64,000 nt of DNA, from NCBI GenBank assembly GCA_044360075.1, contig JBIKLA010000005.1, forward strand, positions 84,095 through 148,094. The letters are read 5' to 3'. The stretch is from Bdellovibrionota bacterium (GTDB taxonomy: Bacteria; Bdellovibrionota_C; UBA2361; OMII01). The notes beneath the pieces were generated by a model. The model was not told the origin of the DNA. It ran no database searches and worked only from the letters and a program-made list of their open reading frames with translations. Positions 1 through 64,000 of this stretch are shown in pieces. A program made the position numbers and the translations under genes. How positions within the stretch are numbered: position 1 is the first letter of the stretch; each line of letters opens with the position of its first letter.

Positions 1-1289
<1,289 letters not shown>

Positions 1290-1465
1290 TGCGAGTTTGA
1301 CTTTTGTGTTGGCGCCCGGGGCCATTAGTCGCCTAGGCGTCGTTTAATTCGGCGATGCTACCCCAGCATCTTCAGGGCTACAAGTCTCTGGGATCACTTC
1401 AGTATGTTCGTGGTTGAAATGCCGCAAGCGTCTTTAGGCTGCTCGTAACTGGCTGTATTGCATGC

Positions 1466-1513
1466 CCAAAAAAACGCCGCACGGGAGGTTAATTGGGCCA
1501 ACTTTTTGCGGCG
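1466..1513 (-). terminator. Rho-independent terminator, probably ending the csrA transcript
   Basis: On the minus strand: CGCCGCA...(loop with inner TTGG/CCAA pairing)...TGCGGCG followed by TTTTTTTGGG. Confidence 0.5.
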
Positions 1514-1666
1514 AGAAAATGTAATGGACCAGTCGGGCCCTTAAGGGGAAAGGTTGCGGAGGGAAGGATTCATTTTCATGAAAACCTTGGGTGAACCTCC
1601 GCTAAAACTCGCCAGCCAGCAAATGGGTCTCGCTGGCTAGCTCACTGCACGCACTACCTCACAACC

Positions 1667-1861
1667 TTAAAAGGGGTCGTGAGATTCCCTGTTTTGGGGC
1701 ATCGAGCCATCATTAGGGAGGAGTTCCTCTCTAAAGATACCAACGTCGCGTGGTGCCTCAATTCCGAGCCGAATCTTACCGCGATCTATATCGACCACGG
1801 TTAAGACGATGTTATCGCCGATCATGATCCGCTCACCCAACCTGCGAGAAATTACCAGCAT
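1667..1861 (-). CDS. csrA: carbon storage regulator CsrA (RNA-binding global regulator)
   Basis: 64 aa, MLVISRRLGERIMIGDNIVLTVVDIDRGKIRLGIEAPRDVGIFREEL, which is the canonical CsrA sequence. AGGAGG lies ~9 nt upstream of the ATG. Confidence 0.85.
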   Translation of the reverse strand: MLVISRRLGERIMIGDNIVLTVVDIDRGKIRLGIEAPRDVGIFREELLPNDGSMPQNRESHDPF

Positions 1862-2173
1862 TGAAGTACCCTCCTAGCTGCTGGAAAGAATCGATCCGTC
1901 TGCTTCATGCACGGCGCTTCAGCCCAACGAATCCCTCGACGAAGGGGAACCTTGTAAAGAATCCTTCCTCCGCCATACGTAACGAAGGAGCCGTAAGGGT
2001 ACCTCAAAGGGGCGCGAAAAATCAAAAATTAGGCCGATTATCGGCGCTTTTCTTGAGAAGTGCTGGATAACTGAGGGGATACTAAGGGCTAACCTTAGAG
2101 GCTAAGAGTCCCCAGCAGTCGGTTTGGGTCTGCCCGTGAACACCCAAAGCCGCGGCACAGTCCAGAATGTGTG

Positions 2174-3061
2174 TTAGCCGACAGCCGCTTTAGCCCGCAG
2201 CCACAAGGCCTGGAGCTCGTCCTCGGAGAGAGTTTTGAGCTCTCTTCCTGCGAACTCGGAGGCGGCCAGGTTCTCAACCACCTTGAAGCGGGCGATGAAC
2301 TTGGTGTTGGCCACTGCGAGGGCCTCTTCGGCGTTGAAGCCGAGGTGCCGGCTGTGTTGCGCCAGCGAGAAGAGGAGATCGCCGAACTCCTCCTCGAGGC
2401 GCTTTTTGGTGGCCGCATCTGCTGCCGGGCCTGATGGGGCGCGGGCGGCCTCTGCGAGGAACTCCTTAAGCTCCTCCTCCACCTTCTCTGCAACCCCGGC
2501 GGTTGAGCTCCAGTCAAACCCGACGCGTGCGCACCGCTCGCCGATCTCGTGCGCCCGAAGAAGCCCCGGCATGGCGCGCGGCAGGCCGTCGAGAAGACCT
2601 TTCTTTATTTCGCCTGGCTCTGCGGCCCGCTCCTTGAGCTTGATCGATTCCCAGTTCTCAAGAACCTCCTGAGTTCCCGAAACCTGCACGTCGCCAAAGA
2701 CGTGCGGGTGGCGGCGAATGAGCTTGTCGGTGATGCCACGCGCGACGGTCTCAAACGAGAACTGCCCCGACTCCCGAGCGATCTGGCTAAAGAGGCCAAT
2801 GAGGGAGAGAAGGTCTCCGAGCTCCTCGCATACTTTAGGCGCCCCCTCGTGCACCGCGTCGCCGATCTCGTAGGCCTCTTCGACGACATGACGGGGGAGA
2901 GACTCAAAGGTCTGCTTTAAGTCCCACGGGCATCCGCTCTTGGGATCACGGAGCTTCTCCATCACCTCAAGGAATTCAACGAGTGCCTTTGCTGCCTGCT
3001 CATGCGTGCCGTGTGACATGGCCCTACGGTAGCTTGTATCCATGCGCGGGGCGAGAGCCAA
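2174..3061 (-). CDS. mazG: nucleoside triphosphate pyrophosphohydrolase MazG (tandem MazG domains)
   Basis: EEAYE...EELGDLL and a second EExxE...GDLLF motif; length ~280-295 aa. The start may be an internal M (MSHGTHE). Confidence 0.8.
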   Translation of the reverse strand: MALAPRMDTSYRRAMSHGTHEQAAKALVEFLEVMEKLRDPKSGCPWDLKQTFESLPRHVVEEAYEIGDAVHEGAPKVCEELGDLLSLIGLFSQIARESGQFSFETVARGITDKLIRRHPHVFGDVQVSGTQEVLENWESIKLKERAAEPGEIKKGLLDGLPRAMPGLLRAHEIGERCARVGFDWSSTAGVAEKVEEELKEFLAEAARAPSGPAADAATKKRLEEEFGDLLFSLAQHSRHLGFNAEEALAVANTKFIARFKVVENLAASEFAGRELKTLSEDELQALWLRAKAAVG

Positions 3062-3848
3062 CTTCCCCAGTGTCTAGCCATCCGAGGCTCTCATAAACTC
3101 GGCGCCGAAAGCGTGTCCAGACGGAGGTGCGGGCGACGGCCAGCACGTCTACGGTGGCAGCGCCGGTCTTGAGGAGCGCCCGCACGGCGGCGGCGCTGGT
3201 TGCCCCGGTCGTGATGACGTCTTCAACGAGCAGGACGCGGCAGCCTGCAACCGCGGAGCTGCCCCGGGCTCGAAAGAAGTTTCGCAGTCCGGTTAGGCGC
3301 TGTTCATGGGAGAGGGAGGCTTGAGGAGCACGGCGGGAGCTGCGAGCGAGGCACTCGATAACGGGGATGCCATGAGCGCGGCCGACGACGCGGGCGATCA
3401 AAGAGCAGGGGTGAAAAAGCCGCTTCCGAAAGTGCGTGCCAGAGCCGGGCACTGGCACGATCACGTCCCACGTCGCGCCCGGAAAAAGCTTGGGCAGACT
3501 CTCCGCAAGGGTCTCTCCGCAGCGCCGCGCCAGGTACATGCTCGGCCGGTACTTCATTGCCCTAATGAGGTCTCGTGTGAGCCCGCTGTACTCCCATAGG
3601 CAACGGCTCCTCAGGAACAGCGGCGGGTAGAGCCGGCATGTCTCGCACGGCTCCGAGCTGTCGCGCGGGCTGTGGGGGACAAAGCAGCGTGGGCACCGGG
3701 CGGCAGCAAGAGAAGAGAACGGCGGAGGTGGTGGAGTGCAGCGAAAGCACAGTGAGGCTCCGCGCAGCGGGCGGCCGCACACGAGGCACTCACGGGGAAG
3801 GAGGATCTCAAGGGATCCGCATAGCCACGAAATGAAGGGCGAGAGCAT
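3024..3848 (-). CDS. ComF/GntX-family phosphoribosyltransferase
   Basis: N-terminal Cys-rich zinc-finger-like segment (CLVCGRPL...CFRC) and a C-terminal PRTase motif LLVEDVITTGAT. The start codon is uncertain. Confidence 0.6.
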   Translation of the reverse strand: MLSPFISWLCGSLEILLPRECLVCGRPLRGASLCFRCTPPPPPFSSLAAARCPRCFVPHSPRDSSEPCETCRLYPPLFLRSRCLWEYSGLTRDLIRAMKYRPSMYLARRCGETLAESLPKLFPGATWDVIVPVPGSGTHFRKRLFHPCSLIARVVGRAHGIPVIECLARSSRRAPQASLSHEQRLTGLRNFFRARGSSAVAGCRVLLVEDVITTGATSAAAVRALLKTGAATVDVLAVARTSVWTRFRRRVYESLGWLDTGEVGSRPAHGYKLP

Positions 3849-3903
3849 GCAGCCTCAATCGGCTTGTGGGGCGAGAGAGTTGCGTAGCACCGCCTTGGTG
3901 GTG

Positions 3904-5424
3904 CTAAAACAGCGGCGTTCCGGTCATCTCCTTGGGCTGCGGAAGCCCAAGCATCTTAAGAAGGGTGGGGGCCACATCGCATAGCGCGCCGTCGTTCCGC
4001 AGGGAAACCTTCTGGCCGTACTCAACAAGGATAACCGGCACGGGGAAGGTCGTGTGCGCGGTGTGCGGGGTTCCGTCCTCATAGCTGACCATCTGCTCTG
4101 CGTTGCCGTGGTCGGCAATGATCAGCATCTGCCCGCCGGCAGCGCGCAGCGCGGCGAGGATCTGACCTACGCACGCATCAACCGTCTCGACAGCCTTCAC
4201 GCCGGCATCGACCACGCCGGTGTGCCCCACCATGTCGCAGTTGGCAAAGTTAACAACGATAAAGTCGTACTCGCTTGAACGGATGCCCTCAACCACGAGT
4301 TCGGCCACGCCAGCGGCGCTCATCTCTGGCTTTTGGTCGTACGTCTTTACCTCTCGGGGGGAGGGAACCATCTTGCGCTCCTCTCCAGCGTACGGCTTTT
4401 CGATTCCGGCGTTGAAGAAGTAGGTGACGTGCGGGTACTTCTCTGTCTCCGCCACACGAAGCTGCTTGCGGCCAGCTGCAGCAACGACTTCGCCGATGTG
4501 GTTCGTAATCTCGAGCTGAGAGAAGAGGAAAGGGAGCTGGAAGCTGTGGTCGTACTCCGTGAAGCACAGCACGCGCTCTTTGGCCGGAATCGGCGCGGAT
4601 CGCGGGAAGCCCGAGAAATCGGGTGCGCACAGGGCCGCGACGATCTCGCGCATGCGGTCCTCGCGAAAGTTAAAGAAGACGAAAGCATCATCTGCCTCGA
4701 CGGGAGCTTGGCTCGTGACAGCCGGCTCAATGAACTCATCCGTTGTGCCCTTGTCGTACGAGGCCTTCACATACCCAACGAGATCCTGGGTGAGCGTGCC
4801 CTTGCCGAGGGCGATGGCGTCGTAGGCGGTCTGGACACGCTCCCAGCGCTTGTCGCGGTCCATCGCGAAGAAGCGCCCGCACACTGAGCCAACGGAACAA
4901 CGCGGGAAGGAGGGCAGAGTCGCGAGGAGCTCCTGGAGATCCCTCCCAAAGGAGGTAGGAGAAACATCTCGGCCATCGCTGATGAGGTGCAGGACGATGC
5001 GCGGGGCGTGGCTGTCTTTCGAGAGTCGGGTGAGGAGGAGCTTAAGGTGCTCTAGGTGCGAGTGAACGCCGCCGGTGCTGTAGAGGCCTATGACGTGAAC
5101 GGTTTTTGACTGGGCGCTGCTTTTGCGGAACGCGTTGTACTCTGGAGAGTCGTTGAGGAACTTTCCCTGAAGGGCCCGGCTAATGCGCAGGAGCCACTGC
5201 TCTACCACGCGGCCGGCGCCGATGTTTAGGTGCCCAACCTCGGAGTTTCCCATCTGTCCCTTGGGTAGTCCGACGGCTTCGCCGTACGTGACCAGCGTGG
5301 CCGAGGGGCACGAGGCCATGAGCGAGTCGAGCACCGGCTTCTTCGCGGTCGTGACGGCGTTGCCCTTTGGGTTAGGGTTAAGGCCAAAGCCATCGAGGAT
5401 GCACAGAACAGTTGGTTTTTTCAT
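3904..5424 (-). CDS. gpmI: 2,3-bisphosphoglycerate-independent phosphoglycerate mutase
   Basis: 506 aa; N-terminus MKKPTVLCILDGFG; alkaline-phosphatase-superfamily motifs (HLISDGRDV, ADHGNAEQM) typical of iPGM. Confidence 0.9.
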   Translation of the reverse strand: MKKPTVLCILDGFGLNPNPKGNAVTTAKKPVLDSLMASCPSATLVTYGEAVGLPKGQMGNSEVGHLNIGAGRVVEQWLLRISRALQGKFLNDSPEYNAFRKSSAQSKTVHVIGLYSTGGVHSHLEHLKLLLTRLSKDSHAPRIVLHLISDGRDVSPTSFGRDLQELLATLPSFPRCSVGSVCGRFFAMDRDKRWERVQTAYDAIALGKGTLTQDLVGYVKASYDKGTTDEFIEPAVTSQAPVEADDAFVFFNFREDRMREIVAALCAPDFSGFPRSAPIPAKERVLCFTEYDHSFQLPFLFSQLEITNHIGEVVAAAGRKQLRVAETEKYPHVTYFFNAGIEKPYAGEERKMVPSPREVKTYDQKPEMSAAGVAELVVEGIRSSEYDFIVVNFANCDMVGHTGVVDAGVKAVETVDACVGQILAALRAAGGQMLIIADHGNAEQMVSYEDGTPHTAHTTFPVPVILVEYGQKVSLRNDGALCDVAPTLLKMLGLPQPKEMTGTPLF

Positions 5425-5444
5425 ACGGAACTCGTCTAGGGGAA

Positions 5445-6773
5445 CTACGGGGTCGAGAGGATAGGAGACGGCTCGCCCCTCGATGAATGTAGCAGGGCTG
5501 GATTCGCGCTGGAAGAGCTGGTGGCGGGAGGCTCAACGAGCTGCTCCCACAGAGGGCCGGTTTCTTTCACCTGCCCGAGACGGCTCATGCATAAGCCCTG
5601 CAGATGTATATGCTCCTCCGCGAGTTGGGGAGTCACCTTTACCTTCTCCTTGTCCGCGAGCGTGCAAATTGAGTCGATAACAGCCTTTGCGTCCTCTGCG
5701 CGCATCGCCACCAGAAGGGTGCGGGCCACGAAGAGCTCGGCACGTACGCGCTCAAGGCCGTGGGTACCCTGCGCAGCGCTCCGGGCCGCCGCTACCGCAC
5801 GATCGGCCCGAGCCCTGAAGTCACCAGGGGAGGTTTTGAGCCACAGGTCGATGACCTTCTTCCACTGCGCGGCATCCCCGCCAGAGGCCTTCGCCGCCTT
5901 GACGAGAAGCTCGGCGGCGTAGTCGAGGTTCCCGGCGGCGATCTCGGCCTGCGCCAAGCGGTCGAGCGCGGGAACGAAGCCCGAGTTTTTTTTCACGAAG
6001 GGGATGAGCGCCTCTCGCAGGGCAGCCTCGTTGTGTGAGTCCCGCACGATGCGGAGGAATGTGAGGCGCACGCGCGCGCGTGGCATCTCGTCGGATGCGT
6101 AGCCCATCTTCTCAAGCTCGTCCTGGTACTCAAGCGCGTCATCAAGGTGCCCCATGGCCTCAGAGAGGTTGCGCGCCTCCTCAAGCGCCTTCCTGTTCGG
6201 GGCGGCTTCTAGCACGATCGCCAGGTTGTCACGGGCTGCGGTGTTGTTGCCGAGCCGGTGGTTAATCTCTGCCGCACGGAAGAGCACCTCCAGGCTGGAC
6301 CTGCTGCTGGCGCGCGTTGAGTCGAGCACCCGCAGCGCCTCACGCAGATCGCCAACGGACTCAAGACACTTCGAGAGCTCGATGCGTGCGATTACGTTGT
6401 CGTGGTCGTGGTGCAAGACCTGCTCCCATACATCACGGGCCGCAGCGTATTCGCCGCCCGCCATGTGCGAGCGGGCTTTCACGAAGAGATCGAAGAAGGC
6501 CTGCCTATTTCGCTCGTGCGACCGAAGCTTGCGTTCCCGCAGGTAGCTCTTGAAGCCAAAGAAAAGGGCGACGAATGAGGCTGCTATGCATCCGAGAGCA
6601 AAAACTCCGATGTAGATAACCCCAGCGTAGGTGGTGACCTGCAGGGTTGGGCCGAGCTTGAGGGTCGCGGTCTCTGAGTTTGAGAGAGTAATGTACAGGA
6701 CTGCCCCAACGAGCAGCCCGAGCACTAGGAACCGGTTAAACTGTCTAAGCATGCCCACCCTCGCCGAGAACAA
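5445..6773 (-). CDS. TPR-repeat inner-membrane protein (LapB/YciM-like architecture but lacking the C-terminal rubredoxin Cys motif)
   Basis: N-terminal hydrophobic helix segments followed by multiple TPR-like helical repeats; there are no CxxC pairs at the C-terminus. Confidence 0.5.
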   Translation of the reverse strand: MFSARVGMLRQFNRFLVLGLLVGAVLYITLSNSETATLKLGPTLQVTTYAGVIYIGVFALGCIAASFVALFFGFKSYLRERKLRSHERNRQAFFDLFVKARSHMAGGEYAAARDVWEQVLHHDHDNVIARIELSKCLESVGDLREALRVLDSTRASSRSSLEVLFRAAEINHRLGNNTAARDNLAIVLEAAPNRKALEEARNLSEAMGHLDDALEYQDELEKMGYASDEMPRARVRLTFLRIVRDSHNEAALREALIPFVKKNSGFVPALDRLAQAEIAAGNLDYAAELLVKAAKASGGDAAQWKKVIDLWLKTSPGDFRARADRAVAAARSAAQGTHGLERVRAELFVARTLLVAMRAEDAKAVIDSICTLADKEKVKVTPQLAEEHIHLQGLCMSRLGQVKETGPLWEQLVEPPATSSSSANPALLHSSRGEPSPILSTP

Positions 6774-7446
6774 CTACCTGGGGGATTGTACTCTGGCGGT
6801 TTAGCGGGTGTACAGGGGGGTCCGTCATGATCGCATCAAGCTCCCTTAAAGCTCGCTTGCTGGGCACAACGCTGGAGCTCGTTGCCCCTGTTTCAAGCGA
6901 GCTAAAAGCTGGATCTTCGGAGGCAGGCTTCTTTTCGCTCCGCAGAGTTTTTTGCTTGTCGGCTTTTAACTCTGTGTAGGCTTCTGCCGTCGTCTGAGTT
7001 GCGGAGGCAGCTTGCGCTTGGACTGGCCTTCCCGATCCAGGAGCTTTCTTAAAGGTCGCAACGATAGCACTACCCGACGGAGAGTAGGCTCTGAGGCTGA
7101 TGGTTGCGTTGTCGCCGATACCGCCATCTTATTGCTTGCGATGCTGCTGGCTCCGACCTGCGGGAGTGTTGGTAGGTTGATGCCCCCGAGAGGCGCGATG
7201 GTTCCGGCGTTCTACGAGTTGGTGTCAATTTTCTCTATCATAATTTCACTCCCTAACACTCGGTCGTTGAGGCAGATATAGGGGCATCTGATTCAGTTGT
7301 GCGATGATGGATGAGAGAGTTACAGCGCGGATTGGCGTAAGATGCCGAGATTCCGTCGTGATTCAGAATCCAGCGGGAAACCTCTCTGAATCTTGCTCCC
7401 TGCTAACGGGACGTTGCCGGGCTTTTCGCGGTGAAAAAGAAAGCGC

Positions 7447-7491
7447 CCCGCAAGCTCATCACCTACGGGGCGCTTCTTTTGCGCGAGAATT
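7447..7491 (-). terminator. Rho-independent terminator downstream of minE (the hairpin could act on both strands)
   Basis: AAGCGCCCCG...CGGGGCGCTT stem; on the minus strand it is followed by TTTCTTTTTCAC. Confidence 0.5.
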
Positions 7492-7503
7492 ACTGCACGA
7501 GCT

Positions 7504-7866
7504 TTACACGTTCGACACCATTGCCTCTTCGGGCTGCTCCGTTGGGGTCGTGGACGGACTAGTCGGCGGGGGGGGTGGTGGCGTCGGGCGAGACGCGGGG
7601 GCCGGAGTCGCGCGGCGCACGATGACCGGCGAATTGATGAGAAGGGTCGTCTGGTCCTCGATGCGGTGGTACTTCACGTCGAAGCCCTCCTTGTCGATCA
7701 CGAAGTACTTCTCAATAACTTTCACCATCTCTTCGCGAAAGCCAGCCATCTCCTCATTGGTGAGGCCGGTGCGGTCCTGGACGAGGACGAAGTGCAGTCG
7801 GCTCTTTGCTGCCGACTTGCTCTCTGCATTGTCTCCGAAGAGCCTTTTCCTGAGTGCGCTAAACAC
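7504..7866 (-). CDS. minE: cell division topological specificity factor MinE with a Pro-rich C-terminal extension
   Basis: Conserved MinE core (RLHFVLVQDRTGL...VIDKEGFDVKY) plus a ~35-aa P/T/S-rich tail; it is the last gene of the minCDE operon. Confidence 0.85.
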   Translation of the reverse strand: MFSALRKRLFGDNAESKSAAKSRLHFVLVQDRTGLTNEEMAGFREEMVKVIEKYFVIDKEGFDVKYHRIEDQTTLLINSPVIVRRATPAPASRPTPPPPPPTSPSTTPTEQPEEAMVSNV

Positions 7867-7950
7867 GATTTGGAACTCCCTCAGTAACTACTTAACTGCC
7901 GTGTGTGTTGACCTTATCCGGAATGATTGCGTCCGTACAGATGAAAACCT

Positions 7951-8784
7951 CTAGCCGGCGACCCCAAGCCGACGGGTAAGCCGGCTCCATATCGAGCCAC
8001 CTGTGAAATTCGGTATGGGGATCTGCTCGCCGCACAAACGACCCGCAATTCTGGTAAACGCCTGTCCCGCCTTCGATTTCGGGTTGTAGACCACGGGCTC
8101 CCCGGTGTTGGCCGCAACGATGATCTGCTCATCGCGCTCGATCACACCGAGGATCTCGACGCCCAGGATGTCCTGAACGTCACGGACCGACAACATGTCG
8201 CCACGTCGAACCATGTCGAAGTCGATCCGGTTGATGATGAGGCGGGCCTCAATGCCCTTTGAGGAGAGGAGGCCAACGACCCGGTCCGCGTCACGGATAG
8301 CCGAAACCTCCGGGGTTGTCACGACGATCGCCGACTCGGCTCCGGCGCAGGCGTTCCGGAATCCCTGCTCGATGCCCGCAGGGGAATCGACAAGGATGTA
8401 GTGGAACTCACGGCGGAATTGCTCGAGCACAAACCGGATCTCAGCCTCATCGATAACGTCCTTGTCGTCTGTCTGCGACGCTGGCAGGAGGTATAGGTTG
8501 TTTGAGCGCTTCGACTTGATGATCGCCTGAGACGGTTTGCATATCTTCTTTGCGACGTCGACGACGTTGAAGACGATGCGGTTCTCAAGGCCAAGAATTA
8601 CGTCGAGATTGCGCAATCCTATATCGGCATCAACGACGAGGACGCGTTGTCCCCGAAGCGCAAGTGCCGCCCCGAGGCTGGCGGTCGTCGTAGTCTTGCC
8701 GACGCCTCCCTTGCCGGAGGTGATAACAATTACCTCTCCGAGGTCCTTCTTTCCTGCAGATGTACCGCTCTTGCTGTTCATCAA
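7951..8784 (-). CDS. minD: septum site-determining ATPase MinD
   Basis: Deviant Walker A GKGGVGKTTT and high overall similarity to the MinD/ParA family; positioned between minC and minE. Confidence 0.9.
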   Translation of the reverse strand: MMNSKSGTSAGKKDLGEVIVITSGKGGVGKTTTTASLGAALALRGQRVLVVDADIGLRNLDVILGLENRIVFNVVDVAKKICKPSQAIIKSKRSNNLYLLPASQTDDKDVIDEAEIRFVLEQFRREFHYILVDSPAGIEQGFRNACAGAESAIVVTTPEVSAIRDADRVVGLLSSKGIEARLIINRIDFDMVRRGDMLSVRDVQDILGVEILGVIERDEQIIVAANTGEPVVYNPKSKAGQAFTRIAGRLCGEQIPIPNFTGGSIWSRLTRRLGVAG

Positions 8785-9753
8785 TTACTCCCTTCTACGT
8801 GACCATACAGATCGTGATTGATATGGCTCAACGACGACCATGTTGCTCTCAACCCGCGCCACCTCCGGCAGCCCTCCCCGCGGCATGCTCTCGGCGTTTT
8901 CTGCGCCTGAGCCCCGGGAGATGACAAGCCCGATGCGAAGTTGCGTTGGCTGCAAATTGAGGCTGAAGATGACGCGGCCGCCGCCGCTCTCGTCATAAGC
9001 TCCGGCGTGCGCGATGCCGCGCAGCGTTCCGAGGATGATGATATCCCCACCGGCGATCACTTCCGCCCCCGAGTTGACGTCGCCGAAAACTACTACCGAG
9101 TGCTCGGTCTCTATCTTTTGGCCTGAGCGCAGTGTTCCGTAGATGATACGCGCATCCGGCTCGTCCCACAGCATCGTCCCGGGCGCACTCTGCCGCCCCT
9201 CGAATCCCTCTATGCCATCGAAAAGGCTTACGTTTTTTTCGCGCGATGTGATCGAGCGGGGCGCTGGGGACTGGGCTCGGCTGCCGCTCACGACCGAGAG
9301 GCCAGGCTGAGAGCTGGAGGCGGGGGCAGCCTCCTGGCTAGGGGCACCGACCCTCGAAACAGCAGGCTTAAGCCTCGAGCTTCGAACCGTAACAGAGAAC
9401 TCGTTGGCAAGAAGGGCTGAGAGGTCCTGCACAACTGACTCTTCCGGCTTACGGCCAACCCACTCAAACGCAACGTCGTTGCCGGTAAGGAACGAGCGCC
9501 GAGACTCAAGGAACTCTGACACTGCGATCTTTAGGTCCGGCTGCTCAACGCGACCATCGATGCGAAGCACGAGACCTTCCGCAGTTCCGCGCGCAGTGAT
9601 CACGCTGCTACGATCCTCGGGGCCTTTTGATGGCGAGGATGATTCTGCTCCAGCGGAAGATGACAAGTCGGCGGGAGCTGCTGGCGTGGCGAGCGATTCG
9701 GGGCTTGATGAATCGAACATGCTCTCGCCGTCTTCATTGAAAGGATTGTTCAT
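8785..9753 (-). CDS. minC: septum site-determining protein MinC (with a long S/P/A-rich linker)
   Basis: C-terminal beta-helix motif VVFGDVNSGAEVIAGGDIIILGTLRGIAHAG; it is the first gene of minCDE. Confidence 0.75.
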   Translation of the reverse strand: MNNPFNEDGESMFDSSSPESLATPAAPADLSSSAGAESSSPSKGPEDRSSVITARGTAEGLVLRIDGRVEQPDLKIAVSEFLESRRSFLTGNDVAFEWVGRKPEESVVQDLSALLANEFSVTVRSSRLKPAVSRVGAPSQEAAPASSSQPGLSVVSGSRAQSPAPRSITSREKNVSLFDGIEGFEGRQSAPGTMLWDEPDARIIYGTLRSGQKIETEHSVVVFGDVNSGAEVIAGGDIIILGTLRGIAHAGAYDESGGGRVIFSLNLQPTQLRIGLVISRGSGAENAESMPRGGLPEVARVESNMVVVEPYQSRSVWSRRRE

Positions 9754-10408
9754 ACCACTCCAGCTTTGACACTCTCACGTTCACCTCGCGGTAGCCCGAT
9801 ATTTGAGCGCCCGAGAGTGTAGGACCGCGACTCTAAAAAATCTAGGACAAAGCGTGAGCTCGCACTAAATTTTGTTCCGAAAATTTAACCCGCAATGCTT
9901 GACGCCAAAGCAATTTAATACATCGACGCGAAGAGCACACGATCCGCCACCCCATATTTCGAGGTGCTCGTTTCGACGCAGAACAGCCGCTCGAACAGTT
10001 CCGCGTCAACCACGCCATGCAGCGTAGATTCAAGTAACAACAACTAACCTCCCTCTGCAGGTCGATTAGAAGTGGCCGCGTCCGCCCCAGGAGACTGCCG
10101 AGGCAGATTGCAGTTGCCACCGTCCTCACGCACGAACGAAGCAAGCCTTAGGAGGGTGTGAAAGCGTGATGCCGCGCCTTAATCCCAATTTACTTTAAGT
10201 GGCTTATAGCAAAGTGCGCGAAGCAAGGTCAACAAACAAGTGTTGAAAAAGGGCCTGGGTGAAAAGCGTTGCCTGCCTGACGGGCGCCGAAAAAGAGGCC
10301 CATCGCCGCTCCTTGCTCTTGGCTCTTGACAATTCGAGGGGGCTACCAGCGATACTTCTTGGGCCTCCGCCGCGCATCTTTTCGCCAACGGCTCAGCTTG
10401 CTTCCGTT

Positions 10409-10921
10409 ATGTCTCAAACTCCAGCCTGCCCATCGTCTCCCTTCATTCGCGCCCTCGCTGGCTGGATCAGCAGCGGATTTGGGAGCGGCTATGCGCGGGT
10501 GGCTCCGGGCACCGTCGGCAGTGTGGTGGCGTTTCTCTTTCTGGCCCTCCTGTGGTGGTTTGGGATAGTGGCGACGACAGCAGGCCTCATCGCCTTGGCT
10601 GTTGGAACATCGGTTATCGGACTTCTCGCTGTTGCCGTGAGTGTTCGGGGCTCAATCGAGCCAGATCCGGGATGGATCGTGATCGATGAGTGGGCCGGAC
10701 TGTACGTTGCTCTGCTTGGCAGCTCAGCGTCTTCGCCATTTCAGCTTTTAGTCATCCTTGCTGTCTTTCGACTTCTTGATATCGCCAAGCCGGGACCGGT
10801 GGGATGGGCTGAAGAGCTGCCCGGCGCGACGGGTATCATGGCGGATGACCTTGTGGCCGGAGCCCTGACAGCCCTCGTGGTGCAGTCTTGTTGGTACCTC
10901 ATGGGCGTGGCTTTTGCATGA
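10409..10921 (+). CDS. pgpA: phosphatidylglycerophosphatase A
   Basis: GFGSGYARVAPGTVGS...VIDEWAGLYVALLG...DIAKPGPVGWAEELPG matches the PgpA family. The internal ATG at 10409 was preferred over the listed alternative-codon start at 10259. Confidence 0.7.
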   Translation: MSQTPACPSSPFIRALAGWISSGFGSGYARVAPGTVGSVVAFLFLALLWWFGIVATTAGLIALAVGTSVIGLLAVAVSVRGSIEPDPGWIVIDEWAGLYVALLGSSASSPFQLLVILAVFRLLDIAKPGPVGWAEELPGATGIMADDLVAGALTALVVQSCWYLMGVAFA

Positions 10922-12015
10922 GGATTTCACGCGTCTTAAGGATCCTCGTGGCCGTTTCCAGCCTTGGAATCATTCCGGCACTTGCGTCGTGCTCACCTGG
11001 CTACGTGATGCGCGGGGCGTACGAGCAGGGCAAGATACTGCTCGGGCGGCGAGACATAAAAGAAGTGCTTCAGGACCCGGATGTGCCGGATGAGGATCGG
11101 GCCAAGCTTAAGCTCGTGCTTGAGGCGCGTGAGTATGCATCGTCTATCGGCCTAAAGATCGGCGGGTCTTTCACAACCTACAGCGATATCGGCAAGGACA
11201 CCCTTTCATGGATCGTCGTCGGTGCACGCAAGGACTCATTCACGCTCTACACATGGTGGTTCCCGATAGTGGGGGAGGTGCCGTACAAGGGTTTCTTTGA
11301 TCACGAGGATGCTCAGGATCAGGCGCGAGAGCTTGAGGTCGAAGGGTATGAGACGTGGGTGCGGGGAACTGACGCTTTCAGCACTCTGGGATGGTTCGAT
11401 GACCCAGTCCTCTCAACAACGCTCAAGAGCCCGCCCACCCGCATCTCTAACACGGTCATTCACGAGAGCGTTCACGCAACGGTGTGGATTCCGGGCAGCG
11501 TGCCTTTCAACGAAAGCTTGGCAAATTTTGTTGGCAACACGGCTAATGAGCAGTTCTTCGCTCAGAGGGTCGCCGCATGCGCAGCGCAGGAAGGCAAGGA
11601 CTGCACCCTTGAGCAGAACATGCTGACCGCCGCCCGGCGGGACACAGCCGTTCAGCTCGACCTTAGCGCCGGTGTAGAGGGGCTCTACAGCGCCCTCGCT
11701 GCGCTCTACAAGGATCCTTCGCTTACCTCAGAGCAGAAAGTTGCGCAGCGCGCTACCGTGTTCGACACCCACATCCTGCCGCTGCGCGCTAAGTATCCCA
11801 CCCTTCAGGCGTTGCAGCGGGTCAACAATGCTGAAATCATGCAGCTGCGAATCTACCTAACGGGTCTCGATCTCTTTAAGGCGCTTTATGAGCAGCAGGG
11901 AAGGGACTGGGGGCGATTTTTCGCCGAGATCGGCCAGATTAAGAGCCAAAGCGAAAGTGGCGAGAGGAGAGACCCCTTCGCTGCCCTCAAGGATAAAGTA
12001 GGAGCACCAGCATGA
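10918..12015 (+). CDS. predicted lipoprotein Zn-dependent aminopeptidase (PF10023-like)
   Basis: Signal peptide with lipobox LASC; HESVH (HExxH) motif; the ATG overlaps the pgpA stop (ATGA coupling). Confidence 0.55.
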   Translation: MRISRVLRILVAVSSLGIIPALASCSPGYVMRGAYEQGKILLGRRDIKEVLQDPDVPDEDRAKLKLVLEAREYASSIGLKIGGSFTTYSDIGKDTLSWIVVGARKDSFTLYTWWFPIVGEVPYKGFFDHEDAQDQARELEVEGYETWVRGTDAFSTLGWFDDPVLSTTLKSPPTRISNTVIHESVHATVWIPGSVPFNESLANFVGNTANEQFFAQRVAACAAQEGKDCTLEQNMLTAARRDTAVQLDLSAGVEGLYSALAALYKDPSLTSEQKVAQRATVFDTHILPLRAKYPTLQALQRVNNAEIMQLRIYLTGLDLFKALYEQQGRDWGRFFAEIGQIKSQSESGERRDPFAALKDKVGAPA

Positions 12016-12941
12016 AGGCCTTTGCGGACACACTTCAGGAGTCGATAGATGCCACCCAGAGCGTGCTTGTTGCCGGGTGTGATCCGGTAATCGACACCCT
12101 TCCCCCGTTTCTCCTGGCAGATGCTCAGGCGCGCTACAACAACGATGAGGCGATAATCGCGCACCTCCTTAACGCCTTTTGTGAGACGTTTCTTGCCGCT
12201 GTGGCAGGCCGCGTAGCAGCCATCAAGCCCAACATCGCATTCTTCGAGCAGTATGGGTTGGCGGGCCTGGCGGTGTTTGAAAAATTCTGCCGGGATATCC
12301 GTGAGAAGAAGATACCGCTCATCACTGATGCCAAGCGCGGTGATATTGGGTCGACCGCGGCCGCGTACAGTTCCGCGTTTCTTGGGCGCACGCCGTTTGC
12401 GGGGCACGAGTTCCGCGCCTTTGAAACGGACGCGCTGACAGTGAGCCCATACCTTGGATTCGACACCCTTGAGCCCTTCATGAAGGACTGCGCGGCCCAC
12501 GGAAAGGGGATTTTTGTGCTCGTGCAGACATCGAATCCGGGCGCCAAGGCGCTGCAAGGGCTCTCGGCGGGCGGCAAGACCGTTTCAGAGCACGTTGCCC
12601 ACTGGCTCGCCGAACAGGCTGAGAAGCTGCAGGGGGAGTGCGGGTGGTCTGGGCTTGGGGCGGTTGTCGGAGCCTCGTATCCGCAAGAGGCGAAGGACCT
12701 GCGGTCGATAATGAAGACGAACCTCTTCCTCATTCCAGGCTTGGGCGCTCAGGGTGCTGGAGCAGATGATGCCGTGGCCGGCTTCGGCGCGAGAAATGGA
12801 AAGCGCGGAGGAGCTCTCGTCAACGCCTCCCGTGGGCTTCTCGTCGGAGAGAGCGCAAGCCTCGAACAGATGATGCACGTCATTCGAGGCAACGCAGAGC
12901 GGTTTAATTCTGAGCTTCGCAGCGCCCTGAGCGGTCAGTAG
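12012..12941 (+). CDS. pyrF: orotidine-5'-phosphate decarboxylase (long type 2 form)
   Basis: DAKRGDIGSTAAAYS catalytic motif; ~309 aa, typical of type-2 OMP decarboxylase. Confidence 0.85.
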   Translation: MKAFADTLQESIDATQSVLVAGCDPVIDTLPPFLLADAQARYNNDEAIIAHLLNAFCETFLAAVAGRVAAIKPNIAFFEQYGLAGLAVFEKFCRDIREKKIPLITDAKRGDIGSTAAAYSSAFLGRTPFAGHEFRAFETDALTVSPYLGFDTLEPFMKDCAAHGKGIFVLVQTSNPGAKALQGLSAGGKTVSEHVAHWLAEQAEKLQGECGWSGLGAVVGASYPQEAKDLRSIMKTNLFLIPGLGAQGAGADDAVAGFGARNGKRGGALVNASRGLLVGESASLEQMMHVIRGNAERFNSELRSALSGQ

Positions 12942-13023
12942 GCTGTGCAAGAGGCGACAGCGGCTCCTGTTTTCACGCCCGTTACTCCTTCGGGTTTGAC
13001 ATTGGCTTCCTGCTCACGCACCA

Positions 13024-15129
13024 TTGAGGGCCATGGTGATCTTTCCCAAAGGCTCAAGTAAGGCCGCTCCCCCAAAAAATCCACCGTCCGATCCGCTCCT
13101 TGGTAGCTTCGTCGCCTACGAGGACAACGCGGCGCTCATTCTTGCCGTGGTAACCGGCTCGAAGAAGGACAAGCGCGTCATCTTCAACATTCGTGGCAGG
13201 GAGCTTGAGATCGCACAGAATCGGCTCTATGTGCTGCCTGGAAAGGAGGACGCCGGCGTTGCCAGCTCGGCGGCCCGACTTGAGAAGCTCAAAACCCTTC
13301 AGTCTCAGATAGACGCCGAAGCAGATGCGCTCAACGTGGCGGAGCTCTGGAGTTTTGTGCATGAAGATGTGCGGGCGTATTCGGTTGAGGATCTGTGCAA
13401 GAGCTACTTTGGGTCCAACGAACTCGCCAGGCATGCCGGGCTTCGCGCTGCCCTGATCCGGGAGAAAATCCACTTCAAGCGCGACAGGGATCTCTTCGAG
13501 CCGCGGCCCCAGGGCGTAGTCGATGATTTGCAGCGGGCTGAGGAGACAAAGCGCAAGAAGTCCCAGGTGCGTGAGGCAACTATAGAGTTCCTATCAAAGC
13601 GGATGAGGGATGGCTCTGTCCCGGTTCCTCACGAAGCCGAGGATAACATGCGGCTTATGGAGGAGGTTGCAGCTGGCATTCAGCATACCGATCCCGCACG
13701 CCAAAAGGAGGGCAGGGAGCTTGTGCATGCGGCCTGCGAAGCGCTCTCAATCGCACAGCACGCAAACATGGAGCGGCAGGCTTTTGAGCTTCTGCTCAAG
13801 GTGGGGCACTTTCACGAGGACACGAACCTTTCCCTTATCCGATACGGAATCCCAACCGGGCATGACGACGAGACCGTGCGCGAGGCGCGCGAGTGCGAGT
13901 TGCCTAGCAGCCTCGAAGCGTTTCCACCGCTCGAGCGGGAGCTGCGCGAGGACCTCACGCGCCTGCGCGCCCTGACGATCGATGACGCCTCCACGCAGGA
14001 CATGGACGATGCGCTGTCCCTTGAGCAGACGGCAGACGGCTGGGAGTTGGGGATCCATATAACCGACGTGACCTGCGCAGTCCTCCCCGAGACGCACCTC
14101 GACCGCTCTGCGCGCAGCCGCGCCACATCGCTTTACTGCGCCGACCGCACGATCAACATGCTGCCTGAGGAGCTTTCGGAGGAGAAAATCAGCCTGCGCC
14201 AAGGCACGGTCCGCCCGTGCCTCTCGGTGCTCGTGTCGCTTGATTCGGCCTTTGGCGTCAGGAGCTTCCGCCTCATCCCCTCGTTGGTAAAGGTTTCGCA
14301 GCGCTACACGTACGACGCGGTGGATGACCTGCTTGAGGTCGGGGATCCGACGCTCTCGATGCTCCATGACATAGCCGCCGCGTGTGAAGAGCGACGCATC
14401 CGAAGTGGCGCAGTGCGTGTCCAGAAGCGCGAGGCTGTTCCCTTCAAGGAAGCTGACGGTTCAATTCGGCTCCTTGAGATAGATGAGGACAGCCCGGCGC
14501 GGATACTCGTGTCGGAGATGATGGTGCTTGCCAACAATCTTATGGCTGAGTTTGCTGCGGAGCATCGCATCCCGGTGCTGTACCGCGGACAGGAGCGCCC
14601 CGAGGCGGTAGTGGTGGAGCAGCGGGAAGGGGCTCCGGAGGGTCCCGCCAAAGACTTTTCAGCTCGGACGAAGCTAAAGAAATCGACGGTGACCTTTGAG
14701 CCGCAGTACCATTCTGGCCTTGGGCTAAACGCATATATTCAGGCCACGTCCCCGATTCGGCGCTACCTCGACCTGTGCCACCAGCGTCAGTTTATTTCGT
14801 TTTTTAGGAGCTCAAAGCCGTGGGTCACGAGGCAGGAGCTTAGTCACATCTTTCATGAAGTCGAGGGCTCACTTCAGGCCGCAACCGTGGCGAGTCGCGA
14901 GACCCGCCGCTACTGGCTCATGCGGTATCTTGAGAAGCGCGACAGGACGACGCCAGTGATGGGGACGGTCGTTCGTCTCGACCTCAAGACGCCGCTTGTC
15001 GAGCTCGATGAGGTATACATTACCGTTTTTGCCCGCGTGCCGAAGGGAACTCGCATCGGCGCTCACCTACCGTTCAGGATCGCGGCTATCGACCCGAGAG
15101 CTGACTTTATAAGGCTGGAGGCTGTCTAA
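13024..15129 (+). CDS. RNase II/R-family 3'-5' exoribonuclease (RNB domain; no obvious N-terminal cold-shock domain)
   Basis: RNB motifs (IDDASTQDMDDALS, GIHITDV, S1-like C-terminus). The listed start at 13024 is a TTG; an ATG at 13033 is the alternative. Confidence 0.8.
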   Translation: MRAMVIFPKGSSKAAPPKNPPSDPLLGSFVAYEDNAALILAVVTGSKKDKRVIFNIRGRELEIAQNRLYVLPGKEDAGVASSAARLEKLKTLQSQIDAEADALNVAELWSFVHEDVRAYSVEDLCKSYFGSNELARHAGLRAALIREKIHFKRDRDLFEPRPQGVVDDLQRAEETKRKKSQVREATIEFLSKRMRDGSVPVPHEAEDNMRLMEEVAAGIQHTDPARQKEGRELVHAACEALSIAQHANMERQAFELLLKVGHFHEDTNLSLIRYGIPTGHDDETVREARECELPSSLEAFPPLERELREDLTRLRALTIDDASTQDMDDALSLEQTADGWELGIHITDVTCAVLPETHLDRSARSRATSLYCADRTINMLPEELSEEKISLRQGTVRPCLSVLVSLDSAFGVRSFRLIPSLVKVSQRYTYDAVDDLLEVGDPTLSMLHDIAAACEERRIRSGAVRVQKREAVPFKEADGSIRLLEIDEDSPARILVSEMMVLANNLMAEFAAEHRIPVLYRGQERPEAVVVEQREGAPEGPAKDFSARTKLKKSTVTFEPQYHSGLGLNAYIQATSPIRRYLDLCHQRQFISFFRSSKPWVTRQELSHIFHEVEGSLQAATVASRETRRYWLMRYLEKRDRTTPVMGTVVRLDLKTPLVELDEVYITVFARVPKGTRIGAHLPFRIAAIDPRADFIRLEAV

Positions 15130-15162
15130 GCAGCGCTCCAGCCGCGTCCCGTGATGCCCGGC

Positions 15163-17635
15163 TTACTTGCACACCGTTTCGGTGGTCGGCAGCTCGTTGA
15201 GGTTATCCAAGCCCTTGCGCTCTAGTTCCTTGGCTTTGCGAACGAGCGCGTCACGTCTGTTGGTCGAGCCGGTCTTGCGGAAGTACGCGCGGGCGATCGT
15301 TCGCTGCGCCTGGTTACGGGCGCTCGCAATGAGGCCCTTGAGCCGGGCGATGGTTTCTGTCCTGTCGACGGTCTCGCAATAAAGCGGCGCCTCTGGACAG
15401 TTTTTGATTACATCCGGGAATTGGATGGTTAAGCGGTTGGAGGCGGCAACAAATCCGTCCGCCTTGGCGCGTGCGCGCTGTGCGTCAGCTGCGGCACTAC
15501 CAGAGTCTTCTTCCGACGCCGCTTCAAGCACGTCTGCGGCCTCTTTTGTCAGGTTCGCAAGCTGAACCGTAATTTCGTCAAGCTCCCCTCGAGCTGCCCC
15601 GACAGCCGTATCGACACACTGGCCGTCACACACAGGAAGGCTTTCGTCCGCAACGGCTTTCCTGCCGTTGAGGTTCCAGTCTACCTGGGCTCCCGTCGAC
15701 GGAATGGTCACGTTGAAGAGGCCGGGATTGAGCCCAGAGAAGAAGACCGAGGGCTGGCCTCGGAAAGCCGGCACCGGTGCCATGAAGTTAAGGCCCCCTA
15801 CAGGGATCTCAACCGGGAACGGGTTGGGATTGCTGTATCCCGCCTTCGCCGTCAGCACTTGGTTGTTGAACCCCCGGCACGAGAACGCCGGCTCAACCAT
15901 TTGGCACTTTGGTGTTGATGCCGAGGCAGTGGCACGGGACTCAGCAGAGCGCGGGGCGCGAACGGTCCATGTGATCTCCGCCTCGCTGAACGATATCGCG
16001 ACGAGGCCCTTTTGGACCCCTGGCGCAAAAGCGGTCGGTTGCCCACGATCCTCTGCGCCGCTTGTGAAGCGATTAGTGACGACCGGCAAGCCGGACGACC
16101 CAACCGACATGAAAAACGTTTCCTGAGTCGTGTTGTTGTAGCTGAAGTAAGCCATACGGGAGCCATCGATATTATCCATGACACACTCAACCGAAAGGGA
16201 AAGCAGCGTACTATCGTCTCCCTCGTTGTTGTCTTGCGAGCTTGAGCAGCCGCCGTCAGCGAGGTCAGGCGCGCCATCAGCGTCGTTGTCGACCCCGTCC
16301 TGGCACTGGGCTTTCGGCGAGGATTCATCGCGGTCCTGCGGGCTTGAGCAGCTAAAGTCAGACGGGAAGTCAGCGGCACCATCGCCGTCGTTGTCGACCC
16401 CGTCCTGGCATTGGGAGGTGCCATCGCTCTCGTTGTCATCCTGCCTGCTTGAGCACCCCGGATCATTCAAGTCCGTCATGCCATCGTTGTCGTTGTCGAC
16501 GCCGTCTTGGCAGCTTGCCTTGGGCAGCGCCTCGTCGTTGTCCAGGGCACTTGAGCAGCTAAAGTCCGCCGGGTAGTCAGCCGCACCATCGTTGTCGTTG
16601 TCGAGGCCGTCCCGGCACTGCGGGGTGCCGTCTCCCTCGTTGTTGTCCTGGTTGCTGGAGCATCCAGGGTCATTAGAGTCGGTGACGCCGTCGTTGTCGT
16701 TGTCCACGCCATCTTGGCATTGAGACTTCGGTGAGCTCTCGTCGGTGTCCTGCGAGCTTGAGCAGCTAAAGTCCGCTGGGTAGTCAGCTGCGCCATCGTT
16801 GTCGTTATCGATGCCGTCCTGGCATTGAGACCGTGGCGAGCTCTCGTCGGGATCCTGGGGACTTGAGCAACTAGCGTCAGCCGGGAAGTCGGTTGCACCA
16901 TCGTTATCGTTGTCGATACCGTCCTGGCACTGCGACTTCGGCGAGCTCTCGTTGGTGTCCTGCGGGCTTGAGCAGCTAAAGTCAGCTGGATAGTCAGCCG
17001 CACCATCGTTATCGTTGTCGATGCCGTCCTGGCACTGCGAGGTGCCATCACCCTCGTTATTGCCTTGGTTGCTCGAGCACCCCGGATCATTGAGGTCGGT
17101 CAGGCCGTCCCCGTCGTTGTCGGCGCCGTCCTGGCACTGTGGCCGTGGATTCGCCTCGTCGTTGTCGCTTGCACTTGAGCAGCTGGTGTCCGCCGGGTAG
17201 TCGCGGGCGCCGTCGCCATCGTTGTCAATCCCATCGGCGCAAGCAGGAGTAACGCAATTGCACTGTACGTTCGTGACGTTGGCAGGATTACCAACCGCCT
17301 TCGCATTGGAGAGAACCTTTTGCTCGCCCGCCTCTCGGGCCGCAAAGTAGCAGTGAGTGTTGTTACCGGGGCTGCGGAAGGTGCCCGTGAGTACCGCCGA
17401 GTAGGTGAGAGACTCCCTGCTCGCAGCGCCGAGGGCAACCCGGCAAACCTCGCGAATCTCTTTGTCTTGGGCACTGACGCCGTCACAGCCCGCAACTCCG
17501 AAGTAGTTTTTTGCCTGGTAGTATCCGACGTATATGCTCTGGATCGCGCACTGGGCTTGGGCAATTTGCGGGATTAGTGAGCTGGACAAGACAGAAAGGA
17601 TCAGAGCCTTGAGGAGCTTAGGAGTACGCATCATG
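15163..17635 (-). CDS. secreted Ca-binding repeat protein (10 thrombospondin-type-3-like DxDxDG repeats, Cys-rich)
   Basis: Signal peptide MMRTPKLLKALILSVLSSSLIPQIAQA; alternating 34/35-aa repeats CQDG(I/V)DNDNDG...; the ATG start at 17633-17635 was chosen rather than the upstream in-frame extension. Confidence 0.7.
16200..17240. repeat. ~1-kb tandem DNA repeat (period ~105/210 bp) encoding the TSP3-like protein repeats
   Basis: The visible nucleotide periodicity matches the 34/35-aa alternating protein repeats. Confidence 0.7.
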
Positions 17636-18045
17636 GGATATCTCACGCGATAAACAACTTTGGAGCAACGATACAACAGTTGGCGGAAACCGACCGAAAC
17701 CAGGCGCAACAACCCAAAAAACCACGATTGAAATAATCCGATTGGGGCAAAAGAGCAAATCACAGGTGACTTTTGTTACCAACCAATTTTCCCTCTGTAG
17801 CCAGGCTCCACGCCCACCGAAGCCACAAGCCAGCCGTCCCCCAAACGGCCGCAAGCCGAGGAGGAGATGAGCACGAGCGGTGGACAGAAGATACACGTCC
17901 CCCTAGCGTCCCGGAGAACGCGTGAGCGGTGTGGATGGTGTGCCTACGCCCTGAAGACGTTGGCGAGCTTCGGCATAGACGGGGGGAACAGCCCGGGCGG
18001 ATCGCGCACAGAGGTGCCTCCCTGGTGCCATCTCTCTCTAGGCGA

Positions 18046-18470
18046 ACAAAGTAGCCCGGCTACAGGCGAAGAGGGGGAGGCGAGTCGTCCGGCTACATAC
18101 AGGAAAGGCGAAGGCGAAGTAGCCCGGCTACATGCAGATGCAGAGATGCAGAGTAGTAGCCCGGCTACAGGCGAGGGAGTAGCCCGGCCACATACAGGCG
18201 GACATACAGGCGCAGGCCCACCTGCAGGCGCGAGAAATATAGTTGTTTCATTAGCTTAGTCTTGCAGAGTAGTAGCCCGGCTACAGGCGAATACAGGCGA
18301 GGCGAGTAGCCCGGCTACAGGCGAAGGCGAAGGCGAAGTAGCCCGGCTACATGCAGATGCAGAGATGCAGGGTAGTAGCCCGGCTACATACAGGCGGACA
18401 TACAGGAGCAAGGAGCAGGCCCACCTGCAGGCGCGAGAAGTGTAGTTGTTTCATTAGCTTAGTCTTCTGG
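18046..18470. repeat. array of nine GTAGC-CYG-GCTAC near-palindromic 13-nt motifs at 32-37 bp spacing, including a ~212-bp tandem duplication
   Basis: The motif AGTAGCCCGGCTACA recurs at ~18050, 18085 (degenerate), 18118, 18155, 18180, 18271, 18306, 18338 and 18374. The block 18100-18262 is repeated at 18312-18470. Confidence 0.75.
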
Positions 18471-18545
18471 CGGCACGCTAAGGCCTGGAGGTTCCATATC
18501 GTTTGGGTCAGTTTCTTTTTTTCGACCCTCTGTTGAGGAAGATGT

Positions 18546-21059
18546 ATGACTCAGGACCACGACCAGCGGCCAAAAGGCGGTGCTGGGCAAGACCGGGATC
18601 GGCAGTCAGCTCGTCATGAGGCGGGAACCCCCGCCCCGTTGGACCTATCTGCGGCAACCGGCGTTGGCGAAGCGTGCACGACGGCCTCCGTACTGCGCAA
18701 GTTGCACGCCTACCTTAATGATGCCGAGAAGGGAGCAGCCTCCGTGCTTCGGGACCCGCAGGTCGGCGTTGTGCAGGATCTCCACGAGTTTTATCGCCAG
18801 GACAAGACGTGGGGATTTATCAAGCTTCCGACTGGGTCCGGCAAGACGGTCATCTTTGCTGAGATCGCTGAGGCACTTAATCTTCCGACCCTCGTCGTCG
18901 TGCCCAAGATTGGAATAGGGGACCAAACTGTTAACACCTTCCGCAAGTTCGCCCCTGACATGAAGGTCTCCCCGATTTTTGCGGGACAGCACGACGACAG
19001 TGGGCAGGTAGTTGTGACTACCTACCAGTATCTTGCGCAGGCAGCTCAGGATGGTCGGCTCGACCTCTCGCGATTTCAGTTTGTGATTCTCGACGAGGCA
19101 CATAAAAGTCTCGGCACCGAGATGCTTAAGGTCCTTGAAAGCATAGAGGACTCAACGAGAGTGCTCGGCTTCACTGCGACCGACACGTACAACGAGGAGA
19201 AGAACCTTGAGGCGCTGCTCGGTGAGTGCATATCCGACATGCCTATCTCGAGCGCCGTAAAACTGGGAATGCTGACACCGATCTCCGTCATCGTGGCGAA
19301 GACCACCATCGACGTAAGCGACGTGGAGATTAAAGCTAGTGGCGAGTACGACGAGCGCGCTCTCGAAAAGCGCATTCTGGCTGCCGGAATAAACAAGGCC
19401 TGCCTCGACACGTACAAAGCCGGCTTTGACGGCAAGAGCGCCATCGCTTTCTGCACGAGTGTTGCGCACGCCGAGGAGGCCGCAGAGATTTTCAACGAAA
19501 GCGGAGTCCCTTCTGCGGCGGTGAGCGGCTCGTTATCGCGAAAGGAGCAGGCGCGCATCCTTGAGGAGTACCGCAGCGGAAAGATAAAGGTTCTCTTTAA
19601 CGCTGACCTACTCATCGAGGGATTCGACGCGGAGATTGCCTCGGTGTGCCTCAACATGGCGCCGACCGGCTCGCTAATCGTAGCAGAGCAGAGAGCTGGC
19701 CGGGCGTTTCGCCTCAATCCGGGCGACTCGAGCAAGGTGGGATACGTCGTCGAATTCGTTTACGACGATGCGCGGCGACAGTCGCCGGTAATTCTCTACT
19801 CGGACATCATCGGCGGGACCGCCTGCCCACCGCCCGGGCAGTTGGCAAGCGCCGCAAAGGCAGAGATGGACTCAACGATTGAGAAGCTTAGCCGCTCTCA
19901 GATCGAGGGACTCACCATACACGTCGACGCAAGCTCCGTTCTTGAGATCGCAGCGAAGCTTAAACCTGCAACGTTCGTTGCATCTCCCCCGGATGGCTGG
20001 ATTTCGACGTCTGAGCTTGGGCGCTCCCTGCGCGCATCCCTCTCTACCGTCATGAAGATGATCAGCACCCTCACGCCGGAGGAGGAAAAGAGAGTGCCCC
20101 TCGACCAGCACTGCGGCCACTATCGCGCCCCGTCCACCGGACGGCTGTCGCTCCATTGCTCACCTGAATTGGCCGAACTCATTGCAGCCAAGCGCCGAGA
20201 GTTTGAGCCCCCGCAGGGATGGATGACCATAACTGCCATCGCAGAGCTCTTTTCGGTGCCTCCCAGTAAGGTTCAGCCGGTGCTTCGGGAGGTTGCAGCG
20301 GGCAGTCCCGACATGATTCGGCAGTACGCTATTCGGCGTGGCGGCCTGCGTGAGCACTACTCACCCGAGTGCATAGAAGCCGCGCGTGAGCATCTGCGGG
20401 TCAATCCAGAGAAGTTGCCGATGTTTTCTTCGGCTTCCGTTGCATCCAAGTGCAAGGTTCCTGACTTTGTGATGAGGTCATGGGTGCGCGAGCTGGTTGA
20501 AAGTGGGGAGCTGTACGAGGTTATTAAGCTCAGCAAGACCGGCAAGCCGACGTTGCGCATTACCCAGCAGCCAGGCGCTGAGAAGAAGATGCGCGATAAG
20601 GCGATCGCGTTTCATGGGCGTGACCTCGAGCAGGAGCGCTCACTGGATGAGATCGCGAAGGACATGAATGTAGGTGTCTCCAAGGTTGCCGACGCTCTTG
20701 CGCGCCGTTTTGGAAGGGCGCCGCAGCCCTCAGACACGTCAGTTCCGCTGGATCTTGAGGAGCCCCTGAAGCGCATAGTGGCGTCTGAGTCGACGGGACC
20801 ACTGCCGGAGTGGGTGATGTCAAACGACCTCGCTAGAGAGGCCCAAGACATGCTGTCGTCCTTTCCCATAGCAACCGGCATTGCTAGGAACATCATTCAA
20901 AAACGGCTGGACGCTCTCATCAGCCGCCTTCCCGAGTATCACCGACTTCCATTTCGTGATCCCGCTTCGGGAGCCACACGCGACTACTACTCGCCGCAGT
21001 TCTCCAAGCTTTTCCTGGACCCTGAGCACTGGCGTGATCTCGCCGAAGAGTATCAGTAA
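18546..21059 (+). CDS. SF2 DEAH-box helicase (Res/XPB-like core) with a ~400-aa uncharacterised C-terminal region
   Basis: Walker A LPTGSGKT, motif II ILDEAHKS, motif VI QRAGRAFR; the C-terminal half has no recognisable motifs. Confidence 0.75.
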   Translation: MTQDHDQRPKGGAGQDRDRQSARHEAGTPAPLDLSAATGVGEACTTASVLRKLHAYLNDAEKGAASVLRDPQVGVVQDLHEFYRQDKTWGFIKLPTGSGKTVIFAEIAEALNLPTLVVVPKIGIGDQTVNTFRKFAPDMKVSPIFAGQHDDSGQVVVTTYQYLAQAAQDGRLDLSRFQFVILDEAHKSLGTEMLKVLESIEDSTRVLGFTATDTYNEEKNLEALLGECISDMPISSAVKLGMLTPISVIVAKTTIDVSDVEIKASGEYDERALEKRILAAGINKACLDTYKAGFDGKSAIAFCTSVAHAEEAAEIFNESGVPSAAVSGSLSRKEQARILEEYRSGKIKVLFNADLLIEGFDAEIASVCLNMAPTGSLIVAEQRAGRAFRLNPGDSSKVGYVVEFVYDDARRQSPVILYSDIIGGTACPPPGQLASAAKAEMDSTIEKLSRSQIEGLTIHVDASSVLEIAAKLKPATFVASPPDGWISTSELGRSLRASLSTVMKMISTLTPEEEKRVPLDQHCGHYRAPSTGRLSLHCSPELAELIAAKRREFEPPQGWMTITAIAELFSVPPSKVQPVLREVAAGSPDMIRQYAIRRGGLREHYSPECIEAAREHLRVNPEKLPMFSSASVASKCKVPDFVMRSWVRELVESGELYEVIKLSKTGKPTLRITQQPGAEKKMRDKAIAFHGRDLEQERSLDEIAKDMNVGVSKVADALARRFGRAPQPSDTSVPLDLEEPLKRIVASESTGPLPEWVMSNDLAREAQDMLSSFPIATGIARNIIQKRLDALISRLPEYHRLPFRDPASGATRDYYSPQFSKLFLDPEHWRDLAEEYQ

Positions 21060-21081
21060 GCGCCAAGCGGCGCATCATTCC

Positions 21082-24000
21082 CTAAGGAGCTGGTGGCTGG
21101 ACGGCCCCTTGCGGTGGTTTCGCAGGTACGGTTGTGCCAAGAATTCGTTCAACGTGTAGCAGGTCCACGGGCTTCGTTAAGTGCTCTGAAAAGCCCGCCT
21201 CCTGTGCTCGCGCCTTGTCCTCGGCGGCACCCCAGCCGGTAAGCGCAATGAGGGTCACCTCGTCACCATGCGGGAGCTTTCGTATCGCTTTGGCCGCCTC
21301 ATAGCCCGACATTCCGGGCAGCCCGATGTCGAGAAAGATGACGCGCGGAAGCGGGGCTTTGAGGCTCTCAAGAGCCTCCTCTGCCGAGTGGGCGACGTCG
21401 ACCGTATGTCCCATCATCGACATGAAGAGCGCGAGGCTCTCAGCTCCGTCCTCGTTGTCATCGACGACGAGGACCCGCTGTGAGATAAAAGGCGCGGGCT
21501 CGGCGGGCGCTGGCGGCGCGGAAGGGATAACGACCGTCTCCGCGGCATAAACGGGGAGGTGGACGATGAAGGTGCTGCCTTTGTCCTCACCGTCGCTTGA
21601 TGCGCGAACATCGCCTCCGTGCAGCTCCGCGATCTTTCTCACAAGAGCGAGCCCGATCCCGAGGCCGCCCTGAGAGCGCTCAAGCGTCTTGTTCACTTGC
21701 CCAAACATGTTAAAGACTGACTCCAACATGTCAGGGGGTATGCCTAATCCGTTATCCTTAATCGTAATCTGGGCCGTGCCGTTTTGTCGGGACACAATGA
21801 GTGAGATGGTGCCGCCATCCGGGGTGTACTTGGCGGCGTTGCTCAGGAGGTTGGTTATCACCTGGCAGAGGCGGACGGTATCACCCCGCAGCTTGATAGG
21901 CTGCTCAGGCATATGAACATGGAGGGTGTGATTAGCTGCGTTTATGATTGGGCGTGAAGCCTCCACTGCTGACTCGACGATCTCCTGGAGAACGAGGTCG
22001 CCGTGTTTTAGCCGCAGACGCCCCTGCGTTATGCGCGCCACGTCAAAGAGGTCGTCGATGAGGCGAACCATGTGCTCAACCTGGCGCTGCATGATCTCTC
22101 GTGTCCGAGGCGCCTCGGGACCGAAGGGGTTTTTCTTGAGCAGCGACAATCCGGTGCGGATCGGGGCAAGGGGGTTCCGCAGCTCGTGGGCGAGCGTTGC
22201 AAGGAACTCATCCTTGCGCTGCGCCGCAAGGCGCAGCGTCTCCCGAGCCTCGCGCTGTTCAGAGATGTCGGTCTGGATGCCTAAAGCCCGCAGCGGCCTG
22301 CCGCTGGGGTCTCGCTCAACTACTCGGCCGCGCCCCAGGGTCCAGAGCCACGATCCGTCTTTCTTTTTAAGGCGGTACTCCGCCTCGTATGCTGGCTTCT
22401 TGCCATCCAGTTGAGCTTTAAGCTCCTTAAGGACACCGGGCATGTCATCGGGATGGACGAGCGACTCCCATGAGTGGATGGTGGGCGCAACTTCTTTGGG
22501 GTCATAGCCAAGCATGGAGAACCACAAGCCACCATATTCGACGGATTCAGTCGAGATCTTCCAGTCCCAAAAGCCAAGCTGGCCGGCCTCAAGGACGAGC
22601 TCGAGGCGGCGGCGGTCCTCCTCGACCTGCCGCAGGAGATTCAGCCTGTCGGTTGTGTCGAAAGCGGCGCCGATCAGGCGAGTTGGTGCCCCGTCCGAAT
22701 CATAGTAAATTGCGCCAGAGGATTCGATCGAGTGTACACGCTCGTCTGGAGATCGGAATCGGTACAAGCCATAGAAAGCTGGGTCATGCCTCTTAAAGCG
22801 CTCCTGGAGGTCAGCCTCAATTATCTTCACGTCCTCGGCGAAGGCAAGGGCCGCCCAATCGCTGTAAGAAAAGCCAGGCTGTCCGCTTTGCACGCTGTGA
22901 AGGGCGTACATCTGCTCGGACCAGATCAGGTTGTTGGTCTTGATGTCCCAGTCCCATAGTCCCACCTTGCCGGCCCGCTCGGCCAGCCGAATGCGGGTAG
23001 TCTCCTCCTCAAGCTTAGAGACTAAGAAGGTGCGCTCTAGCAGCATCGCTATTGAATGCAGAACCACCTCCCGCAGCTCTGCCGTACAGCTCTCATCCTC
23101 GTGCTGCTGGCAGGGATAAAAACAAACGACGAATCCCCAGCGATTGCCGGGCGATAAGCGTATCGCCCGAATGCGCGAAGCGCAGAGGCTCCGGGCGGAG
23201 CACGCGGCCGAGGTCTCCGCATCAAAGAAGGCAGCGAGATCTGAGAGCGTCACGTCATCCTTGTCAGCGCCTGCCGTGATAAGGGCGCGCCGATTGTGCT
23301 CAGATGCAAGGTGCTCGAAGAGCACCTGAGTGTCATCCGCTCCCGGTGAGGGATACTGATGCACTGTATTGCGGCGGGTGCCCTCCTCAATGATGCAGCA
23401 GATATCCCCCGGAAGGAGCTCGCGAGCCACCTCCGAGAGTGCTTGCGCGATGGTATCGACTCCGGCGCCCGCTCTGGCAAGGTCGACGATCCGTCGCTGG
23501 AAGGCGAGCTTGCTTCGCAGTTTCTGCTCGCTGTTGCGCGCCTCGGTGAGCTCACTCACGTCGCGCAACGCATACGAGAGGCGACTTGCTACAATAAGGT
23601 CGCGCTGTATCGGCACCACCTCTCCCACGAACCAGCGGCGCTGTCCCTCGTGTATTACGGAGCCCTTGAAATAAATGGGCTTGCGCTCGGCGAGGCTCTC
23701 GCGGCACCTCTCAAGCAGCAAGGCATCAAGGTTCTTGCCAACAGGAAGCTCGGAAGATCGCTTGCCGACACTCTCGCCAGGGGGGACTCCATAGAACCGG
23801 CAGGCGCTGTCGCTGTCGTAGATGTGGCGAAGCTCACCATCTTCAGGGCTCACGATACCCATAAGCATGGTTGACTGCGACATGAATGACGCGGTGAGCT
23901 GCTTGCGGGCATGCGCGGCTACAAGCGCCACGGGCAGCGGGGACCGGTGGTGCTTCCAGTTGAGCCAGACGGATCTTATGATTGCGCCAACAACAAGTAA

Positions 24001-24180
24001 TTCGACGATTCCCAGGACCGTGACCGCCTGGAGCTGCCCTTCAAAGGGCTTCTTGATTACAAACGCCAACGCTGTGCCAATCCCGGCCGCAACGACGAGT
24101 CCGAACAGGGCGCGCTGCTTATGGCTGGGGGAGCCGGGATTTCGGTAGTCTAGGTCTGAGCTTGACGGCGACCATTTCAT
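21082..24180 (-). CDS. hybrid sensor histidine kinase (2 TM, GAF/PAS x3, HisKA, HATPase, C-terminal receiver)
   Basis: H-box LATLAHELRNPLAPI; N/G boxes (NLLSNAAKYT, GGLGIGL); receiver VLVVDDNED...FLDIGLPGMSG. Confidence 0.85.
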   Translation of the reverse strand: MKWSPSSSDLDYRNPGSPSHKQRALFGLVVAAGIGTALAFVIKKPFEGQLQAVTVLGIVELLVVGAIIRSVWLNWKHHRSPLPVALVAAHARKQLTASFMSQSTMLMGIVSPEDGELRHIYDSDSACRFYGVPPGESVGKRSSELPVGKNLDALLLERCRESLAERKPIYFKGSVIHEGQRRWFVGEVVPIQRDLIVASRLSYALRDVSELTEARNSEQKLRSKLAFQRRIVDLARAGAGVDTIAQALSEVARELLPGDICCIIEEGTRRNTVHQYPSPGADDTQVLFEHLASEHNRRALITAGADKDDVTLSDLAAFFDAETSAACSARSLCASRIRAIRLSPGNRWGFVVCFYPCQQHEDESCTAELREVVLHSIAMLLERTFLVSKLEEETTRIRLAERAGKVGLWDWDIKTNNLIWSEQMYALHSVQSGQPGFSYSDWAALAFAEDVKIIEADLQERFKRHDPAFYGLYRFRSPDERVHSIESSGAIYYDSDGAPTRLIGAAFDTTDRLNLLRQVEEDRRRLELVLEAGQLGFWDWKISTESVEYGGLWFSMLGYDPKEVAPTIHSWESLVHPDDMPGVLKELKAQLDGKKPAYEAEYRLKKKDGSWLWTLGRGRVVERDPSGRPLRALGIQTDISEQREARETLRLAAQRKDEFLATLAHELRNPLAPIRTGLSLLKKNPFGPEAPRTREIMQRQVEHMVRLIDDLFDVARITQGRLRLKHGDLVLQEIVESAVEASRPIINAANHTLHVHMPEQPIKLRGDTVRLCQVITNLLSNAAKYTPDGGTISLIVSRQNGTAQITIKDNGLGIPPDMLESVFNMFGQVNKTLERSQGGLGIGLALVRKIAELHGGDVRASSDGEDKGSTFIVHLPVYAAETVVIPSAPPAPAEPAPFISQRVLVVDDNEDGAESLALFMSMMGHTVDVAHSAEEALESLKAPLPRVIFLDIGLPGMSGYEAAKAIRKLPHGDEVTLIALTGWGAAEDKARAQEAGFSEHLTKPVDLLHVERILGTTVPAKPPQGAVQPPAP

Positions 24181-24294
24181 GAGAGCGCATACCCTACCGC
24201 AAGCATAGCCGATCCGGCATGACAGTCGTCATGTCGAATCCAAAATGTGCTTGGGTATCGAGGCACTAAAAAGCCTGCGATGAGCTATGCCGAG

Positions 24295-26376
24295 CTAAAA
24301 CTGGAGTGTGCCCCGCGTAGACTCGTCGAAGTAGGCCTCAGCCTGCTTGCGGTACACGCGGGCGTATTCGCCGTTGCTTGCGAGGAGCGCCTCGTGGCTT
24401 CCGAACTCCTTGATGGTGCCGCCCCCGAGAACGATGATGAGGTCACAGTTGCGGAGCTGGTCGAGCTTGTGGGTCACCAGCGCGAAGGTCCTCTTGCCGG
24501 GGAAGTCAAAGAGAGCCTTGTTGATCTCAATCTGCATGTCGGGATCGAGCTTGGCGGTGTGCTCATCGAGGGAGCAAAACTTGGCGCCAGTTGCGATCGT
24601 GCGCGCGATGCAGATCAGCTGCTGCTGGCCGCCCGAAAAGCTTTTGCCGTGTTCAAACTGCGAGCCGTTGATAGTCTTTAGCCCAAGGGGCTTGTCGTGA
24701 AAGAGTACCTGGCGGATGCCGAGCGTGTCGACAACCTCTTCCGCAGCCATGCCGCCGACCTCGGGCCGCACGCCGAGCTCGATGATGTCCTCAACTGAGA
24801 GGCCCGGGAATGCCTCGTAGTCCTGAGTGAGGTGGGCCCCGAACACGCGGTTGTGCCGAAGGTCGTGGCAGCCGATAACCACCTTGCCAGAGGAGGGCTC
24901 AAGGCGGCCTGAGAGAAGCTTAATCAGGGTCGACTTGCCTGTGCCGTTGGGCCCGATGATGCCCACCTTGGAGCCACCAGGGATGACGATCTGTCCCGGA
25001 ATGTTGAGGGTGTCCCTCCGCGCGCCTGGGTAGCGCAGCCGAACATCCTCAAGCACGATATCGGGCGCCTGATCGAGCAGCTGAAACGTCTTGCCGTCGT
25101 TTAGCTTCTCGGACATCTCAAGAAGCTGGTAACGCAGCGAGGCGAACTCAAGCTTTGTGACCTGCCTGCTGAACAGGTCCGAGAGGGCGTTGATATCGCC
25201 CTTGACCGAGTAGAGCGAGTAGACGAGCCACAAGCAGGTTGCAGGAGAGATGTCGCCCACCATCGCACTCATGACGACCCCGGCATACGACACCGATACG
25301 AGCGCCTCACAGCCAAAGTCAGAGACGAGATCATCGGCGAGATTCTTGATGGTCGCGGCTCGCCGAATGGCGTAGCTGTTGCGGCTCCAATCCATCACCT
25401 TTTCGACCATGCGCTTTGAGGCAGCGAGGAGGCTTAGGTCGGTGAGTCCGCTGTTGTTGAGCAGCGAGGTTCTGCCGTAATTGACCCGCTGGTCGAACGC
25501 GGATGCCGAATCCTCCGCCTCAATCGAGCGCCCAGAGCACCGCACGGCGCAGCCGTAGGCGAGCCAGCCGCCAAGAAATACCGGGAGGGTCCATAGCCCG
25601 TACCCGCTTAAGATGATCGCACCGGTAGTGATGCCGAGCTCAATCATCTGCTTGCTACCAGAGAAGCTGCCCTCAACGAGCGAGCGAATCGAGTACTCGT
25701 TGCGGCGGATCTTGGTAAGGATCTTTTGCACATCCCGTCGCTCGACGACCTCGGGCGGGAGGTTTGTAGTTGCCTCGAAGATGGACTCGGAGAGATATGG
25801 CTCAATCTTCTCGGTGTGACGCTCCGAGGCGACATCCTCCTTGTACTGAAGGTACCGGTATGCCACTGCCGTAAGGATGCTCGCACCGAGCCACCAGAAG
25901 ACCCCGTTGGCTCCAGCCGGATCCGTCGCTACCTCACCGGCAAGCCCCAGCGTCTTCGAGGTGGCAAACGAGCTTGCCACGAGAGCAACGGCGCCAACGG
26001 TCGTGTAGGCGAGTCGCCTGGACCATGTGTCCTTCGTCTGGTTCCACGCCTCAGAGATGCTTCGCAGATAGTCCTTAAAGAGAGATCGCTCTCCCGTTGA
26101 CGCGATCAGCTCTGACACCGCAAGCTCGGGTCGGGTCTCGCGTGCGGGGTGCTGCTCTAGGTCATTGGCGGCAGTGAGGAGCTGCTTTGGGTGCTCAAGG
26201 TCCGCGATCGGGGCTTGGGGAGCTTGGCCTTCAGGCGAAGCAATGGGCGCGGGAACGGGCGTGTCGCCCTTTGGCTCGTTCGGTTTGTTGTCCGGCGCCT
26301 GAGAGCGCTCGATAAAGCCCATGCGAATTTCCCAACCCTGCAACAAAAAACGTTGCTGGATCGCTCGTGTTAACAC
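24295..26376 (-). CDS. ABC exporter, fused permease and ATPase
   Basis: Six-TM N-terminal domain; Walker A GPNGTGKST; signature FSGGQQQ; Walker B; the start may be the internal MGFIERS. Confidence 0.85.
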   Translation of the reverse strand: MLTRAIQQRFLLQGWEIRMGFIERSQAPDNKPNEPKGDTPVPAPIASPEGQAPQAPIADLEHPKQLLTAANDLEQHPARETRPELAVSELIASTGERSLFKDYLRSISEAWNQTKDTWSRRLAYTTVGAVALVASSFATSKTLGLAGEVATDPAGANGVFWWLGASILTAVAYRYLQYKEDVASERHTEKIEPYLSESIFEATTNLPPEVVERRDVQKILTKIRRNEYSIRSLVEGSFSGSKQMIELGITTGAIILSGYGLWTLPVFLGGWLAYGCAVRCSGRSIEAEDSASAFDQRVNYGRTSLLNNSGLTDLSLLAASKRMVEKVMDWSRNSYAIRRAATIKNLADDLVSDFGCEALVSVSYAGVVMSAMVGDISPATCLWLVYSLYSVKGDINALSDLFSRQVTKLEFASLRYQLLEMSEKLNDGKTFQLLDQAPDIVLEDVRLRYPGARRDTLNIPGQIVIPGGSKVGIIGPNGTGKSTLIKLLSGRLEPSSGKVVIGCHDLRHNRVFGAHLTQDYEAFPGLSVEDIIELGVRPEVGGMAAEEVVDTLGIRQVLFHDKPLGLKTINGSQFEHGKSFSGGQQQLICIARTIATGAKFCSLDEHTAKLDPDMQIEINKALFDFPGKRTFALVTHKLDQLRNCDLIIVLGGGTIKEFGSHEALLASNGEYARVYRKQAEAYFDESTRGTLQF

Positions 26377-26407
26377 ACGAACCCCCTAAACGCGAGGGCC
26401 GGGAGAG

Positions 26408-28090
26408 CTAGCGCTTGCGCCAGGCCCGGACGGTGGAGAAAACGTCGGGAATGATCGGCAACCACGATTGGGTTTGGGTTGGATCTGTCGGTTTTAGAAG
26501 TGGAAGCTCGATCGGATCTGCTTCTGCGGAGGCGAAGAACTCATCGCACGCCTGGCGAATGCCCGGCTCCTTGTTGCCGTGGTGAAAGAGAATGTAGTCC
26601 CGGTTCTCGCCCGTAAGAGGAGGGAGGTAATCGTGCACGATGAGGAGGCCACCTGCGGCGAGGAGCGGATAGTAGAGCTCAAGGTCGCGTTTAACTCCCT
26701 CGTACGAGTGGTCGCCGTCGATAAAAATTGCATCGGCGATGCGGCCCTCACGCCGGTACTCCTCGGCGATCAACGGAGCGGCAACATCCGAGAACATCTT
26801 GAGGTGACGCACCTCCGGTCCGAGCTCCCGCAGCACCTGATAGAACTGGGCCTGGCCAGACGGCTCGACGGCGCAGAGCCGCATCGGGAGTCCGTGGCTC
26901 TTGAGCGAGATGTAGCTTTGCAAAAGCGAGGCCCCCGCGTACGAGCCGACCTCAACAAACGAGATCTCCCGGCGCTGCTTCGATGGCGTGAGCTCGGAGG
27001 CGAGGAGCCAGTAAAGCTGGAACCTCTCATTCTCGGACATCTGGCTCTCGACGCCGAATTGGGAGATGTCACAAAGCCTAAAGCCACTGACACTCTCCGG
27101 AGGAAGATTAGGATTAAGCGGAAACTGATCTGGCTTTTCCAGCCAGACTCCCGTTTCATCAATCTGGCGCAGGACTGGGCGCACGCCTCGTACCGCAAAG
27201 AAGTCATCACATGCCTTTCGGCAGCCTGCCCAGTAGCCGTAATCGTCAACCTGTATGACTGCGCGATCAGCCAGCTGGCCATAAAGATTGTCAAGGATGC
27301 TCTTGGTTGACGAATGCCAATCAGCATCCATGTGCAGCAGCGCTATGCTTCCCACCCAATTGCGCGTGGCTGGCAGCGTTGAATCAAAAAAACCCTCGAC
27401 CGGGCGGATAAGGTCTGAGATGCCGAGCTTGCGGCTCACCTCCTCTAGGCTGCGCAGGGGTGCCGCGCACGTGCCTGTTCCCCATCCGGTATCATCGGCA
27501 GCTATTCCGTCGTGGTGATCTTCAGCACTCGGGGTAGGCATGCCACAGAATGAGTCGAAGCTCCACAGCAGCCGCGGGCTTCGGCTGTACCTGCGAATAA
27601 CGTAAGCCAACAGGGCTGAGGATCCGCCACCTGCAACCCCACATTCCACGAAGTTGCCCTGAATGTTTTCCAGGCAGAGTCGGCGGGCCTGATTAAACAG
27701 GTTGTGGAGTCGCTCGGTGCTCAGCATGGTGTAGGGCCGGATGATCTCGAGAACCTGTATGAAGTCCGGGTCGTTGATCGTGCTTGGGCGGCTGGAAGGA
27801 ATGACCTCGACCTCAAGATAGTCAAGCAGCCGTTTCGCCTCCTGGTTGTTCGGAAATAGGCACAGCTCCTCGCGCAGCGACTGGACTGCATCCTGGAAGC
27901 GGCCCATGTTCACCAGGCACGCTCCGCGGATCAGATCGAGATTGATAGTGGGGACGCGGAAGCTCTTGGCCTTCGCTGCCGCATCGAATGCCTGCTGCAC
28001 TGCGCCAGACTGCAAAAGCTTGCTGGCCTCTGCCAACAGCCCTTGAACGACCGCGGTATCGTGAGGGGGGTGAGAGGGGTGGTTGCTCAT
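26408..28090 (-). CDS. TPR protein with two fused class-I SAM methyltransferase domains (TylF/macrocin-O-MTase-like plus Methyltransf_24-like)
   Basis: N-terminal TPR; FVECGVAGGGS (TylF-like motif I); C-terminal FVEVGSYAGAS...DAIFIDGDHSYEGV...HDY (CmcI/MT24-like); the start was taken at ATG 28088-28090 (MSNHPS). Confidence 0.65.
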   Translation of the reverse strand: MSNHPSHPPHDTAVVQGLLAEASKLLQSGAVQQAFDAAAKAKSFRVPTINLDLIRGACLVNMGRFQDAVQSLREELCLFPNNQEAKRLLDYLEVEVIPSSRPSTINDPDFIQVLEIIRPYTMLSTERLHNLFNQARRLCLENIQGNFVECGVAGGGSSALLAYVIRRYSRSPRLLWSFDSFCGMPTPSAEDHHDGIAADDTGWGTGTCAAPLRSLEEVSRKLGISDLIRPVEGFFDSTLPATRNWVGSIALLHMDADWHSSTKSILDNLYGQLADRAVIQVDDYGYWAGCRKACDDFFAVRGVRPVLRQIDETGVWLEKPDQFPLNPNLPPESVSGFRLCDISQFGVESQMSENERFQLYWLLASELTPSKQRREISFVEVGSYAGASLLQSYISLKSHGLPMRLCAVEPSGQAQFYQVLRELGPEVRHLKMFSDVAAPLIAEEYRREGRIADAIFIDGDHSYEGVKRDLELYYPLLAAGGLLIVHDYLPPLTGENRDYILFHHGNKEPGIRQACDEFFASAEADPIELPLLKPTDPTQTQSWLPIIPDVFSTVRAWRKR

Positions 28091-28233
28091 GGCTGTCTTC
28101 CGTCGAGATGATTGTCCGGCACTGCTCAGGTTAAGAGTCAGCCATGCACCGCCGGGATTCCGGATTCTTCCTGCAGGAATCAGCACAAGGGGCTGATTAC
28201 GTGGCGTTTGTTAGTGCTTCAAAGGGTGAGAGC

Positions 28234-29772
28234 CTAGGCAGCGTTACCCAGTTTATCCTGGAGCTCCTTGGCCTCCCGGAATTCGGGAGCAAGAGCCCGC
28301 ACCTGTGCCAGGCTCTGTCGCGCCAGGTCGACCTGTCCCAGCCGCTGCGCGAGCACCGCGGCATACCACCAAGCCCGCCAGTGGGGGAATCTCAGCTTGA
28401 GCGCCTCGCTGAACTCTACGAGCGCGTCCACAAGCTGCCCATCCCCGAACTTTGCGAGTCCTGACCAGAAGCAAAGAAACGGATCGGATGTGTAGAAGCT
28501 TCGGTAGCTCCTGATGCCGCTGCGCTTCATGAGGGCACTGGCGTGCACTATCCGGTTGTCTGCATGAAAAAGCGCTTGGGCTCCTGAGGGCTCAAGGGTA
28601 TCGAGGAAAAGATCTCGGGAGTTTCCAAGCGAGTCGAGAAAGCGCTGCGCTCCACTTGAGATGCTTGTTGCCGGGATGGAGCCGAGCTCTGTTGGGGGTG
28701 AATGGGGGCGCTTCTCTAGGCGCATTATGCAATCAAGAACTGGATTGAGCCTGCGTGCGGCGTGCTCCGCACCGAAGATCTGGCAGGCATACACTTGCGC
28801 ATTGCGACCAATGCGCTCCCGATCTTCAGGGCTCTTGTAAAGGTGCTCAAGCGCTTGGGCGTATTCGCGCTCAGAGTGCACGACGTATCCGGTAAAGTCG
28901 TTCATGACGAGGTGCTTCACGCCGCCATACGGGAACACAACCGGCGGAATCCCACAAAACATGACCTCTTGCAAATTAAGCTCTGCAGCAGCGTAGTTGT
29001 CCTCGCACAGGGGATAGCCGTACGCATCCAGAATCGAAAGTACCGCGCCGATGTCGTGTACCATGCCGCGCACATCGAAATCACCAACGCGGCCGATCTG
29101 TGCGGCCTGAGCCTTTAAGGTGGCCTGGTCCCCTCCGGGGCCGCACACGACAAATCGGGCGTCCGGGATTCGGACTGCTGCGGACATCTGGATAAAGTTC
29201 GGGTGCATCTTTGAGAAGTCAACGGTGCCGATGTAGCCGATGTTGAACCCATCGTGGGGAACCCTTCGCACTCCCTCAAGGCGGGCGAAGTCAGTTGCGT
29301 CGTAGACCATCGCCGTTTTCGCTGCGCGAACATCTGGAGCGAGGCTTGCAAAGGCTGGGCTCTCTAAGGTGTAGGGACTGCCGGCGATAGTGAAGTCGAG
29401 CATGTGCATAAGCGTCGGCGGAACGCTTTGCGGGTCGTGATGCCCCCCCACATGAATCCATGCTGCCAGTCGGCATGGCGGAAGGGCCGTGCGGACGAAG
29501 TTGTCCATCTCAGGGCTGTTCCACCATTGGAGCAGTACGATGTCATGCTCAGCGATAAGCTTGAGGAGCGCGCTGTGGTTATCGGGATGCTCAATGATCA
29601 TGCCGGAGGCGGTAGCGAGCACGTGCGCGGCTGCATCGTCCTTGTGAGGGGCAAGCGATACGATCGAGTGCTCGAACAGGCCACCGTTCGAGGAATACTT
29701 TGCCGTGCCAAATACGGTTCGCGCAGCCCCGCCGAGGGACAAGGACTCAATAATGTTGAGGACGCGAACCAT
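28234..29772 (-). CDS. GT4 (GT-B) glycosyltransferase with a C-terminal TPR domain
   Basis: Glycos_transf_1-type C-lobe (FCGIPPVVFPYGGVKHLV...YVVHS) followed by TPR-like helices (WWYAAVLAQRLGQVDLARQ). Confidence 0.75.
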   Translation of the reverse strand: MVRVLNIIESLSLGGAARTVFGTAKYSSNGGLFEHSIVSLAPHKDDAAAHVLATASGMIIEHPDNHSALLKLIAEHDIVLLQWWNSPEMDNFVRTALPPCRLAAWIHVGGHHDPQSVPPTLMHMLDFTIAGSPYTLESPAFASLAPDVRAAKTAMVYDATDFARLEGVRRVPHDGFNIGYIGTVDFSKMHPNFIQMSAAVRIPDARFVVCGPGGDQATLKAQAAQIGRVGDFDVRGMVHDIGAVLSILDAYGYPLCEDNYAAAELNLQEVMFCGIPPVVFPYGGVKHLVMNDFTGYVVHSEREYAQALEHLYKSPEDRERIGRNAQVYACQIFGAEHAARRLNPVLDCIMRLEKRPHSPPTELGSIPATSISSGAQRFLDSLGNSRDLFLDTLEPSGAQALFHADNRIVHASALMKRSGIRSYRSFYTSDPFLCFWSGLAKFGDGQLVDALVEFSEALKLRFPHWRAWWYAAVLAQRLGQVDLARQSLAQVRALAPEFREAKELQDKLGNAA

Positions 29773-29932
29773 GCAGAATGCCCGTCAGCAGGGGTAGCCC
29801 CTTCGATGTTAAGATGCAGTTTTCGGGGGCAGGTATTCGTGTAGTACATGCCCGAAGAAACCTCATGAAACAGCATGGTTAGCGGCACTAGCTGAGCCAA
29901 GTCATGCCCTGTAGGCGCGGCTCGGGCTAGGT

Positions 29933-30637
29933 TTGCCCGGCATGCAACGGCGGTATCACGACAGAAAGGAGGCGGGCCAAGCCTTGGCGAAGGATCTCGG
30001 CAGGGCAGGAATCCTTGGCAACGCAGTTGTTGTCGCGCTGCCGCGGGGAGGTGTTCCTGTAGGGGTTGAGGTTGCACGCAGCCTGGCAGCGCCGCTCGAT
30101 ATCGTCACGGTAAAAAAGATCGGGGCTCCAGCGCAGTCGGAGCTGGCCTGCGGCGCTGTGGCGGTGGACGGCAGCATCGTGTGGAACGACACGCTTCTTT
30201 ATTCCCTTGGGATCACACAGGCAGAGCTATCGCGGGTGAAAGAGCGGGCGCTGCAGGAGGCGCGAAAACTCGATCATGCGCTTCGCTCGCCGAGTGCTCC
30301 TGCGCTCTCGGTCTATGCCAAGACAGCAATCGTCGTGGACGATGGGCTTGCGACGGGCGCAACGATGAGGGCGGCCCTTAAGGCTATCTTGCTGCAAAAG
30401 CCTCAGCGAATCATCGTCGCGGTGCCAGTGGGGCCTGACGAAACCTGCAAAGAGATTGAGGCGATGGGTTATACGGTCGTTTGCCCCCTGCGCGTCCCGG
30501 AAGGGGAGCTCTTGAGTGTGGGCAAGTGGTATGACGACTTCTCTCAAGTTGAGAGCGGCGATTGCCGGGACATGCTTGAAGAGAGCAGGGGACACACCGG
30601 GGGACCCAGGCCGCTAGAGCCGCATGCGGTTCATTGA
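29933..30637 (+). CDS. predicted phosphoribosyltransferase
   Basis: YHDRKEAGQALAKDL...VVALPRGGVPVG...AIVVDDGLATGATM PRTase motifs. Confidence 0.7.
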   Translation: MPGMQRRYHDRKEAGQALAKDLGRAGILGNAVVVALPRGGVPVGVEVARSLAAPLDIVTVKKIGAPAQSELACGAVAVDGSIVWNDTLLYSLGITQAELSRVKERALQEARKLDHALRSPSAPALSVYAKTAIVVDDGLATGATMRAALKAILLQKPQRIIVAVPVGPDETCKEIEAMGYTVVCPLRVPEGELLSVGKWYDDFSQVESGDCRDMLEESRGHTGGPRPLEPHAVH

Positions 30638-30652
30638 TGCAATAGGCGCTTG

Positions 30653-30841
30653 CTAGTTGAGCTCGCTGTCTGGGGGCATGTAAGGCTTGCGAGCGATCTC
30701 TTCGCTCAGCTCCTTGCAGAGGTCATCAATCATGTTGAACGCGCGCGCGAGTGAATCCACGCCGTCGCACGTAATCTCAATCATCTCGAACGCGAGCTCT
30801 TCGTCTGACAACTCGGGAAGGTCCTTGTCGAACTTGGACAT
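30653..30841 (-). CDS. small acidic hypothetical protein (62 aa)
   Basis: An ORF only; acidic, helical-looking. Confidence 0.3.
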   Translation of the reverse strand: MSKFDKDLPELSDEELAFEMIEITCDGVDSLARAFNMIDDLCKELSEEIARKPYMPPDSELN

Positions 30842-31081
30842 TGAGAGCGCCTCCTGGGCTAGTCACGGGTTTCACGACTACGGCTGAACCACAGCCAACT
30901 GTCAGCATTATTCGTTCCACCTATACAGGCGGCATTTTCGGGGAATTGCTTGAGGGCTAATCGCCCAAAAAGCGGCATTTCAGGGGGTTAAAAGCGGTAA
31001 AATGCGGGCTTCTAGGAGGAGTCTGCGACGGGTTTCTGACACCGGGGCAGAAAGACGGCAAGGGGCGCCCGCAGGCTGGAA

Positions 31082-31636
31082 CTAATTTCCGGTCTGGTCG
31101 CCGCCCGGTGTGGGGATCGGCTTGGCCTTGATAGCGAGGATCAGGCCCTTGTTTTCGGCGCAGTCCATACCAGTGACGACGGAGTCATCTGTGTCGAAGT
31201 GAACGCGGGTGTTTAGGATCTCGCTGTTGTCGGCGTCACGCCAGTTGAGCCACAGGCCGACCCGTTTTTGGTCCATGTACATCGGCCGAAACACGAGCGT
31301 CTGGCCATTGGGAAGCTTCATCATCTCGCGCTTCTTAAGGGAATGCGTCTCGCTCTTTGACGAAAGGAGTAGGAATGAGCGGAAGGGAAGCTGGGAGAGC
31401 TTTGCTTCAATATCAGAGAGGTCAGCGGGGACCTTCGGCGCTTGCGCCTCTTCGCCCTCGCGAGGCTCAGGCTCTATGGGGTCAGAAGCTTGAATGGTGC
31501 GCACAGAGACGACCACTGACCCGGGCTCTTGTTCTACATCCTCGGCAAGCGCCGGCGAGGCTACAAGCGCGAATAGGAGGGAGGGAATGAGGGCAAGGAG
31601 GCGGTTGGGTGTGCGAGGAGGCGGGACATCGATCAT
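31082..31636 (-). CDS. secreted hypothetical protein, third gene of the ECF sigma operon
   Basis: Signal peptide LLALIPSLLFALVASPALA; co-directional and tightly spaced after the anti-sigma gene. Confidence 0.5.
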   Translation of the reverse strand: MIDVPPPRTPNRLLALIPSLLFALVASPALAEDVEQEPGSVVVSVRTIQASDPIEPEPREGEEAQAPKVPADLSDIEAKLSQLPFRSFLLLSSKSETHSLKKREMMKLPNGQTLVFRPMYMDQKRVGLWLNWRDADNSEILNTRVHFDTDDSVVTGMDCAENKGLILAIKAKPIPTPGGDQTGN

Positions 31637-31642
31637 AGCGTA

Positions 31643-32347
31643 CTATTTCGACAGCTCTTTCGGTTGCCCGTCAATACCAAGATGAGGTGTCTCGATTAGC
31701 GCCGGCGTTGCCTGAGCCGCGCCGATCGCACGGGGAGCCGGCTTGAAGGCGGCTCTGCGGCGCACCCAAATGGTGGCCGACTTGCCCGATGGGTTCTGAA
31801 TAAGCTTAAGGGAGCCGTTGTTGGAGCGCATCCAGTCTACTTCCATGGTGGACTGGGATCCGTTCGTGAACGAAGCTGGACGGGCATCAAGGCCGCCCAG
31901 GGCATTCTGTCGGAATCCCGGTGTAGGCGATGCGGAAAGCGGCTGCTTGCCCGTGCTGGGCTGAGAAACAACGATGAGGACGGCGGCAGCCACGGCAGCG
32001 CCGGACAACCCACCAAAAAATGCCTGGCGCGAGCGAATGTTGGGCAAAAAGCGCGAGGCTTCCGCGCTTTCCCGACGGTCTCCAAGATAGAACGCAGCGC
32101 GCTCTTCAGCCTCGATGCGGTTTTCAATGCGCGACCACAGGTCGGCCTTAATGACGCTCGCTTCCGAGGCGGCTCGCACGTCAGTTGCGATTTCGGAGAG
32201 ATTTTCGAGAAAAGCCTTGGCGAGGGGATTGGAAGCGATAAGACGCTCGGCACGGCGGCGGGTAAAGAAGCCACTCTCGCCGTCGAAGTATTGTGAGAGG
32301 AGAATCTCTTCGTGCTCGGTAAGCATCCGCGAATCTTCGTTTACCAT
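31643..32347 (-). CDS. anti-sigma factor (RseA-like, single TM)
   Basis: N-terminal anti-sigma helix EHEEILLSQYFDGE; a central TM (GLSGAAVAAAVLIVV); it lies immediately downstream of the ECF sigma gene. Confidence 0.65.
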   Translation of the reverse strand: MVNEDSRMLTEHEEILLSQYFDGESGFFTRRRAERLIASNPLAKAFLENLSEIATDVRAASEASVIKADLWSRIENRIEAEERAAFYLGDRRESAEASRFLPNIRSRQAFFGGLSGAAVAAAVLIVVSQPSTGKQPLSASPTPGFRQNALGGLDARPASFTNGSQSTMEVDWMRSNNGSLKLIQNPSGKSATIWVRRRAAFKPAPRAIGAAQATPALIETPHLGIDGQPKELSK

Positions 32348-32356
32348 AATGCGTCC

Positions 32357-33085
32357 TCAGCGAGCCTTCACTAACTCATCAGAGGAGGATGCTTCATCAT
32401 CCTCCCTTTCTGGCTGATCTTCTTCTAAAGCACCAGGGCCCGAAGGGCTAAATTCCTTTAGAGCCTTCTGCAGAGCCTTGCGCGCGTAAAAAAGTCGGCT
32501 CATCACGGTGCCACGAGGAATGCCGATCGCGTCGGCGATCTCCTGGTAGTCCAATCCTTCTACCTCTCGTAGCGTGATGACCGCCCGATGCTCCTCTGAA
32601 AGATCGCTCAACACGGCCTGCAGCCGGCTGCCAAGCTCCTTTCGAGCAATCGCATCGTAGGGGCCCTCCACATTCTGGAGGTGCTCCAGGCTGCTGGACT
32701 TGGTGGGACCCGAACTCTCGGGACCGAATCCAGAGCCTCCAGCATTGACGCCCCAGCTCTCCTTGAATTCAACGTGACTACCCCCACGGCGGGCTCCCCG
32801 ACGCTTCGCGTCGATGGCCATGTTGAAGGTGATGCGGTAAAGCCAGGTGTAGAAGGACGAGTCTCCCTTGAATTTCTTTAGGGATAAGAAGGCCTTAACG
32901 AAGCTCTCCTGAACGACATCCTCGGCTTCCGTACGGTTTTTCAGGATGTCTGCCGCAAGGGTGAGGAGGCGACCCTGATAGCGCTCTACGAGGGTGCGGT
33001 AGGCCTCGCGGTCACCCTTCTGGGTGTGCCGAACGAGCTCCTGGTCCGAAGGACCCTGTTCACTCCGCTTTGTTTCACCGCCCAT
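32357..33085 (-). CDS. ECF (sigma-24 / RpoE-type) RNA polymerase sigma factor with an acidic C-terminal tail
   Basis: Region 2 (YRTLVERYQGRLLTLA...VQESFVKAF) and region 4 (LREVEGLDYQEIADAIGIPRGTVMSRL). Confidence 0.85.
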   Translation of the reverse strand: MGGETKRSEQGPSDQELVRHTQKGDREAYRTLVERYQGRLLTLAADILKNRTEAEDVVQESFVKAFLSLKKFKGDSSFYTWLYRITFNMAIDAKRRGARRGGSHVEFKESWGVNAGGSGFGPESSGPTKSSSLEHLQNVEGPYDAIARKELGSRLQAVLSDLSEEHRAVITLREVEGLDYQEIADAIGIPRGTVMSRLFYARKALQKALKEFSPSGPGALEEDQPEREDDEASSSDELVKAR

Positions 33086-33759
33086 AGCTCTTTCTTATAA
33101 GGCCGAAGCCGCCGGCTTTCGACCTGGCGAGCTTATCCCATGGGGTTACCGTGTGGAAGGGTCATGCAAACCCGGAGGGAGCGCGGAGGCTGCCGGATAA
33201 AAAGCTGTGCGTAACGTGCTGGAAACGGCTCGATTAGGGGCGCTGAGTCGGTTTGGTCGATGGGGAGGTTCCCCCGCGCAGGCGCTAAGAAAACTAGTCC
33301 AGCGAGTGCCGGGGCGTTGGGACCTCTTTATTCCTGGCCCCGTTCTCCGCCGGAGGCCAGGTGGGAGAGAGGACTATCTCTCTCAAGTGTTCGATCATGG
33401 CGGGTGTTATGACGAAGCTCTCTCGCATGTATAAAAATGAGCGGGGTAGCGCGACTGAGTCAAAGTTCTCGGCCGGCTTCTTTTCGATGTGGGAGGAGTG
33501 ATTGGGTTCCATATGAAAGTAGCAGCCCGGCGCCCATGGAGCTTCGGTTCGCGGGGGCTTAAGCGCTAAGAGTATCGCTTCTGCGCCGTGGGGCCTATGC
33601 GTTGCGCTATACGACCGTGCGTAAGCCCGGTGATCGCCGAGCTCAAGCAGCGGTCTTTATGTCACCATGCTGGTTAATGAAAGAGCATGGCTCGCTGACG
33701 CGCTTGATGTCGCGCACCCTTTGAATCGGCCTCTAGGGCAAGCCAGCTTACCCGCAGCC

Positions 33760-35115
33760 TCAGGGCTTCCGGCGAGGTGTGTTGCTTTCCAGCTCAGCCC
33801 GGAGTGGGGCAAGCATGCGCGACAGGGAGCTGCCGCCCGGAAGACCGCGCGAGCCTGCTCGCGCAGCGTACTCGACGTTGAGCCAGGTGATGCCGGACAG
33901 ACCGCTGAGATCCTCCTGGGAGAGGTTGGTCGGCAGGCGTCCATGCGTGCGGTGATACTCCCGGGCGGCAGCATGAATTATCTCTTCGGTGAGCTGCACG
34001 CCGGTGGGCGCAAGCTCTTTTCGCAGGGGAGCCAAAAGCTTGGCCAGAGTTGTTCCTCCGGGAAGGCCTCGCAGGCCACGGGAGAGCGCGTGATTGAGGA
34101 TGCACCAGGTATCGCGCGGCAACCCAGGGGGCCGCTGCGAAGAGTCCCCGGACTTCGGCAGCCGGCCATTCAGGCGGTGGAATTCCTGGGCTGCCTCAAC
34201 TATACCGGCTTCGGAAAGAGGGGGATTCATTCCAAGCTCCGCCCGAAGGGGGGCCAAAATCTTCGACACGGTGCGCCCCTGCAAGAGACCTCGCGAGCCG
34301 TTCTGGCCGGCGAAATTAATGCCCGGCCATGTCTCGTTCGGCAGAGAAGGAATCGGCTCTCGGCTGTGATGCGTCGGCAGTCGCCCATGCAGTCGGAAAA
34401 AGTCGCGCGCAGCCGCGCGCACTGAGTCCTCGTTCAGGAGCGGCTTTCGGAGGGTGCCGGGCGGAACGCCCTGTGCAGGAGCGTTGTGCTGCTTTCGAAG
34501 CGGCCGCATAAACTCAGAGATGCCCTGTGCAGACGAGTTGAGGCAGCGACCCGAACTCATCGCGTGGGCTATGGTCCTCCATGTCTCGCTTGGCAGCCCC
34601 GAAACGGTGCCCTGTGATCCCGCAGAGGGAAACCGACCAGTATGCCGGAAATACTCGAGCGCGGCGCTCCGCAGCTCCTCCTCTGTGATAATGCGAAGGG
34701 GAGCCAGGATCGCTGAGAGGCTGCTTCGGGGAAGGCCGCGCAGGCCATAGAAGGCTGCGTTGTTGATTGAATGCCATGTGCAGCCGGGAATGCTGGGCGC
34801 CGGCTCTCGCGAAGCGCTTGAGGGGAGCGAGCCCGTTTGGCAGAGGTGCTTGAGCGCCGCGAGTTGGATCTCCTCAACTGTGAGCCTGGGTATGGCCCTC
34901 TTGCAATCCTCATCCGGCAGTGCAGCTTCGGGGGGTTGAGAGAGCTGGCGCTCAAGCAGCTCCGCAAGCTTCGCGAGCTGCCGCGCAGAGAGCTTTGTCG
35001 TATTGAGCGACTCGAGCGCGGCTGCAACGGCTGCAGCGAGAGCATCGCCCGATGGAGAGGGCAGCATGAATGCGCGAGTGCCGCTGCTAGGCTGAGGCGA
35101 GTTATGATGGCTCAT
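33760..35115 (-). CDS. tandem-repeat protein (5 x ~72 aa; helicase-associated HA-domain-like repeats)
   Basis: Repeats of L(T/S)EE.I..AA.E(Y/F).R.HGRLP...S......GLP.(E/D)TW..IN.A...G.RGLPGG.SL...LAPLR.EL. Confidence 0.55.
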   Translation of the reverse strand: MSHHNSPQPSSGTRAFMLPSPSGDALAAAVAAALESLNTTKLSARQLAKLAELLERQLSQPPEAALPDEDCKRAIPRLTVEEIQLAALKHLCQTGSLPSSASREPAPSIPGCTWHSINNAAFYGLRGLPRSSLSAILAPLRIITEEELRSAALEYFRHTGRFPSAGSQGTVSGLPSETWRTIAHAMSSGRCLNSSAQGISEFMRPLRKQHNAPAQGVPPGTLRKPLLNEDSVRAAARDFFRLHGRLPTHHSREPIPSLPNETWPGINFAGQNGSRGLLQGRTVSKILAPLRAELGMNPPLSEAGIVEAAQEFHRLNGRLPKSGDSSQRPPGLPRDTWCILNHALSRGLRGLPGGTTLAKLLAPLRKELAPTGVQLTEEIIHAAAREYHRTHGRLPTNLSQEDLSGLSGITWLNVEYAARAGSRGLPGGSSLSRMLAPLRAELESNTPRRKP

Positions 35116-35545
35116 TCAATCACCCCCTCCCTCTACTCTTCGCGCCTCTTAGCGTGACTCATCGATTACCGGAGAAACGATCGAACGAACGGCTCAACGG
35201 CAGCAGGCGAATCGTCAAGCGCGGGCGGCTCGCTGCTGGGGTCCTCGTGCACGATCTGAAGAATCTCTCGGCTGAGCTTGCCCTTTTCGTCGCCAGTTAA
35301 TTGATCGCCGCTGAGGAGCTCCCTAAAGCACTCAAGAAGCCATGCCTGCTCGCCCTCGATGAGCGAATCATTCGCCATACGATCTCTCCGCCGGATAACG
35401 CACGTGTGGGCGTTTCCCAAGGACCAAATAGTAGCGGCCCATTATGGCTTGTCAAACAACAGTGGGCATAGGTGGTATCTGGCGGTCTTCAGTTGTAGGA
35501 ATCGGTATGATTCGTTAACCCGAGAGGCCAAAACGTGAGTGACCG

Positions 35546-38284
35546 TTAAGACTGCGCTTCCTGCCACGAGAAGCCCGAGCCGACTTCGACCTTAAGCGGA
35601 ACCTTGAGTGACATGACCCCTTCCATAGCCTGCTGCACAGCCGCGATGAGCTCGCGGTTTTTGGCCTCGCCGTGATCGGGCGCCTCGATCAGAAGCTCGT
35701 CGTGGATCTGGAGGATAAGTTTCGCCCCAGGGAATCTGTCAGTGAGGACTTTCTCGACCTCGATCATCGCAAGCTTGATGATATCCGCAGCGGAGCCCTG
35801 GAGCGGTGCGTTGATGGCCGCGCGCATCGCAAAGCCCTGGTCGCGACCGCTTGTGTCGATCGAGCTGATGACGCGCTTGCGCCCGAAGATCGTCTGAACC
35901 TCGCCATGCGAGAGGGCGGCATCCTCAAGCTTGGCGAAGTACTCCTTCACGCGCGGGTAGCGGCTGAAGTAGTTCTGGATGTAGGAGCTCGCCTGGTGCA
36001 CTGGGATGCCGAGCTCCTTGCCGAGCCGAAATGCTCCCATGCCGTACACAATGCCGAAGTTGATGGTCTTGCCGACGCGGCGGTCTTGGTCTGAGACCTC
36101 CTCTGAGGCAGTGAGCCCCATGATCTCACGCGCGGTGCTTGCGTGAATGTCGGTGCCCTCGGTGAAGGCGCGGATGAGGTTCTCGTCACCGCTGAGATGC
36201 GCGAGGAGCCGCAGCTCGATCTGAGAGTAGTCAGCCGCGACGAAGAAGCTGCCTTTCTCAGGGACGAAGGCAGACCGAATCCGGCGGCCCTCTGGGCTCT
36301 GGACCGGGATGTTCTGCAGGTTTGGGTCGGAGCTCGAAAGTCGCCCCGTGCTCGTGATGGTCTGGTTGAGCCTCGTGTGCACGCGGCCCGTTTTGGGACA
36401 GATGTCCTCCGCGAGCGCGTCGGTGTAGGTTGACTTAAGCTTGTGGAGGCTGCGGTACTCAAGGATGCGGGCTGGTAACTCGTGTGACTCAGCGAGCTTC
36501 TCCAGCACGGAGGAGTCGGTTGAGAAGCCCGTCTTGGTTTTTTTCACGCCCTTGGTCGAGATGCCGAGCTTGTTGAACAGGATGTCGGCAAGCTGCTTGG
36601 TTGAGTTGATGTTGAACTCGCTGTCAGCAAGCTCGTAGATACGCTTCTCAAGGTGCTTAAGCTGCTGCTCGAACTCAGCCGACATCTGGACGAGCATCGC
36701 CTTGTCGACCTTGACGCCGCGAACCTCCATCTTAGCGAGGACCGGGATGAGCGGCACCTCAAGCTCGTTGAGCACCTTGGTTAGGCCAGACTCGTCGATT
36801 AGGGAAAGGAGCTTGCCCTTGAGGAGCCAGGCGTAGTGCGCATCCTGGCAGGCATAGCGGGTCGCTGCGGCGATCGAGACGCCCGAGAAGTCGGCAACTC
36901 CCTCTGTCACCTCGTCGTACTCGATGACGGGGAGGTGCAGGAACTCTTCGGCGAGGGCCGTAAGGTTAAAGCTTCGGCTATCGGGATTGAGCAGATAGGC
37001 AGCGACCATCGAGTCGAATGAAACGCCCTGCACCTCGATGCCGTGGATGGCGAGCACGCCACTATCGTACTTTATGTTTTGCCCGCACTTTGCGATTGCC
37101 CGGTTGCCGAAGATCTTCGACGTGCCCTCGAAAAAATCCTGCCATGAGACCTGGCCTGGCTGGTCGGCATGGCCGAGCGGCACGTACCACGCACCACTAT
37201 CGCTCCACGAGAACGACACCCCGACGATCTTGGCCTCGTGCAACGCAAGCGAGGTCGTCTCAAGGTCAAAGGAGAACTCCTTCTGTGCGCCAAGCTCTTT
37301 GAGCCATTCCGCGAAGTCGCCGGCAAGCACCGTCTTGTACTCAAAGCCAAGCTCCGCTTCGCTCTTGCGCGGCGCCCTAAGGATCTTCTGGAAGTCCCTA
37401 AAGAGCGATTGAAACTCAAACTTCTCAAAGAGCTCGCGCAGGTGATCGGCATCGAGGTCGCGCTTGGTAAGGAGCTCCTCGATATCAGCGTTTCCGTTCT
37501 CGATGGCTTCAAGCGGGACGTTGGCGTCCACCTCAACGAGCTTGCGCGAGAGGCGCAGGAGCTCAAGGTTGGCTTCGATCGACTCGGCGATCTTCTTGCG
37601 GTTCCTTATCTCGGCGTCATTTTTGATGTCTTCGAGGTGGGCTATGACGCTCTCGACCGTGCCGTATTTCTGGATGAGCTGCGTTGCAGTTTTGGGTCCG
37701 ATTCCCTCAACGCCTGGGATGTTATCGGAGGAGTCACCCGTGAGCGCGAGCACCTCTGTGACCCGGTCTGGCCCGACACCGAACTTCTCGACGACGCCGT
37801 CAGCGCCGAAGTGCTTGTCCTTCATCGTGTCCCAGATCTGAACGTGATCAGACACGAGCTGCATGAGGTCCTTGTCGCCGCTGACGATGACGACGTCCTT
37901 CTTGCGCTCGACGAGCCTCTTGGTGAGCGTTGCGATGATATCGTCTGCCTCGTAGCCAGGGCACTCAAGGACGGGCAGTCCAAGCGCCTTCGACAGTTCC
38001 CGGAAGTAGGGCATCTGCTCGACGAGCTCGGGTGGGCACTCGGTGCGGTTGGCCTTGTACTCAGCGTAGAGATCATTGCGGAAGGTCTTCCTTCCCGCGT
38101 CGAAGATGATGGCCACCTTGCTTGAGTTCGCCTCGGCGATCGTCTTTTGGATCATCTTTAGGAACCCAAAGAGGGCGTTGGTTGGGAACCCGCTCTTGGT
38201 CGTAAGTCGCTGGATAGCGTAGAAGGCTCGAAAAATGTAGCCCGATCCGTCGATGAGGTAGGTGTGTTCCGAAGGGTTTGTCAT
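35546..38284 (-). CDS. polA: DNA polymerase I
   Basis: 912 aa; 5'-3' exonuclease N-terminus (YLIDGSGYIFRAFYA), 3'-5' exonuclease and Pol A motifs (DYSQIELR, QIHDELL). Confidence 0.95.
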   Translation of the reverse strand: MTNPSEHTYLIDGSGYIFRAFYAIQRLTTKSGFPTNALFGFLKMIQKTIAEANSSKVAIIFDAGRKTFRNDLYAEYKANRTECPPELVEQMPYFRELSKALGLPVLECPGYEADDIIATLTKRLVERKKDVVIVSGDKDLMQLVSDHVQIWDTMKDKHFGADGVVEKFGVGPDRVTEVLALTGDSSDNIPGVEGIGPKTATQLIQKYGTVESVIAHLEDIKNDAEIRNRKKIAESIEANLELLRLSRKLVEVDANVPLEAIENGNADIEELLTKRDLDADHLRELFEKFEFQSLFRDFQKILRAPRKSEAELGFEYKTVLAGDFAEWLKELGAQKEFSFDLETTSLALHEAKIVGVSFSWSDSGAWYVPLGHADQPGQVSWQDFFEGTSKIFGNRAIAKCGQNIKYDSGVLAIHGIEVQGVSFDSMVAAYLLNPDSRSFNLTALAEEFLHLPVIEYDEVTEGVADFSGVSIAAATRYACQDAHYAWLLKGKLLSLIDESGLTKVLNELEVPLIPVLAKMEVRGVKVDKAMLVQMSAEFEQQLKHLEKRIYELADSEFNINSTKQLADILFNKLGISTKGVKKTKTGFSTDSSVLEKLAESHELPARILEYRSLHKLKSTYTDALAEDICPKTGRVHTRLNQTITSTGRLSSSDPNLQNIPVQSPEGRRIRSAFVPEKGSFFVAADYSQIELRLLAHLSGDENLIRAFTEGTDIHASTAREIMGLTASEEVSDQDRRVGKTINFGIVYGMGAFRLGKELGIPVHQASSYIQNYFSRYPRVKEYFAKLEDAALSHGEVQTIFGRKRVISSIDTSGRDQGFAMRAAINAPLQGSAADIIKLAMIEVEKVLTDRFPGAKLILQIHDELLIEAPDHGEAKNRELIAAVQQAMEGVMSLKVPLKVEVGSGFSWQEAQS

Positions 38285-38452
38285 GACGGGAGGTTACGAG
38301 GGGTTTCGGGCCCCGTCAACTGCGCCGGAGGGGCCCCAAATGGCACTCGTTACAGATTTGTTATGCCCTCGTAATTTCGCTGGGACCAGGGGGCGCCACA
38401 TCCCTTTTCGACAATTGTGATTCATCGATTTTTTGTTGTGGAGGTTATTGTG

Positions 38453-39028
38453 ATGAACAAGGTTAGTACGGCAATGAAAACAGTTATGGCTCTTATGGCG
38501 GCTTTCGCCATCGGCGCGCAGAAGGCGGCCGCAGAGGAGTTCACGGCAGTGGTGGACATCGTTCTTGGGGTTGGCACGGTTATGGGTAACTCCGGCGCGA
38601 TGCCCACCAAGAAGGATTCGATCGGCCTGATTCTCAATGTGAAGGGCAAGTCCTACCAGCAGAATAAGAAGAATGGCAAGCCGGTCGAGTTTGGTGACAT
38701 CAACCAGCTCAGCATCGTGATGCCAGAGAAGGTGGGCGAGCGCACCAACGCGCAAGACATCTGCCTTCGCCGCGCAGAGGCTCTTATGGCGAAGGAGAAC
38801 CGCAAGGCTCGCCTTGAGGTGCTGTTTGAAGGGCAGCGAGTGGCGCACGCGCACTACCGAATCGACAAGGTCCTAGGCTGTTCTGACCTGAGAGTAAACG
38901 TCGATGCCTACAAGGCAACGCCGACACCTCGACCGACGGTCACGCCGCGCGCCAAGGTAACGCCGCGCGCAACGGCGACACCAGTTGTGATTGTCACGGT
39001 GCGTCCAACGGCTACTCCGACTCGCTAA
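38453..39028 (+). CDS. secreted protein with a C-terminal Thr/Pro-rich repeat tail; gene GC lower than the surroundings
   Basis: GGAGG 8 nt before the ATG; signal peptide MKTVMALMAAFAIGAQKAAA; TPTPRPTVTPRAKVTPRATATP repeats. Confidence 0.5.
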   Translation: MNKVSTAMKTVMALMAAFAIGAQKAAAEEFTAVVDIVLGVGTVMGNSGAMPTKKDSIGLILNVKGKSYQQNKKNGKPVEFGDINQLSIVMPEKVGERTNAQDICLRRAEALMAKENRKARLEVLFEGQRVAHAHYRIDKVLGCSDLRVNVDAYKATPTPRPTVTPRAKVTPRATATPVVIVTVRPTATPTR

Positions 39029-39134
39029 TGCACGTCGGATAGGCGAAGAAGCCTAAAAACGAGCGGCCCACGCCAGGAGCAATCCCGGCGTGGGCCGTTT
39101 CCATTGAGGCGTTCGCGCTGGCTTTTGGCGCGCG

Positions 39135-39443
39135 CTATGCGATGTACGAGAGGTTGAGACCGAGCCTCTGGTTAAGCGCCTTGCGCAGGCGGTTTTGCAC
39201 ATCCACCGAGATGGGCTGCTCGGGCTCCCTGAGCTCTGCAGCGCTATCAATGACGTGGTTGTATGAGGCGAGAAACGCGGCGCACTCTGGGCAGTCGTTT
39301 AGGTGATCCTCAACCGCGAGCCGCTCGGCACGCACCAGCTCACCGTCAGCGTAATCTCCGAATCGAGCGACGACATCCCCACAATCGTGGAACTCAATCT
39401 TGTCCGTATTTGCGCCTGAGTTGAAGTTGTTGCTGTTGTCCAT
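39135..39443 (-). CDS. zf-HC2-type putative anti-sigma factor (soluble, RsrA/ChrR-like)
   Basis: Motif HDCGDV...HLNDCPECAAFL (H-x3-C ... C-x2-C). Confidence 0.45.
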   Translation of the reverse strand: MDNSNNFNSGANTDKIEFHDCGDVVARFGDYADGELVRAERLAVEDHLNDCPECAAFLASYNHVIDSAAELREPEQPISVDVQNRLRKALNQRLGLNLSYIA

Positions 39444-39688
39444 TGTGAAGGTCCTTCCGAAAAGTGTTGGTTCGCACCCTGACTTGCTACCCCTAGTTTT
39501 CAAACCTTTACTAACCGGACCAGGAAAAAGTGCGCCTGGCGAACCCTACTTGTCGAAACCTCATACCGGGGGGTGCCCGTAACTCGACTTCCTTCTTTTG
39601 ATTCCCCTGGCGGGAAGAAGGGTGCAAATTTGTTACAAATTCTAGGAAATTCTTTTACAATGATGCAGGTCGTTGATTTTATTGCTTT

Positions 39689-40378
39689 TTAAGCAACAAA
39701 CTTGTAGCCGACACCGTGCACGGTAAGGATGTGCTGGGGCTCGTCGATATTGGCCTCTATCTTCTGCCTCAGGCGGGCTATGTGGTTATCAACGGTCCGA
39801 GTGGTGGGATAGGAGTTGTAGCCCCACACCTCATCCAGGAGCTCATCTCGGGTCACCACGTTGCCCTGTTTAACGACCAGGTAGCGAAGTAAGCGGTACT
39901 CTCGAGCTGAGAGGTCTATCGGCTGTTGGTTTTTAACGGCTCGGTAGGCCTTAAAGTCCACCACCACGTCCGAGAAGCGGATTTCGTCGACCGAGGTAAC
40001 CCGCTGAACTCGCCGGAGAAGTGCCTTCACACGGGCGAGCAGTTCAAGCATTCCAAAGGGTTTCGCCAGATAGTCGTCGGCGCCCAGGTCGAGACCGAGT
40101 ACCTTGTCGACTTCACTTGAGCGGGCTGTTAGCAGGATGAGGGGAGTAGAGATGCCAGCGGTTCGAAGCTCCCTGCAGGTCTGCAGGCCGTCTTTGCGGG
40201 GCATCATCACATCCATGATGATGATGTCAGGCTTGCGGTCGTTAACGAGCTTGATTCCTTCTTCGCCGTCTGCGGCGGTAACAACCTCGAACCCTTCAAG
40301 TTCTAGGTTCATGGTGACGCTTTTGCGGATGATATCCTCGTCCTCTATGACTGCGACAACAAACCCGTCTCCGCGCAT
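39689..40378 (-). CDS. OmpR/PhoB-family response regulator (orphan)
   Basis: Receiver domain (IIIMDVMMPRKDG) and winged-helix C-terminus (LTAREYRLLRYL...VWG). Confidence 0.85.
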   Translation of the reverse strand: MRGDGFVVAVIEDEDIIRKSVTMNLELEGFEVVTAADGEEGIKLVNDRKPDIIIMDVMMPRKDGLQTCRELRTAGISTPLILLTARSSEVDKVLGLDLGADDYLAKPFGMLELLARVKALLRRVQRVTSVDEIRFSDVVVDFKAYRAVKNQQPIDLSAREYRLLRYLVVKQGNVVTRDELLDEVWGYNSYPTTRTVDNHIARLRQKIEANIDEPQHILTVHGVGYKFVA

Positions 40379-40699
40379 CGTCCCGTCCCTGGAATCCTTC
40401 GATAGAATAGTGAGAGTATAGCAAGGTTTACGGCTCTGATCATATAGCCCATCTCCTTGCTTTTCGCGGCTCAGATCTGTATCTTTACCGCTCTGACGTT
40501 CTGACTCTAATACTTTCAGGCAGTTGGTGCTAGCCGGAGAGTTTCATCCGTTCTTTCGGAAGGCGGTCAGCAGAAGCAAACAAAGTGACTCACGGTTTGG
40601 AAGGTACCTTGTGCCGACCGAATCGGCAAAGGGCAGAGTCAGCAAAGTGAGATCGAGTGGCGACGGGTTGTAGGTCGTTGCGAGAAGGATAAAGAAGTT

Positions 40700-41095
40700 A
40701 TGGCAGAGAAGCAGGCAGTTAAGGCTAAAGCAAAGAAGGCTGAGAAGGCTCCGAAGTCTATTGAGCCGCAAGTCTTCGCAATCGTTCGCACGTGCGGGAA
40801 GCAGTACTGCGTCACCGCTGGCACAAAGATCTCTATCGATACCCAAGAGGGCAATCCAGGTGACGCTATCACCTTTTCGGATGTCCTGATGGTCGGCACA
40901 ACCGGCGGCAGCGACGTCAAGATCCTCGCAAAGGGCGAGAAGTCTCTTGGCGTAACGGTAATGGGCCGCCTTGTCCGTCAAACGAAGGACAAGAAGGTCA
41001 TAATCTTTAAGAAGCGCCTCAAGGGCGGTTACACGAAGAAGCAGGGTCACCGCCAGGCAAAGACCGAGGTTGTGATCGAGAGCGTGTCACTCTAA
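40700..41095 (+). CDS. rplU: 50S ribosomal protein L21 with an N-terminal Lys/Ala-rich extension
   Basis: L21 core FAIVRTCGKQYCV...GEKSLGVTVMGRLV...KKRLKGGYTKKQGHRQ. Confidence 0.85.
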   Translation: MAEKQAVKAKAKKAEKAPKSIEPQVFAIVRTCGKQYCVTAGTKISIDTQEGNPGDAITFSDVLMVGTTGGSDVKILAKGEKSLGVTVMGRLVRQTKDKKVIIFKKRLKGGYTKKQGHRQAKTEVVIESVSL

Positions 41096-41136
41096 AGAGC
41101 ACGCTGGGGATTTCAAGTTAACGATTAGGTGGCGTC

Positions 41137-41391
<255 letters not shown>

Positions 41392-41424
41392 GCGCCAGTA
41401 GCACACACGTGCTGTGTATTTGGA

Positions 41425-41472
41425 GAAAGGAGTTCGGGAGGAAAGCTGCCGGGCTCCTTTTTTCTTGGCTGC
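41425..41472 (+). terminator. possible attenuator or terminator hairpin between rpmA and obg
   Basis: GGAGTTCGGGAGG-AAAG-CTGCCGGGCTCC followed by TTTTTTCTT. Confidence 0.3.
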
Positions 41473-41498
41473 TGCCTTAGGCGGCGGCGGGGGAAACG

Positions 41499-42554
41499 AT
41501 GAAGTTTATCGATGAAGCGGTCATAGAGGTGAAGGCGGGGAAGGGGGGCGCGGGTGCCCGGCACTTCCGCCGCGAGAAGTTCGTGCCGCTCGGGGGCCCG
41601 GACGGCGGCAATGGCGGCCGCGGCGGCTCGGTGATCCTGCGAGCGGATCCGAACGTGCATACACTTCTCGACTTTAAGTTTCAGGCCGTGTGGGAAGCGC
41701 TGGGCGGCGATGCCGGTGGCGGCTCGCGCAAGGACGGGAAAGCAGGCGATGACATAGTCATTAAGCTGCCGGTTGGTACGCAGGTCTTCAAGTATAATGC
41801 TGAGACGCAGGAGGCGCGCGAGCTCGTTGTCGATCTCGACGCTGCCGATCGAGATGTCGTGCTTGCCAAGGGCGGCCGGGGAGGAAAGGGCAACTCATTC
41901 TTCAAGACCTCTACAAACCAGGCGCCGGAGTACGCGCAGCCGGGCGAAGAGGGCGAGGCCGGGTCGTACATGCTCTCGCTCAAGCTTGTGGCGGATGTCG
42001 GGCTGGTCGGGTTCCCGAACGCTGGGAAGTCGACGCTCATTTCGCGCATCTCTGCGGCGAGACCGAAGATCGCCGACTATCCGTTCACGACGCTTGTTCC
42101 GAACCTTGGGGTCGTGCAGGCGAAGGGCGGGCGCTCATTTGTCGTAGCCGACATCCCGGGCCTTATTCCGGGCGCAAGTGAAGGAAAGGGGCTTGGAATC
42201 CGCTTTTTGAAGCACGTTGAGCGCACCAAGATAATCGCCCACCTCGTCAATCTGACGCAGCTCACCGAGGATGGCGAAGAGGCGAATCTCGAAGAGCTCT
42301 TTGACTGCATCAACGCCGAGCTCAAGAGCTTTTCGGAGGAGCTGGCGGCGCGCGAGCAGATCGTTGTGTTGACGAAGTCTGACTCGGTGTCCTCGCCGGA
42401 GCGGCTTGAGTTTTTTCGCAAGCGCTTTAAGGAGCGTGGCTACGACGTGATGGTTATTTCAAGTGTCGTGGGCACCGGCATCGATGAGCTCATCGAGCGG
42501 ATTGCAAAGAGCGTCTTTCGCGACGCACCGGGCGCCTCGAAGCAGCAGGGTTAG
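41499..42554 (+). CDS. obg: GTPase Obg/CgtA
   Basis: Obg fold N-terminus (MKFIDEAVIEVKAGKGG), G-motifs (GFPNAGKST, DIPGLI). Confidence 0.9.
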   Translation: MKFIDEAVIEVKAGKGGAGARHFRREKFVPLGGPDGGNGGRGGSVILRADPNVHTLLDFKFQAVWEALGGDAGGGSRKDGKAGDDIVIKLPVGTQVFKYNAETQEARELVVDLDAADRDVVLAKGGRGGKGNSFFKTSTNQAPEYAQPGEEGEAGSYMLSLKLVADVGLVGFPNAGKSTLISRISAARPKIADYPFTTLVPNLGVVQAKGGRSFVVADIPGLIPGASEGKGLGIRFLKHVERTKIIAHLVNLTQLTEDGEEANLEELFDCINAELKSFSEELAAREQIVVLTKSDSVSSPERLEFFRKRFKERGYDVMVISSVVGTGIDELIERIAKSVFRDAPGASKQQG

Positions 42555-43429
42555 TCGTGGTTCTTGTGGGACCATGGCTGAAAGCCGATCACGGCTTCAA
42601 TTACGTCGCTTAGCCATAGCCGTATCTCAGAAAGCTTGCAGCCCAGCAGCGGCCTACTGAACGCAGTATTCCAGTTCTGGCTGCGCACGCGCTCGTGCAT
42701 GACCTTAGGGTGAGCGCCGGTGAATTTCTTGAGGCCATAAATGTGCTCATACTCAAAGGTCTCAAAATCGGCGTCGCGCTCGTTGCCGTGCCAGAGGCGG
42801 TGAAAGAGCTTGCTCTTGACGGCCATAGTTTGAGGCGGCCGCACCCAACCGTAATGGTAGACGGTGCCGTTTGCGGGCTGGGTCTTGAGCCTTCGCTCAG
42901 GCGACCTCATAAAGCGCTTCGCGTGAATTCGAAAGCCCTGTGCGTCGCCGCGGCTGCGGGCTCCGGAGCTCTTTCTGACGATGCGGACCTCGTCCCGGTA
43001 CCAGAGGCGAGATGTTGCTATGGTGTCGAATGACCCATAGAAGTGGGCGTAACTAAAGTGCAGGCCCTCAACGTTGGGGTCGTTTGCAAAGCGCTCCACC
43101 TGCTGCTTGATAGCGGCGATGTCCTGCTCGTGCAGCACCTCATCGGCCTGGATGTAGAGGCACCAATCGTTCTGGCAGAGATCGAGAACCTCGTTGGTTT
43201 TTTCGCTCAGGAGGCGCCCGCCCTCGGTTTTGGAGGGGTCCCACACGGTGTCGACGATGCGGATCTTAGGGTCGCCGATAGCCTCAACGAGCTCTCGGGA
43301 ATTGTCCTCGGACTTGCCGACGCCGACGATCATCTCATCGACGACGGGGAGGCAGCTTTTGATAGACTCAACGAAGGGGTACCCCATGAGGGCGCCATTC
43401 TTCACGATCGTAAAACCACTAATCTTCAT
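42551..43429 (-). CDS. soluble GT2-family (GT-A fold) glycosyltransferase
   Basis: N-terminal GT2 motifs (FTIVKNGA...VDEMIVGVGKSEDNS) and DxD-like ADEV; no TM segments. Confidence 0.55.
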   Translation of the reverse strand: MKISGFTIVKNGALMGYPFVESIKSCLPVVDEMIVGVGKSEDNSRELVEAIGDPKIRIVDTVWDPSKTEGGRLLSEKTNEVLDLCQNDWCLYIQADEVLHEQDIAAIKQQVERFANDPNVEGLHFSYAHFYGSFDTIATSRLWYRDEVRIVRKSSGARSRGDAQGFRIHAKRFMRSPERRLKTQPANGTVYHYGWVRPPQTMAVKSKLFHRLWHGNERDADFETFEYEHIYGLKKFTGAHPKVMHERVRSQNWNTAFSRPLLGCKLSEIRLWLSDVIEAVIGFQPWSHKNHD

Positions 43430-43740
43430 CGCTGCTCATGCTACCCGATCTGGCTGTGCACCTATAGCCATGTGGCGGCTAAAATCTCGCCGATGCACCG
43501 GCGAGCCACAACCGTGTTTTTGGGGGAGCGTGATCAGGTTCCTTGTACGAGCGGCCGCATGCGCAACCAGAAGGTCGATAAAATCAGCGATTTCAGTTTG
43601 TTGGCGACCGAATAGCGTTGCTAGTGATAGTATTTTGGGGCGCTGGAATTGACTCTGCCGGGACGTCTGGTAAAGCAGTTTCCTAAGTGTGTGTGGAGAG
43701 GCGCTAGGCTACATTTTTTGCTCTCCATTCGTGAGTCCGC

Positions 43741-44461
43741 TATGAGTGCCTTTCCGATCCTCATGTATCATCAGGTTGACGCGATTGCACCGAAGTATGG
43801 CGCAGACGGCGCACGAGCGCGGCACCGCGGGCTGACGGTTCCAGTTGGACAATTCGCGCGGCAAATGGGGCTTCTCAAGGCGCTGGGATACCGCGGGGTG
43901 AGCATGTCGGACTTAATGCCCTACTTGCGTGGCGAGAAACGCGGGAAGGTTGTCGGAATCACCTTTGATGATGGCTACCGCAACAACCTTACCAACGCAC
44001 TGCCTGTGCTAAGGCGCTATGGATTTTCTTCTACATGCTATGTGGTGAGTGGGCTCGTCGGCGCAACGAATACCTGGGACCGCAAGAACCATGTCGTTGA
44101 GAAGCCGCTCATGACTGCTGACGAGGTGCGTGAGTGGATTGCTGCGGGCCAAGAAGTGGGCTCGCACACCTGCCACCATGTCGACCTTAGGGAAGTACAT
44201 GGAGAGGCGGCGAAGGCCGAGATACAGGGCTCAAAAGCGCAGCTTGAGGCTCTGACTGGCGTGCCGTGCAGGCATTTTTGCTACCCCTATGGCAGCTACC
44301 GTTCTGAGCATGTAGGGTTGGTACGGGAAGCCGGCTACGAAAGCGCCACAACAACGGTGCCTGGGCGTGCGGGTGGTGAGGGTGAGCTACTTGAGCTCCC
44401 GCGCATCGGTGTGTTCAAAGGGACACTGTTGCCCAAGTTTTTCTGGGGGATTCGGAGTTGA
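43741..44461 (+). CDS. NodB-homology polysaccharide deacetylase
   Basis: ILMYHQV, TFDDGY and CYPYG motifs; the 3' end overlaps the GT4 start. Confidence 0.75.
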
Positions 44462-45681
44462 AGAACGGCGTGCTCAAGGTTGCCATCCTTAACCGCAACT
44501 TCTTCCGGAGCGCCGGTGGGGCGGAGAGCTATTCCGTGTCGATAGCAGAGGGCTTGGCCGACCACCGCAACGCGCGTGGCGAGCACGACTTTGAGGTGCA
44601 CGTGTGGAGCCAGAACTGCGACCACAACTACCCTGGGATCACTTACCATACAGTCCCGGGCAAGATACGCCGCCGCTGGATTAATCAGCTCTGGTATTCG
44701 CTGTATACCTGGTGGCATACCCGGTCCGGGTACGACATCGTGCACTCGCATGAAAATACCTGGCACGGAAACGTGCAGACGGCGCATGTGCGCCCAGTGC
44801 GATATCACCTCATGGAGGGGCTGCAAGGGCTCAAGCGGGTGATGCGGTGGCTTAAGATTGTGACGAGCCCTCGGCTTTTGTTCTACGTGTGGGTCGAGTC
44901 GGCGCGCCATGCACCCAAGGGGAATCGGGTAGTGGTGGCAGTGTCGGATGCAGTGCGGCAGCAGACGCTTCTTGCTTTTCCATCATGCGACCCTCAAATG
45001 CCGGTCATTCCGCCGGGGGTCAGTAAGCCTAATGAGACCCTTGGACAGCGCGAAGCTCGCGAGCAGCTTGGCCTGCCAGTTGATGGGACGCTTATCCTTT
45101 TTTGTGGCAATGACTATGCGCGCAAGGGGCTGCCGCACCTTCTTGGAGCGCTTGAAGAGATCCGCTCGCAGGCGGGAGTGTCGGCAGATCTGCCGCACCT
45201 TGTGGTTGTGGGGGATCCCTCGCAGATCGCCCAGCACAAAGAGAAAGCCGATGCGCTGGGCGTGTTGAACCTCGTGCACTTTGTGGGGCGCTGCTCGGAC
45301 ATGGCGGTTGCGTACCGCGCCGCGGATGTCTTGGTGCATCCCACCCTTGAGGATAGCTTCGCTATGGTGGTGCTTGAGGCGATGAACTATGGCGTGCCGG
45401 TCATCGTGAGCGGACCGCGCTACTGCGGCATCAGCGCGTTTCTTGAGAGTGGCCGGGAGGCTGTGCTGCTTGATGACCCGCGAGACATTGAGGCGCTGGC
45501 GAGGGAGATCGAGAGGGTGCTTTCCTCGGATGTGCTGAAGCGCTCGCTGGCAGAGCAGGGTAGGGCCTTTGCCGCGCAGCGCCAGTGGTCGCATTCTGTT
45601 GAGCTCTACGCGGGTCTCTTTAAGCGGATGTGTGGCATACGTGACGCACATGCGCAGGGCGTTGAGGCAAACAACAGGTAG
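44458..45681 (+). CDS. GT4 glycosyltransferase
   Basis: EDSFAMVVLEAMNYGVPVIVS (E-x7-E GT4 motif). Confidence 0.8.
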   Translation: MKNGVLKVAILNRNFFRSAGGAESYSVSIAEGLADHRNARGEHDFEVHVWSQNCDHNYPGITYHTVPGKIRRRWINQLWYSLYTWWHTRSGYDIVHSHENTWHGNVQTAHVRPVRYHLMEGLQGLKRVMRWLKIVTSPRLLFYVWVESARHAPKGNRVVVAVSDAVRQQTLLAFPSCDPQMPVIPPGVSKPNETLGQREAREQLGLPVDGTLILFCGNDYARKGLPHLLGALEEIRSQAGVSADLPHLVVVGDPSQIAQHKEKADALGVLNLVHFVGRCSDMAVAYRAADVLVHPTLEDSFAMVVLEAMNYGVPVIVSGPRYCGISAFLESGREAVLLDDPRDIEALAREIERVLSSDVLKRSLAEQGRAFAAQRQWSHSVELYAGLFKRMCGIRDAHAQGVEANNR

Positions 45682-45688
45682 TATTTCG

Positions 45689-46618
45689 ATGAAGGCGCTT
45701 GGTCAGTTTCTCGGGTATGTGGCGGTCCGCGGGTTCTTTGGGGCGCTGGCGCTTCTTCCGCAGGAGGCTCGCATAGGCTTTTTCCGAACGCTCTTTGTGC
45801 TGGCGACGAAGGTCGTGCCGAGGCTTCGAAGGATATCAATACGCAACCTCGAGCTTGCGTTCCCCGAGAAAGATGACGCCTGGCGGCGAGAGATCTTTTC
45901 GAAGAACTTAACTGAGATGTCGCGCCTCCTTGCCGACACGGTTCGGATGCCGTCGCTGGATGAGGCGTGGGTGCGCACGCATGTGCGGTGCGATTTCCTG
46001 CCAGAGTATGTGGACCGCCTTAAGAAGATGGATGGCAAGGGATGGCTTATCGCAACTGGCCACCTGGGCAGCTTTGAGCTGCTTGGGCACACGATAGGAG
46101 TGCTGGGCTATCCGCTATCGGCTATCGCCAGAAAGTTCCGCAACCCCATGCTTGATCGCTGGTGGACTAAGCTTCGTGAGGGAAGCGGCAATACGATCAT
46201 TGATCGGCGCGGAGCATTCAAGGCGATGGTGTCGCACGTAAGCAAGGGCCGCTCGGTGGCGGTGCTTTTTGACCAGAACGTCACTCGTAACTACGCGGTA
46301 TTTCCCCTGTGGTTTAGGGTTCCGGCTGCGACGACGCGGGCCCTGGCTCTGGCGGCGATCAAGACGGAAGCTCCCGTCGTCGTGGCCTCGATTCGATACA
46401 GCGGCAGCGACAACTACTCGATTGAGGCGTGTGAATGCCAGACCGAGGACATCTACCGGGACACGGTAATGCCTATGGATGACAAGGTGCTTCTTCTGAC
46501 ACAGCGGCTCTCTGACCACTACTGCCGCATGATAGTAGAGTTCCCCGAGGGGTGGTTTTGGCTGCACCGGCGCTGGGCCACCCAGTCGGATGAGAACGCG
46601 CCCTCAGTATACCGCTAG
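45689..46618 (+). CDS. LpxL/HtrB-family lipid A (Kdo2-lipid IVA) late acyltransferase-like protein
   Basis: N-terminal TM; lysophospholipid/lipid A acyltransferase family similarity (GHLGSFELLGH, NYAVFPLWF); the ATG is at 45689. Confidence 0.65.
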   Translation: MKALGQFLGYVAVRGFFGALALLPQEARIGFFRTLFVLATKVVPRLRRISIRNLELAFPEKDDAWRREIFSKNLTEMSRLLADTVRMPSLDEAWVRTHVRCDFLPEYVDRLKKMDGKGWLIATGHLGSFELLGHTIGVLGYPLSAIARKFRNPMLDRWWTKLREGSGNTIIDRRGAFKAMVSHVSKGRSVAVLFDQNVTRNYAVFPLWFRVPAATTRALALAAIKTEAPVVVASIRYSGSDNYSIEACECQTEDIYRDTVMPMDDKVLLLTQRLSDHYCRMIVEFPEGWFWLHRRWATQSDENAPSVYR

Positions 46619-46624
46619 CTCAGC
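46469..46624 (+). repeat. left copy of a ~150-bp imperfect direct repeat (the 3' end of the acyltransferase gene)
   Basis: ~85% identical to 49418..49569. Confidence 0.8.
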
Positions 46625-46968
46625 GCCTCACCGTGTTTTTGTCGTACGCTTGAGGTGGTTTCTAATCCGAAGAGCTTGTCAAAGCTGCACGATGTTGTGG
46701 CGAGGCACCTGAGAGGTGACGCAGGTCGCTTTGAGGCCCCCCTTTGTGATGGCCGGTCCGGAGCTGGGGCTCGACGTGTCTTGGTAAGTGAGGACCTCAA
46801 GGCATCTCACGAACTCGGGATCCCCTTTTCTGCCTTTGTGCATGAACACGGCCTCGCAAACCTCCTAAGCGCAGCCGTGTGGGTGCTGGGTGCCTAGCAA
46901 CATCCGCTCAATATGGCGGCTTTCGGGGATGCGTGGCTCCGGAAGGAGTCCGCTACAGGAGGCTCCAA

Positions 46969-47553
46969 CTAATAGCGAACACCGCCCTTCTTCACATAGC
47001 TTGCCAGCACCTGACACGACTCTTGCGCCAGAACTCCTTCTATCACTTCGACAGCACGCTCGGGGGGCTGCTTGGTTCTTAAAAGCTCTGCCCAATTCGA
47101 GGGGACTGGGCCTTCATCAAATCCGCCGATCTCGGTTGTTTGTTCGATAGACGTTCCCGTAACTACTCTTCGAACCCCTGACCACCAAATATTTCCAAAA
47201 CACTGAATACACGGCTGAGAGCTTGTAACTAGCTCTAATGCCGGGAGATGCGGCGCGCCGAGATTAAAGGTTTGCAAAACTTGCTGACTCACCATGATCG
47301 CCACAGATTCCGCATGCGCAATGGAGCACAACTCTACCTCAACGCGATTAACACCCGGAGCAATGAGCACGCCGCTATCTCGTTCGAAGACAGCCGCACC
47401 AAAAGGCCCTCCTGTACTGTAGTCGACATTTCGTTGCGCCAATGAAATCACAAAACGCATTCTCTCCTCGATTGACGCGTACCGTACGCCCGGGCGCACC
47501 TCACGCTGAAGCCACTCGGGCAATTGTATGGACACACTTGGGAAGGAAGACAT
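46969..47553 (-). CDS. CDA-fold nucleoside/nucleotide deaminase (guanine / cytidine-dCMP deaminase-like)
   Basis: Zinc motifs HAE and PCIQC; the gene GC is lower than its neighbours. Confidence 0.7.
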   Translation of the reverse strand: MSSFPSVSIQLPEWLQREVRPGVRYASIEERMRFVISLAQRNVDYSTGGPFGAAVFERDSGVLIAPGVNRVEVELCSIAHAESVAIMVSQQVLQTFNLGAPHLPALELVTSSQPCIQCFGNIWWSGVRRVVTGTSIEQTTEIGGFDEGPVPSNWAELLRTKQPPERAVEVIEGVLAQESCQVLASYVKKGGVRY

Positions 47554-48017
47554 GCGAATACTCCTGATAAAACGGGCGGCAAAGCGATGATGAACTCAAA
47601 CCCTCTGGTTACTTCCTTCGGATCCTCTGGCATATTCTTAAGGAATGTACCTGTGTTGAAGAGAGAGCCACCCCCAGAGCCGTGCCAGCTCTCAACGCGT
47701 CGATTGCAACCTTATCTCTGTCGCAATTTACTCTAGCAATCTGAATAATCCAGTCACAACATGCGACCTTTTGATTTATTGGGCGTTAAATAACCTCATG
47801 GGGGCCTCGCCGTCATCATTTGTCGGGAGATATTCGGTGCTCGCCATGTACAAGGCAGCTACGTCGACAGGGATAAAGAGCTGAAAGCTCCTCATATCCC
47901 CATGGAGATAGAGTAACGGGACTACACGGTGTCTTGCGTGCTCCCGGCCGTACTCACCCCGTACCGAGTATACCTCTGGAGTGCGTTAGCTGCGCGTGCA
48001 GCTAATGCTTCTATCCA

Positions 48018-49174
48018 CTAGTCGGTGCCGCTGTCGTTCTCGGCCAGATGGATCTTTCCCTCACGCAGGTAAACGCGCTTTACGGCGATTCCAAGCTCAC
48101 GTTCATACCGTTTTACCGCTTTTGCCTGAGGCCCACAGACCAATGACAAGGTGACCCCACGCTCTCCCGCCCGCCCAGTTCGTCCTGCTCGGTGTAGGTA
48201 GGCGCTACTCTCCGTAGGAACATCGAGGTTGAACACGTGGGTCACCCCCTTGATATCGAGCCCACGAGCCGCAACGTCAGAAGCGATAAGAACGTCAACC
48301 GCACCGCTTCGAATGCTATCCATCGCTCTTTTACGATCCTCCTTATCGTGGGCTCCGTGAAGATCGGCAACGCGCATCTTGTGATGAGCAAGCTTACTCG
48401 CCAAGATCTCTGCACTCTCATTTTTATGAACAAAAACCATGGCTTTATCGGGCTTCATCGCGTGAATGAGCTTGCGCACGAGGTCAGGCTTGTCCCTCTC
48501 TTCACAGACCAGATACAGATGCTCGATATTCGAGTTGACGGGCGGTGCTCCCGTTTTTATTCGGGCAATATCAGGGGCAAGCGTCGCAATCGCCTCTGCG
48601 GCCTCTGTGCGCTCGGTGGCTGACGCGAAGATAAATGCGCGATCGCGCAGAGTAGATTTTGCTATCACTCTCAGGTCATCGAGACTTTCGGAGGTAAGGA
48701 CCCGATCTGCTTCGTCGACAACGATGGCTCGTACATAGTGCGTCTTGAGCTTGCCGTCTTCTATCAGCTCGCGGATGCGCCCGGGAGAGCCGATCACGAC
48801 ATGCGGCTTCTTCTTCAACTTTTCGAGCTGTCGCTCTCGCGGAGTTCCTCCGATGAGGAGGACGACCCGAATCGGGAGTCCAGAAAGCTGTGATAGATTT
48901 GTACACTCACGCTGAATTTGAATCGCAAGCTCGTGGGTTGGTGCAATCACCATCACCTGCGCGTTGGCGAGTTTCGGATCGATCCTCGAGTACAACGGCA
49001 ATAGGTAGGCTAACGTCTTACCGGTCCCGGTTTCTGCCTGCAGATACGCGCTCTTTCCTTGAAGGAGCTCTGGGATGGCGGCTGCCTGGATTGGTGTAGG
49101 CTCCCCGATGGATTGCTTTGTCAAAGCGATTATGAGGTCAGGATGAACACCTAACTCGGCGAATGTCGGACTCA
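48018..49174 (-). CDS. DEAD-box ATP-dependent RNA helicase
   Basis: Q-motif; AETGTGKT; DEAD (VVDEAD); SAT; HRAGRTGRAG; the start was taken at MSPTFAELGV. Confidence 0.85.
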
Positions 49175-49417
49175 TGGCGGACCTTGTGAAACGCGCTAAG
49201 CATGCGAGGAAAGTACACTTATACAGCCTTGCGATCCGACAAGCAAAAAGACTCTCAAAAGATTGGGCAACGCTCCTCCCTGGTGAAAGGGCCGCGTATG
49301 CAACGGGCACCGGCCGTTGTGCCCGACCACCCCGAAATGTTCACCCTCTCGTGCACCTTGGCAGCGATATTGGTCCTGAAGATACCCACAATAATGTTAA
49401 GGGCAGGAACATCAACT

Positions 49418-49569
49418 CACCTGGATGGCAAGGTGCTGATCTTGACGCAGCGGCTCTCTAAGCACTACTGCCGCATCATAGCAGAGTGACCTCAGGGGTG
49501 GTTTTGGCTGCACCAGGGCTGGGCGAGCAAGCCGGATGAGAGAGCGCCTTCGGTATACCGCTAGCGAAG
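49418..49569 (+). pseudogene. degenerate duplicate of the acyltransferase 3' end (right direct repeat), with an in-frame TGA
   Basis: Encodes DGKVLILTQRLSKHYCRIIAE* versus DDKVLLLTQRLSDHYCRMIVEFPEGW... in the intact copy. Confidence 0.6.
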
Positions 49570-49573
49570 CGCC

Positions 49574-49966
49574 TTACTTCTTGTGCTCGTTGAAGAGCGC
49601 GGCGAAGCCCTTAAGAGAACCCTCGGGCACGTTTGCCTCAAGCTTCCTCCAGTCGACATCTAGCACCTGTCCGATCGCTTGTTTAGCGCCCTTAGGCACG
49701 TGGCTTGGGAACTTGTTAGGATGGTGCCGTTTGAGCTGATTGTCGTACGAAACCTGATATCCACCGGGAACGTCGACGTGCGCGTGCGTGATAACCTCGC
49801 CGTTCTCGATGCGCGGCTTGTCACGCCGCGCGGTGTACCTGCCGACCGTAGCGCGTGTCGCCTCGTCAAGCAGGACCGGACGCACGGGGAGCGAGAGGCT
49901 CTCGGTTGGGCGCTCCTGTCGCTGGCCCTCTTTTTGGGCGACAAACTCTTTGAAGCTAAGTCCCAT
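49574..49966 (-). CDS. hypothetical protein (~130 aa)
   Basis: An ORF only (MGLSFKEFVAQKEG...). Confidence 0.3.
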   Translation of the reverse strand: MGLSFKEFVAQKEGQRQERPTESLSLPVRPVLLDEATRATVGRYTARRDKPRIENGEVITHAHVDVPGGYQVSYDNQLKRHHPNKFPSHVPKGAKQAIGQVLDVDWRKLEANVPEGSLKGFAALFNEHKK

Positions 49967-50114
49967 GTCGATACTCCGAAAAAACGTGGTTCTTGAGGAG
50001 TTTAACAGCCGGAAGACACTACTCAAGCAAAATGCGGCGAGCGGGACCGGTAAGTCTTGGCAAGGGTGCTGGGCCACCTAGGGGGCACAAAGCGTCTTTT
50101 CGCATCGCCTAACC

Positions 50115-52052
50115 GTGCGATATTATTCCCGCATGTCAGAGGCCTGCCAAAACTACCACATCCTCATAAAGCTCTTTCCGCTGCTGTGCATCGTTGCCTT
50201 TACGGGTTTCGTGCAGGGGCGGGGATTTTTGTGGTGCATCGTGGCCGGAACGGCACTCTACCATGTTCTCAACTTCACGATTCCGCTGGTGCTCGGGAAC
50301 CTTGGATTCCTTCTTCCAAACCATTACAGCGCAGTGATGATCACAGTGTCTGTAGTCCTTGTGGCGATAGGTGCCTACTCGCTGCAGAAGGCAGTTTGGA
50401 GCGGGGGCCTACGTGAGAGAATTTCGGCTCTTCGCTTTCGGCCGCACTGGTTTGATATTCCGATTCTGCTGGCGGTTGCCCAGGCGTTTAAGAATGTGGG
50501 AATTGAGCACCGCTTTGGCTGGGTAGAGGGGCCGGGCTTCTTCGATGCGGCGAACTACCATGTGCCGCGGGCGCTCATGTGGAGCTGGCACGGCAACATG
50601 GAGCCCTACATGACACCGGTGTGGCAGATGATCGCCCACCCCTTCGGCGGCTCGGCTTCACTTCTTTCGCCGGTTCTCTTTGGCTGCGGATGGCTCGGAG
50701 GGGGGTATGCTTCGGAGGTGCTCTCGCTTGGTGGAGCAGCTGCCGTGGCGATGCTCGGCCGTAGCTTTGGCTTTTCTGGGCGGGGTGCGCTGCTCGCAGC
50801 AGTCGCCTTCATCTCGTTTCCTCCCGTTGGGCTTCGGATGTCGGACGTGAATACTGATATCGCGGGAACGTTTCCGATTATCGCGGCAGCAGCGCTCTTT
50901 CGGGGAGCGGGCTCGCTTGGGGAGGCGGTGTTCCTCTTCCTCGCCCTGACGGGCCTGGGGTCGGCGTGCAAGCAGTATGCGGGATTCGTCGCCGCGCCAA
51001 TCGGGCTGATGCTCGCCTACCCCAGCTTCAAGAGGATCTTCACCGATGTGAGGGTTATCGGCGCGGGCTTTGCCGGCGGGGTTGTGGCTGCGGTTTTTAT
51101 GTTCCTGTCGCTGCGGCCGGTGTACCTCGCATTCGGCGACTTCTCAGGGGGAGGAACCGCGGTGGGCCTCACCAACTTCGCAATCGGGCTTGGCCCAACG
51201 TGGTCGGCCCTCATGTACTACCTGCTCACAACGGTCTTTGACCCATTTAGCTTTCTGCCGGACAACTGGCAGCTATTTGGAACCCAGTACACGCGCCGAG
51301 GCCTCTTTGAGGCGCTCCACGTTAACCAGATCTACAACTTTTTTGGGCACACTACATTCGGCGACTTTTCGATGATGAGCCAGGAGCGGAACAAGACGGG
51401 GATGCTCTCAATCCTGATCCTTCCGTGGTTGATCATGGGCTTTAAAAAGGGAACCCGCTGGCTGGTGTTTGGGAGTTTTACCATTATTTGCCTCTTCCAG
51501 TATGCACCGCTTGCCACAAACCACGTCGGGGCCCGCTTCGCCATCCTGCCGTTGGCAGCGTTTGCGCTGTTGTGGGGAGGACGCGCAAACACCAGGCCGG
51601 CGCTTGTGGCGCTATGCATCTTGGTTGCCCTCCTGTGCGACAGAAATTACCTGGAGGGCCGCGGATGGGCGGAGGAGTACAACCCGCTGACGGAGCAGAA
51701 CCGGGATCTCTTTCCGCTGGTGAAGAGCGACACGATAATTCTGCTTTCGAGCTCGCTCCCGCAGGACGCGTTCGTTGCTGGCCGGCTTGCGCAGGCGCGC
51801 TTCGAGTACGTGGTGTGCCCGCAGGACGGCGACTGGACAAGAACTCTCACAGAGTACAGGAAGGGCTACAAGTGGTTCCTGTTTTCCACAAAAGAGGCCA
51901 ATCCGATGCCGGGACCGAACTTTCCGACCCTGCTCTCGCCGCCATGCAAGGCGGTCGCGCTTAATGAGCTGCGCAGCTCGCTGACAAAAGCAGGCTGGAA
52001 GTATCAGAGGAACTTTGACCGCAGCCAGCTTGAGCTGTGGACGCTGCAGTAG
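50115..52052 (+). CDS. polytopic membrane protein, putative GT-C-type glycosyltransferase (ArnT/PMT-like architecture)
   Basis: More than 10 predicted TM helices plus a C-terminal soluble domain; it sits in a glycan/lipid A locus. Confidence 0.4.
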   Translation: MRYYSRMSEACQNYHILIKLFPLLCIVAFTGFVQGRGFLWCIVAGTALYHVLNFTIPLVLGNLGFLLPNHYSAVMITVSVVLVAIGAYSLQKAVWSGGLRERISALRFRPHWFDIPILLAVAQAFKNVGIEHRFGWVEGPGFFDAANYHVPRALMWSWHGNMEPYMTPVWQMIAHPFGGSASLLSPVLFGCGWLGGGYASEVLSLGGAAAVAMLGRSFGFSGRGALLAAVAFISFPPVGLRMSDVNTDIAGTFPIIAAAALFRGAGSLGEAVFLFLALTGLGSACKQYAGFVAAPIGLMLAYPSFKRIFTDVRVIGAGFAGGVVAAVFMFLSLRPVYLAFGDFSGGGTAVGLTNFAIGLGPTWSALMYYLLTTVFDPFSFLPDNWQLFGTQYTRRGLFEALHVNQIYNFFGHTTFGDFSMMSQERNKTGMLSILILPWLIMGFKKGTRWLVFGSFTIICLFQYAPLATNHVGARFAILPLAAFALLWGGRANTRPALVALCILVALLCDRNYLEGRGWAEEYNPLTEQNRDLFPLVKSDTIILLSSSLPQDAFVAGRLAQARFEYVVCPQDGDWTRTLTEYRKGYKWFLFSTKEANPMPGPNFPTLLSPPCKAVALNELRSSLTKAGWKYQRNFDRSQLELWTLQ

Positions 52053-52062
52053 CTAGCTGCGC

Positions 52063-53172
52063 CTAGCGCAAAACCTCAAGGAGCGACGCGCAGACGTACT
52101 GAATCTGCTCGTCGGAGATCTCCGGATAGATCGGCAGCGACACGATGCGGCTCGAGATCTGCTCGGTGACGGGGAAGTCACCCTGCTTGTAGCCAAGCTT
52201 TTTGTAGCCACCTTGCAGATGATACGGGTTCGGGTAGTGCACAACGGTGCTGACACCCTTGGCCGCGAGATCCTGAATTACCTGGTCGCGGTTGTCGACC
52301 TGGATGACGTACAGGTGAAAAACGTGTTCATCGGCGCTTCGGATGTCGGGAAGCTTGAGCCCTTCCGAAGCATGCTTTGAAAGCAGCTGGTCGTACTTCT
52401 GGGCAGCCTCCCAGCGCTTGCGGTTGTAGTCGGCAAGGTGCTTGAGCTTTATGTTGAGAACAACGGCCTGAACGGTGTCGAGGCGCGAGTTCATGCCTTT
52501 CTCCGGGTGCTGGTACTTAATCTCTGACCCATAGTTGCGGAGCTTGCGCACTTGCCGGAAGAGGCGCTCGTCATTGGTGACGATGCCGCCGCCGTCGCCG
52601 TATGCGCCCAGGTTCTTGCCGGGGTAGAAGCTAAAGCATCCGATGTCGCCGAAGGACCCCACGCGCTTGCCCTTCCAGCGGGCACCGTGTGCCTGAGCGG
52701 TGTCCTCAACGACCTTGAGGTTGTGCTTTTTGGCGAAACCCATGACCTGGTCCATGTCGCAGGCGCGGCCATACAGGTGCACGGGACAGATCGCCTTGGT
52801 GCGTGGTGTGACGGCTTTCTCAAGCTTGCTGTAGTCGATGAGGAACGTATCGGGATCCGCGTCCACGAGAACGGGGCGGGCCCCGGCCTCCATAACTCCG
52901 ATGGCAGTGGCGACGAAGGTGTGGGAAGGGATGATTACCTCATCGCCTGCGCCGATGCCGAGAGCCTCGTAGGCGAGCCTGAGGGCGTCAGTTCCGTTTG
53001 CGACGCCGACAGATTGCTCGCTCTCGATGAACTTGGCGAAGTTCTTCTCGAACTCTTCCACTTGCGGACCAAGGACGAAGGCGGCGTCAGTAAAAACTTT
53101 CTGCACGGCGTCGTCGACCTCGGCTTTGATGCTCTGGTACTGGGTCTTCAGGTCAAGAAATGGAACCTTCAT
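52063..53172 (-). CDS. DegT/DnrJ/EryC1-family PLP-dependent sugar aminotransferase (GnnB/WbpE/ArnB-like)
   Basis: Family-typical N-terminus (PFLDLKTQYQSIKAEVDDAV), with PLP-lysine context around the FSFYPGKNLGAYGDGG motif. Confidence 0.9.
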   Translation of the reverse strand: MKVPFLDLKTQYQSIKAEVDDAVQKVFTDAAFVLGPQVEEFEKNFAKFIESEQSVGVANGTDALRLAYEALGIGAGDEVIIPSHTFVATAIGVMEAGARPVLVDADPDTFLIDYSKLEKAVTPRTKAICPVHLYGRACDMDQVMGFAKKHNLKVVEDTAQAHGARWKGKRVGSFGDIGCFSFYPGKNLGAYGDGGGIVTNDERLFRQVRKLRNYGSEIKYQHPEKGMNSRLDTVQAVVLNIKLKHLADYNRKRWEAAQKYDQLLSKHASEGLKLPDIRSADEHVFHLYVIQVDNRDQVIQDLAAKGVSTVVHYPNPYHLQGGYKKLGYKQGDFPVTEQISSRIVSLPIYPEISDEQIQYVCASLLEVLR

Positions 53173-53185
53173 AGCGTGTTCTCCG

Positions 53186-54337
53186 TTAATTCGGGCGGGC
53201 AGTCTGCGGAGCCGCCGGCGGTGCCTCGGGGGCGTTCGTGGGCCGCTCGCGTTGCCACATGCTGACCGGCCGTCCGTCCTCGTGGAAGGAGCGGGTCAGG
53301 GCTTCAAGCACTCTGACAACATCGAGGCCGTTCTGTCCATCTGTCATCGGGCGGTTGCCTGTGAGGATGCAGTCGATGAAGTGCGTGCACTCATTCACAA
53401 GAGGCTCGCCGGTCGTTATCTCGGGCTCAATGCACTGCCCCTCGCGTATCGCCATGCGGAAGTTGTTGAAGCTGTCGGTGTACTCCTCGGGCTTGCTGAC
53501 GGTGACACCCTTGTCGAATATCTTGATGGGCTTCTCTGGTCGCATGTCGTCAAAGGTGAGCATCTTGCGGTCGCCAACCACGGTGATCTCACGCTTCTTC
53601 TGAGGGTCGAGCCAGCTGACGAAGAACGCGGCAACGCGGTTGCCGGGGTAGAGCAGGGTGCCTTGCGCGATGTCCTCAACGGGCCGGCCGAGGAGGTGGT
53701 ACGCCGAGCAGGTTACCTGCATGGGGAGGGAGCCGAAGATATAGTTAAAGATCGCGATGTCGTGCGATGCGAGATCCCACAGGGCATTCACGTCAGCTCG
53801 GATCGGCCCGAGGTTCGTGCGCAGCGAGTGCATGTAAAAAAGGTTACCGAGATCCTTTTTCTCGATGTACTCCTTCATGGCGGTGATGCCGTTGTTGTAG
53901 AGGAAGATGTGGCCGGTCATGAGCTGCAGGTTTCTTCGTGTGGCCTCATCGCATAACTCAAGGGCCTCCTGGCTGTTACTTGCAATCGGCTTTTCAACGA
54001 AGAGGTGCTTGCCCGCCTCAAGAACCTGCATGCCGACCTGAAAGTGGAACTCGGTGGGCACTGCAACGAAGACTGCGTCAAACTCGTACTTCTTGAGGCA
54101 CTCGGCGAATGATGTCTCAAGGGGCAGCCCGGGGATGCGCTGTGACACGATCTCACGGCGCTCAGGGGATGCGTCTGCGGCCACGACAACGCGGGCGTTC
54201 GGGTGGCGCTCGATGGCTCGCACGAGGTTTGGGCCCCAGTGCCCGAGACCGACGACGCACACGCGCACTTCTCTTGAATTTTTAGGACCGTTTCCGCCCT
54301 GAATCGAGGACTTAATCGGAGTATTCATGTTGTTCAC
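53186..54337 (-). CDS. Gfo/Idh/MocA-family NAD-dependent sugar oxidoreductase (GnnA/WbpB-like)
   Basis: Rossmann motif VCVVGLGHWGPN; EKP motif. Confidence 0.85.
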   Translation of the reverse strand: MNNMNTPIKSSIQGGNGPKNSREVRVCVVGLGHWGPNLVRAIERHPNARVVVAADASPERREIVSQRIPGLPLETSFAECLKKYEFDAVFVAVPTEFHFQVGMQVLEAGKHLFVEKPIASNSQEALELCDEATRRNLQLMTGHIFLYNNGITAMKEYIEKKDLGNLFYMHSLRTNLGPIRADVNALWDLASHDIAIFNYIFGSLPMQVTCSAYHLLGRPVEDIAQGTLLYPGNRVAAFFVSWLDPQKKREITVVGDRKMLTFDDMRPEKPIKIFDKGVTVSKPEEYTDSFNNFRMAIREGQCIEPEITTGEPLVNECTHFIDCILTGNRPMTDGQNGLDVVRVLEALTRSFHEDGRPVSMWQRERPTNAPEAPPAAPQTARPN

Positions 54338-54576
54338 CTCCCTGGTACGGTGCCCGCCGTCAGCCGGCGCCCACCGTCTAGCTTACGCTCAAAAAAGCGC
54401 TCCTATTCCTCCTTAAAGATGCGAGGCCGGTGTTAGCAGGTGCGCTCAAGTGCCCGAATCAACTTGGCCGTCCGCCTATTCAGCTGGGCCAAGGTGAGGT
54501 AGAATTCTGGATTATTCGATAAGTCGCTGAAATGGCGATGTTTGTAAGCGCGAGCCTTAGTTCTGGGATGGCAGCC

Positions 54577-54975
54577 ATGAAGTATGAAGAGATCGAGATC
54601 GGACAATTCGGCGAGGTGACTAAGAGCTTCACGGAGCGCGATGTTGAGGCCTTTGCCGAGCTGTCGCTTGACACAAATCCGATACATCTCGACGAGGCAT
54701 ACGCGGCAACGACGATCTTCAAGAAGAGGATCGTGCACGGGATGCTTTCGTCGTCGCTTATCAGCGCAGCGCTTGCAACGAAGTGTCCCGGCGCGGGTTC
54801 CATCTACCTTGGGCAGGAGCTTTCGTTCCAGAAGCCGGTGTACATTGGCGACACGCTGACGGCGCGGGTTGAGGTAATCGAGAAGCGCCCAAAGCGTGTT
54901 GTGGTGCTGAGCACGACCGTCACAAACCAAAACGGCGACACGGTGATCACCGGCAAAGCTATTCTCAAGAAATAA
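54577..54975 (+). CDS. MaoC-like (R)-specific enoyl-CoA hydratase / hotdog dehydratase
   Basis: FTERDVEAFAELSLDTNPIHLD...IVHGML. Confidence 0.75.
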   Translation: MKYEEIEIGQFGEVTKSFTERDVEAFAELSLDTNPIHLDEAYAATTIFKKRIVHGMLSSSLISAALATKCPGAGSIYLGQELSFQKPVYIGDTLTARVEVIEKRPKRVVVLSTTVTNQNGDTVITGKAILKK

Positions 54976-54986
54976 CGATCGGACCG

Positions 54987-56089
54987 TTACGCAAAGGATC
55001 CTACGGGACGCCCGAGCGCTTCGGCGGTTGGCTTGTTGGTAATCATGCCATTGAAGCAGGTTAGGGCTGCTTTCACTTCGCTTGAGGTGTGGATCGCTTT
55101 TGCGGGGCCCATGTCAGCCAATTGAGTGATGTACGGGAGCGTTTGAGCGGCGAGCGCTATTGTGGACGTGCGCGGCGTTTGGGCTGGCATATTGCAGACG
55201 CCGTAATGAATAACGCCGTCAACGTCGTACGTGGGGTTGTCGAGCGATGTCGGCCTGCTTGTCTCGGCGCAGCCTCCCTGATCGATGCTGATATCAACGA
55301 ACACTGCTCGTGGGCCGAGCGAGCGAATCATCTCGCGCGTTATAATCTTGGGCGTCGCGGCGCCAGGGATGAGCACCGCGCCGATGAGGAGGTCAGCGTT
55401 CGCACATCCTTGAGAGAGAGACTGCGGGGTTGAGATTACGGTTTCGATGCCGGGAAAGTCTTCCGCAAGCGACGCGAGTTTCTTTTCGCTGATGTCGAAC
55501 ACGGTGACGTGGGCGCCCATGCCGAAAGCGGTAGAGCACGCGGCCCGGCCGGCGATTCCCGCGCCGATTATCATCACTCGAGCTGGGGGGGCTGCTCCAG
55601 CGCCACCGAGGAGCACCCCACGGCCGCCGTTCTGGGAGAGGAGGAGGTAGGAACCGTTAAGGACCGAGAGCTTTCCCGCCACTTCGCTCATGGGCTCAAG
55701 CAGTGGGAGGCGTCCATCGGGGGTCTGGAGGGTTTCATAAGCAAACGCCGTTACTTTTTTGGCGAGGAGGGCGTCAGCAACTTCCGGAAGGCTCGCCAGG
55801 TGAAGGAAATCAAACAGGAACAGGTCTGAGCGAAAGAACTCAAACTCGCTTGAATCGGGCTCCTTCACCTTGACCAGAAGCTCTGCGCTTGTCCACACAT
55901 CACCCAACGATTTGGCTATCTTGCAGCCAACCTTACGATACATTTCGTCTGAGAATCCCGAGCCCTCTCCCGCAGCGGTTTCAATCATTACGGCATGCCC
56001 GCGCTGAATAAGCTGCTGAGCCCCTTCGGGGGTGATTGCGACGCGCTTCTCCAGGGTCTTTCGCTCGCGTGGAACGCCGATCTGCATAG
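54987..56089 (-). CDS. ald: alanine dehydrogenase
   Basis: MQIGVPRERK...; NAD motif VMIIGAGIAGRAA; the start was taken at the internal ATG with GAGGAG upstream. Confidence 0.85.
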
Positions 56090-56340
56090 TCTGGAATCTC
56101 CTCGTAGGGGGTTTGTTGCGGGCGAGTGAGGCCCGCCCTCTCATGGTAGGGCATTCGGACACCGGATGGCATGCGTAAAGATCATCTTCTGCCTCCTTGG
56201 GCGGTATTTGCCCGTCTCTTCTTGGGCTTACTTGTGGTGAAAATTCAGCGTTCCGCAGGGCATCCGTGTTTACTTGGACGGTTCCGTCTACTATAAAACG
56301 GTTGGGCATTTTCAATACCTTAGACCTCCAGGGACCGCAC

Positions 56341-57312
56341 ATGGCTCATCACGCCTCGGCAGGCGCAGATTCCTCCTCGGTACAGTCAGCTGGCTCCCGC
56401 ACGTCCCCAAAGATCCTTGATGGAAAGACCCTTGCTCGGGCTGTAAGCCGCTCGTTGCAGGAGGTGGTTGTGGCGCTGCGCAAGAAGATAGGCCGAGCTC
56501 CGGGTCTTGCGGTGATCTTAGTAGGTGAGGATCCCGCCTCAAAGACCTACGTCGCAGCAAAGCACAAGTTTGCAAAGGAGTGTGGGGTTGAGACCTTTGA
56601 CGCGCACCTTCCGGCGAACGTGTCGCCGGCGGAGCTGCAGGCGGCGATTGAGCGCTTCAATTCGAATGATGCAGTGGACGGTATCCTGCTGCAGCTGCCG
56701 CTTCCGAAGCCGCTTGATGGCGCTGAGTTTACTCGAATGATTGCGCCCGAGAAGGACGCTGATGGATTGCACCCGCTCAATCAGGGCTTGCTGCTGCAGG
56801 GAATTCCTGGGCCGCGTCCGTGCACGCCGCTTGGGGTCATGACGATGCTTGACCTGGCGCTTTCGAGCACGGCGCTCACAGAGACGACGACGCTTGCGGA
56901 GATTCCGAAGGGGTCGCTTGCAGGCAAGAGCGCGGTAGTTATCGGGCGCTCGCAGCTCGTGGGGAAGCCGATGGGTTTCCTTTTGCTTGAGCGCAACGCG
57001 ACGGTGACGATGGCGCACTCGAAGACGGCGGACCTTCCGGCTGCGTGCCGCGCAGCTGATGTTGTTGTGGCGGCGGTTGGGGTGCCGAATCTCGTCAAGC
57101 GTGACTGGATTAAGCCTGGGGCGATCGTACTCGATGTGGGCATCAATCGTCTTCCTGATGGGAAGCTGTGCGGCGATGTCGATTACAAGGATGTTGCCCC
57201 GGTGTGCTCGGCGATTACGCCTGTACCGGGGGGCGTGGGGCCGATGACGGTCGCAATGCTTGTTTCGAATACGATTGAAAATTGTGCGCGCAGAAGTGGA
57301 GCAAAAATATGA
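56341..57312 (+). CDS. folD: bifunctional methylenetetrahydrofolate dehydrogenase/cyclohydrolase
   Basis: ILDGK...LAVILVGEDPASKTYV...VIGRSQLVGKPM...PVPGGVGPMTVAML. Confidence 0.85.
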   Translation: MAHHASAGADSSSVQSAGSRTSPKILDGKTLARAVSRSLQEVVVALRKKIGRAPGLAVILVGEDPASKTYVAAKHKFAKECGVETFDAHLPANVSPAELQAAIERFNSNDAVDGILLQLPLPKPLDGAEFTRMIAPEKDADGLHPLNQGLLLQGIPGPRPCTPLGVMTMLDLALSSTALTETTTLAEIPKGSLAGKSAVVIGRSQLVGKPMGFLLLERNATVTMAHSKTADLPAACRAADVVVAAVGVPNLVKRDWIKPGAIVLDVGINRLPDGKLCGDVDYKDVAPVCSAITPVPGGVGPMTVAMLVSNTIENCARRSGAKI

Positions 57313-58397
57313 AGCGAACCCCTCTCTTTGACGAGCACGTCCGGCTGGGTGGCAAGATGGTTGAATTTGCCGGGTGGGAGATGCCGGTGCAGTACGCGGG
57401 CGTGATCGCAGAGCACGCCAATGTGCGCGAGCGCGTAGGGCTCTTTGACGTGAGCCACATGGGGGAGATATGGGTCAGTGGCCCACAGGCAGATGCAGCT
57501 CTTGAGTACCTGACGTGCAATCGGGTGTCGGGGCTTTATGACGGCAAGGCGCAGTACAGCGCGATCCTCAACGACGAGGGGGGCGTCATCGATGACATTA
57601 TCATCTACCGATTCAACAAGGAGCTGTTCCTGCTGTGCGTGAATGCCTCGAACGCCGACAAGGACTTCGAGTGGCTCAAGAGCAGGAACCCGACGGATGC
57701 GCGTATCACGAACGCGAGTGCAGAGTACGGCCAGATTGCGGTGCAGGGTCCGCGGGCGCTTGAGCTCTTGGCCCCACTGGTAAAGGGAGCTGACCTGGGG
57801 AGCCTTAAGCCGTTTCACTTTGTTGAGTCTGAGCTTCTTGGCTCAAAGGTGATTATTGCGCGCACGGGATACACGGGCGAGGACGGAGTTGAGATCTTTG
57901 TTAAATCTGATAGGACGGCTGACTTATGGCGGCTCTTGCTTGAGCACGGAGCGAGCTATGGCGTGATGCCGTGCGGGCTTGGTGCGCGCGACTCGCTTCG
58001 GCTTGAGGCGGCGTACCCGCTGCATGGACATGAGCTGAGCGAAGACGTTCCGGCTCTTGAAAGTGGCCTTGGATGGATTATCAAGTTCGACAAGGGCGAC
58101 TTTATCGGCCGCGCGGCGCTTGAGAAGATTAAGGCTTCGGGCCCTGCGCGCAAGCTCGTTGGGCTGGTGCTGGATGAGCCGGGGATAGCGCGGCAGGGGG
58201 ACACGCTCCAGGTAAACGGAGCGGAAGTGGGCGTGGTCACGAGCGGCACAAAGACCCCCACTGTCAATAAAGCTTTGGGAATGGCGTTCATTGCGTCTGA
58301 GCTCGCAAAGCCGGACACGCAGGTGTCGGTTGTTGTGCGCGGGCGTCCGATAGCAGGGCACCTTATCTCGCTGCCGTTTTACAAGCGTTCGAAGTAA
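57309..58397 (+). CDS. gcvT: glycine cleavage system T protein (aminomethyltransferase)
   Basis: TPLFDEHVRLGGKMVEFAGWEMPVQY; ATGA overlap with the folD stop. Confidence 0.9.
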   Translation: MKRTPLFDEHVRLGGKMVEFAGWEMPVQYAGVIAEHANVRERVGLFDVSHMGEIWVSGPQADAALEYLTCNRVSGLYDGKAQYSAILNDEGGVIDDIIIYRFNKELFLLCVNASNADKDFEWLKSRNPTDARITNASAEYGQIAVQGPRALELLAPLVKGADLGSLKPFHFVESELLGSKVIIARTGYTGEDGVEIFVKSDRTADLWRLLLEHGASYGVMPCGLGARDSLRLEAAYPLHGHELSEDVPALESGLGWIIKFDKGDFIGRAALEKIKASGPARKLVGLVLDEPGIARQGDTLQVNGAEVGVVTSGTKTPTVNKALGMAFIASELAKPDTQVSVVVRGRPIAGHLISLPFYKRSK

Positions 58398-58416
58398 GGA
58401 AAGAGGAGGATACACA

Positions 58417-58797
58417 ATGGAATTTCCGTCAGAGTGCAAGTACACGAAGGAGCACGAGTGGGTGCGCATGGAGGGCGACGTTGCCGTCGTGGGCATCACT
58501 GAGTTCGCTCAGGCTGAGCTTGGCGAACTCGTGTTCGTCGATCTTCCGGCCGCCGGCAAGAGCGTTACGCAGCACGGCACGATGTGCGTTGTTGAGTCGA
58601 CGAAGGCGGCTTCAGACGTTTACTCGCCGCTTACGGGGACCGTTGCGGCGGTGAATGACGCGCTTTCGGGGGACCCGGGGCTGATCAATCGCGCTCCGTA
58701 CTCGGATGGCTGGATCGTCAAGATACAGGGCGCTTCGCAGGCTGAGATCGGCGCGCTGATGTCGGCTGACGAGTACAGGAAGCTCTTGGGCAAGTAG
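58417..58797 (+). CDS. gcvH: glycine cleavage system H protein
   Basis: Lipoyl-lysine motif [13 protein letters not shown]. Confidence 0.9.
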
Positions 58798-58868
58798 GGA
58801 CAAGAAGCTGCCGCGACCAAGAACGTGGCGCAGGGGCCGTTGGGGCACTACGAAAACTAGGCAACACC

Positions 58869-61799
58869 ATGTTGGCAGAGAAGATGAGCAAGGAAACGAC
58901 GAGCGAGACGACAGCAACACACCGCACCGGCTTTGGCGCTTCGGTGTTTTCCAAGCGCCACATCGGCCCGGATGCGGCCGAGATAAAGGCGATGCTTGAG
59001 CTGCTGGGCAAGCGAGAGCTCGACGACCTGATCGAGTCGGTGGTGCCGGCCGCGGTTCGCACGAAGACGCCGCTTTCACTCTCGCGATTTCCGGTGGCGC
59101 TGTCAGAGTATGAGGCGCTTGAGCGCATCAAAGCTGTTGCCGCAAAGAACACGCTCGCCCACTCATTCATCGGCATGGGCTACTACGACTGCATCACTCC
59201 TCCGGTGATTCAGCGCAATATCCTTGAGAATCCGGGATGGTACACGCAGTACACGCCGTACCAGGCAGAGATCGCGCAGGGCCGCCTTGAGGCGCTGCTC
59301 AACTACCAGACGCTCGTGATGGAGCTCACAGGTCTTCAGATCTCAAACGCGTCATTGCTTGATGAGGGAACGGCGGCGGCAGAGGCGATGGCCATGTCGC
59401 TTTCGGTGTCTTCAAAAGCGGCAGGCACGGCGGCGGGGTCGCATGAGTTTCTGGTTTCGGACACGGTTCATCCGCAGACGCTCGGTGTCGTAACGACCCG
59501 GGCCGAGGCCCTTGGGGTAAAAGTGGTGGTGGCATCGGCTGATACGTTTGCGTTTGGGCCGGCAACCTTTGGGTGCCTCGTGCAGTATCCCGATACGCTG
59601 GGCAACGTTCAGGACCTCTCAGCACTTTGCGCAACGGCGCATGAGCATGGGGCACTGGTAACGGTGGCTTCAGACCTGCTTGCGTTGTGTCTCCTTACGC
59701 CTCCGGGGCGGATGGGAGCGGATATCGTTGTTGGATCGGCGCAGCGGTTTGGTGTGCCGATGGGCTTCGGCGGGCCGCACGCGGCGTTCTTTGCGACGCG
59801 CGATGAGTATAAGCGCAGCATGCCGGGGCGGCTCGTTGGAGTTTCAAAAGATGCAAGCGGAAAGCCCGCGCTTCGGCTGGCGCTGCAGACTCGTGAGCAG
59901 CACATTCGCCGCGAGAAGGCGACGAGCAACATCTGCACGGCGCAGGTGCTTCTTGCGGTCATGGCGAGCATGTACGCGGTGTACCATGGCCCACATGGCT
60001 TGAGGCAGATCGCTGAGCGGGTTCATTCGCTCACGGGAGCGTTTGCGGCTCTTGCCAAGAAGGCGGGAATCTCTGTTGTGGGCACTTCTCACTTCGACAC
60101 AGTGACGCTTGATGTTGGGGCTAAGAAGGCCCAGGCACTGGCCGCCCAGGCTGAGAAAGAGGGCGTGCTGGTGCGGGTGATTAGTGACTCTCGTATCGGC
60201 GTGAGCTTAGATGAGGCGAAGGGCATCGATGACCTTGTAGCGCTGTGCGTCGCGCTTGGCATTAAGGCCAACCGCGATGAGTGCGAGAAGGCGATTTCGG
60301 CTGCGAAGGTAAATATCCCATCGTCACTCTTGCGCGAGGTGGACTACCTTAAGCATCCAGTTTTCAACCAGCACCACTCAGAGACTGAGTTTCTGCGCTA
60401 TGTGCGCAAGCTTGAGTCGCGGGACCTCTCGCTTGGGTTCTCGATGATTCCACTGGGTTCATGCACGATGAAGCTCAACGCAACTTCAGAGATGCTTCCG
60501 GTGACGTTCCCGGAGTTCGGGGGGCTTCATCCGTTCGCTCCGGCGGCGCACCGCAAGGGTTATGAGGATCTCTTCAGCGATCTCGAGGTTTCTTTAAGTG
60601 AGATCACGGGGCTTGAAGGCTGTTCGCTGCAGCCGAACGCGGGCTCGCAGGGCGAATATGCAGGGCTCGTTGTGATCCGTGCGTACCATGCAAGCCGCAA
60701 GGACTCTAAGCGCACGGTGTGCCTCATTCCGAAGTCGGCGCATGGCACGAATCCTGCGTCTGCCGCCATGACGGGGATGGAGGTTGTGCCTGTTGCGTGT
60801 GATGCGCAGGGAAACGTTGATCTTGCCGACCTTGAGGCGAAGGCGACGCAGTACCGTGACACCCTGGCGGCGTTGATGGTGACGTATCCATCGACGCACG
60901 GCGTGTTCGAGGAGGGTATCAAGAAGGCGTGCGAAATTGTGCATGCTAACGGCGGGCAGGTGTACATGGACGGTGCGAACCTCAATGCGCTTGTGGGGCT
61001 TGTTCGGCCGGGTGAGGTTGGCGTGGATGTCATGCACATCAACCTGCACAAGACGTTCTGCATTCCGCACGGCGGCGGCGGCCCGGGCATGGGCCCGATC
61101 TGCTGCGCGAAGCACTTAACGCCTTTCCTGCCAAACCATCCGGTTGTGGACCTCGGGCGTGCTCACGGCGTTGGGCCTATATCGGCTGCGCCGTGGGGCT
61201 CGGCGAGCATCCTTCCGATTTCGTGGATGTACCTTGCGATGATGGGCGGGGACGGCCTGACGCGCGCGACGGAGGTAGCGATTCTTTCCGCGAATTACAT
61301 GGCGAAGAAGCTCGAGAGCGACTATCCGGTGTACTACAAGGGCTCGTCGGGCTTCATTGCGCACGAGTGCATCCTTAATCTCTCGGCGCTCAAGGCGGAG
61401 GCGGGCATTGAGGTTGAAGATGTTGCCAAGCGCCTTATGGACTATGGGTTCCATGCACCGACGGTTTCGTGGCCGGTGGCAGGAACGCTGATGGTTGAGC
61501 CGACGGAGAGTGAACCAAAGGGAGAGCTCGATAGGTTTTGCGCTGCGCTCTCAATGATTCGCGAAGAGGTGCGCAAGATCGCCCGGGGCGAGTTTGACAA
61601 GACGAACAACCCGCTCAAGAACTCGCCGCACACGGCGCATGTTGTCATGAGCGACGAGTGGAATCGGCCCTACAGCCGCGAGGTGGCGGTCTTTCCAGCG
61701 CCGTGGACGCTTGAAAGCAAGTTCTGGCCGGCTGTGGGCCGGATAGACGGGGTGTACGGGGACAGGAACCTCTTCTGCTCGTGCGAGGGGCTGGCGTAG
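58869..61799 (+). CDS. gcvP: glycine dehydrogenase (decarboxylating), single-chain P protein
   Basis: 976 aa; PLP-lysine context [16 protein letters not shown]. Confidence 0.95.
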
Positions 61800-61826
61800 G
61801 GGAGTGGCTGACCTGAAGGTCGGTGC

Positions 61827-63338
61827 CTATTCCTCAACCCGAGGGAAGAGCTTTTCGACGGCTGCTAGGCCCTTGTCAACGCCCATGCTCCAAGCAGAGC
61901 CGACCTCCTGGGTAGTTTTCTGGAAGTTCTGGCCATCAATACGGGTGCTCTCGTTATCGCTTACCTGCATCTGTGCGAGGCACTGGTTGATCTCCTCGAG
62001 GGTCTTTAGGATCGATTCAGCCGAGTCGAGCTTAAGTTTTGGAGGCTGCAGGCCGGCCTGGGAGATCGACCGATTGATCTGGTAGAGAAAGTATTTCATG
62101 CGCTTGCCTGCCTCAGTGATCTCGGGTGAGACGGTGCTGACGACTTTAGGGGGCTCGGGGGCAGATGGAGATGGATCGGTTACGACGGGCTTCTTTTTTG
62201 GGGTCCAGTCGAGAGGGGGTTGTTTGGAGGAGTCGGTGCCCAGCACGTAGGCGATCCGCTGATCAAACCCTCTTGCCGCGTACTCTTTGTCCTCGGGCCA
62301 CTCCCTCTTCAGCTGCTGAAGAGGAACAGCTAGCGTGACCTTACCCGCAATCATCGGGGACATTTCAGCCAGAGCTTGAATGCATTGGTCGATAGACTCC
62401 CTCATGGATTCAGGAGTGAAGTTCTCGTCAGTGGGGTCGAACACTTTAGGCTGCAAGCCCCTTGGGGTGACCTGCTTTAGGTAATCGGCGATGAAGATGA
62501 CGTTGTGGTGGACAAGGGTCAAAGCTGGTCTGTCGCGCTCTTTCTCTATTTCAGCCTTTTTCTGCTCTGCGGTTTTAGAATCTTGGGGCTGTGTGGTGGT
62601 TTCGGGTTTGATCGGGGATAAGGGATCGTTATTGGCCCCGGCTGGCGCGCTCTTTTCGGTGGAGGGAGCAGTCTCCTTGGCTCCCGACGTTGCGTTCGGA
62701 GGTTTTGCCTCGGAGCTTTTTGAAGCTCCAGGTGCTAAATCTTTTGATGGCGTTTTTTCCGCCGAGGTGCCGAGCACCTCGTTTTTCTTGGAGGGCTTTG
62801 ACAGGTCTTCCCCCAACGAAGAACCACGAATTGCCCCATTGTCGACAATTGGGAGCGCCTCAATATGTTTTCCCATGCCATCACTTTTTTCGGTGGCACT
62901 TGTTTTGGGTGTCTTGTCAGTGCCGACGGCACCTGTGTCATTTTTCTTGTTGGCGGCGACCGTCTTTCCGGGCTTTACCTCGACGGGTGTAGGTCTGTCC
63001 TTCCCGGACGTCACCTCCCAAAAAGCCACTCCACTCAAGCCAGTCAGCAGAGCGGCAGAAGCGCCCCAAGAGACGAGGCGACGGGACCCTTCCGGGTGCC
63101 CTGCGGGGCGACCTCCCTTAAGCGCGTTCAGCGCGGAGCGTGCCTGATCCCGCAAGCTATCTCCAGGCAGGCCTGGCTGGGGCGCTGCGGAGTTTTGCTG
63201 CTGAGTTTGCAACCGGAGATCCGGGGAAAAAGAGCCAGCGAGAGACGAGCCAGTAGTGAGTAAGAGCTCACTCGGCAATGGGTTCGGAGTCGGAAGTTTG
63301 CCCGGGCTTGTGTTGTTCGCCGGGGTAGTCGGGGGCAT
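61827..63338 (-). CDS. Pro/Ser/Thr/Lys-rich hypothetical membrane-anchored or secreted protein
   Basis: One hydrophobic segment (ASAALLTGLSGVAFW); the compositional bias makes the call uncertain. Confidence 0.35.
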   Translation of the reverse strand: MPPTTPANNTSPGKLPTPNPLPSELLLTTGSSLAGSFSPDLRLQTQQQNSAAPQPGLPGDSLRDQARSALNALKGGRPAGHPEGSRRLVSWGASAALLTGLSGVAFWEVTSGKDRPTPVEVKPGKTVAANKKNDTGAVGTDKTPKTSATEKSDGMGKHIEALPIVDNGAIRGSSLGEDLSKPSKKNEVLGTSAEKTPSKDLAPGASKSSEAKPPNATSGAKETAPSTEKSAPAGANNDPLSPIKPETTTQPQDSKTAEQKKAEIEKERDRPALTLVHHNVIFIADYLKQVTPRGLQPKVFDPTDENFTPESMRESIDQCIQALAEMSPMIAGKVTLAVPLQQLKREWPEDKEYAARGFDQRIAYVLGTDSSKQPPLDWTPKKKPVVTDPSPSAPEPPKVVSTVSPEITEAGKRMKYFLYQINRSISQAGLQPPKLKLDSAESILKTLEEINQCLAQMQVSDNESTRIDGQNFQKTTQEVGSAWSMGVDKGLAAVEKLFPRVEE

Positions 63339-64000
63339 GGAAAATCTCCCTCTGAGAGTGTTCGTCCTAGATTATGCATCAGGGATTGGCGGATGTTGAG
63401 TAACGAGGTGCTTTTTTGGCTTGTGCGGAAAGGTGGATGCGGGCTTGTTGAGCGTTTGGGGTTGCAGGTGTCCGATCCTGTTTCTCTCGGGAAGGCTTTC
63501 CGCCCCTGTGCTCCGCCCCTGTACCGGGGGTACTCCACGGCCCACCCGAGCGCCTCTCGTTCCCCGGCCCTGTACCGGGGGTACATCAGTCCTCTCACTG
63601 CGCGTCCGCACTGCATCCCCGCCTCGATGCATGAACCACGTGCATTGATATAAGACGTCACTTGCAGAGGGGGACGAGAAAATGGTCGTCAGAGGCGCAA
63701 AAAGGCAGGGACAGCTTGCCCTGGAGAGCCCCTGATGCAAACGACATACAGAGCGGCGCGCTCACTGAGCTCCGCGGAGCAAAGATATTGTCGGTACGGA
63801 TTAGCCAACAAGTACGTTGGCTAGCTTCGGCATTGATGGAGGATGGAGACCCGGCGGATACCTCAGTGAGGTATATCCCGCGCGCCACTGGCGCCGAATC
63901 TCTCGGGCTTGGCGCATAAGCTTCTTGAAAAATGTGATGAACTGAATTCTCAGGCCTCGCTTTTCTGAAAGGCAGCACGTCTTCATGCCCTTCCGCTTAG

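Follow-up and report, generated by a model that had tools for sequence, protein, structure and literature searches.

RadD (YejH), an SF2 DNA repair helicase/ATPase of E. coli (PDB 6jde, 7r7j and 8h5y), is encoded by a stand-alone gene and adds to its DEAH/ResIII motor a cluster of zinc-finger cysteines as well as a C-terminal domain specific to RadD. The XPB/Rad25 proteins, known from the archaeal XPB-Bax1 pair and from TFIIH, have a ResIII-type double-stranded DNA translocase core together with a RED tripeptide, a thumb insertion and an N-terminal damage-recognition domain, and the SauUSI-type type IV restriction enzymes carry an N-terminal PLD nuclease domain, the motor and a C-terminal target-recognition domain that reads modified bases. 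Homologous cores also occur in the DNA helicases of phage replication modules (PHROG family phrog_16). Serial winged helices on ATPases or other enzymes have been described for RPC3/C82, ScpB and the BREX proteins BrxA, PglW and BrxC, in the latter as tandem winged helix-turn-helix (HTH) modules inferred to be extended surfaces for binding or scanning DNA (PMC12839542).

Here, an 837-aa protein is analysed that is encoded in the window, i.e., a stretch of 64,000 nucleotides from a Bdellovibrionota bacterium, and that couples a motor of the RadD/XPB/SauUSI type to a predicted tail of five winged-HTH modules (Table 1).

Table 1. Features of the helicase gene and its surroundings, with positions in the window and residues of the 837-aa protein.
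Feature	Position	Strand	Basis
Accessory segment of about 5.9 kb: gene of secreted Cys-rich repeat protein (-), intergenic region, helicase gene (+)	15130..21081	.	synteny
GTAGCCCGGCTAC palindrome array including a tandem duplication of about 220 bp	18040..18470	.	context only
Conserved upstream leader/promoter-proximal region, about 75-90 bp, with GAGGA Shine-Dalgarno-like element	18470..18545	+	comparison with L092
Complete helicase gene, 837 aa plus stop	18546..21059	+	ATG ORF (ORF list and translation)
N-terminal extension, residues 1-38, low confidence, probably disordered	18546..18659	+	AF2 pLDDT <50
RecA-like helicase domain 1 (ResIII), residues 67-212	18744..19181	+	Pfam ResIII 4.6e-26
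Walker A GSGKT, residues 97-101	18834-18848	+	
Motif Ia VVVPK	18894-18908	+	
Walker B DEAH, residues 183-186	19092-19103	+	
Motif III TAT, residues 210-212	19173-19181	+	
RecA-like helicase domain 2 (Helicase_C), residues 295-390	19428..19715	+	Pfam Helicase_C 1.7e-14
Motif V LIEGFD, residues 356-361	19611-19628	+	
Motif VI QRAGR, residues 382-386	19689-19703	+	
Linker from motor to repeat array, residues 431-481 (helix, strand, helix; family consensus I.GL.V..DAEEVMR)	19836..19988	+	A1 consensus, DSSP of AF2 model
Winged-HTH module R1, residues 482-555, PDGW ... HCSPEL	19989..20210	+	repeat HMM E = 8e-11; AF2
Winged-HTH module R2, residues 556-621, PQGW ... HYSPEC	20211..20408	+	repeat HMM E = 7e-15; AF2
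Degenerate winged-HTH module R3, residues 622-692	20409..20621	+	AF2 structure only
Degenerate HTH module R4, residues 693-750, wing consisting of one short strand	20622..20795	+	AF2
Winged-HTH module R5 and C-terminal helix, residues 751-837, PEWV ... YYSPQF	20796..21056	+	repeat HMM E = 1.7e-4 (754-824); AF2

The helicase gene and its motor

The ORF, already listed in an earlier note on this DNA, is called in full and has counterparts elsewhere: protein P0001 on Logan contig L004 is identical, and the ortholog of a sister species on L092 shares 83% identity over the full length. Against L092, dN/dS is 0.08 for the whole gene, 0.033 for the core, 0.024 for the linker and 0.15 for the C-terminal region, with a maximum of 0.32 in R4, the fastest-evolving module. 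Judged by these substitution rates, the ORF is a real gene under purifying selection and its winged-HTH tail is under functional constraint. The encoded protein is acidic (pI 5.6). Residues 1-66 are its least conserved stretch (74% identity with L092). The N-terminus is modeled by AF2 as a disordered stretch plus two helices. Of the intergenic DNA, only the leader directly before the start codon is kept between the two species. A simple scan for the sigma-70 consensus upstream of the gene gave no match; terminator-like matches from the same scan were uninformative.

Both RecA-like domains score far above the Pfam cut-offs (ResIII 92 bits versus 22.5, Helicase_C 54 bits versus 23.5), motifs I, Ia, II, III, V and VI of the SF2 superfamily are all present, and the columns of motifs I, II, III, V and VI are invariant in the 34-sequence family alignment A1. 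This bears out the complete Res/XPB-like helicase core (GSGKT, DEAH, QRAGR) claimed before. By profile and predicted fold, the N-terminal half is thus an intact two-RecA-domain motor of the RadD/XPB/SauUSI type with all motifs for ATP binding and hydrolysis. In a Foldseek search with the full AF2 model, RadD (6jde) ranks first (E 4.5e-17, 22% identity, about 379 columns), followed by SauUSI (7clg) and XPB, and the PDB sequence search with the core returns the same relatives.

RadD is also the best NCBIfam match of the motor (NF053632, 7.8e-28 over residues 68-395), and it shares the DEAH/ResIII type and the stand-alone gene. However, the 97.1 bits come from the core only and fall short of the equivalog cut-off of 720 bits, the Foldseek alignment stops at about 379 columns, and the C-terminal domain of RadD is replaced by the five winged-HTH repeats. 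Moreover, a C-x-x-C pair is absent from the entire 837 aa, hence a RadD-like zinc finger is lacking. On these sequence criteria the helicase is not a RadD ortholog. Likewise, with the XPB model NF045503 the protein reaches 56.8 bits where 610 are required, and the RED tripeptide, the damage-recognition domain and a Bax1-like partner gene are missing, although some members of the helicase family match ERCC3_RAD25_C. The protein should therefore be annotated neither as RadD nor as XPB.

SauUSI-type enzymes are the top matches of the core both among PDB sequences (7clg, 1.4e-16) and in PADLOC (mREase_IV, 1.6e-16), and share with the helicase the layout of a motor followed by a C-terminal DNA-recognition region, which is putative in the latter. 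Nevertheless, these matches span only residues 78-405 or so; the PADLOC alignment covers residues 84-405 against positions of about 240-566 in profiles of 945-953, which does not amount to mREase_IV membership. The PLD nuclease domain is absent, with no Pfam match outside the core, and the repeat array stands in place of the target-recognition domain. Other PADLOC models (DISARM DrmD, Dpd DpdF, BREX BrxHI/HII, Pbe PbeA and Cas3) gave only partial core matches, and no genes of these systems lie nearby. Of all profiles, phrog_16 matches the core most strongly (7.9e-62, 210 bits, residues 67-410), but the match spans only positions 272-604 of 986 of the profile and the helicase gene is chromosomal. 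Similarly, tblastn found 1,976 phage records with cores of 25-30% identity, none covering more than 52% of the query. The phage helicases are devoid of the repeat tail, and in an IMG/VR scan the matches to viral contigs end near residue 446; the repeat alignment itself is too variable for scanning viral contigs.

The predicted C-terminal winged-HTH modules and their family

Residues 430-837 had previously been regarded as being without familiar motifs. On the basis of the family's repeat HMM for three modules and of AF2 for the other two, this half is predicted to consist of five rigidly packed winged-HTH modules of about 70 aa each, with excisionase/MerR-like topology. Self-BLASTP of residues 421-837 did not find any internal repeat, and the periodicity became visible only once the family was aligned and the repeat HMM applied, after which the signature P-x-G-W ... 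[HY]-[YC]-S-P-[EQ] is legible at 482/537, 556/604 and 754/814. Structure prediction, which the earlier note had proposed for this region, gives an ordered array (tail alone: pLDDT 91.3, pTM 0.77; full length: pLDDT 84, pTM 0.59) and no match to a known repair domain. R1 and R2 are modeled as beta, helix, helix, beta-hairpin, helix. R3, without a significant match to the repeat HMM, shows helices at 629-636 and 640-652, a hairpin (656-662/668-674) and a helix at 678-690, R4 a strand (697-699), helices at 700-706 and 711-722, a second strand (732-734) and a helix at 735-746, and R5 helices at 759-770 and 781-792 with a hairpin at 800-804/811-815. Net charges are +6 for R3, -4 for R4 and -3 for R5.

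Pfam searches with the tail and with single repeats give HTH matches below threshold only, and no HTH model reaches its cut-off on the 837-aa protein. Among these are Rv2175c_wHTH, TrmB, IclR and HTH_17 in R2 (558-582), and weak HTH_29 and Sigma70_r4_2 matches at about 748-775 (274-300 of a C-terminal query starting at 475). In R1, there is a weak excisionase-type HTH match at 485-507. The excisionase/MerR-class models HTH_17 and MerR score 13-18 bits versus cut-offs of 27, while their topology is present in the AF2 model (pLDDT 91). PHROGs holds no family matching the tail or the upstream ORFs. In Foldseek, the nearest folds of the tail are actinophage proteins annotated as "HTH DNA binding", one of them with two modules (ChewyVIII, prob 1.00, 141 columns; Shandong1, rmsd 3.0, 71 columns), whereas nothing in the PDB was matched at E <= 1e-3. 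Weaker PDB matches (E > 0.03) include multi-winged-helix proteins such as Pol III RPC3/C82, TFIIE and TFIIH subunits, and the serial arrangement resembles that of RPC3/C82, ScpB and the BREX proteins, likewise weak fold matches. In sequence, likeness to BREX amounts to faint precomputed WHD_BrxR matches in family members, and BREX genes are not found near the helicase gene.

The module consensus PEGW...GVS..T...YR..HPEWF...G...EHYSPELV (about 68-70 aa) defines a repeat family beyond this protein. When scanning 244 sequences (243 fetched proteins plus the query) with the iterated HMM, 1,094 copies were found in 182 of them, at 1-15 per protein and 1 to 10 among helicases; in the 837-aa helicase three tandem copies are significant and two more, degenerate ones are discernible by structure only. 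Strongly conserved HMM positions are W4 (invariant), Y28, R29, P33, W35, F36, G44, E48, H49, Y50, S51, P52, E53 and L54. In 931 copies, a helix-start signature S17..T20 is apparent and K/R is enriched at helix 2 positions 22-23 (41% and 56%), at R29 (70%) and at wing positions 37, 40, 42 and 45 (38-52%). Still, the repeats are near charge-neutral (family mean +0.8). As modeled, the modules share the topology of the excisionase/MerR winged HTH (HTH_17, MerR, TIGR01764, RacA, Rv2175c wHTH), with weak sequence matches, but differ from MerR and Xis in their own signature and in forming tandem arrays; to our knowledge, long tandem arrays are not a property of MerR or Xis domains.

About 250 clusters at 50% identity contain the repeat. 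Most of the 182 proteins stem from MAGs of Patescibacteria or of Bdellovibrionota-like bacteria (the latter labelled "Deltaproteobacteria"); the module is also concentrated in Ca. Enterousia and recurs in a few other lineages. Besides helicases, it is fused to proteins with SNF2, Helicase_C and methyltransferase domains, and in others to a 245-aa N-terminal domain which, in one representative, has no Pfam match and whose profile has no match in the PDB. Within the helicases, P0025 has three PEGW repeats and, behind them, sigma-70 regions 2 and 4, and region 4 is found in two further members (P0061 and P0066). Sister helicases have other tails, such as a SAP-like motif or, in P0041, four copies of INT_rpt, and the same linker lies ahead of other C-terminal modules in sister helicases. 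By virtue of their summed repeats, homologs P0007 and P0009 exceed the whole-protein cut-offs of Pfam HTH_29, HTH_28 and HTH_23, yet no entry describing the family was found in Pfam, NCBIfam or PDB, the best E-value of repeat profile A3 against PDB sequences being 0.1. Literature searches on tandem-HTH helicases and INT_rpt did not reveal a description either, and the cluster names of ten repeat proteins are solely "hypothetical protein" or "SNF2-related protein". Based on sequence comparison, the modules consequently form a so far uncurated repeat family.

Genomic context of the helicase gene

The neighbours of the gene are pyrF, an RNase II-like (RNB) gene, the gene of a secreted repeat protein, an ABC ATPase gene and the gene of a hybrid PAS/HisKA/HATPase/receiver kinase (21082-24180), on which it converges, as described in the earlier note for a sensor kinase gene. 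The accessory segment is flanked by the RNB and the kinase gene. In the syntenic relatives L090 and L091 it is absent, the RNB gene being followed directly by the convergent kinase gene (gap of 36 bp in L090) within otherwise collinear flanks, whereas both extra genes are present in L092/L093. The divergent 866-aa ORF of the segment encodes a secreted Cys-rich protein with DND.DG repeats. It was considered as the missing partner of the helicase and rejected, as the protein is secreted and its gene adjoins no other homolog.

In line with the previous statement that no nuclease, methyltransferase or partner gene is visible, none was seen adjoining the helicase gene, clustering of the neighbours at 86 homolog loci did not give a conserved family (the best one occurred in 11 of the 86), and tblastn of the window proteins against all homolog loci did not detect a conserved partner. 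Eight Pfam-annotated contexts contain housekeeping genes (transketolase, spermine synthase, BipA, MnmA, QueG, Dus and others), not arranged in a conserved housekeeping operon. Integrase or mobile-element genes do not flank the helicase gene, neither Rfam nor tRNA scans of the window gave a match, and the gene sits in chromosomal DNA showing synteny with relatives, not in a prophage. Homologs are patchily distributed among Patescibacteria, Bdellovibrionota-like and other MAGs. From these comparisons the helicase gene is an accessory gene without a partner gene. Neither the neighbouring genes nor the palindrome array upstream are part of the helicase system. The array, whose position before the gene had been pointed out earlier, holds eight exact copies of GTAGCCCGGCTAC and one with a single mismatch at 18051-18387 (0.04 expected by chance). 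A link to the gene, however, did not hold: the array is absent upstream of the L092 ortholog and of homologs L005, L006 and L007, and the same motif forms arrays at the unrelated metagenomic loci L128 and L147. Being missing from the ortholog and belonging to a dispersed repeat family, it is to be annotated as unrelated to the helicase gene.

Possible roles of the helicase

With moderate confidence, the protein is interpreted as an accessory SF2 ATPase that stands alone and is horizontally mobile, i.e., a DNA translocase targeted or anchored by its winged-HTH array. The array is, from sequence and modeled fold, probably a DNA-binding tail: it would be the part binding nucleic acid, most likely double-stranded DNA, and would anchor or steer the ATP-driven translocase/helicase, which might unwind DNA, translocate or strip proteins where the array binds. 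The process served might be repair or recombination, remodelling linked to transcription, or defence against mobile DNA. The exchange of tails within the helicase clade (INT_rpt, sigma-70, SAP-like) and the occurrence of the repeat on SNF2-methyltransferases suggest that the repeat is a portable DNA-targeting module. The fold class, the K/R pattern of helix 2 and the wing, and the fusion partners speak indirectly for DNA binding by the array, but near-neutral repeats in an acidic protein are atypical for non-specific DNA binders.

A single-gene defence helicase against phages or plasmids, as implied by the earlier note, in which the array would sense or bind invading DNA and the motor would block replication or recruit host nucleases, seems unlikely. 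Such a role would fit the accessory, patchy gene in an inserted segment, the tail evolving faster than the motor (dN/dS 0.15-0.32 versus 0.03), the variable repeat number of the helicases, the SauUSI-like type IV restriction cores as best PADLOC matches with SauUSI as close structural neighbour, and the presumed DNA scanning by tandem winged HTHs in BREX. However, a nuclease or effector domain is lacking, the PADLOC matches do not leave the core, and neither defence genes nor recurrent partners turned up at the 86 loci or in the eight annotated contexts. Furthermore, mobile-element genes do not flank the gene, the family beyond the generic core was not found in viral contigs or phage records, and the co-inserted gene encodes an unrelated secreted protein. 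Of the earlier proposal of a single-gene accessory fusion of defence or repair type, the fusion and the accessory status therefore stand (absence from L090/L091, patchy distribution), while the suggested neighbourhood survey did not show any defence-island association. Present evidence gives no ground for listing the helicase among defence genes.

By analogy with XPB in TFIIH, RapA and Mfd, the HTH array might instead recruit the translocase to promoters or RNA polymerase for promoter opening or for clearing stalled complexes. The sigma-70 fusions of P0025, P0061 and P0066, the XPB-like core and the tail folds recalling Pol III, TFIIE and TFIIH subunits point in this direction. This role is nevertheless improbable, as sigma domains occur in only 3 of about 100 homologs and not in the 837-aa helicase, the fold matches are not significant, a motif for interaction with RNA polymerase was not identified, and the protein falls outside XPB by score and by the missing RED motif.

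Highly doubtful is also that the array is a scaffold binding proteins or RNA, the enzyme then being a helicase that remodels RNA or RNPs. Those positions of the repeat that are most conserved (W4, Y28, P33, W35, F36, Y50, P52, L54), mostly hydrophobic, determine the fold and are not at the surface, so that the near-neutral array could act as such a scaffold, DEAD-box RNA helicases are among the weaker structural matches of the core, and the gene adjoins the RNase II-like gene. This adjacency, however, is not conserved, since the helicase was inserted there and RNB is no neighbour at other loci; the core is of the DEAH/ResIII type with DNA enzymes (RadD, SauUSI, XPB, phage DNA helicases) as best matches, and the fusion partners of the repeat (SNF2, methyltransferase, sigma) are DNA enzymes as well.

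As a speculation with only a small chance of being correct, the PEGW-HYSPEL repeats might be modular DNA-recognition arrays of episymbiotic and predatory bacteria (Patescibacteria, Bdellovibrionota-like), each module reading a short stretch of DNA and 3-15 modules directing engines, namely the RadD/XPB-like translocase, giant SNF2-methyltransferases and in some cases a covalently fused sigma factor, to long specific sites; the sigma-fused and related helicases would then be a bacterial counterpart of the promoter-opening translocase XPB of TFIIH. Finally, binding of the five HTH modules to the GTAGCCCGGCTAC copies directly upstream, for autoregulation or as an iteron-like helicase loading site, is extremely improbable and largely refuted by the comparative data, i.e., the missing arrays at L092 and the other homologs and the REP-like dispersal beside unrelated genes.

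A region of 400 residues taken as featureless has turned out to be built from a defined family of winged-HTH repeats not represented in Pfam, NCBIfam or PDB. Its modules occur together with motors from two SF2 families, with a methyltransferase and with a sigma factor, and are concentrated in poorly understood lineages. If the array binds DNA as proposed for the targeted translocase, the helicase would be a compact model for giving a generic translocase target specificity, and portable DNA-binding repeats might be drawn from the family.

The motor core and its relatives

The ORF at positions 18546-21059 of the forward strand, claimed in the earlier note, is a genuine gene that encodes 837 aa, its ATG start being preceded by a GAGGA element. 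A chance ORF is excluded by an identical protein on an independent Logan contig, by an ortholog in a sister species (locus L092) showing 83% identity across the full length, and by low dN/dS values against this ortholog (Nei-Gojobori) of 0.08 for the whole protein, 0.033 for the core and 0.15 for residues 482-837, all of them rough figures at a dS of about 1. The helicase core also is complete as claimed, with Pfam matches to ResIII at residues 67-212 (4.6e-26) and Helicase_C at residues 295-390 (1.7e-14), all motifs in place (see table) and catalytic positions that are invariant throughout an alignment of 34 family members. Hence, an intact SF2 DNA-type motor is established.

By sequence and fold comparison, the protein is a ResIII-type DNA motor that is kin to RadD, XPB and SauUSI and belongs to none of them, a placement resulting from scores below cut-off, matches restricted to the core and the lack of CxxC, RED and nuclease features. 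RadD, the top NCBIfam match, attains 97 bits versus a cut-off of 720, and XPB 57 bits versus 610. Among PDB sequences, the motor matches SauUSI (7clg, 1.4e-16), RadD (3.4e-16) and archaeal XPB (1e-13), while a Foldseek search with the full model places RadD first (4.5e-17, 22% identity), followed by SauUSI, XPB, the type ISP enzyme LlaBIII and HsdR, with every alignment restricted to about 380 core columns. Neither a CxxC pair nor the RED motif of XPB is found in the sequence, and Pfam detects no nuclease domain in the protein. The strongest profile match of the motor is PHROG phrog_16 'DNA helicase' (7.9e-62), covering the core alone. Phage records and IMG/VR contigs hold cores 21-35% identical to the window helicase, but never with its tail.

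Winged-HTH modules in the tail and the PEGW repeat family

Residues ~430-837 had been described as lacking familiar motifs, which is not borne out, as repeat HMM and AlphaFold2 together predict five tandem winged-HTH modules (R1 to R5; residues 482-555, 556-621, 622-692, 693-750 and 751-837). Self-BLAST of the tail reveals no internal repeat; a period of about 70 residues is exposed by the family alignment, with the consensus PEGW.T....ELxxxxxT........R...P..F.......G...EHYSPELV..I. The repeat HMM matches the window protein at residues 482-555 (8e-11), 556-621 (7e-15) and 754-824 (1.7e-4), and the signature is lost in R3 and R4, which are seen in the models. The structure prediction proposed in the earlier note for this region gives, both in the full-length model with family alignment (pLDDT 84.3) and in that of residues 475-837 alone (pLDDT 91.3, pTM 0.77), five consecutive modules of the same topology, i.e., short strand, helix, helix, beta-hairpin and helix. 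At the level of these models, a five-module array under purifying selection is established, and its modules are predicted to be a two-helix HTH plus wing as in excisionase/MerR-type domains.

Weak sequence matches to TIGR01764 (excisionase-type HTH), Rv2175c_wHTH and HTH_17 agree with this class, and single repeats weakly match RacA and MerR. In the homologs P0007 and P0009, the summed repeats even pass the whole-protein cut-offs of Pfam HTH_29, HTH_28 and HTH_23. A fold search of the tail against solved structures returned nothing significant, and its weak top list consists mostly of multi-winged-helix proteins (Pol III RPC3, ScpB, SarS, MarR-type regulators, DnaD-N and the BLM RQC domain). 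Among predicted viral structures, actinophage 'HTH DNA binding' proteins match best, that of ChewyVIII over two modules (prob 1.00, 141 columns) and that of Shandong1 over one (rmsd 3.0 over 71 columns). For the module itself, no describing model was found in Pfam, NCBIfam or PHROG, and the repeat profile obtained nothing under E = 0.1 from PDB sequences.

The repeat, here designated PEGW (PEGW-HYSPEL), was modeled from the eight clean copies in a Daviesbacteria homolog (P0016) and iterated across the fetched proteins, resulting in an HMM of 68 positions (consensus PEGWLTNSALAKELGVSRKTIKKIAEKYREEHPEWFKEYKDKSGRVREHYSPELVEIIKE....). Run against 244 sequences, namely the query and 243 fetched proteins, it detected 1,094 copies, which are spread over 182 of them. 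When the 417-residue tail was searched exhaustively by phmmer, it yielded 249 clusters at 50% identity (E <= 1e-3), 137 of which reach E <= 1e-10. A window-type helicase core is present in 63 of the repeat-bearing fetched proteins, with 1-10 repeats (median 5), and missing from 119 others having 4-15 repeats. The latter are of three types: repeat-only proteins, proteins with a conserved ~245-aa N-terminal domain preceding 4-15 repeats (P0104, P0111, P0128 and about 40 other clusters), and giants of 1,400-1,800 aa combining N-terminal PEGW repeats with an SNF2 ATPase, Helicase_C and a SAM methyltransferase. The ~245-aa domain bears the motifs ILPP.EGE..G.G.G...IPR, MMR..SY and NDEEGNATFV and matches neither Pfam (one representative) nor PDB (domain profile). 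Several of the giants (P0106, P0110, P0113, P0144 and others) show 6-14 N-terminal repeats and a conserved helical region before SNF2; where these proteins are named at all in the source, 'SNF2-related protein' is the sole name. PEGW hence seems to be a portable module joined to DNA-acting enzymes.

In 931 copies, conservation is highest at hydrophobic or structural positions (W4, L10, Y28, P33, W35, F36, Y39, Y50, P52 and L54). K/R is overrepresented at positions 22-23 of helix 2 (41% and 56%), at R29 (70%) and at positions 37, 40, 42 and 45 of the wing (38-52%), and an S17..T20 signature marks the helix start. Such a pattern would fit contact with DNA via recognition helix and wing. As the modules are near neutral in total charge (mean +0.8; in the window protein +6 for R3, -4 for R4 and -3 for R5), DNA binding is something we infer.

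Across the helicase clade, a conserved linker, I.GL.V..DAEEVMR, is established, behind which alternative C-terminal modules follow: PEGW repeats, INT_rpt units, an SAP/Ish1-like motif (P0054) or PEGW plus sigma-70. Four tandem INT_rpt units (PF14882, 110 bits) are present after the linker of P0041. In this homolog as well as in P0030, P0039 and P0040, these 'integrase repeat units', with the signature F...L..EV....I.....Y...YK.H.GWPS.P...Y...W.GW..FLG, lie exactly where the window protein has its PEGW repeats. One motor carries two unrelated repeat types as alternative tails. The 1051-aa P0025 comprises the motor, three PEGW repeats and sigma-70 regions 2 and 4; such helicase-sigma factor fusions also occur in P0061 and P0066, likewise from Patescibacteria. 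To our knowledge, it is unusual for an XPB/RadD-like translocase to be joined covalently to a sigma factor. The common theme is a conserved motor with swappable C-terminal DNA-binding or transcription modules.

Genomic context and the upstream palindromes

As claimed, the helicase gene converges on a sensor kinase gene, a hybrid PAS/HisKA/HATPase/receiver kinase meeting its 3' end. Homologs of the neighboring RNase II-like RNB protein place the organism in an uncultured lineage with MAGs labeled 'Deltaproteobacteria' or 'Pseudomonadota'. Two relatives with RNB proteins 72-73% identical to that of the window, L090 and L091, are collinear with it on one flank (iPGM, TPR protein, MinE, MinD, MinC, PgpA, aminopeptidase, pyrF, RNB) and L090 also on the other (kinase, TylF, glycosyltransferase). 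In both, the convergent kinase directly follows RNB with no helicase in between, the gap being 36 bp in L090, while the L091 contig stops inside the kinase. In contrast, the closer relative represented by L092/L093 (RNB 82% identical) possesses both extra genes. From this presence and absence, the helicase is located in an accessory segment of about 5.9 kb, either acquired by the ancestor that the two species share or lost elsewhere. The helicase is established as a stand-alone accessory gene.

Features of the window and motifs of the helicase core
Feature	Position	Strand	Remark
Accessory segment	15130-21081		~5.9 kb; from synteny with L090/L091 versus L092/L093
Secreted repeat protein ORF, 866 aa	15163-17763	-	no Pfam or PHROG match
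GTAGCCCGGCTAC array	18040-18470		includes ~220-bp tandem duplication (18105-18263 and 18324-18466)
Neighbors, one side			aminopeptidase, pyrF, RNase II-like RNB, then 866-aa ORF (-), intergenic region, helicase
Neighbors, other side			hybrid kinase, ABC ATPase, TylF-type methyltransferase, glycosyltransferase
GSGKT	residues 97-101		helicase core
VVVPK	residues 117-121		helicase core
DEAH	residues 183-186		helicase core
TAT	residues 210-212		helicase core
LIEGFD	residues 356-361		helicase core
QRAGR	residues 382-386		helicase core

The co-inserted 866-aa ORF (80% identical to its L092 ortholog) shows a signal peptide after the probable true start M44 (about 17634), roughly ten Cys-rich calcium-binding-like repeats (CQDG.DND.DG..D..D..CSS) and a C-terminal domain; it adjoins no other helicase homolog in the loci compared. 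Compared with the collinear 250-kb contig L090, the window holds a second extra block at 24295-26376 (ABC-ATPase-like 693-aa ORF), and its hybrid kinase has 1032 aa versus 754 aa.

The nearest non-syntenic helicase homologs (P0002 and L007, the latter from a Lake Zurich 'Deltaproteobacteria' MAG) are 57-58% identical and differ in context. Other homologs stem mainly from Patescibacteria, but also from Bdellovibrionota MAGs, Ca. Enterousia, other alphaproteobacterial gut MAGs and one Aenigmatarchaeota MAG. Some close Patescibacteria-like matches carry doubtful-looking 'uncultured Gammaproteobacteria' labels. Over loci L007-L086, the family occurs above all in episymbiotic or predatory lineages with small genomes; this may point to a function tied to lifestyle or to partners exchanging the gene horizontally.

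The palindromic array noticed upstream is real, with eight exact copies of GTAGCCCGGCTAC and one with a single mismatch at 18051-18387, where 0.04 copies are expected by chance. The intergenic region of the 83%-identical ortholog, conserved over no more than the ~75-90 bp immediately preceding the ATG, lacks the array, and so do the upstream regions of L005, L006 and L007. A metagenome scan detected arrays of the same 15-mer, with differing short spacers, at unrelated loci of similar G+C, namely L128 (6 copies, 2180-3060) and L147 (5 exact copies, 3280-3440). Just upstream of the array, the non-coding 95 nt at 17942-18036 are 81% identical to L128:1153-1247 and gave no Rfam match; this segment could belong to the same mobile or repeated element or represent a small RNA. 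Judged from its distribution, the array belongs to a dispersed family, looks like a REP-like, MITE-like or mobile intergenic repeat of this lineage and is not a feature of the helicase system. Two forward-strand ORFs spanning it, 17867-18259 (130 aa) and 18351-18536 (61 aa), are situated in repeat DNA that is not conserved, show no family matches and are almost certainly not genes.

Proposed function of the helicase

On balance, the winged-HTH array is likely to bind nucleic acid, most probably dsDNA, and would target or anchor the ATP-driven motor. This reading is based on the class of fold, basic residues in helix 2 and wing, the recurrent attachment of the repeat to DNA enzymes and the other DNA-binding modules at the same post-linker position.

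A role in defence, one of the settings named for such fusions in the earlier note, is unlikely: the accessory status of the gene, a tail evolving faster than the core and the similarity of the core to SauUSI would suit it, but there is no effector, no defence neighbor and no full-length PADLOC match. When all predicted neighbors in 86 loci were clustered, no recurrent partner emerged (best family in 11 of 86), and the genes in eight Pfam-annotated contexts are ordinary metabolic and housekeeping ones, with no restriction, CRISPR, toxin or integrase genes among them. A transcription-linked role, for which the sigma-70 fusions of homologs speak and little else, is improbable, and slightly more so is an array serving as RNA or protein scaffold, with which the neutral charge of the modules would be in line. 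The comparisons made for that array all but refute binding of the tail to the upstream GTAGCCCGGCTAC palindromes.

The protein joins a motor of known kind to a repeat family lacking a public model or solved structure, and no description of a helicase plus winged-HTH-array architecture was found in the searchable literature. Not surprising in principle, the finding is useful as a domain discovery and corrects likely mis-annotations of such proteins as RadD, XPB or 'defence helicase'.

Follow-up and report, generated by a model that had tools for sequence, protein, structure and literature searches.

A glycosyltransferase-double methyltransferase gene pair and its probably separable transporter and histidine kinase neighbours in a Bdellovibrionota genome

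O-methyl sugars are common in the surface glycans of cyanobacteria and environmental bacteria, and in predatory-type Bdellovibrionota surface glycans matter in prey contact and self-recognition. In E. coli O9a (WbdD) and Geobacillus (the methyl-rhamnosyltransferase WsaE), glycans whose export depends on an ABC transporter are capped with methyl groups at the non-reducing end; in systems of this type, export runs through a two-component Wzm/Wzt transporter that carries a carbohydrate-binding module. Cytoplasmic protein glycosyltransferases that bear TPRs include the flagellin glycosyltransferases FlmG and GmaR and the OGT-like GT41 enzymes. The O-methyltransferases TylF, MycF, NovP, SpnH and CalS11 (PF05711) are single-domain enzymes of antibiotic gene clusters, and the half-transporters MsbA and PglK are flippases of lipid A and lipid-linked oligosaccharide, respectively. 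Finally, the mycobacterial methylmannose polysaccharide (MMP) cluster comprises the GT4 enzyme ManT together with MeT1, pMeT3 and MmpH (PMC9883506).

The locus analysed here lies in a 64-kb stretch of Bdellovibrionota DNA (the window) and shares some features with each of these systems. The initial annotation had described four consecutive minus-strand genes, and all four open reading frames were indeed found in series at the coordinates it gave:

28234..29772, minus strand: predicted GT4-type glycosyltransferase (GT), soluble, GT-B, retaining-family, with a C-terminal TPR-like repeat (Pfam, AF2, Foldseek)
26408..28090, minus strand: predicted double sugar O-methyltransferase (MT), soluble, TPR-like + TylF + Methyltransf_24 (Pfam, PDB sequence matches, AF2, Foldseek)
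24295..26322, minus strand: fused ABC half-transporter (ABC), membrane domain then ATPase, ABCB/MsbA-like (Pfam, NCBIfam, PDB matches)
21082..24180, minus strand: hybrid histidine kinase (HK), membrane-anchored, PAS-rich (Pfam, TM prediction)

The domains assigned to them at that time are correct. The intergenic gaps are 143, 85 and 114 nt in gene order, the 85-nt gap between MT and ABC shrinking to 31 nt if a GTG start is taken. A co-directional run of four genes with gaps of 85–143 nt is in itself nothing unusual. The block is flanked by housekeeping genes.

GT (512 aa) scored 60.4 bits against Glycos_transf_1 (gathering cut-off 26.4) and 46.1 bits against Glyco_trans_1_4 in Pfam. Its AF2 model (pLDDT 93.7) has a GT-B fold of two Rossmann domains, nearest to GT4 structures; the best Foldseek matches were BshA, HepE, MshA, PimA, PglA and ManT, with E values of 1e-16 to 1e-12 and TM-scores (target) of 0.68–0.74 for the first five. 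Structure models thus place GT among the retaining GT4 enzymes. The EX7E region reads ...CEDNYAAAELNLQEVM..., where the first of the two Glu residues expected of a canonical GT4 motif falls out of register: across 36 homologues E264 never varies and E269 hardly ever does, and an Ala sits 8 positions before E269.

MT is 560 aa long when counted from its ATG, although the open frame reaches back to a GTG at 28186. It consists of TPR-like helices (∼aa 9–95), a TylF/MycF/NovP-type domain (∼120–350; PF05711, 135.2 bits, cut-off 23) and a Methyltransf_24/CmcI-like domain (∼375–520; PF13578, 93.4 bits, cut-off 26.3). A phmmer comparison with PDB sequences gave SpnH, NovP and MycF at E values of 1e-22 to 1e-15; these three, at 24–30% identity to the first domain, were its best matches in both sequence and fold, and they ranked top in a Foldseek search with the AF2 model (pLDDT 90.6) that also returned CalS11 and MeT1. 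By these models, MT belongs among the (deoxy)hexose O-methyltransferases SpnH, NovP, MycF, CalS11 and MeT1. In 20 homologues the SAM-motif and acidic residues of both domains were invariant: in the TylF domain, ECGVAGGGS, H253, D255/D257 and D282-D283 were invariant or nearly so, and in the Methyltransf_24 domain E380, G382, S383, G386, D458, G459 and H461 were invariant. The acidic residues of the TylF domain would be consistent with metal-dependent methylation of a sugar hydroxyl. Unlike the known TylF-type enzymes, the TylF domain of MT is fused to TPR-like helices and to a second methyltransferase domain of a different kind, and is paired with a GT4 gene with no natural-product context.

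Neither GT nor MT was predicted to have a TM segment or a signal peptide. The TPR labels that both had received stand in part. Helical-repeat segments are present in the AlphaFold models of both proteins (∼aa 370–512 in GT), but the Pfam scores fall below gathering (GT, TPR_2 26.6 vs 27 and TPR_19 23.4 vs 25; MT, TPR_14 18.2 vs 23.5). 'TPR-like' is the safe wording, since paired-helix repeats are modelled but the scores are sub-gathering.

Full-length orthologues of GT and MT, with 41–52% identity, were found in distant genomes (41–47% over aa 1–508 for GT), the loci coming from Cyanobacteria, Ignavibacteria, Ca. Wunengus (Brocadiales) and Desulfobacterales. In 26 of the 38 distant full-length loci the GT orthologue and the double MT shared a strand and were no more than 250 nt apart, often with overlapping start and stop codons. 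Because at least four phyla keep the orthologues adjacent, GT and the double MT are, on comparative grounds, functionally coupled and make up a real unit. The pair occurs in hundreds of genomes, near TPR/GT41 and polysaccharide-type genes; no characterised member of this family was found in the literature searched. Within the Bdellovibrionota, L005/L011 carry the GT-MT pair alone in a different genomic context. In L010/L095, GT and MT lie ∼40 kb apart.

In sister lineages the locus corresponds to one syntenic slot (PolA ... ECF sigma ... [slot] ... RNase II ... MinCDE) of variable content. The slot holds GT-MT-ABC-HK in the window and L093/94, GT-MT-ABC in L003/4, MT-ABC in L100 (GT not within 10 kb), GT-MT-HK in L008/9 and ABC-HK in L091/92. 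The initial annotation had looked to conservation of the four-gene set in related genomes; the set was intact in just two of six lineages, the remaining four each being without a different unit, although the sister genomes are incompletely assembled and genes 'missing' from the slot could lie elsewhere. Outside this clade the four-gene set was absent. The gene trees of GT, MT and ABC agree with that of PolA/RNase II/ECF, which therefore argues for independent losses from a four-gene ancestor; judged from trees and synteny, this freshwater Bdellovibrionota clade inherited the four-gene order from its ancestor. Gene content across the slot shows ABC and HK behaving as units separable from GT-MT, and the proposal that the genes form a self-contained module, served by a dedicated exporter and regulated by a kinase of its own, is not supported: both genes were lost separately from GT-MT in sister lineages. 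This natural deletion series illustrates that synteny inside one clade is no proof of a functional module. MT and ABC stay next to each other in four of the six lineages, so some functional tie of ABC to the pair may exist.

The third gene is rare and divergent. The longest ABC open reading frame spans 24295–26376, and public gene calls begin at the ATG at 26322 (675 aa). Its ATPase domain (ABC_tran, 76.5 bits) matched those of ABCB1, ABCB10 and MsbA in the PDB (E 1e-48 for ABCB ATPase domains), and Walker A (GPNGTGKST), the signature (FSGGQQQ), Walker B (SLDEH) and the H-loop (VTHK) are intact in the translation. The order of domains and the best NCBIfam alignments, which are of the MsbA type, recall MsbA and PglK; ABC differs from these in scoring far below the family cut-offs, in giving no match to Pfam ABC_membrane (PF00664) even at E≤1 and in its ∼95-aa low-complexity N-terminus. 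The alignment of aa 189–678 to NCBIfam MsbA_rel, itself below cut-off, is all that supports a six-helix membrane domain, and the hydrophobic segments are weak. Relatives matching this domain numbered 11 representative clusters among 1.84 billion proteins. Orthologues with 75–81% identity were confined to this Bdellovibrionota clade, the closest to the window's ABC (81%) being the intact gene of the lineage that lacks GT-MT. A distant relative (37% identity) lies in L097 among GT8-like, GT2, acyltransferase and methyltransferase genes, and another in L099 among housekeeping genes. ABC does not have the make-up of a Wzm/Wzt O-antigen system, being one fused 675-aa protein without an extra C-terminal domain.

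HK (1032 aa) has two TM helices (aa 24–42 and 50–68), a weak PAS/GAF region, two PAS_3 stretches, HisKA (61.8 bits), HATPase_c (98.4) and a receiver (Response_reg, 69.6), the make-up of a hybrid sensor kinase; no Hpt domain was found with Pfam. Its orthologues are just 47–51% identical and those of the flanking genes 70–85%, values by which HK is fast-evolving.

Both ABC and HK are preceded by a palindrome:

26367..26376, no strand: perfect palindrome GTGTTAACAC, 45–54 nt upstream of the ABC start codon
24219..24232, no strand: palindrome ATGAC-N4-GTCAT, 39–52 nt upstream of the HK start codon

Each is a single exact copy in the window. The first recurs at an unchanged position in every ABC-bearing lineage (L001-4, L007, L091-94), including L091/92, where GT-MT is absent upstream. 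The half-sites of the second are kept in the window, L093 and L091, where ABC lies upstream, and in L008/9, where MT does. The palindromes thus travel with their genes whichever gene precedes, and we infer that they are candidate operators of ABC and of the kinase gene, respectively. Promoter and terminator scans of the locus gave hits at chance level.

The locus is probably an ancestral syntenic block of three separable units, the GT-MT pair plus a separate ABC and a separate HK, and not one machine. The pair would be an ordinary surface-sugar tailoring pair, and its neighbours are probably unrelated to it. It likely adds a sugar to a surface glycan in the cytoplasm and O-methylates that sugar twice, as the domain and structure models suggest. 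In this two-gene glycan-tailoring cassette, a GT4-type glycosyltransferase would act together with an enzyme carrying two different SAM-dependent sugar O-methyltransferase domains. On the cytoplasmic side, GT would move a hexose or 6-deoxyhexose from an NDP-sugar to a growing glycan, most likely the O-glycan of a surface protein or, failing that, a lipid-linked polysaccharide; both domains of MT would then O-methylate the added sugar at two positions, and the TPR-like parts would dock GT and MT to each other or to the acceptor. The second unit would be the clade-restricted ABCB/MsbA-like half-transporter and the third the fast-evolving PAS/GAF hybrid histidine kinase, each with its own conserved upstream palindrome. 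What looked like a four-gene factory is reduced to a smaller testable unit, a GT4 enzyme paired with a double sugar O-methyltransferase.

The alternative that survives best, albeit an unlikely one, is a single four-gene module under the control of the hybrid kinase, whose product, a methylated glycoconjugate, would be made by GT and MT and then flipped or exported by the MsbA/PglK-like ABC. The genes are co-directional with gaps of 85–143 nt and no convincing terminator, their order is apparently ancestral and intact in the window and L093/94, MT adjoins ABC in four lineages, ABC belongs to an exporter class with lipid-linked-glycan flippases among its members (NCBIfam MsbA models), and its L097 relative has a glycan-gene setting. 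Against this, L091/92 hold an intact ABC and HK with GT-MT lost, L008/9 hold GT-MT with ABC lost, HK is missing from L003/4 and L100, ABC and HK each have a conserved palindrome of their own, and the L099 relative of ABC has housekeeping surroundings. Nor does the exporter appear dedicated elsewhere: an ABC ATPase was found within the 10-kb flanks of three of ∼75 distant MT loci, leaving ∼72 without one. With WbdD/WsaE-type capping the locus shares a glycosyltransferase and an O-methyltransferase at the cytoplasmic face, helical protein-interaction modules and an adjacent ABC transporter; here, however, the transporter is a fused half-transporter of the ABCB type, which the pair can do without across lineages and which nearly all distant GT-MT loci lack.

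A more specific form of the preferred reading, in which the pair is a widespread cytoplasmic system that extends protein-linked O-glycans and caps them with a doubly O-methylated sugar, is put forward as doubtful. In filamentous and other cyanobacteria its partner would be an OGT-like GT41 and its target a pilin-like protein with an adjacent gene; here it would act on a surface protein, with ABC as an optional accessory. Like FlmG, GmaR and GT41, GT is a soluble glycosyltransferase with TPR-like repeats, and in other phyla the cassette adjoins genes that also serve as hints to the acceptor in the preferred reading: TPR+GT41 (OGT-like) genes at 20 loci, a pilin-like gene directly upstream of the GT41 gene at 10 cyanobacterial loci, sugar-nucleotide aminotransferases and dehydratases at 10–11 loci, and nonulosonic-acid-type genes in Geomonas (beside MT) and L095 (beside GT). 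Unlike those enzymes, however, GT is GT4-like with a short C-terminal repeat, and a protein acceptor is only putative. The 64-kb window has no acceptor, donor-pathway, GT41, pilin, flagellin or other target-protein gene, in line with the earlier remark that no substrate gene is evident, and no Maf or nonulosonic-acid gene; it does not have the content of a flagellin or pilin glycosylation island.

It is improbable that the product of the pair is a polymethylated oligo- or polysaccharide of the cytoplasm, comparable to the mycobacterial 3-O-methylmannose polysaccharide, with the GT4 enzyme alternating with O-methyltransferases and neither carrier lipid nor export involved. The known MMP cluster likewise has one GT4 enzyme and two sugar O-methyltransferase activities, plus a hydrolase (PMC9883506); GT and MT are both soluble, ManT (7qsg) and MeT1 (6g80) are among their structural matches, and in L005/L011 the pair is able to stand alone. 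Yet other structures match better than ManT and MeT1, and the likeness is at fold level only (12–18% identity). Here the two methyltransferases form one fusion protein, an MmpH-like hydrolase gene is missing, and the phyla and neighbours are others; surface glycoconjugates are indicated instead by the TPR-like repeats and by the GT41, pilin-like and sugar-nucleotide genes that recur nearby in other phyla. Very improbable is the tailoring of a small-molecule natural product, as by TylF, MycF, NovP and SpnH on macrolide or aminocoumarin sugars, with ABC as a self-resistance or export pump: the closest solved relatives of MT are all natural-product sugar O-methyltransferases and an ABCB-type exporter adjoins the pair, but PKS, NRPS, deoxysugar-pathway and aglycone genes are absent from the 64-kb window and from the flanks in relatives, the flanks here are housekeeping genes, and across hundreds of genomes the cassette sits beside TPR/GT41 and polysaccharide-type genes.

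The GT-MT cassette, which in cyanobacteria shows a tight association with OGT-like and pilin-like genes, could help to find which glycans bear O-methyl sugars and why.

Four minus-strand genes with the domains proposed in the initial annotation were confirmed at the locus by their open reading frames and their Pfam/NCBIfam matches:

28234-29772, minus strand: GT, a GT4-type glycosyltransferase of 512 aa (Glycos_transf_1 and Glyco_trans_1_4)
26408-28090, minus strand: MT, a double methyltransferase of 560 aa counted from its ATG (TylF and Methyltransf_24)
24295-26376 (longest ORF), minus strand: ABC, a fused ABC half-transporter (ABC_tran)
21082-24180, minus strand: HK, a hybrid histidine kinase of 1032 aa (two PAS_3 stretches, HisKA, HATPase_c and Response_reg)

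The open frame of MT reaches further, to a GTG at 28186, and its RMNT_CmcI match is weak (Pfam/NCBIfam); in public annotations of identical metagenome contigs, ABC starts at the ATG at 26322, giving 675 aa. The TPR label attached to both enzymes was retained in part: the TPR scores of GT and MT were sub-threshold, but AlphaFold models predict helical repeats in the C-terminal part of GT and the N-terminal part of MT. The four genes are separated by spacers of 143, 85 and 114 nt, and gaps of this size between four co-directional genes are, by themselves, not beyond chance expectation. Pattern scans of the locus for promoters and terminators did no better than chance, and a riboswitch or RNA leader was rejected, no Rfam match being obtained across 14-34 kb at E<=0.1.

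Identical proteins are present on many freshwater metagenome contigs, the nearest genomes being MAGs labelled Bdellovibrionota or Bdellovibrionales. The locus occupies a slot, between an ECF-sigma group and RNase II, that is common to six sister lineages of Bdellovibrionota (comparison loci are designated by L numbers); where PolA was captured, it was 78-85% identical to that of the window. The contents of the slot are as follows:

Window: GT-MT-ABC-HK plus a lineage-specific helicase/acidic-repeat-protein insertion
L093, L094 and L007: GT-MT-ABC-HK
L003 and L004: GT-MT-ABC
L100: MT-ABC
L008 and L009: GT-MT-HK
L091 and L092: ABC-HK, GT and MT having left no trace

When the lineages were grouped by pairwise identity in RNase II, PolA and the ECF sigma factor, the result was (WIN, L091), (L093, (L003, (L008, L009))), WIN being the lineage of the window. 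The identities of GT, MT and ABC agree with this grouping, which argues for a four-gene ancestor followed by independent loss of different units. The ABC that survived the loss of GT-MT in L091/L092 is intact and the closest to that of the window (81% identity). The ABC start is preceded, at 45-54 nt, by a perfect palindrome, GTGTTAACAC, which is kept in every ABC-bearing lineage, including L091/L092; a second palindrome, ATGAC-N4-GTCAT, lies about 40 nt ahead of the HK start and is kept whether ABC or MT precedes. Outside the clade, an ABC ATPase was found within the fetched flanks of only 3 of ~75 MT loci, and tblastn matches to HK at distant loci were sporadic and weak. ABC and HK are separable from GT-MT. 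The self-contained four-gene module that had been proposed finds no support as an obligate whole, since sister lineages hold different subsets of it in the same slot; that interpretation stands in part, for GT-MT as a unit.

The fused double methyltransferase and the TPR-like GT4 glycosyltransferase are a real unit, a conserved cassette, assembled from enzyme families that were already known (GT4, TylF-type and Methyltransf_24). The double MT has hundreds of relatives, about 45-52% identical along its full length, in Cyanobacteria, Desulfobacterota, Ignavibacteria, Brocadiales, Thiotrichaceae and further groups, and the GT family, whose members are named only as generic glycosyltransferases, is as widespread. 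When the window proteins were searched by tblastn in 80 fetched genome loci, a GT orthologue was encoded in the same orientation as MT, no more than 250 nt away, in 26 of the 38 distant full-length loci. These distant orthologues are 41-47% identical to GT across aa 1-508, C-terminal repeat included, and their start or stop codons frequently overlap those of MT; the gene order is MT then GT in distant loci and GT then MT in Bdellovibrionota. A GT-MT gene fusion, prompted by MT homologues of roughly 900 aa, was rejected on ORF tracing, which resolved separate, adjacent and often overlapping genes, the surplus length corresponding to N-terminal TPR or PS_pyruv_trans domains. Two exceptions to adjacency were found: in L010 and L095 the two genes lie ~40 kb apart on one contig, and in L100 the GT position, directly upstream of MT-ABC, is taken by a tandem-repeat protein:

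L100:4083-7520: 1145-aa protein with no Pfam match; about six tandem repeats of roughly 125 aa each, consensus ...FYFDTPLPCPELI...SIRYSSEDKGFWVTFSATD...LLLEGESGKAAVVTLHEYK...

In two further Bdellovibrionota loci, L005 and L011, the GT-MT pair stands alone in an unrelated context. Divergent from the lone pair in L005 is a gene (6254-7990, minus strand) for a polytopic membrane protein of 578 aa that has no Pfam match, a possible partner of the pair as membrane glycosyltransferase or ligase. The GT-MT spacers of L093 (8081-8243) and of L008 and L009 (9728-9857) are filled by a short hairpin-forming repeat, CAAGGTCTCTGAGACCTTG / CACGAGTTCTCTGAGAACTCGTG, in several copies; these look like small extragenic palindromic repeats and are absent from the spacer of the window.

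The GT model (pLDDT 93.7) is that of a GT-B enzyme, and its closest solved relatives are the retaining GT4 enzymes BshA, HepE, MshA, PimA, PglA and ManT. The MT model (pLDDT 90.6) matches the sugar O-methyltransferases SpnH, NovP, MycF, CalS11 and MeT1, and both MT domains have invariant SAM-motif and acidic residues; no membrane segment or signal peptide was found in GT or MT. The best-supported reading is that a cytoplasmic GT would add a hexose or 6-deoxyhexose, which MT would then O-methylate at two positions, the pair working like known glycan methyl-tailoring systems. No characterised GT-MT homologue was found in the literature searched, which included Bdellovibrio and cyanobacterial polysaccharide topics. 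As for the acceptor, judged from distant contexts only, we lean towards a protein-linked surface O-glycan, with a lipid-linked polysaccharide as the second choice. Genes of the TPR+GT41 (OGT-like) type occur near distant cassettes in 20 loci. Among cyanobacteria, 10 loci representing three orders (L015, L023, L025, L031, L033, L037, L038, L042, L046 and L048) have a type IV pilin-like gene (Pilin_GH and N_methyl) 90-200 nt upstream of the TPR+GT41 gene on the same strand, and these two genes are oriented convergently to the MT>GT pair; an example is:

L031:14001-16980: pilin-like gene followed by a TPR+GT41 gene

This arrangement suggests that glycosylation of a pilin-like protein is linked to the cassette. 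Genes for a DegT-type aminotransferase and a GDP-mannose-dehydratase-like protein were present in 10-11 loci, and nonulosonic-acid-type genes adjoin MT in Geomonas and GT in L095. That the cassette represents a widespread system for the methyl-capping of protein glycans, associated with OGT-like and pilin-like genes, is unlikely. At the locus itself the comparison with a flagellin or pilin island failed, and genes for flagellin, pilin, GT41, a sugar-nucleotide pathway, PKS or NRPS are absent from the 64-kb window. Less likely than the tailoring of a surface glycan is that GT-MT makes a methylated polysaccharide in the cytoplasm, of the kind represented by mycobacterial MMP (PMC9883506). The comparison of the locus with the MMP cluster failed. 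The comparison with a Wzm/Wzt O-antigen capping system failed as well, and such a system was rejected because ABC is of the fused ABCB type and the distant loci are without ABC ATPases.

In ABC the membrane domain precedes the ATPase, whose motifs are intact and whose similarity is ABCB-type. MsbA/HlyB/CydCD-type alignments stayed well under family cut-offs (Pfam/NCBIfam), and Pfam ABC_membrane gave no match to the membrane domain (aa 96-425, window 25048-26037, of the gene at 24295-26322). Searched alone in a full HMMER pass over 1.84 billion proteins, this domain returned only 11 representative clusters, and is a very rare family. A metagenome scan for this family, which used a motif of the ATPase domain as its key, yielded for the most part generic ABC proteins, with the membrane domain covered by L099, L100 and L120 only. 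Close ABC orthologues (75-81% identity) are confined to this clade, across which the membrane domain is 75-81% conserved, above the level of GT or MT. A distant member in L097 (37% identity) neighbours GT8-like, acyltransferase, methyltransferase and GT2 genes, and that in L099 has housekeeping surroundings, an RmlC-like gene being its only neighbour of another type; a glycoconjugate substrate for ABC is a modest possibility.

The flanks of the locus are largely housekeeping genes. On the low-coordinate side, the following genes between HK and RNase II are succeeded by RNase II, OMP decarboxylase, PgpA and MinCDE:

18546-21059, plus strand: SNF2/ResIII-type helicase
17867-18259, plus strand: 130-aa ORF
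15163-17763, minus strand: 866-aa 'acidic double-disulfide repeat' protein (NCBIfam NF033662, 7 repeats)

This group (15163-21059) occurs in the window lineage only and is missing from five sister lineages, and is therefore a lineage-specific insertion; the 866-aa protein was rejected as a GT-MT substrate, being found in that lineage alone. A defence-system role for the helicase, ABC or HK was also rejected, PADLOC giving generic helicase/ATPase similarity only. The high-coordinate side carries a divergent phosphoribosyltransferase, an ECF sigma/anti-sigma/secreted-protein trio, PolA and, beyond it, lipid A/LPS-type and glycine-cleavage genes, together with a very acidic ORF:

30653-30841, minus strand: acidic 62-aa ORF with no Pfam match

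The group at 30653-33085 (ECF sigma, one-TM anti-sigma, a 184-aa signal-peptide protein and the 62-aa ORF) is kept, among sister lineages with a captured upstream flank, in L003, L008/L009, L091, L093 and L100, with or without GT-MT, and its 62-aa protein shows 66-84% identity between these lineages. Neither the 62-aa nor the 184-aa protein depends on GT-MT, because both are kept in L091/L092, and both were rejected as substrates. Envelope genes lie at 43649-46618 (polysaccharide deacetylase, a second GT4 and a lipid A acyltransferase), and at 52063-54337 a DegT-type aminotransferase adjoins a GFO/IDH/MocA oxidoreductase, a pair that resembles GnnB/GnnA, which produce the diamino-sugar backbone of lipid A.

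Follow-up and report, generated by a model that had tools for sequence, protein, structure and literature searches.

In its Pfam entry, the helicase-associated (HA) domain (PF03457) is described merely as possibly nucleic-acid binding, and a paper by Mills from 2013 reports, by its title, that the domain binds DNA. PMC12191111 reports the same, citing Mills 2013, and describes fusions of HA to other defence nucleases as well. A second group of relevance here is that of the Type ISP enzymes, which, as set out in PMC3553950, are composed of an Mrr nuclease, a helicase, a methylase and a target-recognition domain.

Here, we describe a gene that is a real, conserved member of an undescribed family of ~74-aa repeats for which neither Pfam nor NCBIfam has a model. 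Like HA, these repeats are tandem units of roughly 70 aa, probably with three helices each, and the order of landmarks is similar in the two (helix, G..P, loop, Trp, helix, helix); in some relatives of the protein described here the arrays also lie, as HA arrays do, C-terminal to an Mrr_cat_2-ResIII-Helicase_C core. They differ from HA in signature (LG.WV..QR and LPGW in HA, G.RGLPGG.SL in the 74-aa repeat), in period (69-70 aa in HA, 74 aa in the new family) and in their bearers, which are mainly Actinomycetota in the set of HA proteins examined and Planctomycetota and Bdellovibrionota for the 74-aa repeat. Moreover, the protein described here has, unlike the HA helicases, no helicase domain whatever.

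The window – the whole stretch of DNA analysed, 64,000 nucleotides of a Bdellovibrionota bacterium (GCA_044360075.1 JBIKLA010000005.1:84095-148094) – has 59% GC and overlapping ORFs on both strands. Its PolA shares 81% identity with that of an uncultured Bdellovibrionales MAG and 71-75% with those of freshwater Bdellovibrionota MAGs, and these identities of the neighbouring gene product place the window in the Bdellovibrionota branch of the repeat family. The features of the locus are collected in Table 1.

Table 1. Features of the repeat-protein locus, in window coordinates; AF2, AlphaFold2; H, helix.
Feature	Coordinates	Strand	Residues (aa)	Details
Sigma-70-like promoter (candidate), TTGACA-16-TACTAT	35428..35455	(-)		10/12 matches; consensus scan only
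Acidic ORF	35166..35378	(-)	70	pI 4.25; conserved, upstream of repeat gene
Repeat-protein gene	33760..35115	(-)	451	ATG-to-stop ORF; stop codon 33760-33762
N-terminal helical hairpin	34939..35049	(-)	23-59	AF2 H23-38 and H44-59
Repeat unit 1	34693..34887	(-)	77-141	unit HMM 39.7 bits; AF2 H80-94, H114-123, H133-140
Repeat unit 2	34435..34692	(-)	142-227	unit HMM 32.8 bits; AF2 H145-159, H179-187, H199-209
Repeat unit 3	34216..34434	(-)	228-300	unit HMM 50.2 bits; AF2
Repeat unit 4	33991..34215	(-)	301-375	unit HMM 55.6 bits; AF2
Repeat unit 5	33763..33990	(-)	376-451	unit HMM 58.8 bits; single-unit AF2 model

The sequence-only reading of this stretch had proposed a protein of five tandem repeats, and both the ORF, with exactly the ends proposed, and its five units were recovered (Table 1). 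The protein is basic (pI 10.15), with an N-terminus of 76 aa followed by units that span ~65-86 aa each. All five are matched by the unit HMM of the wider family at E values of 1e-11 to 1e-19, far beyond chance, and the same HMM has no further match across the six frames of the window. The motifs named in the sequence-only reading are present, in the forms (E/D)(Y/F).R.HGRLP, (G/S)LP..TW..IN, RGLPGG.SL and LAPLR.EL, and are more degenerate in units 1 and 2; unit 2 is the most degenerate of the five and bears a long basic linker. A near-tandem repeat had been claimed at the DNA level too, and this did not hold, with the units sharing just 44-57% of their nucleotides and Tandem Repeats Finder reporting no array of the unit period. 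Amino acid identity between the units is 32-48%, and together these values indicate a repeat that is real and old, and visible at the protein level. Ahead of the units, the N-terminal hairpin is restricted to the Bdellovibrionota subfamily, where its motif sAL..aAL.aL....LS..q..L is kept in seven aligned homologs (P0005, P0006, P0010, P0023, P0029, P0036 and P0038).

A homolog search over 5.8 billion proteins returned one intact ortholog with 97% identity and more than 228 homologs of the window protein, many of them at E<1e-40, showing that the ORF is conserved and not the GC-rich chance ORF that the sequence-only reading had named as an outcome that would count against it. Synonymous and non-synonymous differences from the ~97-98% identical ortholog (13 and 12 codons, respectively) are too few to be informative. 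Nearly all homologs are annotated as hypothetical proteins, and those with a named source are from Planctomycetota (Gemmata, Gemmataceae, Isosphaeraceae, Pirellulales and Phycisphaerales). An exhaustive search of 1.84 billion representatives, run with a profile of 113 units (alignment A3), puts the size of the family at 3,540 representative clusters with E<=1e-3, mostly from Planctomycetota, and 1,376 of these reach E<=1e-30. The first 121 proteins have 3-11 units each and the 150 top representatives 5-14, and outside the units the proteins contain little; unit spacing has its mode at 74 aa, and the family is strongly basic, with a median pI of 11.3 and a mean net charge of ~+4 per unit. The window protein is likewise basic and essentially all array. 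That it stands alone, as had been remarked, is correct, but this is no oddity: stand-alone arrays are the majority form of the family, with 125 cases among the 150 top representatives, and the other 25 have long non-repeat flanks.

The scaffold common to the family is T...IL.WADAH..RTG.WP...SG.....PGETW.....AL..G.RGLPGG.SL..LL...RG.R. In alignment A3 the P at the end of helix 1 and the W at the start of helix 2 are invariant, and G, R, G and L are at least 90% conserved; the window units match the unit profile and carry the invariant P and W together with G.RGL. The Bdellovibrionota branch has its own version of helix 1, AA.E(Y/F)HR.HGRLP versus W.AD.HH.RTG.WP in the wider family, and its units end in ILAPLR.EL.

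Searches of described families were negative or inconsistent. The window protein has no match in NCBIfam; Pfam gave merely scattered, inconsistent sub-threshold matches on 10 homologs and no recurrent family on the 113 single units; PADLOC, PHROGs and PDB sequence searches returned nothing for the window protein or for the small acidic ORF upstream of it; a contig-level genome scan with the single window protein as query found no match; and a literature search found no paper on a 74-aa G.RGLPGG repeat. An Imm1 (PF14430) identity was considered for the window protein, which scores 27.3 bits against a cut-off of 22.4, but the match joins just aa 369-398 to positions 93-121 of a 125-position profile, and this reading was dropped because neither the 10 homologs nor any of the 113 units has the match.

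Structure prediction, which had been suggested as a check, gave a confident three-helix module for the unit. A single-unit AlphaFold2 model of a 78-aa segment (unit 5), built with the 113 aligned units, has a pLDDT of 88.6 and a pTM of 0.73, with helices at positions 4-18, 38-47 and 58-71. The layout is a 15-residue helix 1, a G.(W/L)P motif, a loop of ~20 residues, a 10-residue helix 2 that begins at the invariant Trp, the G.RGLPGG loop of ~10 residues, and helix 3. The full-length model, from an alignment of 27 sequences, consists of the N-terminal hairpin and five three-helix units with per-unit pLDDT of ~80-90 and a pTM of 0.31, and this low pTM suggests that the units are independent, as beads on a string. 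Foldseek found no significant match for the unit model in PDB and BFVD, or for the full model in PDB. Helix-turn-helix-like matches to the unit model – TetR (1z0x, TMq 0.46), sigma region 4 (1l0o_C) and LexA – are all non-significant (E>3), and one borderline HTH_Tnp_Tc5 match (22.3 bits) occurs in the homolog P0006.

Pfam scans of the long members show where else the array is used. In one architecture (P0126, P0157-P0159, P0170, P0188, P0245 and N-truncated copies) Mrr_cat_2, ResIII/DEAD and Helicase_C are followed by 5-14 units, and further members (P0266-P0268 and others) have the array C-terminal to an SF2 helicase; in a second (P0137, P0180, P0198 and P0210) Mrr_cat_2 is followed directly by units, with no helicase between. 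'Helicase-associated', the term used in the sequence-only reading, thus suits the members in which arrays follow the Mrr_cat_2-ResIII-Helicase_C core and does not suit the window protein. A search with P0158 stripped of its repeats (core, aa 1-665) gave 1,107 homologs, and among the best 120 of these 95 carry true HA arrays, 12 carry the 74-aa unit and none carries both. The HA-bearing homologs have core identities of 41-45% (E~1e-150) and, where named, are from Mycobacterium and other Actinomycetota, annotated as 'Helicase associated domain protein'; the unit-bearing homologs, where named, are from Gemmataceae, Planctomycetaceae or Planctomycetes. When 125 cores (those listed and seven fused family members) were placed in a neighbour-joining tree, 18 of the 19 unit-bearing cores fell in one clade and 94 of the 95 HA-bearing cores on the other side. 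From this near-perfect split we infer that array type is inherited with the core, a pattern compatible with a single ancient divergence in situ and with a single replacement alike.

Three other kinds of occupant were seen in the C-terminal slot: INT_rpt-like repeats (P0269; a weak match of 22.6 bits, below its cut-off), a methylase (P0274), and one unit with Cys-rich repeats (P0306). INT_rpt (PF14882) repeats, as P0269 illustrates, are interchangeable with the 74-aa unit in the helicase slot, with no sequence relationship detected between them. The 74-aa unit may also resemble homing-endonuclease-associated repeats, which, like INT_rpt, are small helical modules on mobile or defence nucleases.

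Both kinds of core, HA-bearing and unit-bearing, match REase_MTase_IIG of PADLOC at positions ~16-652 of 1646 (E 2e-122 and 1.4e-146). This match and the domain order of the Type ISP enzymes suggest that HA and 74-aa arrays occupy the place of DNA recognition in those enzymes. The N-terminal Mrr nuclease and SF2 motor are common to the fused relatives, to Type ISP enzymes (LlaGI/LlaBIII) and to REase_MTase_IIG, and the methylase and target-recognition domains of Type ISP lie where the fused relatives carry a repeat array. The fused relatives differ in having no methylase, except for P0274, which has no array, and their restriction activity is putative; the window protein has neither nuclease, motor nor methylase and, in contrast to these enzymes, no PADLOC match. 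The 74-aa module is a positional, and probably a functional, counterpart of HA.

A further step would be to assign the 74-aa unit to the HA family itself, as a genuine if highly divergent homolog of PF03457, and we lean, though not strongly, against taking it. The profile check was negative throughout: PF03457 (gathering score 28.4 bits) matched none of 21 full proteins and none of 113 single units, even permissively, with thresholds of E<=10 for the window protein, E<=1 for 10 homologs and E<=10 for the units, and at E<=1 it did not match the fused helicases P0158, P0266 and P0267. A positive control, P0346, gave 289.5 bits and 7 HA units. For direct comparison, 140 genuine HA units (consensus KWEEGFARLEEYVEREGHARVPQSYVEDGFRLGRWVATQRAAYRRGKLSAERERRLEALPGWTW, period 69-70 aa) were extracted from helicases homologous to the P0158 core; HMM cross-searches between these and the 74-aa repeat units were empty in either direction. 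The best register found by hhalign between A3 and the 140 HA units sets hG..P over hG..vP and the invariant Trp over the Trp of LG.W, reproducing the hGh..P and W features on which the sequence-only reading had based a resemblance to HA, and this register does favour homology. Its score, however, is 12.7 (P 0.047, probability 1.1%), and 10 of 60 column-shuffled HA profiles scored at least as much, which makes it indistinguishable from the shuffled controls. From the PF03457 negatives, the empty cross-searches and the shuffled controls together, sequence similarity to HA is not demonstrable.

Structure and architecture bear on the same point. Both units are predicted or described as three-helix modules of similar length, and their arrays have an identical position on orthologous cores, with array type co-segregating with core phylogeny as expected under in-situ divergence. 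Among solved chains, an HA array has just one match, a weak one, to 2KTA (74 aa, 'putative helicase'), apparently the HA NMR structure BVU_0683(627-691) of Mills 2013. This chain is absent from the best 50 of 56 Foldseek matches (E<=10) to the unit model, which argues against homology. So does the contrast between cores that are ~49% identical and arrays that share nothing detectable, a pattern that replacement of one module by another fits at least as well.

In the window, the acidic ORF ends 50 bp before the repeat gene, on the same strand. Purine-rich stretches resembling ribosome-binding sites can be read ahead of both start codons (GGAGAG for the ATG at 35378, GGAGGGGG for that at 35115), and the promoter-like site farther upstream probably serves a two-gene operon of the small ORF and the repeat gene. 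The acidic ORF is 51-52% identical (E~1e-19) to ORFs that precede repeat-gene arrays in two other contexts (L003 and L004), and it has relatives in L008 and L010 as well; overall it is present in five independent contexts, each time ahead of 1-4 repeat genes with 1-5 units apiece. Repeat genes in Bdellovibrionota are often clustered as paralog arrays. The acidic ORF is missing from a Bdellovibrionota-like subgroup (L005-L007) and from the planctomycete contexts examined, and has no match in Pfam, PADLOC or PHROGs. A word-indexed search with the small ORF found three near-identical proteins only, the other relatives being recognized through their genomic contexts.

A functional tie of the two genes to the adjacent polA was considered and rejected, since the pair is not near polA at any of 80 polA loci of other genomes. 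In relatives, the ancestral gene order runs response regulator-polA-ECF sigma-anti-sigma; only in the window lineage does the pair separate polA from the sigma gene, and the nearest MAG has it on a different contig. The acidic ORF and the repeat gene are an accessory, relocatable module. A search for a helicase gene next door, proposed in the sequence-only reading, also came out negative: no helicase or nuclease is adjacent in the window or in 12 related contexts (nine Bdellovibrionota-type and three planctomycete), and the sole SF2 helicase of the window, at 18546-21059, is 12.7 kb off with unrelated genes between. A PhoH gene near the module in L004 and L010 is divergent and part of a housekeeping phoH-ybeY unit.

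On balance, we favour a reading in which the window protein is a stand-alone basic array of five DNA-binding modules, a counterpart of HA that is co-expressed with a modulating acidic partner. Each three-helix unit would bind DNA and the array would provide multivalent binding; as a DNA-binding protein with no catalytic domains, the stand-alone form could have an architectural or coating role or act in trans. The repeat gene may be co-transcribed with that of the 70-aa acidic protein, and this small protein may modulate the basic array by binding to it or to its N-terminal hairpin, both weakly grounded suggestions. DNA binding is suggested by the charge of the units, by the way in which they recur in fusion with DNA nucleases and translocases, and by the nature of the slot that they fill, and it is the function reported for HA; a module that replaces HA on restriction-enzyme-like nuclease-helicases in relatives is probably DNA-binding too. 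Several findings count against it. The fold has no significant match among solved structures, 2KTA included for the listed matches; planctomycete members are more basic than the window protein (pI 10.15, units +1 to +4); and no nuclease or helicase partner is nearby, with the acidic partner itself missing in some contexts. The properties of the window subfamily may also differ, since W.AD.HH of helix 1 is replaced by AA.E(Y/F)HR.

A more elaborate reading, which we regard as unlikely, makes the unit a new modular DNA-recognition repeat whose arrays serve as the targeting domain of Mrr nucleases and Type ISP-like nuclease-translocases, with free arrays forming a separate system together with the acidic partner. 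The variable loop and helix-2 residues could then tune specificity, and the acidic partner of the free Bdellovibrionota arrays would possibly be a DNA mimic or a chaperone. Free arrays, amplified into paralog clusters, could have a part in coating, marking or protecting DNA, for instance as nucleoid proteins, in anti-restriction or self-protection against cognate nucleases, or as predation factors.

The other accounts of the window protein, taken in turn, are progressively less likely. Helical tandem repeats often serve protein binding, and a protein-protein scaffold or adaptor, whose repeats bind the acidic partner or other proteins, is a doubtful alternative with some points in its favour: the conserved 70-aa acidic protein, the subfamily-specific N-terminal hairpin, and the finding of no HTH or other DNA-binding fold with significance. 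A scaffold does not readily explain the extremely basic character of the family or why its units are fused, time and again, to DNA nucleases and translocases in particular, in a slot otherwise used for DNA-recognition modules, and the independent, bead-like units offer no solenoid surface.

An RNA-binding array, acting for instance on transcripts or on ribosomal or other structured RNAs, is improbable. Basic helical repeats and an association with SF2 helicases are also compatible with it, and the guarded wording of the Pfam entry for HA extends to any nucleic acid; the enzymes to which the repeats are fused, however, combine an Mrr-type PD-(D/E)xK nuclease with a DNA translocase core like that of Type ISP, and the activity reported for HA in PMC12191111 is binding to DNA. 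Finally, a chance GC-rich ORF, a decaying, functionless fragment of a helicase gene or an Imm1-type immunity protein is very hard to credit, since the GC content, the overlapping ORFs and the above-cut-off Imm1 score that speak for these are set against motif-level conservation over thousands of proteins, the intact ortholog, the RBS-like stretch, promoter-like site and conserved partner, and an Imm1 match of 30 residues that does not recur in homologs or units.

At least 3,500 protein clusters that currently have no domain annotation can be defined as a new repeat family, proposed here as the planctomycete and bdellovibrio counterpart of the poorly understood HA domain. That a small helical repeat should bind nucleic acid is in itself unsurprising; what the locus adds is a sizeable new domain family, a tie between HA-type arrays and Type ISP-like enzymes, and a probable operon with a conserved acidic partner. 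The shared Mrr-helicase core ties HA-type and 74-aa arrays alike to Type ISP-like restriction enzymes and suggests that the arrays stand in for the methylase/target-recognition module, a concrete hypothesis for the role of HA-type arrays. If modular recognition proves correct, the Mrr/Type ISP-like fusions would be natural nuclease-array fusions. In Bdellovibrionota, the free arrays with their acidic partner may represent a simple two-protein system for DNA binding and its regulation.

A gene order common to Bdellovibrionota MAGs surrounds the repeat gene in the window (31082-33085 and 35546-40378), running through a response regulator, polA, an ECF sigma factor, a putative anti-sigma factor and a 184-aa protein. 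The stretch between polA and the sigma gene varies among genomes, spanning 57-130 bp in two stretches from other genomes (L019 and L020), 1.4 kb in a third (L011) and 2.5 kb in a fourth (L015), and in the window it is occupied by the inserted pair of the small ORF and the repeat gene. Divergent phoH(-ybeY) genes lie near the same pair in two relatives (L004 490-1482; L010 1408-2400), which is probably a coincidental housekeeping neighbourhood.

Comparison of the window with its 98%-identical relative (L001/L002) reveals a clean 2,350-bp indel at window position ~33233, between 33086 and 33759, with flanks aligning at 97-99%. The relative carries a gene for a secreted-looking 540-aa protein and an 87-aa ORF, both absent from the window.

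Features in the window and in related DNA stretches
Feature	Coordinates	Strand	Remark
ResIII/Helicase_C/SWI2_SNF2-type ATPase, 837 aa	window 18546-21059	+	12.7 kb from repeat gene
184-aa protein	window 31082-31636	-	
Putative anti-sigma	window 31643-32347	-	
ECF sigma	window 32357-33085	-	
polA	window 35546-38284	-	
Response regulator	window 39689-40378	-	
NHL/Flg_new_2-like 540-aa protein gene; 87-aa ORF	L001 12012-13634; 13776-14039		L001/L002, between repeat gene and ECF sigma gene
Paralogous repeat-gene clusters	L004 4283-7769, 11028-11750; L008 3216-6873; L003 5860-9190		

Two features overlap the repeat gene itself. An antisense 252-aa ORF (33667-34425, +) is presumably a GC-rich artefact, and a terminator-like element within the coding sequence, where unit 3 begins (34404-34422, -), consists of a GC-rich hairpin and a T-run behind it and is probably a chance match. 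Elsewhere in the window, the 837-aa ATPase lacks the repeat unit altogether and has no Pfam domain in its C-terminal ~440 residues, and an 866-aa ORF (15163-17763, -) has no Pfam match at E<=1e-4.

In proteins with an Mrr nuclease and helicase core, the C-terminal slot takes different modules: INT_rpt-like repeats in P0269 (aa 660-941), an N6_N4 methylase in P0274 (aa 700-760), and a single repeat unit followed by Cys-rich FG.LTV...C.CDCG...SCGC repeats in P0306 (aa 723-1008).

In Bdellovibrionota relatives, paralogous repeat genes also stand side by side in tandem clusters of two to four; each gene has 1-5 units, and some have Pro-rich linkers. This pattern suggests that the repeat-gene family undergoes fast expansion and contraction. 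One L003 copy (5860-6375) resumes in another frame at 6376-7134 and looks frameshifted.

Follow-up and report, generated by a model that had tools for sequence, protein, structure and literature searches.

The GnnA/GnnB systems of Acidithiobacillus ferrooxidans, Leptospira and Campylobacter (PDB 7bvj) consist of a Gfo/Idh/MocA oxidoreductase gene followed directly by a DegT aminotransferase gene, in a housekeeping context and without a partner N-acetyltransferase. The WlbA/WlbB/WlbC, WbpB/WbpD/WbpE and archaeal MMP0352/0351/0350 pathways, which lead to UDP-GlcNAc3NAc(A), have the same first two reactions, both enzyme families and the same chemistry. Enzymes of the ArnT/PMT_2 type (GT39/GT83-type polyprenyl-phosphate-sugar transferases) present a GT-C fold, a conserved Asp-containing loop after an early TM helix and a soluble C-terminal domain. 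LpxL/HtrB acyltransferases are recognized by a full-length PF03279 domain, an HX4E motif and an N-terminal anchor, and form a conserved single-gene orthologue group. These features recur, the reactions as predicted ones, in the 64-kb stretch of DNA that we analyzed (hereafter, the window), which derives from an uncultured freshwater LPS-bearing bacterium whose nearest MAGs are deposited under the names delta proteobacterium or Bdellovibrionota.

Layout of the locus and separability of its modules

We lean, although not strongly, towards reading the stretch as a mosaic in which three separately inherited modules of LPS or envelope biogenesis (Table 1) are set within the conserved housekeeping backbone of a freshwater lineage. 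This backbone runs from L21-L27-Obg to AlaDH-FolD-GcvTHP. An initial annotation of this DNA had proposed a single lipid A or core remodelling route. Its ORFs were confirmed, as were its NodB deacetylase, its LpxL-type acyltransferase and the Gfo gene directly followed by DegT; the single route was not, as the modules are separable in relatives and have unrelated genes between them. Indeed, three such genes, encoding a deaminase, a DEAD-box helicase and a hypothetical protein, separate the acyltransferase gene from the GT-C gene. In L024, a relative whose Gfo is 77% identical, the order is L21-Obg-GT-C-DegT-Gfo-AlaDH-FolD-GcvT, and the neighbourhood comparison found there no GT2-like/NodB/GT4/LpxL/deaminase/DEAD block. 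The GT-C gene and the DegT-Gfo pair are convergent and therefore not co-transcribed. Synteny in relatives shows modules A, B and C to be inherited separately. Taken as a whole, the locus presents ordinary LPS biology together with a fast-diverging GT-C subfamily; its domains, folds and synteny are observed, and its substrates and sinks are all inferred. A second glycan cluster is found at 24-30 kb.

Table 1 Positions of the envelope-related modules, their genes and the intervening genes in the window
Feature	Coordinates	Strand	Basis
292-aa soluble protein, possible GT-A/GT2-like	42551..43429	-	sub-threshold Pfam
Module A: operon of CE4/NodB deacetylase, WaaG-like GT4 and LpxL-type acyltransferase	43742-46618	+	
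De-N-acetylase of the CE4/NodB family, 239 aa in metagenome gene calls	43742..44461 (ORF opens 43649)	+	Polysacc_deac_1 E 4e-29
GT4 (GT-B) glycosyltransferase	44458..45681	+	Glycos_transf_1 E 1e-28
Secondary (late) lipid A acyltransferase of the LpxL type, 309 aa	45689..46618 (ORF from 45569)	+	Lip_A_acyltrans E 7e-41
Intervening genes, envelope-unrelated	46969..49966	-	Pfam and gene calls
Cytidine/tRNA-deaminase-like gene	46969-47553	-	Pfam dCMP_cyt_deam_1
DEAD-box helicase	48018-49175 (ORF variant to 49310)	-	Pfam DEAD, Helicase_C
130-aa hypothetical	49574-49966	-	gene call
Module B: 639-aa polytopic GT-C	50133-52052	+	
Polytopic GT-C-fold glycosyltransferase, 639 aa	50133..52052 (ORF from 50115)	+	AF2/Foldseek; Pfam blank
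Module C: Gfo/Idh/MocA dehydrogenase, then sugar-3-aminotransferase	52063-54328	-	
DegT-family PLP-dependent sugar 3-aminotransferase, GnnB/WbpE/QdtB-like clade	52063..53172	-	DegT_DnrJ_EryC1 E 2e-120
Gfo/Idh/MocA NAD-dependent oxidoreductase, probable UDP-GlcNAc 3-dehydrogenase	53186..54328 (ORF to 54337)	-	Pfam

Of the two glycosyltransferases initially proposed besides the GT-C-like protein, the GT4 was confirmed, and the GT2, the 292-aa protein encoded divergently from the NodB operon, matched Pfam only below threshold (Glyco_tranf_2_4, 22.6 bits vs a cut-off of 27.5; Glycos_transf_2, E 0.007). This protein matched nothing in NCBIfam or the PDB, and its single-sequence AF2 model (pLDDT 39) was unusable. 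It is a possible GT-A/GT2-like glycosyltransferase, judging by this weak signal, and the role given to it is a weak analogy.

The Gfo-DegT pair and the destination of its sugar

The Gfo protein contains both the N- and C-terminal GFO_IDH_MocA domains (E 3e-23 and 6e-13 in Pfam) and the catalytic EKP and D..H residues, of which E112, K113, P114 and D185 never vary across 25 homologues and H189 hardly does (conserved in at least 90%). The Gfo stop is followed, after 13 bp, by the start of the DegT gene, which has the same orientation. The archaeal UDP-GlcNAc 3-dehydrogenase is the top NCBIfam match of the window Gfo, at 162 bits and thus far below the cut-off of 450, and UDP-GlcNAc 3-dehydrogenase is likewise the top match of 25/25 sampled homologues. 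When the Gfo family profile was compared with the PDB, 3c1a scored 127 bits, GnnA (7bvj) came second with 112 and WlbA (3q2k) scored 92. For DegT, the matches were 7b0d (398 bits), DesV (350), QdtB (345), WbpE (300) and ArnB (171-179), such that the 3-aminotransferases score about twice as high as ArnB, the E. coli form of which is 32% identical. These similarities make the two proteins most likely a nucleotide-sugar 3-dehydrogenase/3-aminotransferase pair converting UDP-GlcNAc to UDP-GlcNAc3N: Gfo would oxidize UDP-GlcNAc at C3, and transamination by DegT would yield UDP-GlcNAc3N.

The initial identification of the pair as GnnA/GnnB is supported as to the chemistry, by both NCBIfam and the PDB, and less so as to a specific kinship to the characterized enzyme. 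The window Gfo is 26-31% identical to GnnA of A. ferrooxidans at 54-70 bits (the 31% extends over only 125 aa, at 63 bits), whereas homologues from glycan cassettes are closer to that GnnA (80-105 bits). As no characterized GnnA is a particularly near relative of the window Gfo, the GnnA/GnnB reading is plausible and no more. The pair also differs from GnnA/GnnB in that some close Gfo orthologues (L023, L025 and L045) have no adjacent DegT, and such orthologues often have neither DegT nor the GT-C.

As to the sink, we favour LpxA and a GlcN3N-containing lipid A, i.e., a GnnA/GnnB role, because the pair in the clade of at least 71% Gfo identity is found without N-acetyltransferase and GT2 partners and behaves as a scattered core gene. 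In this clade, Gfo is surrounded by ribosomal, LptE, tRNA synthetase or glycine-cleavage genes. It and DegT are 77% and 73% identical in the window and L024, a housekeeping rate of divergence, as compared with Obg (78%) and GcvT (76%). Lipid A with GlcN3N has been described from Bdellovibrio and Bacteriovorax (PMC8036547; PMC7795004, ref. 19). Genes for lpxA, lpxC and lpxD were not found in the window.

The less likely, though best surviving, alternative to LpxA is that the pair supplies a 2,3-diamino sugar (UDP-GlcNAc3NAc or uronic acid, WbpB/WbpE- or WlbA/WlbC-like) to O-antigen, capsule or protein glycosylation rather than to lipid A, with the acetyltransferase and glycosyltransferases encoded elsewhere. 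Indeed, all Gfo homologues of 37-66% identity are found in GT2-Gfo-DegT-hexapeptide-acetyltransferase cassettes, which present a UDP-GlcNAc3NAc logic, and in L018 the closest outgroup pair (66-69% identity) is part of a glycan cluster with an acetyltransferase. The window Gfo is, moreover, not closer to GnnA than the cassette proteins are, WbpE is a strong match of DegT, and the fast-evolving GT-C next door and the second glycan cluster point to surface glycan diversity nearby. However, no hexapeptide transferase or cassette-type GT2 is found in the window or beside the orthologues of at least 71% identity, the gene calls of the window and the surroundings of these orthologues likewise contain no UDP-GlcNAc 6-dehydrogenase or 2-epimerase, and the cassette acetyltransferases, used as tblastn queries, had no match in the window, although an N-acetyltransferase could be encoded outside it. 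The absence of these partners sets the window and the close orthologues apart from the Wlb, Wbp and MMP pathways, and the housekeeping context and housekeeping-like rate of divergence argue for lipid A as well.

If the pair is equivalent to GnnA/GnnB, then this uncultured freshwater lineage makes a GlcN3N-type lipid A. Lipid A of this type carries four acyl chains in amide linkage; as a rule, it activates TLR4 poorly and resists cationic antimicrobial peptides (CAMPs).

The GT-C protein and the Arn-like route initially proposed

The AF2 model of the 639-aa protein (pLDDT 85.8, pTM 0.89) was compared with the PDB using Foldseek, and the top 18 matches were all GT-C enzymes (TM scores of 0.38-0.50), in line with the initial description of the protein as GT-C-like. 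These matches include ALG12, ArnT, STT3, PimE, AglB, Emb/Aft and Pmt, with ArnT (5f15) matching at E 8e-4 and a probability of 1.0. In terms of sequence, none of the 15 family members considered matches Pfam, including the PMT_2 models PF13231/PF02366 at E≤5, and BLAST shows no similarity to E. coli ArnT. The family profile retrieves 41 representatives at ≤1e-30 (50% clustering), with PMT_2 proteins as more distant matches, and the link to PMT_2 is accordingly transitive only, through distant relatives bearing that domain. The family alignment presents a conserved FD(S/A)xxYH(I/V)PR loop motif and a soluble C-terminal domain of about 130 aa with two invariant Cys. From sequence and model, the protein is assigned to a divergent PMT_2/ArnT-superfamily GT-C branch beyond Pfam coverage, and the family widens the superfamily into sequence space outside Pfam. 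It differs from described ArnT/PMT_2 enzymes in an extra N-terminal helical extension of about 100 aa, in the very small size of its core family and in having no ArnC, ArnA, ArnD, ArnE or ArnF partner genes.

In the periplasm, this rapidly diverging GT-C would take a sugar from a polyprenyl-phosphate donor and attach it to an acceptor of the envelope, with the donor-loading GT2 presumably encoded elsewhere. In Bdellovibrio lipid A, phosphate is replaced by mannose; the literature searched yielded no enzymes for this step. By analogy, the GT-C may conceivably cap a GlcN3N-based lipid A with a sugar, as a glycosyltransferase of lipid A or the inner core, such that modules B and C together would yield a phosphate-poor, amide-linked lipid A, although we consider this improbable. 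The position of the fast-diverging GT-C on the chromosome, next to the probable UDP-GlcNAc3N genes, is conserved, and its locus presents gene-replacement dynamics at a fixed site, typical of surface-structure diversification.

The initial annotation saw in these genes the logic of one Arn/Lgm-like route, in which the aminosugar made by Gfo and DegT would be loaded onto undecaprenyl phosphate by the GT2, deacetylated by NodB and passed on to lipid A or core by the GT-C. We consider this model, taken as a whole, very unlikely. In its favour, a CE4 deacetylase, an ArnT-superfamily GT-C and an aminosugar pair are found within 11 kb, and distant GT-C homologues are accompanied by an ArnC-like GT2 within 4-8 kb (L005 and L015). 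Three related genomes also have the GT-C next to Gfo, whether or not DegT is present; as these genomes are closely related and syntenic overall, they do not count as independent evidence. GT-C homologues of 33-47% identity, from 9 GTDB genomes and metagenomes, never have Gfo, DegT, NodB, GT4 or LpxL within 10 kb. Furthermore, the window lacks sequence relatives of ArnA, as the initial annotation had already stated, and of ArnD and ArnT (BLAST). E. coli ArnC, used as a tblastn query, likewise found nothing in the window at E≤1e-4, although it does match other loci, and the 292-aa protein shows no ArnC similarity and no TM segment. Since ArnA, an ArnC-like GT2 and relatives of ArnD and ArnT are thus missing from the window, the Arn-like logic is not supported. 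Nor is a deacylase of the ArnD/LgmC/NaxD type co-encoded with the transferase, as the CE4 gene lies 5.7 kb from the GT-C gene, in an operon with GT4 and LpxL that the three unrelated genes set apart. The convergence of GT-C with Gfo-DegT and the absence of the whole NodB block from L024, where GT-C-DegT-Gfo is kept, also count against one route. The practical value of the analysis is hence a corrected annotation, in which the adjacency of deacetylase, glycosyltransferases, GT-C and aminotransferase defines no new Arn-like pathway.

The nodB-GT4-lpxL operon

Module A is a tight operon in which the GT4 gene and the end of NodB share 4 bp and the acyltransferase gene starts 7 bp past GT4. The motifs TFDDG, HTCHH and RHFCYPY can be read in the translation of the NodB-family protein, which is probably cytoplasmic, as it has neither a signal peptide nor a TM segment. 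In the PDB, GT4 is best matched by WaaG/RfaG, glucosyltransferases of the LPS core (2iv7, 61 bits; 8b5q, 45 bits). PF03279 spans the full length of the acyltransferase, and its translation presents a GHLGSFE (HX4E) motif and an N-terminal hydrophobic anchor. Its top NCBIfam matches are lipid A lauroyl acyltransferase families (104-110 bits, under the equivalog cut-offs, vs 66 bits for PatA). The protein has 688 homologues with E≤1e-10, at least 120 of which share at least 51% identity at about 309 aa, and many carry the name KDO2-lipid IV(A) lauroyltransferase.

By analogy to WabH/WabN of Klebsiella, we suggest that LpxL would add a secondary acyl chain to Kdo-lipid IVA and that the WaaG-like GT4 would add a core sugar, probably HexNAc, which the cytoplasmic CE4 enzyme would then de-N-acetylate; for GT4 and NodB, these analogies are weak. 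That the three proteins instead build a non-LPS glycolipid, with GlcNAc transferred to a lipid and the product de-N-acetylated before its acylation, as in the logic of GPI PIG-A/L/W or PimA/PatA, is the least likely of the readings considered, as the tight operon, the PatA structures (the only solved ones to match the acyltransferase, at 30 bits) and the weak matches of GT4 to BshA, MshA and GlcNAc-PG synthase models are set against a far better fit of the acyltransferase to LpxL models, WaaG as the top PDB match of GT4, and acyltransferase orthologues that are widespread as single genes without NodB or GT4.

As such single genes, the orthologues point to an autonomous, conserved role for the acyltransferase, and those of 56-70% identity are found in housekeeping surroundings. 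The window gene differs from other LpxL/HtrB genes in that it alone forms an operon with NodB and GT4; relatives have the gene in an operon with a PMT_2 GT-C, and in L041 and L044 the LpxL orthologue is followed by a PMT_2 GT-C different from that of the window.

Gene content and arrangement

ORF listing together with Pfam and NCBIfam scans confirmed the gene content given in the initial annotation (see the table). The NodB and GT4 genes overlap by 4 bp and a gap of 7 bp separates GT4 from LpxL, so that the three are packed as an operon. DegT and Gfo, both on the minus strand, lie 13 bp apart, and the gene of the 639-aa polytopic protein is convergent with them, with 10 bp between the stop codons; its called start is 6 codons downstream of the start of a 645-aa ORF. 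The region has housekeeping genes on both sides, with L21, L27 and Obg lying upstream, and MaoC, AlaDH, FolD and GcvTHP following downstream. The same arrangement recurs across numerous metagenomic contigs that belong to a single species-level population. The contigs bearing these genes reach 314 kb in length. In the promoter scan, the count was not above the shuffled expectation, and the promoter/terminator scan was uninformative on operon limits. For the 292-aa GT2-like protein, a PDB sequence search gave no match and the single-sequence AF2 model (pLDDT 39) was unusable.

Features of the window considered in the analysis
Feature	Position	Strand	Source
ABC-transporter ATPase, methyltransferase and GT4 cluster	24295-29772	-	Pfam, called genes
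292-aa protein, sub-threshold GT2 signals only	42551-43429	-	Pfam/NCBIfam scan
CE4/NodB deacetylase	43742-44461	+	Pfam/NCBIfam scan
GT4	44458-45681	+	Pfam/NCBIfam scan
Lip_A_acyltrans (LpxL-like)	45689-46618	+	Pfam/NCBIfam scan
Deaminase	46969-47553	-	Pfam/NCBIfam scan
DEAD-box helicase	48018-49175	-	Pfam/NCBIfam scan
Hypothetical	49574-49966	-	ORF/gene call
639-aa polytopic protein, no Pfam match	50133-52052	+	Gene call
DegT aminotransferase	52063-53172	-	Pfam/NCBIfam scan
Gfo/Idh/MocA oxidoreductase	53186-54328	-	Pfam/NCBIfam scan
MaoC-like dehydratase	54568-54975	+	

These genes had been read as a single Arn-like (Arn/Lgm-like) pathway within one integrated remodelling locus. When all window proteins were compared by BLAST with E. 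coli ArnA, B, C, D and T, the sole match was that of DegT to ArnB; unlike the Arn pathway, the window thus offers an ArnB-like DegT and no match to ArnA, ArnC, ArnD or ArnT. A tblastn search with ArnC gave zero matches in the 64-kb window, and the same query detects GT2 genes in other loci. As the Arn partners are missing and Pfam found no UDP-sugar dehydrogenase, formyltransferase or hexapeptide transferase among the called genes across the window, the single-pathway model is unsupported. The integrated locus fared no better, as the related locus L024, with the gene order L21-Obg-GT-C-DegT-Gfo-AlaDH-FolD-GcvT, keeps GT-C-DegT-Gfo but lacks the 7.5-kb block, which in the window runs from the 292-aa gene as far as the hypothetical gene. 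The picture of an integrated "Arn-like remodelling locus" is an artefact produced by adjacent genes. Once it is set aside, the region holds genes of ordinary LPS biosynthesis, a pair that probably makes UDP-GlcNAc3N, and a GT-C of the ArnT superfamily that is divergent and rapidly replaced.

The Gfo-DegT pair

The best PDB matches of DegT are sugar C3-aminotransferases (7b0d, 398 bits; DesV, 350; QdtB, 345; WbpE, 300), as compared with about 171-179 bits for ArnB (32% identity to the E. coli protein); our literature search found no account of what 7b0d is. For Gfo, the best NCBIfam model is the archaeal UDP-GlcNAc 3-dehydrogenase (162 bits, below the cut-off of 450), and this was the top model in 25/25 sampled homologues. 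The Gfo family profile, searched against all PDB sequences, placed A. ferrooxidans GnnA second (112 bits), with WlbA at 92 bits; PDB 7bvj was confirmed as GnnA. The catalytic EKP and D..H are kept, with E112, K113, P114 and D185 invariant and H189 nearly so. Conversion of UDP-GlcNAc via the 3-keto intermediate to UDP-GlcNAc3N is therefore the most likely chemistry, and the 3-aminosugar assignment made initially was reasonable. A kanosamine (NtdC/NtdA) or aminocyclitol role was rejected, as DegT scores only 202 bits with NtdA vs 300-398 and the best match of the Gfo family is instead UDP-GlcNAc 3-dehydrogenase.

The product could be destined for lipid A or for a glycan, and the Gfo relatives occur in two contexts. 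Cassette-type homologues, at 37-66% identity (L018, L026, L028/29, L032-L035, L037-L039; L numbers denote loci from related genomes and metagenome contigs), lie in a recurrent cassette of a GT2 of ~240 aa (ArnC-like catalytic domain), Gfo, DegT, a hexapeptide acetyltransferase and unknown polytopic proteins, a gene set with the logic of a UDP-GlcNAc3NAc glycan pathway. Housekeeping-type relatives, at 71% identity or more, have no hexapeptide transferase or cassette GT2 nearby; their neighbours are glycine-cleavage, tRNA-synthetase, ribosomal, LptE and acyl-CoA metabolism genes. Gfo is accompanied by DegT in the window, L021, L022 and L024 and stands alone in L023, L025 and L045. Between the window and L024, identity is 77% for Gfo and 73% for DegT, comparable to Obg (78%), GcvT (76%) and FolD (75%). 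This core-gene-like divergence, together with the lack of an acetyltransferase, tips the balance slightly towards a GnnA/GnnB role with a GlcN3N lipid A sink. GlcN3N is known from the lipid A of Bdellovibrio and Bacteriovorax (PMC8036547; PMC7795004, ref. 19). A. ferrooxidans GnnA, however, scores higher with the cassette proteins (80-105 bits) than with the window clade (54-70 bits), and the window Gfo is thus a possible rather than an established orthologue of GnnA. As the enzymatic chemistry would be identical for both sinks, sequence alone cannot decide between them.

The cassette is widespread and conserved in soil and freshwater metagenomes (L018 10001-16351; L026 582-7375; L028 9272-12688; L033 4641-8387), with one or two polytopic proteins that have no Pfam match. 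Its membrane proteins (L018, L020, L026, L033) were considered as GT-C relatives and rejected, with 0 matches by HMM and tblastn. The MaoC-like dehydratase is divergent from Gfo, adjoins it also in L021 and L022 and is missing in L024; a link to 3-hydroxyacyl supply is possible.

The polytopic protein and its slot

A word-index search of 5.8 billion proteins returned only 18 clusters for the 639-aa protein, and 0/15 aligned family members match any Pfam model. The AlphaFold2 model based on the family alignment, which is of high confidence (pLDDT 85.8, pTM 0.89), was searched against the PDB with Foldseek, and the top 18 matches are all GT-C glycosyltransferases, including ALG12, ArnT, STT3, PimE, ALG9, AglB, EmbB, AftA/B/D and Pmt, in agreement with the GT-C-like call of the initial annotation. 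Searched exhaustively against 1.84 billion representatives, the family profile gave 41 matches at <=1e-30 and 1235 at <=1e-3; PF13231 (PMT_2) is present in 9/10 sampled distant matches, in five cases with a score above the cut-off set by Pfam. From the fold matches and the PMT_2 domain of distant relatives, the family is a small, divergent branch of the ArnT/PMT_2 superfamily. In the alignment, the invariant residues D108 and F137-D138-x3-Y142-H143-x2-R146 cluster in a loop that follows an early TM helix, and we take this loop to be the catalytic one of EL1 type. At the C-terminus, ~130 residues fold into a soluble alpha/beta domain in which two cysteines are invariant, suggesting a periplasmic location.

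The genome scan for GT-C relatives required the pattern YHIPR, and the window's own genome (YHVPR) therefore falls outside it. Within 10 kb of the homologues at 33-47% identity, in nine GTDB genomes (labelled by depositors as delta proteobacterium, Bdellovibrionota or Acidobacteriota) and metagenome contigs, there is no Gfo, DegT, NodB, GT4 or LpxL; some lie among PMT_2 paralogues with an ArnC-like GT2, others beside a GT87 gene. GT-C adjoins Gfo solely in close relatives in which the whole neighbourhood is syntenic, and in L013 it directly abuts AlaDH, with no Gfo or DegT in between. The housekeeping genes flanking the slot are 63-81% identical across related genomes. The GT-C genes occupying it in the window, L023 (924-2843) and L024/L013 (8711-10657 and 9-1664) fall into three separate subclades (33-41% identity), which indicates that the slot is a gene-replacement or diversification hot spot within a conserved backbone.

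The family is multi-copy in some genomes, as one MAG (JAFMJG01; L009 and L012) holds two paralogues and the window protein (P0001) was found together with another family member (P0011) in one sample. In L005 (82-14062), a homologue at 47% identity belongs to an array that comprises four PMT_2 paralogues of 499-1026 aa; a GDSL lipase and an ArnC-like GT2 are also present there.

The NodB-GT4-LpxL operon and a second cluster

Among NCBIfam models, the acyltransferase matches LpxL-type models best (104-110 bits), with PatA lower (66 bits), and its sequence shows an N-terminal anchor as well as the motif GHLGSFE. The best solved-structure matches of GT4 are WaaG/RfaG. In NodB the CE4 motifs are intact and an export signal is lacking. 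We infer that the operon serves LPS late acylation as well as core HexNAc addition and de-N-acetylation; a literature search on WabN found no mechanistic detail. The same genes could make a non-LPS glycolipid by a GlcNAc-deacetylate-acylate logic, but this is less likely because the distribution of the acyltransferase is autonomous and conserved: it is a member of a large, well-conserved group of proteins of ~309 aa, and its orthologues with 56-70% identity are found in housekeeping surroundings that include neither NodB nor GT4.

In L041 (4749-7147) and L044 (8001-10364), a different PMT_2/ArnT-like GT-C of 476-489 aa, which the window lacks, follows 3-4 bp after the LpxL orthologue. Such an arrangement suggests that the two form an operon, which would couple late acylation with glycosylation of lipid A in the periplasm. 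The literature was also searched for a mannosyltransferase acting on Bdellovibrio lipid A, with no relevant result.

Elsewhere in the window, a second glycan-type cluster encodes a 675-aa protein containing an ABC-transporter ATPase, a 560-aa TylF/CmcI-type methyltransferase and a 512-aa GT4, and may be an ABC-dependent polysaccharide system.
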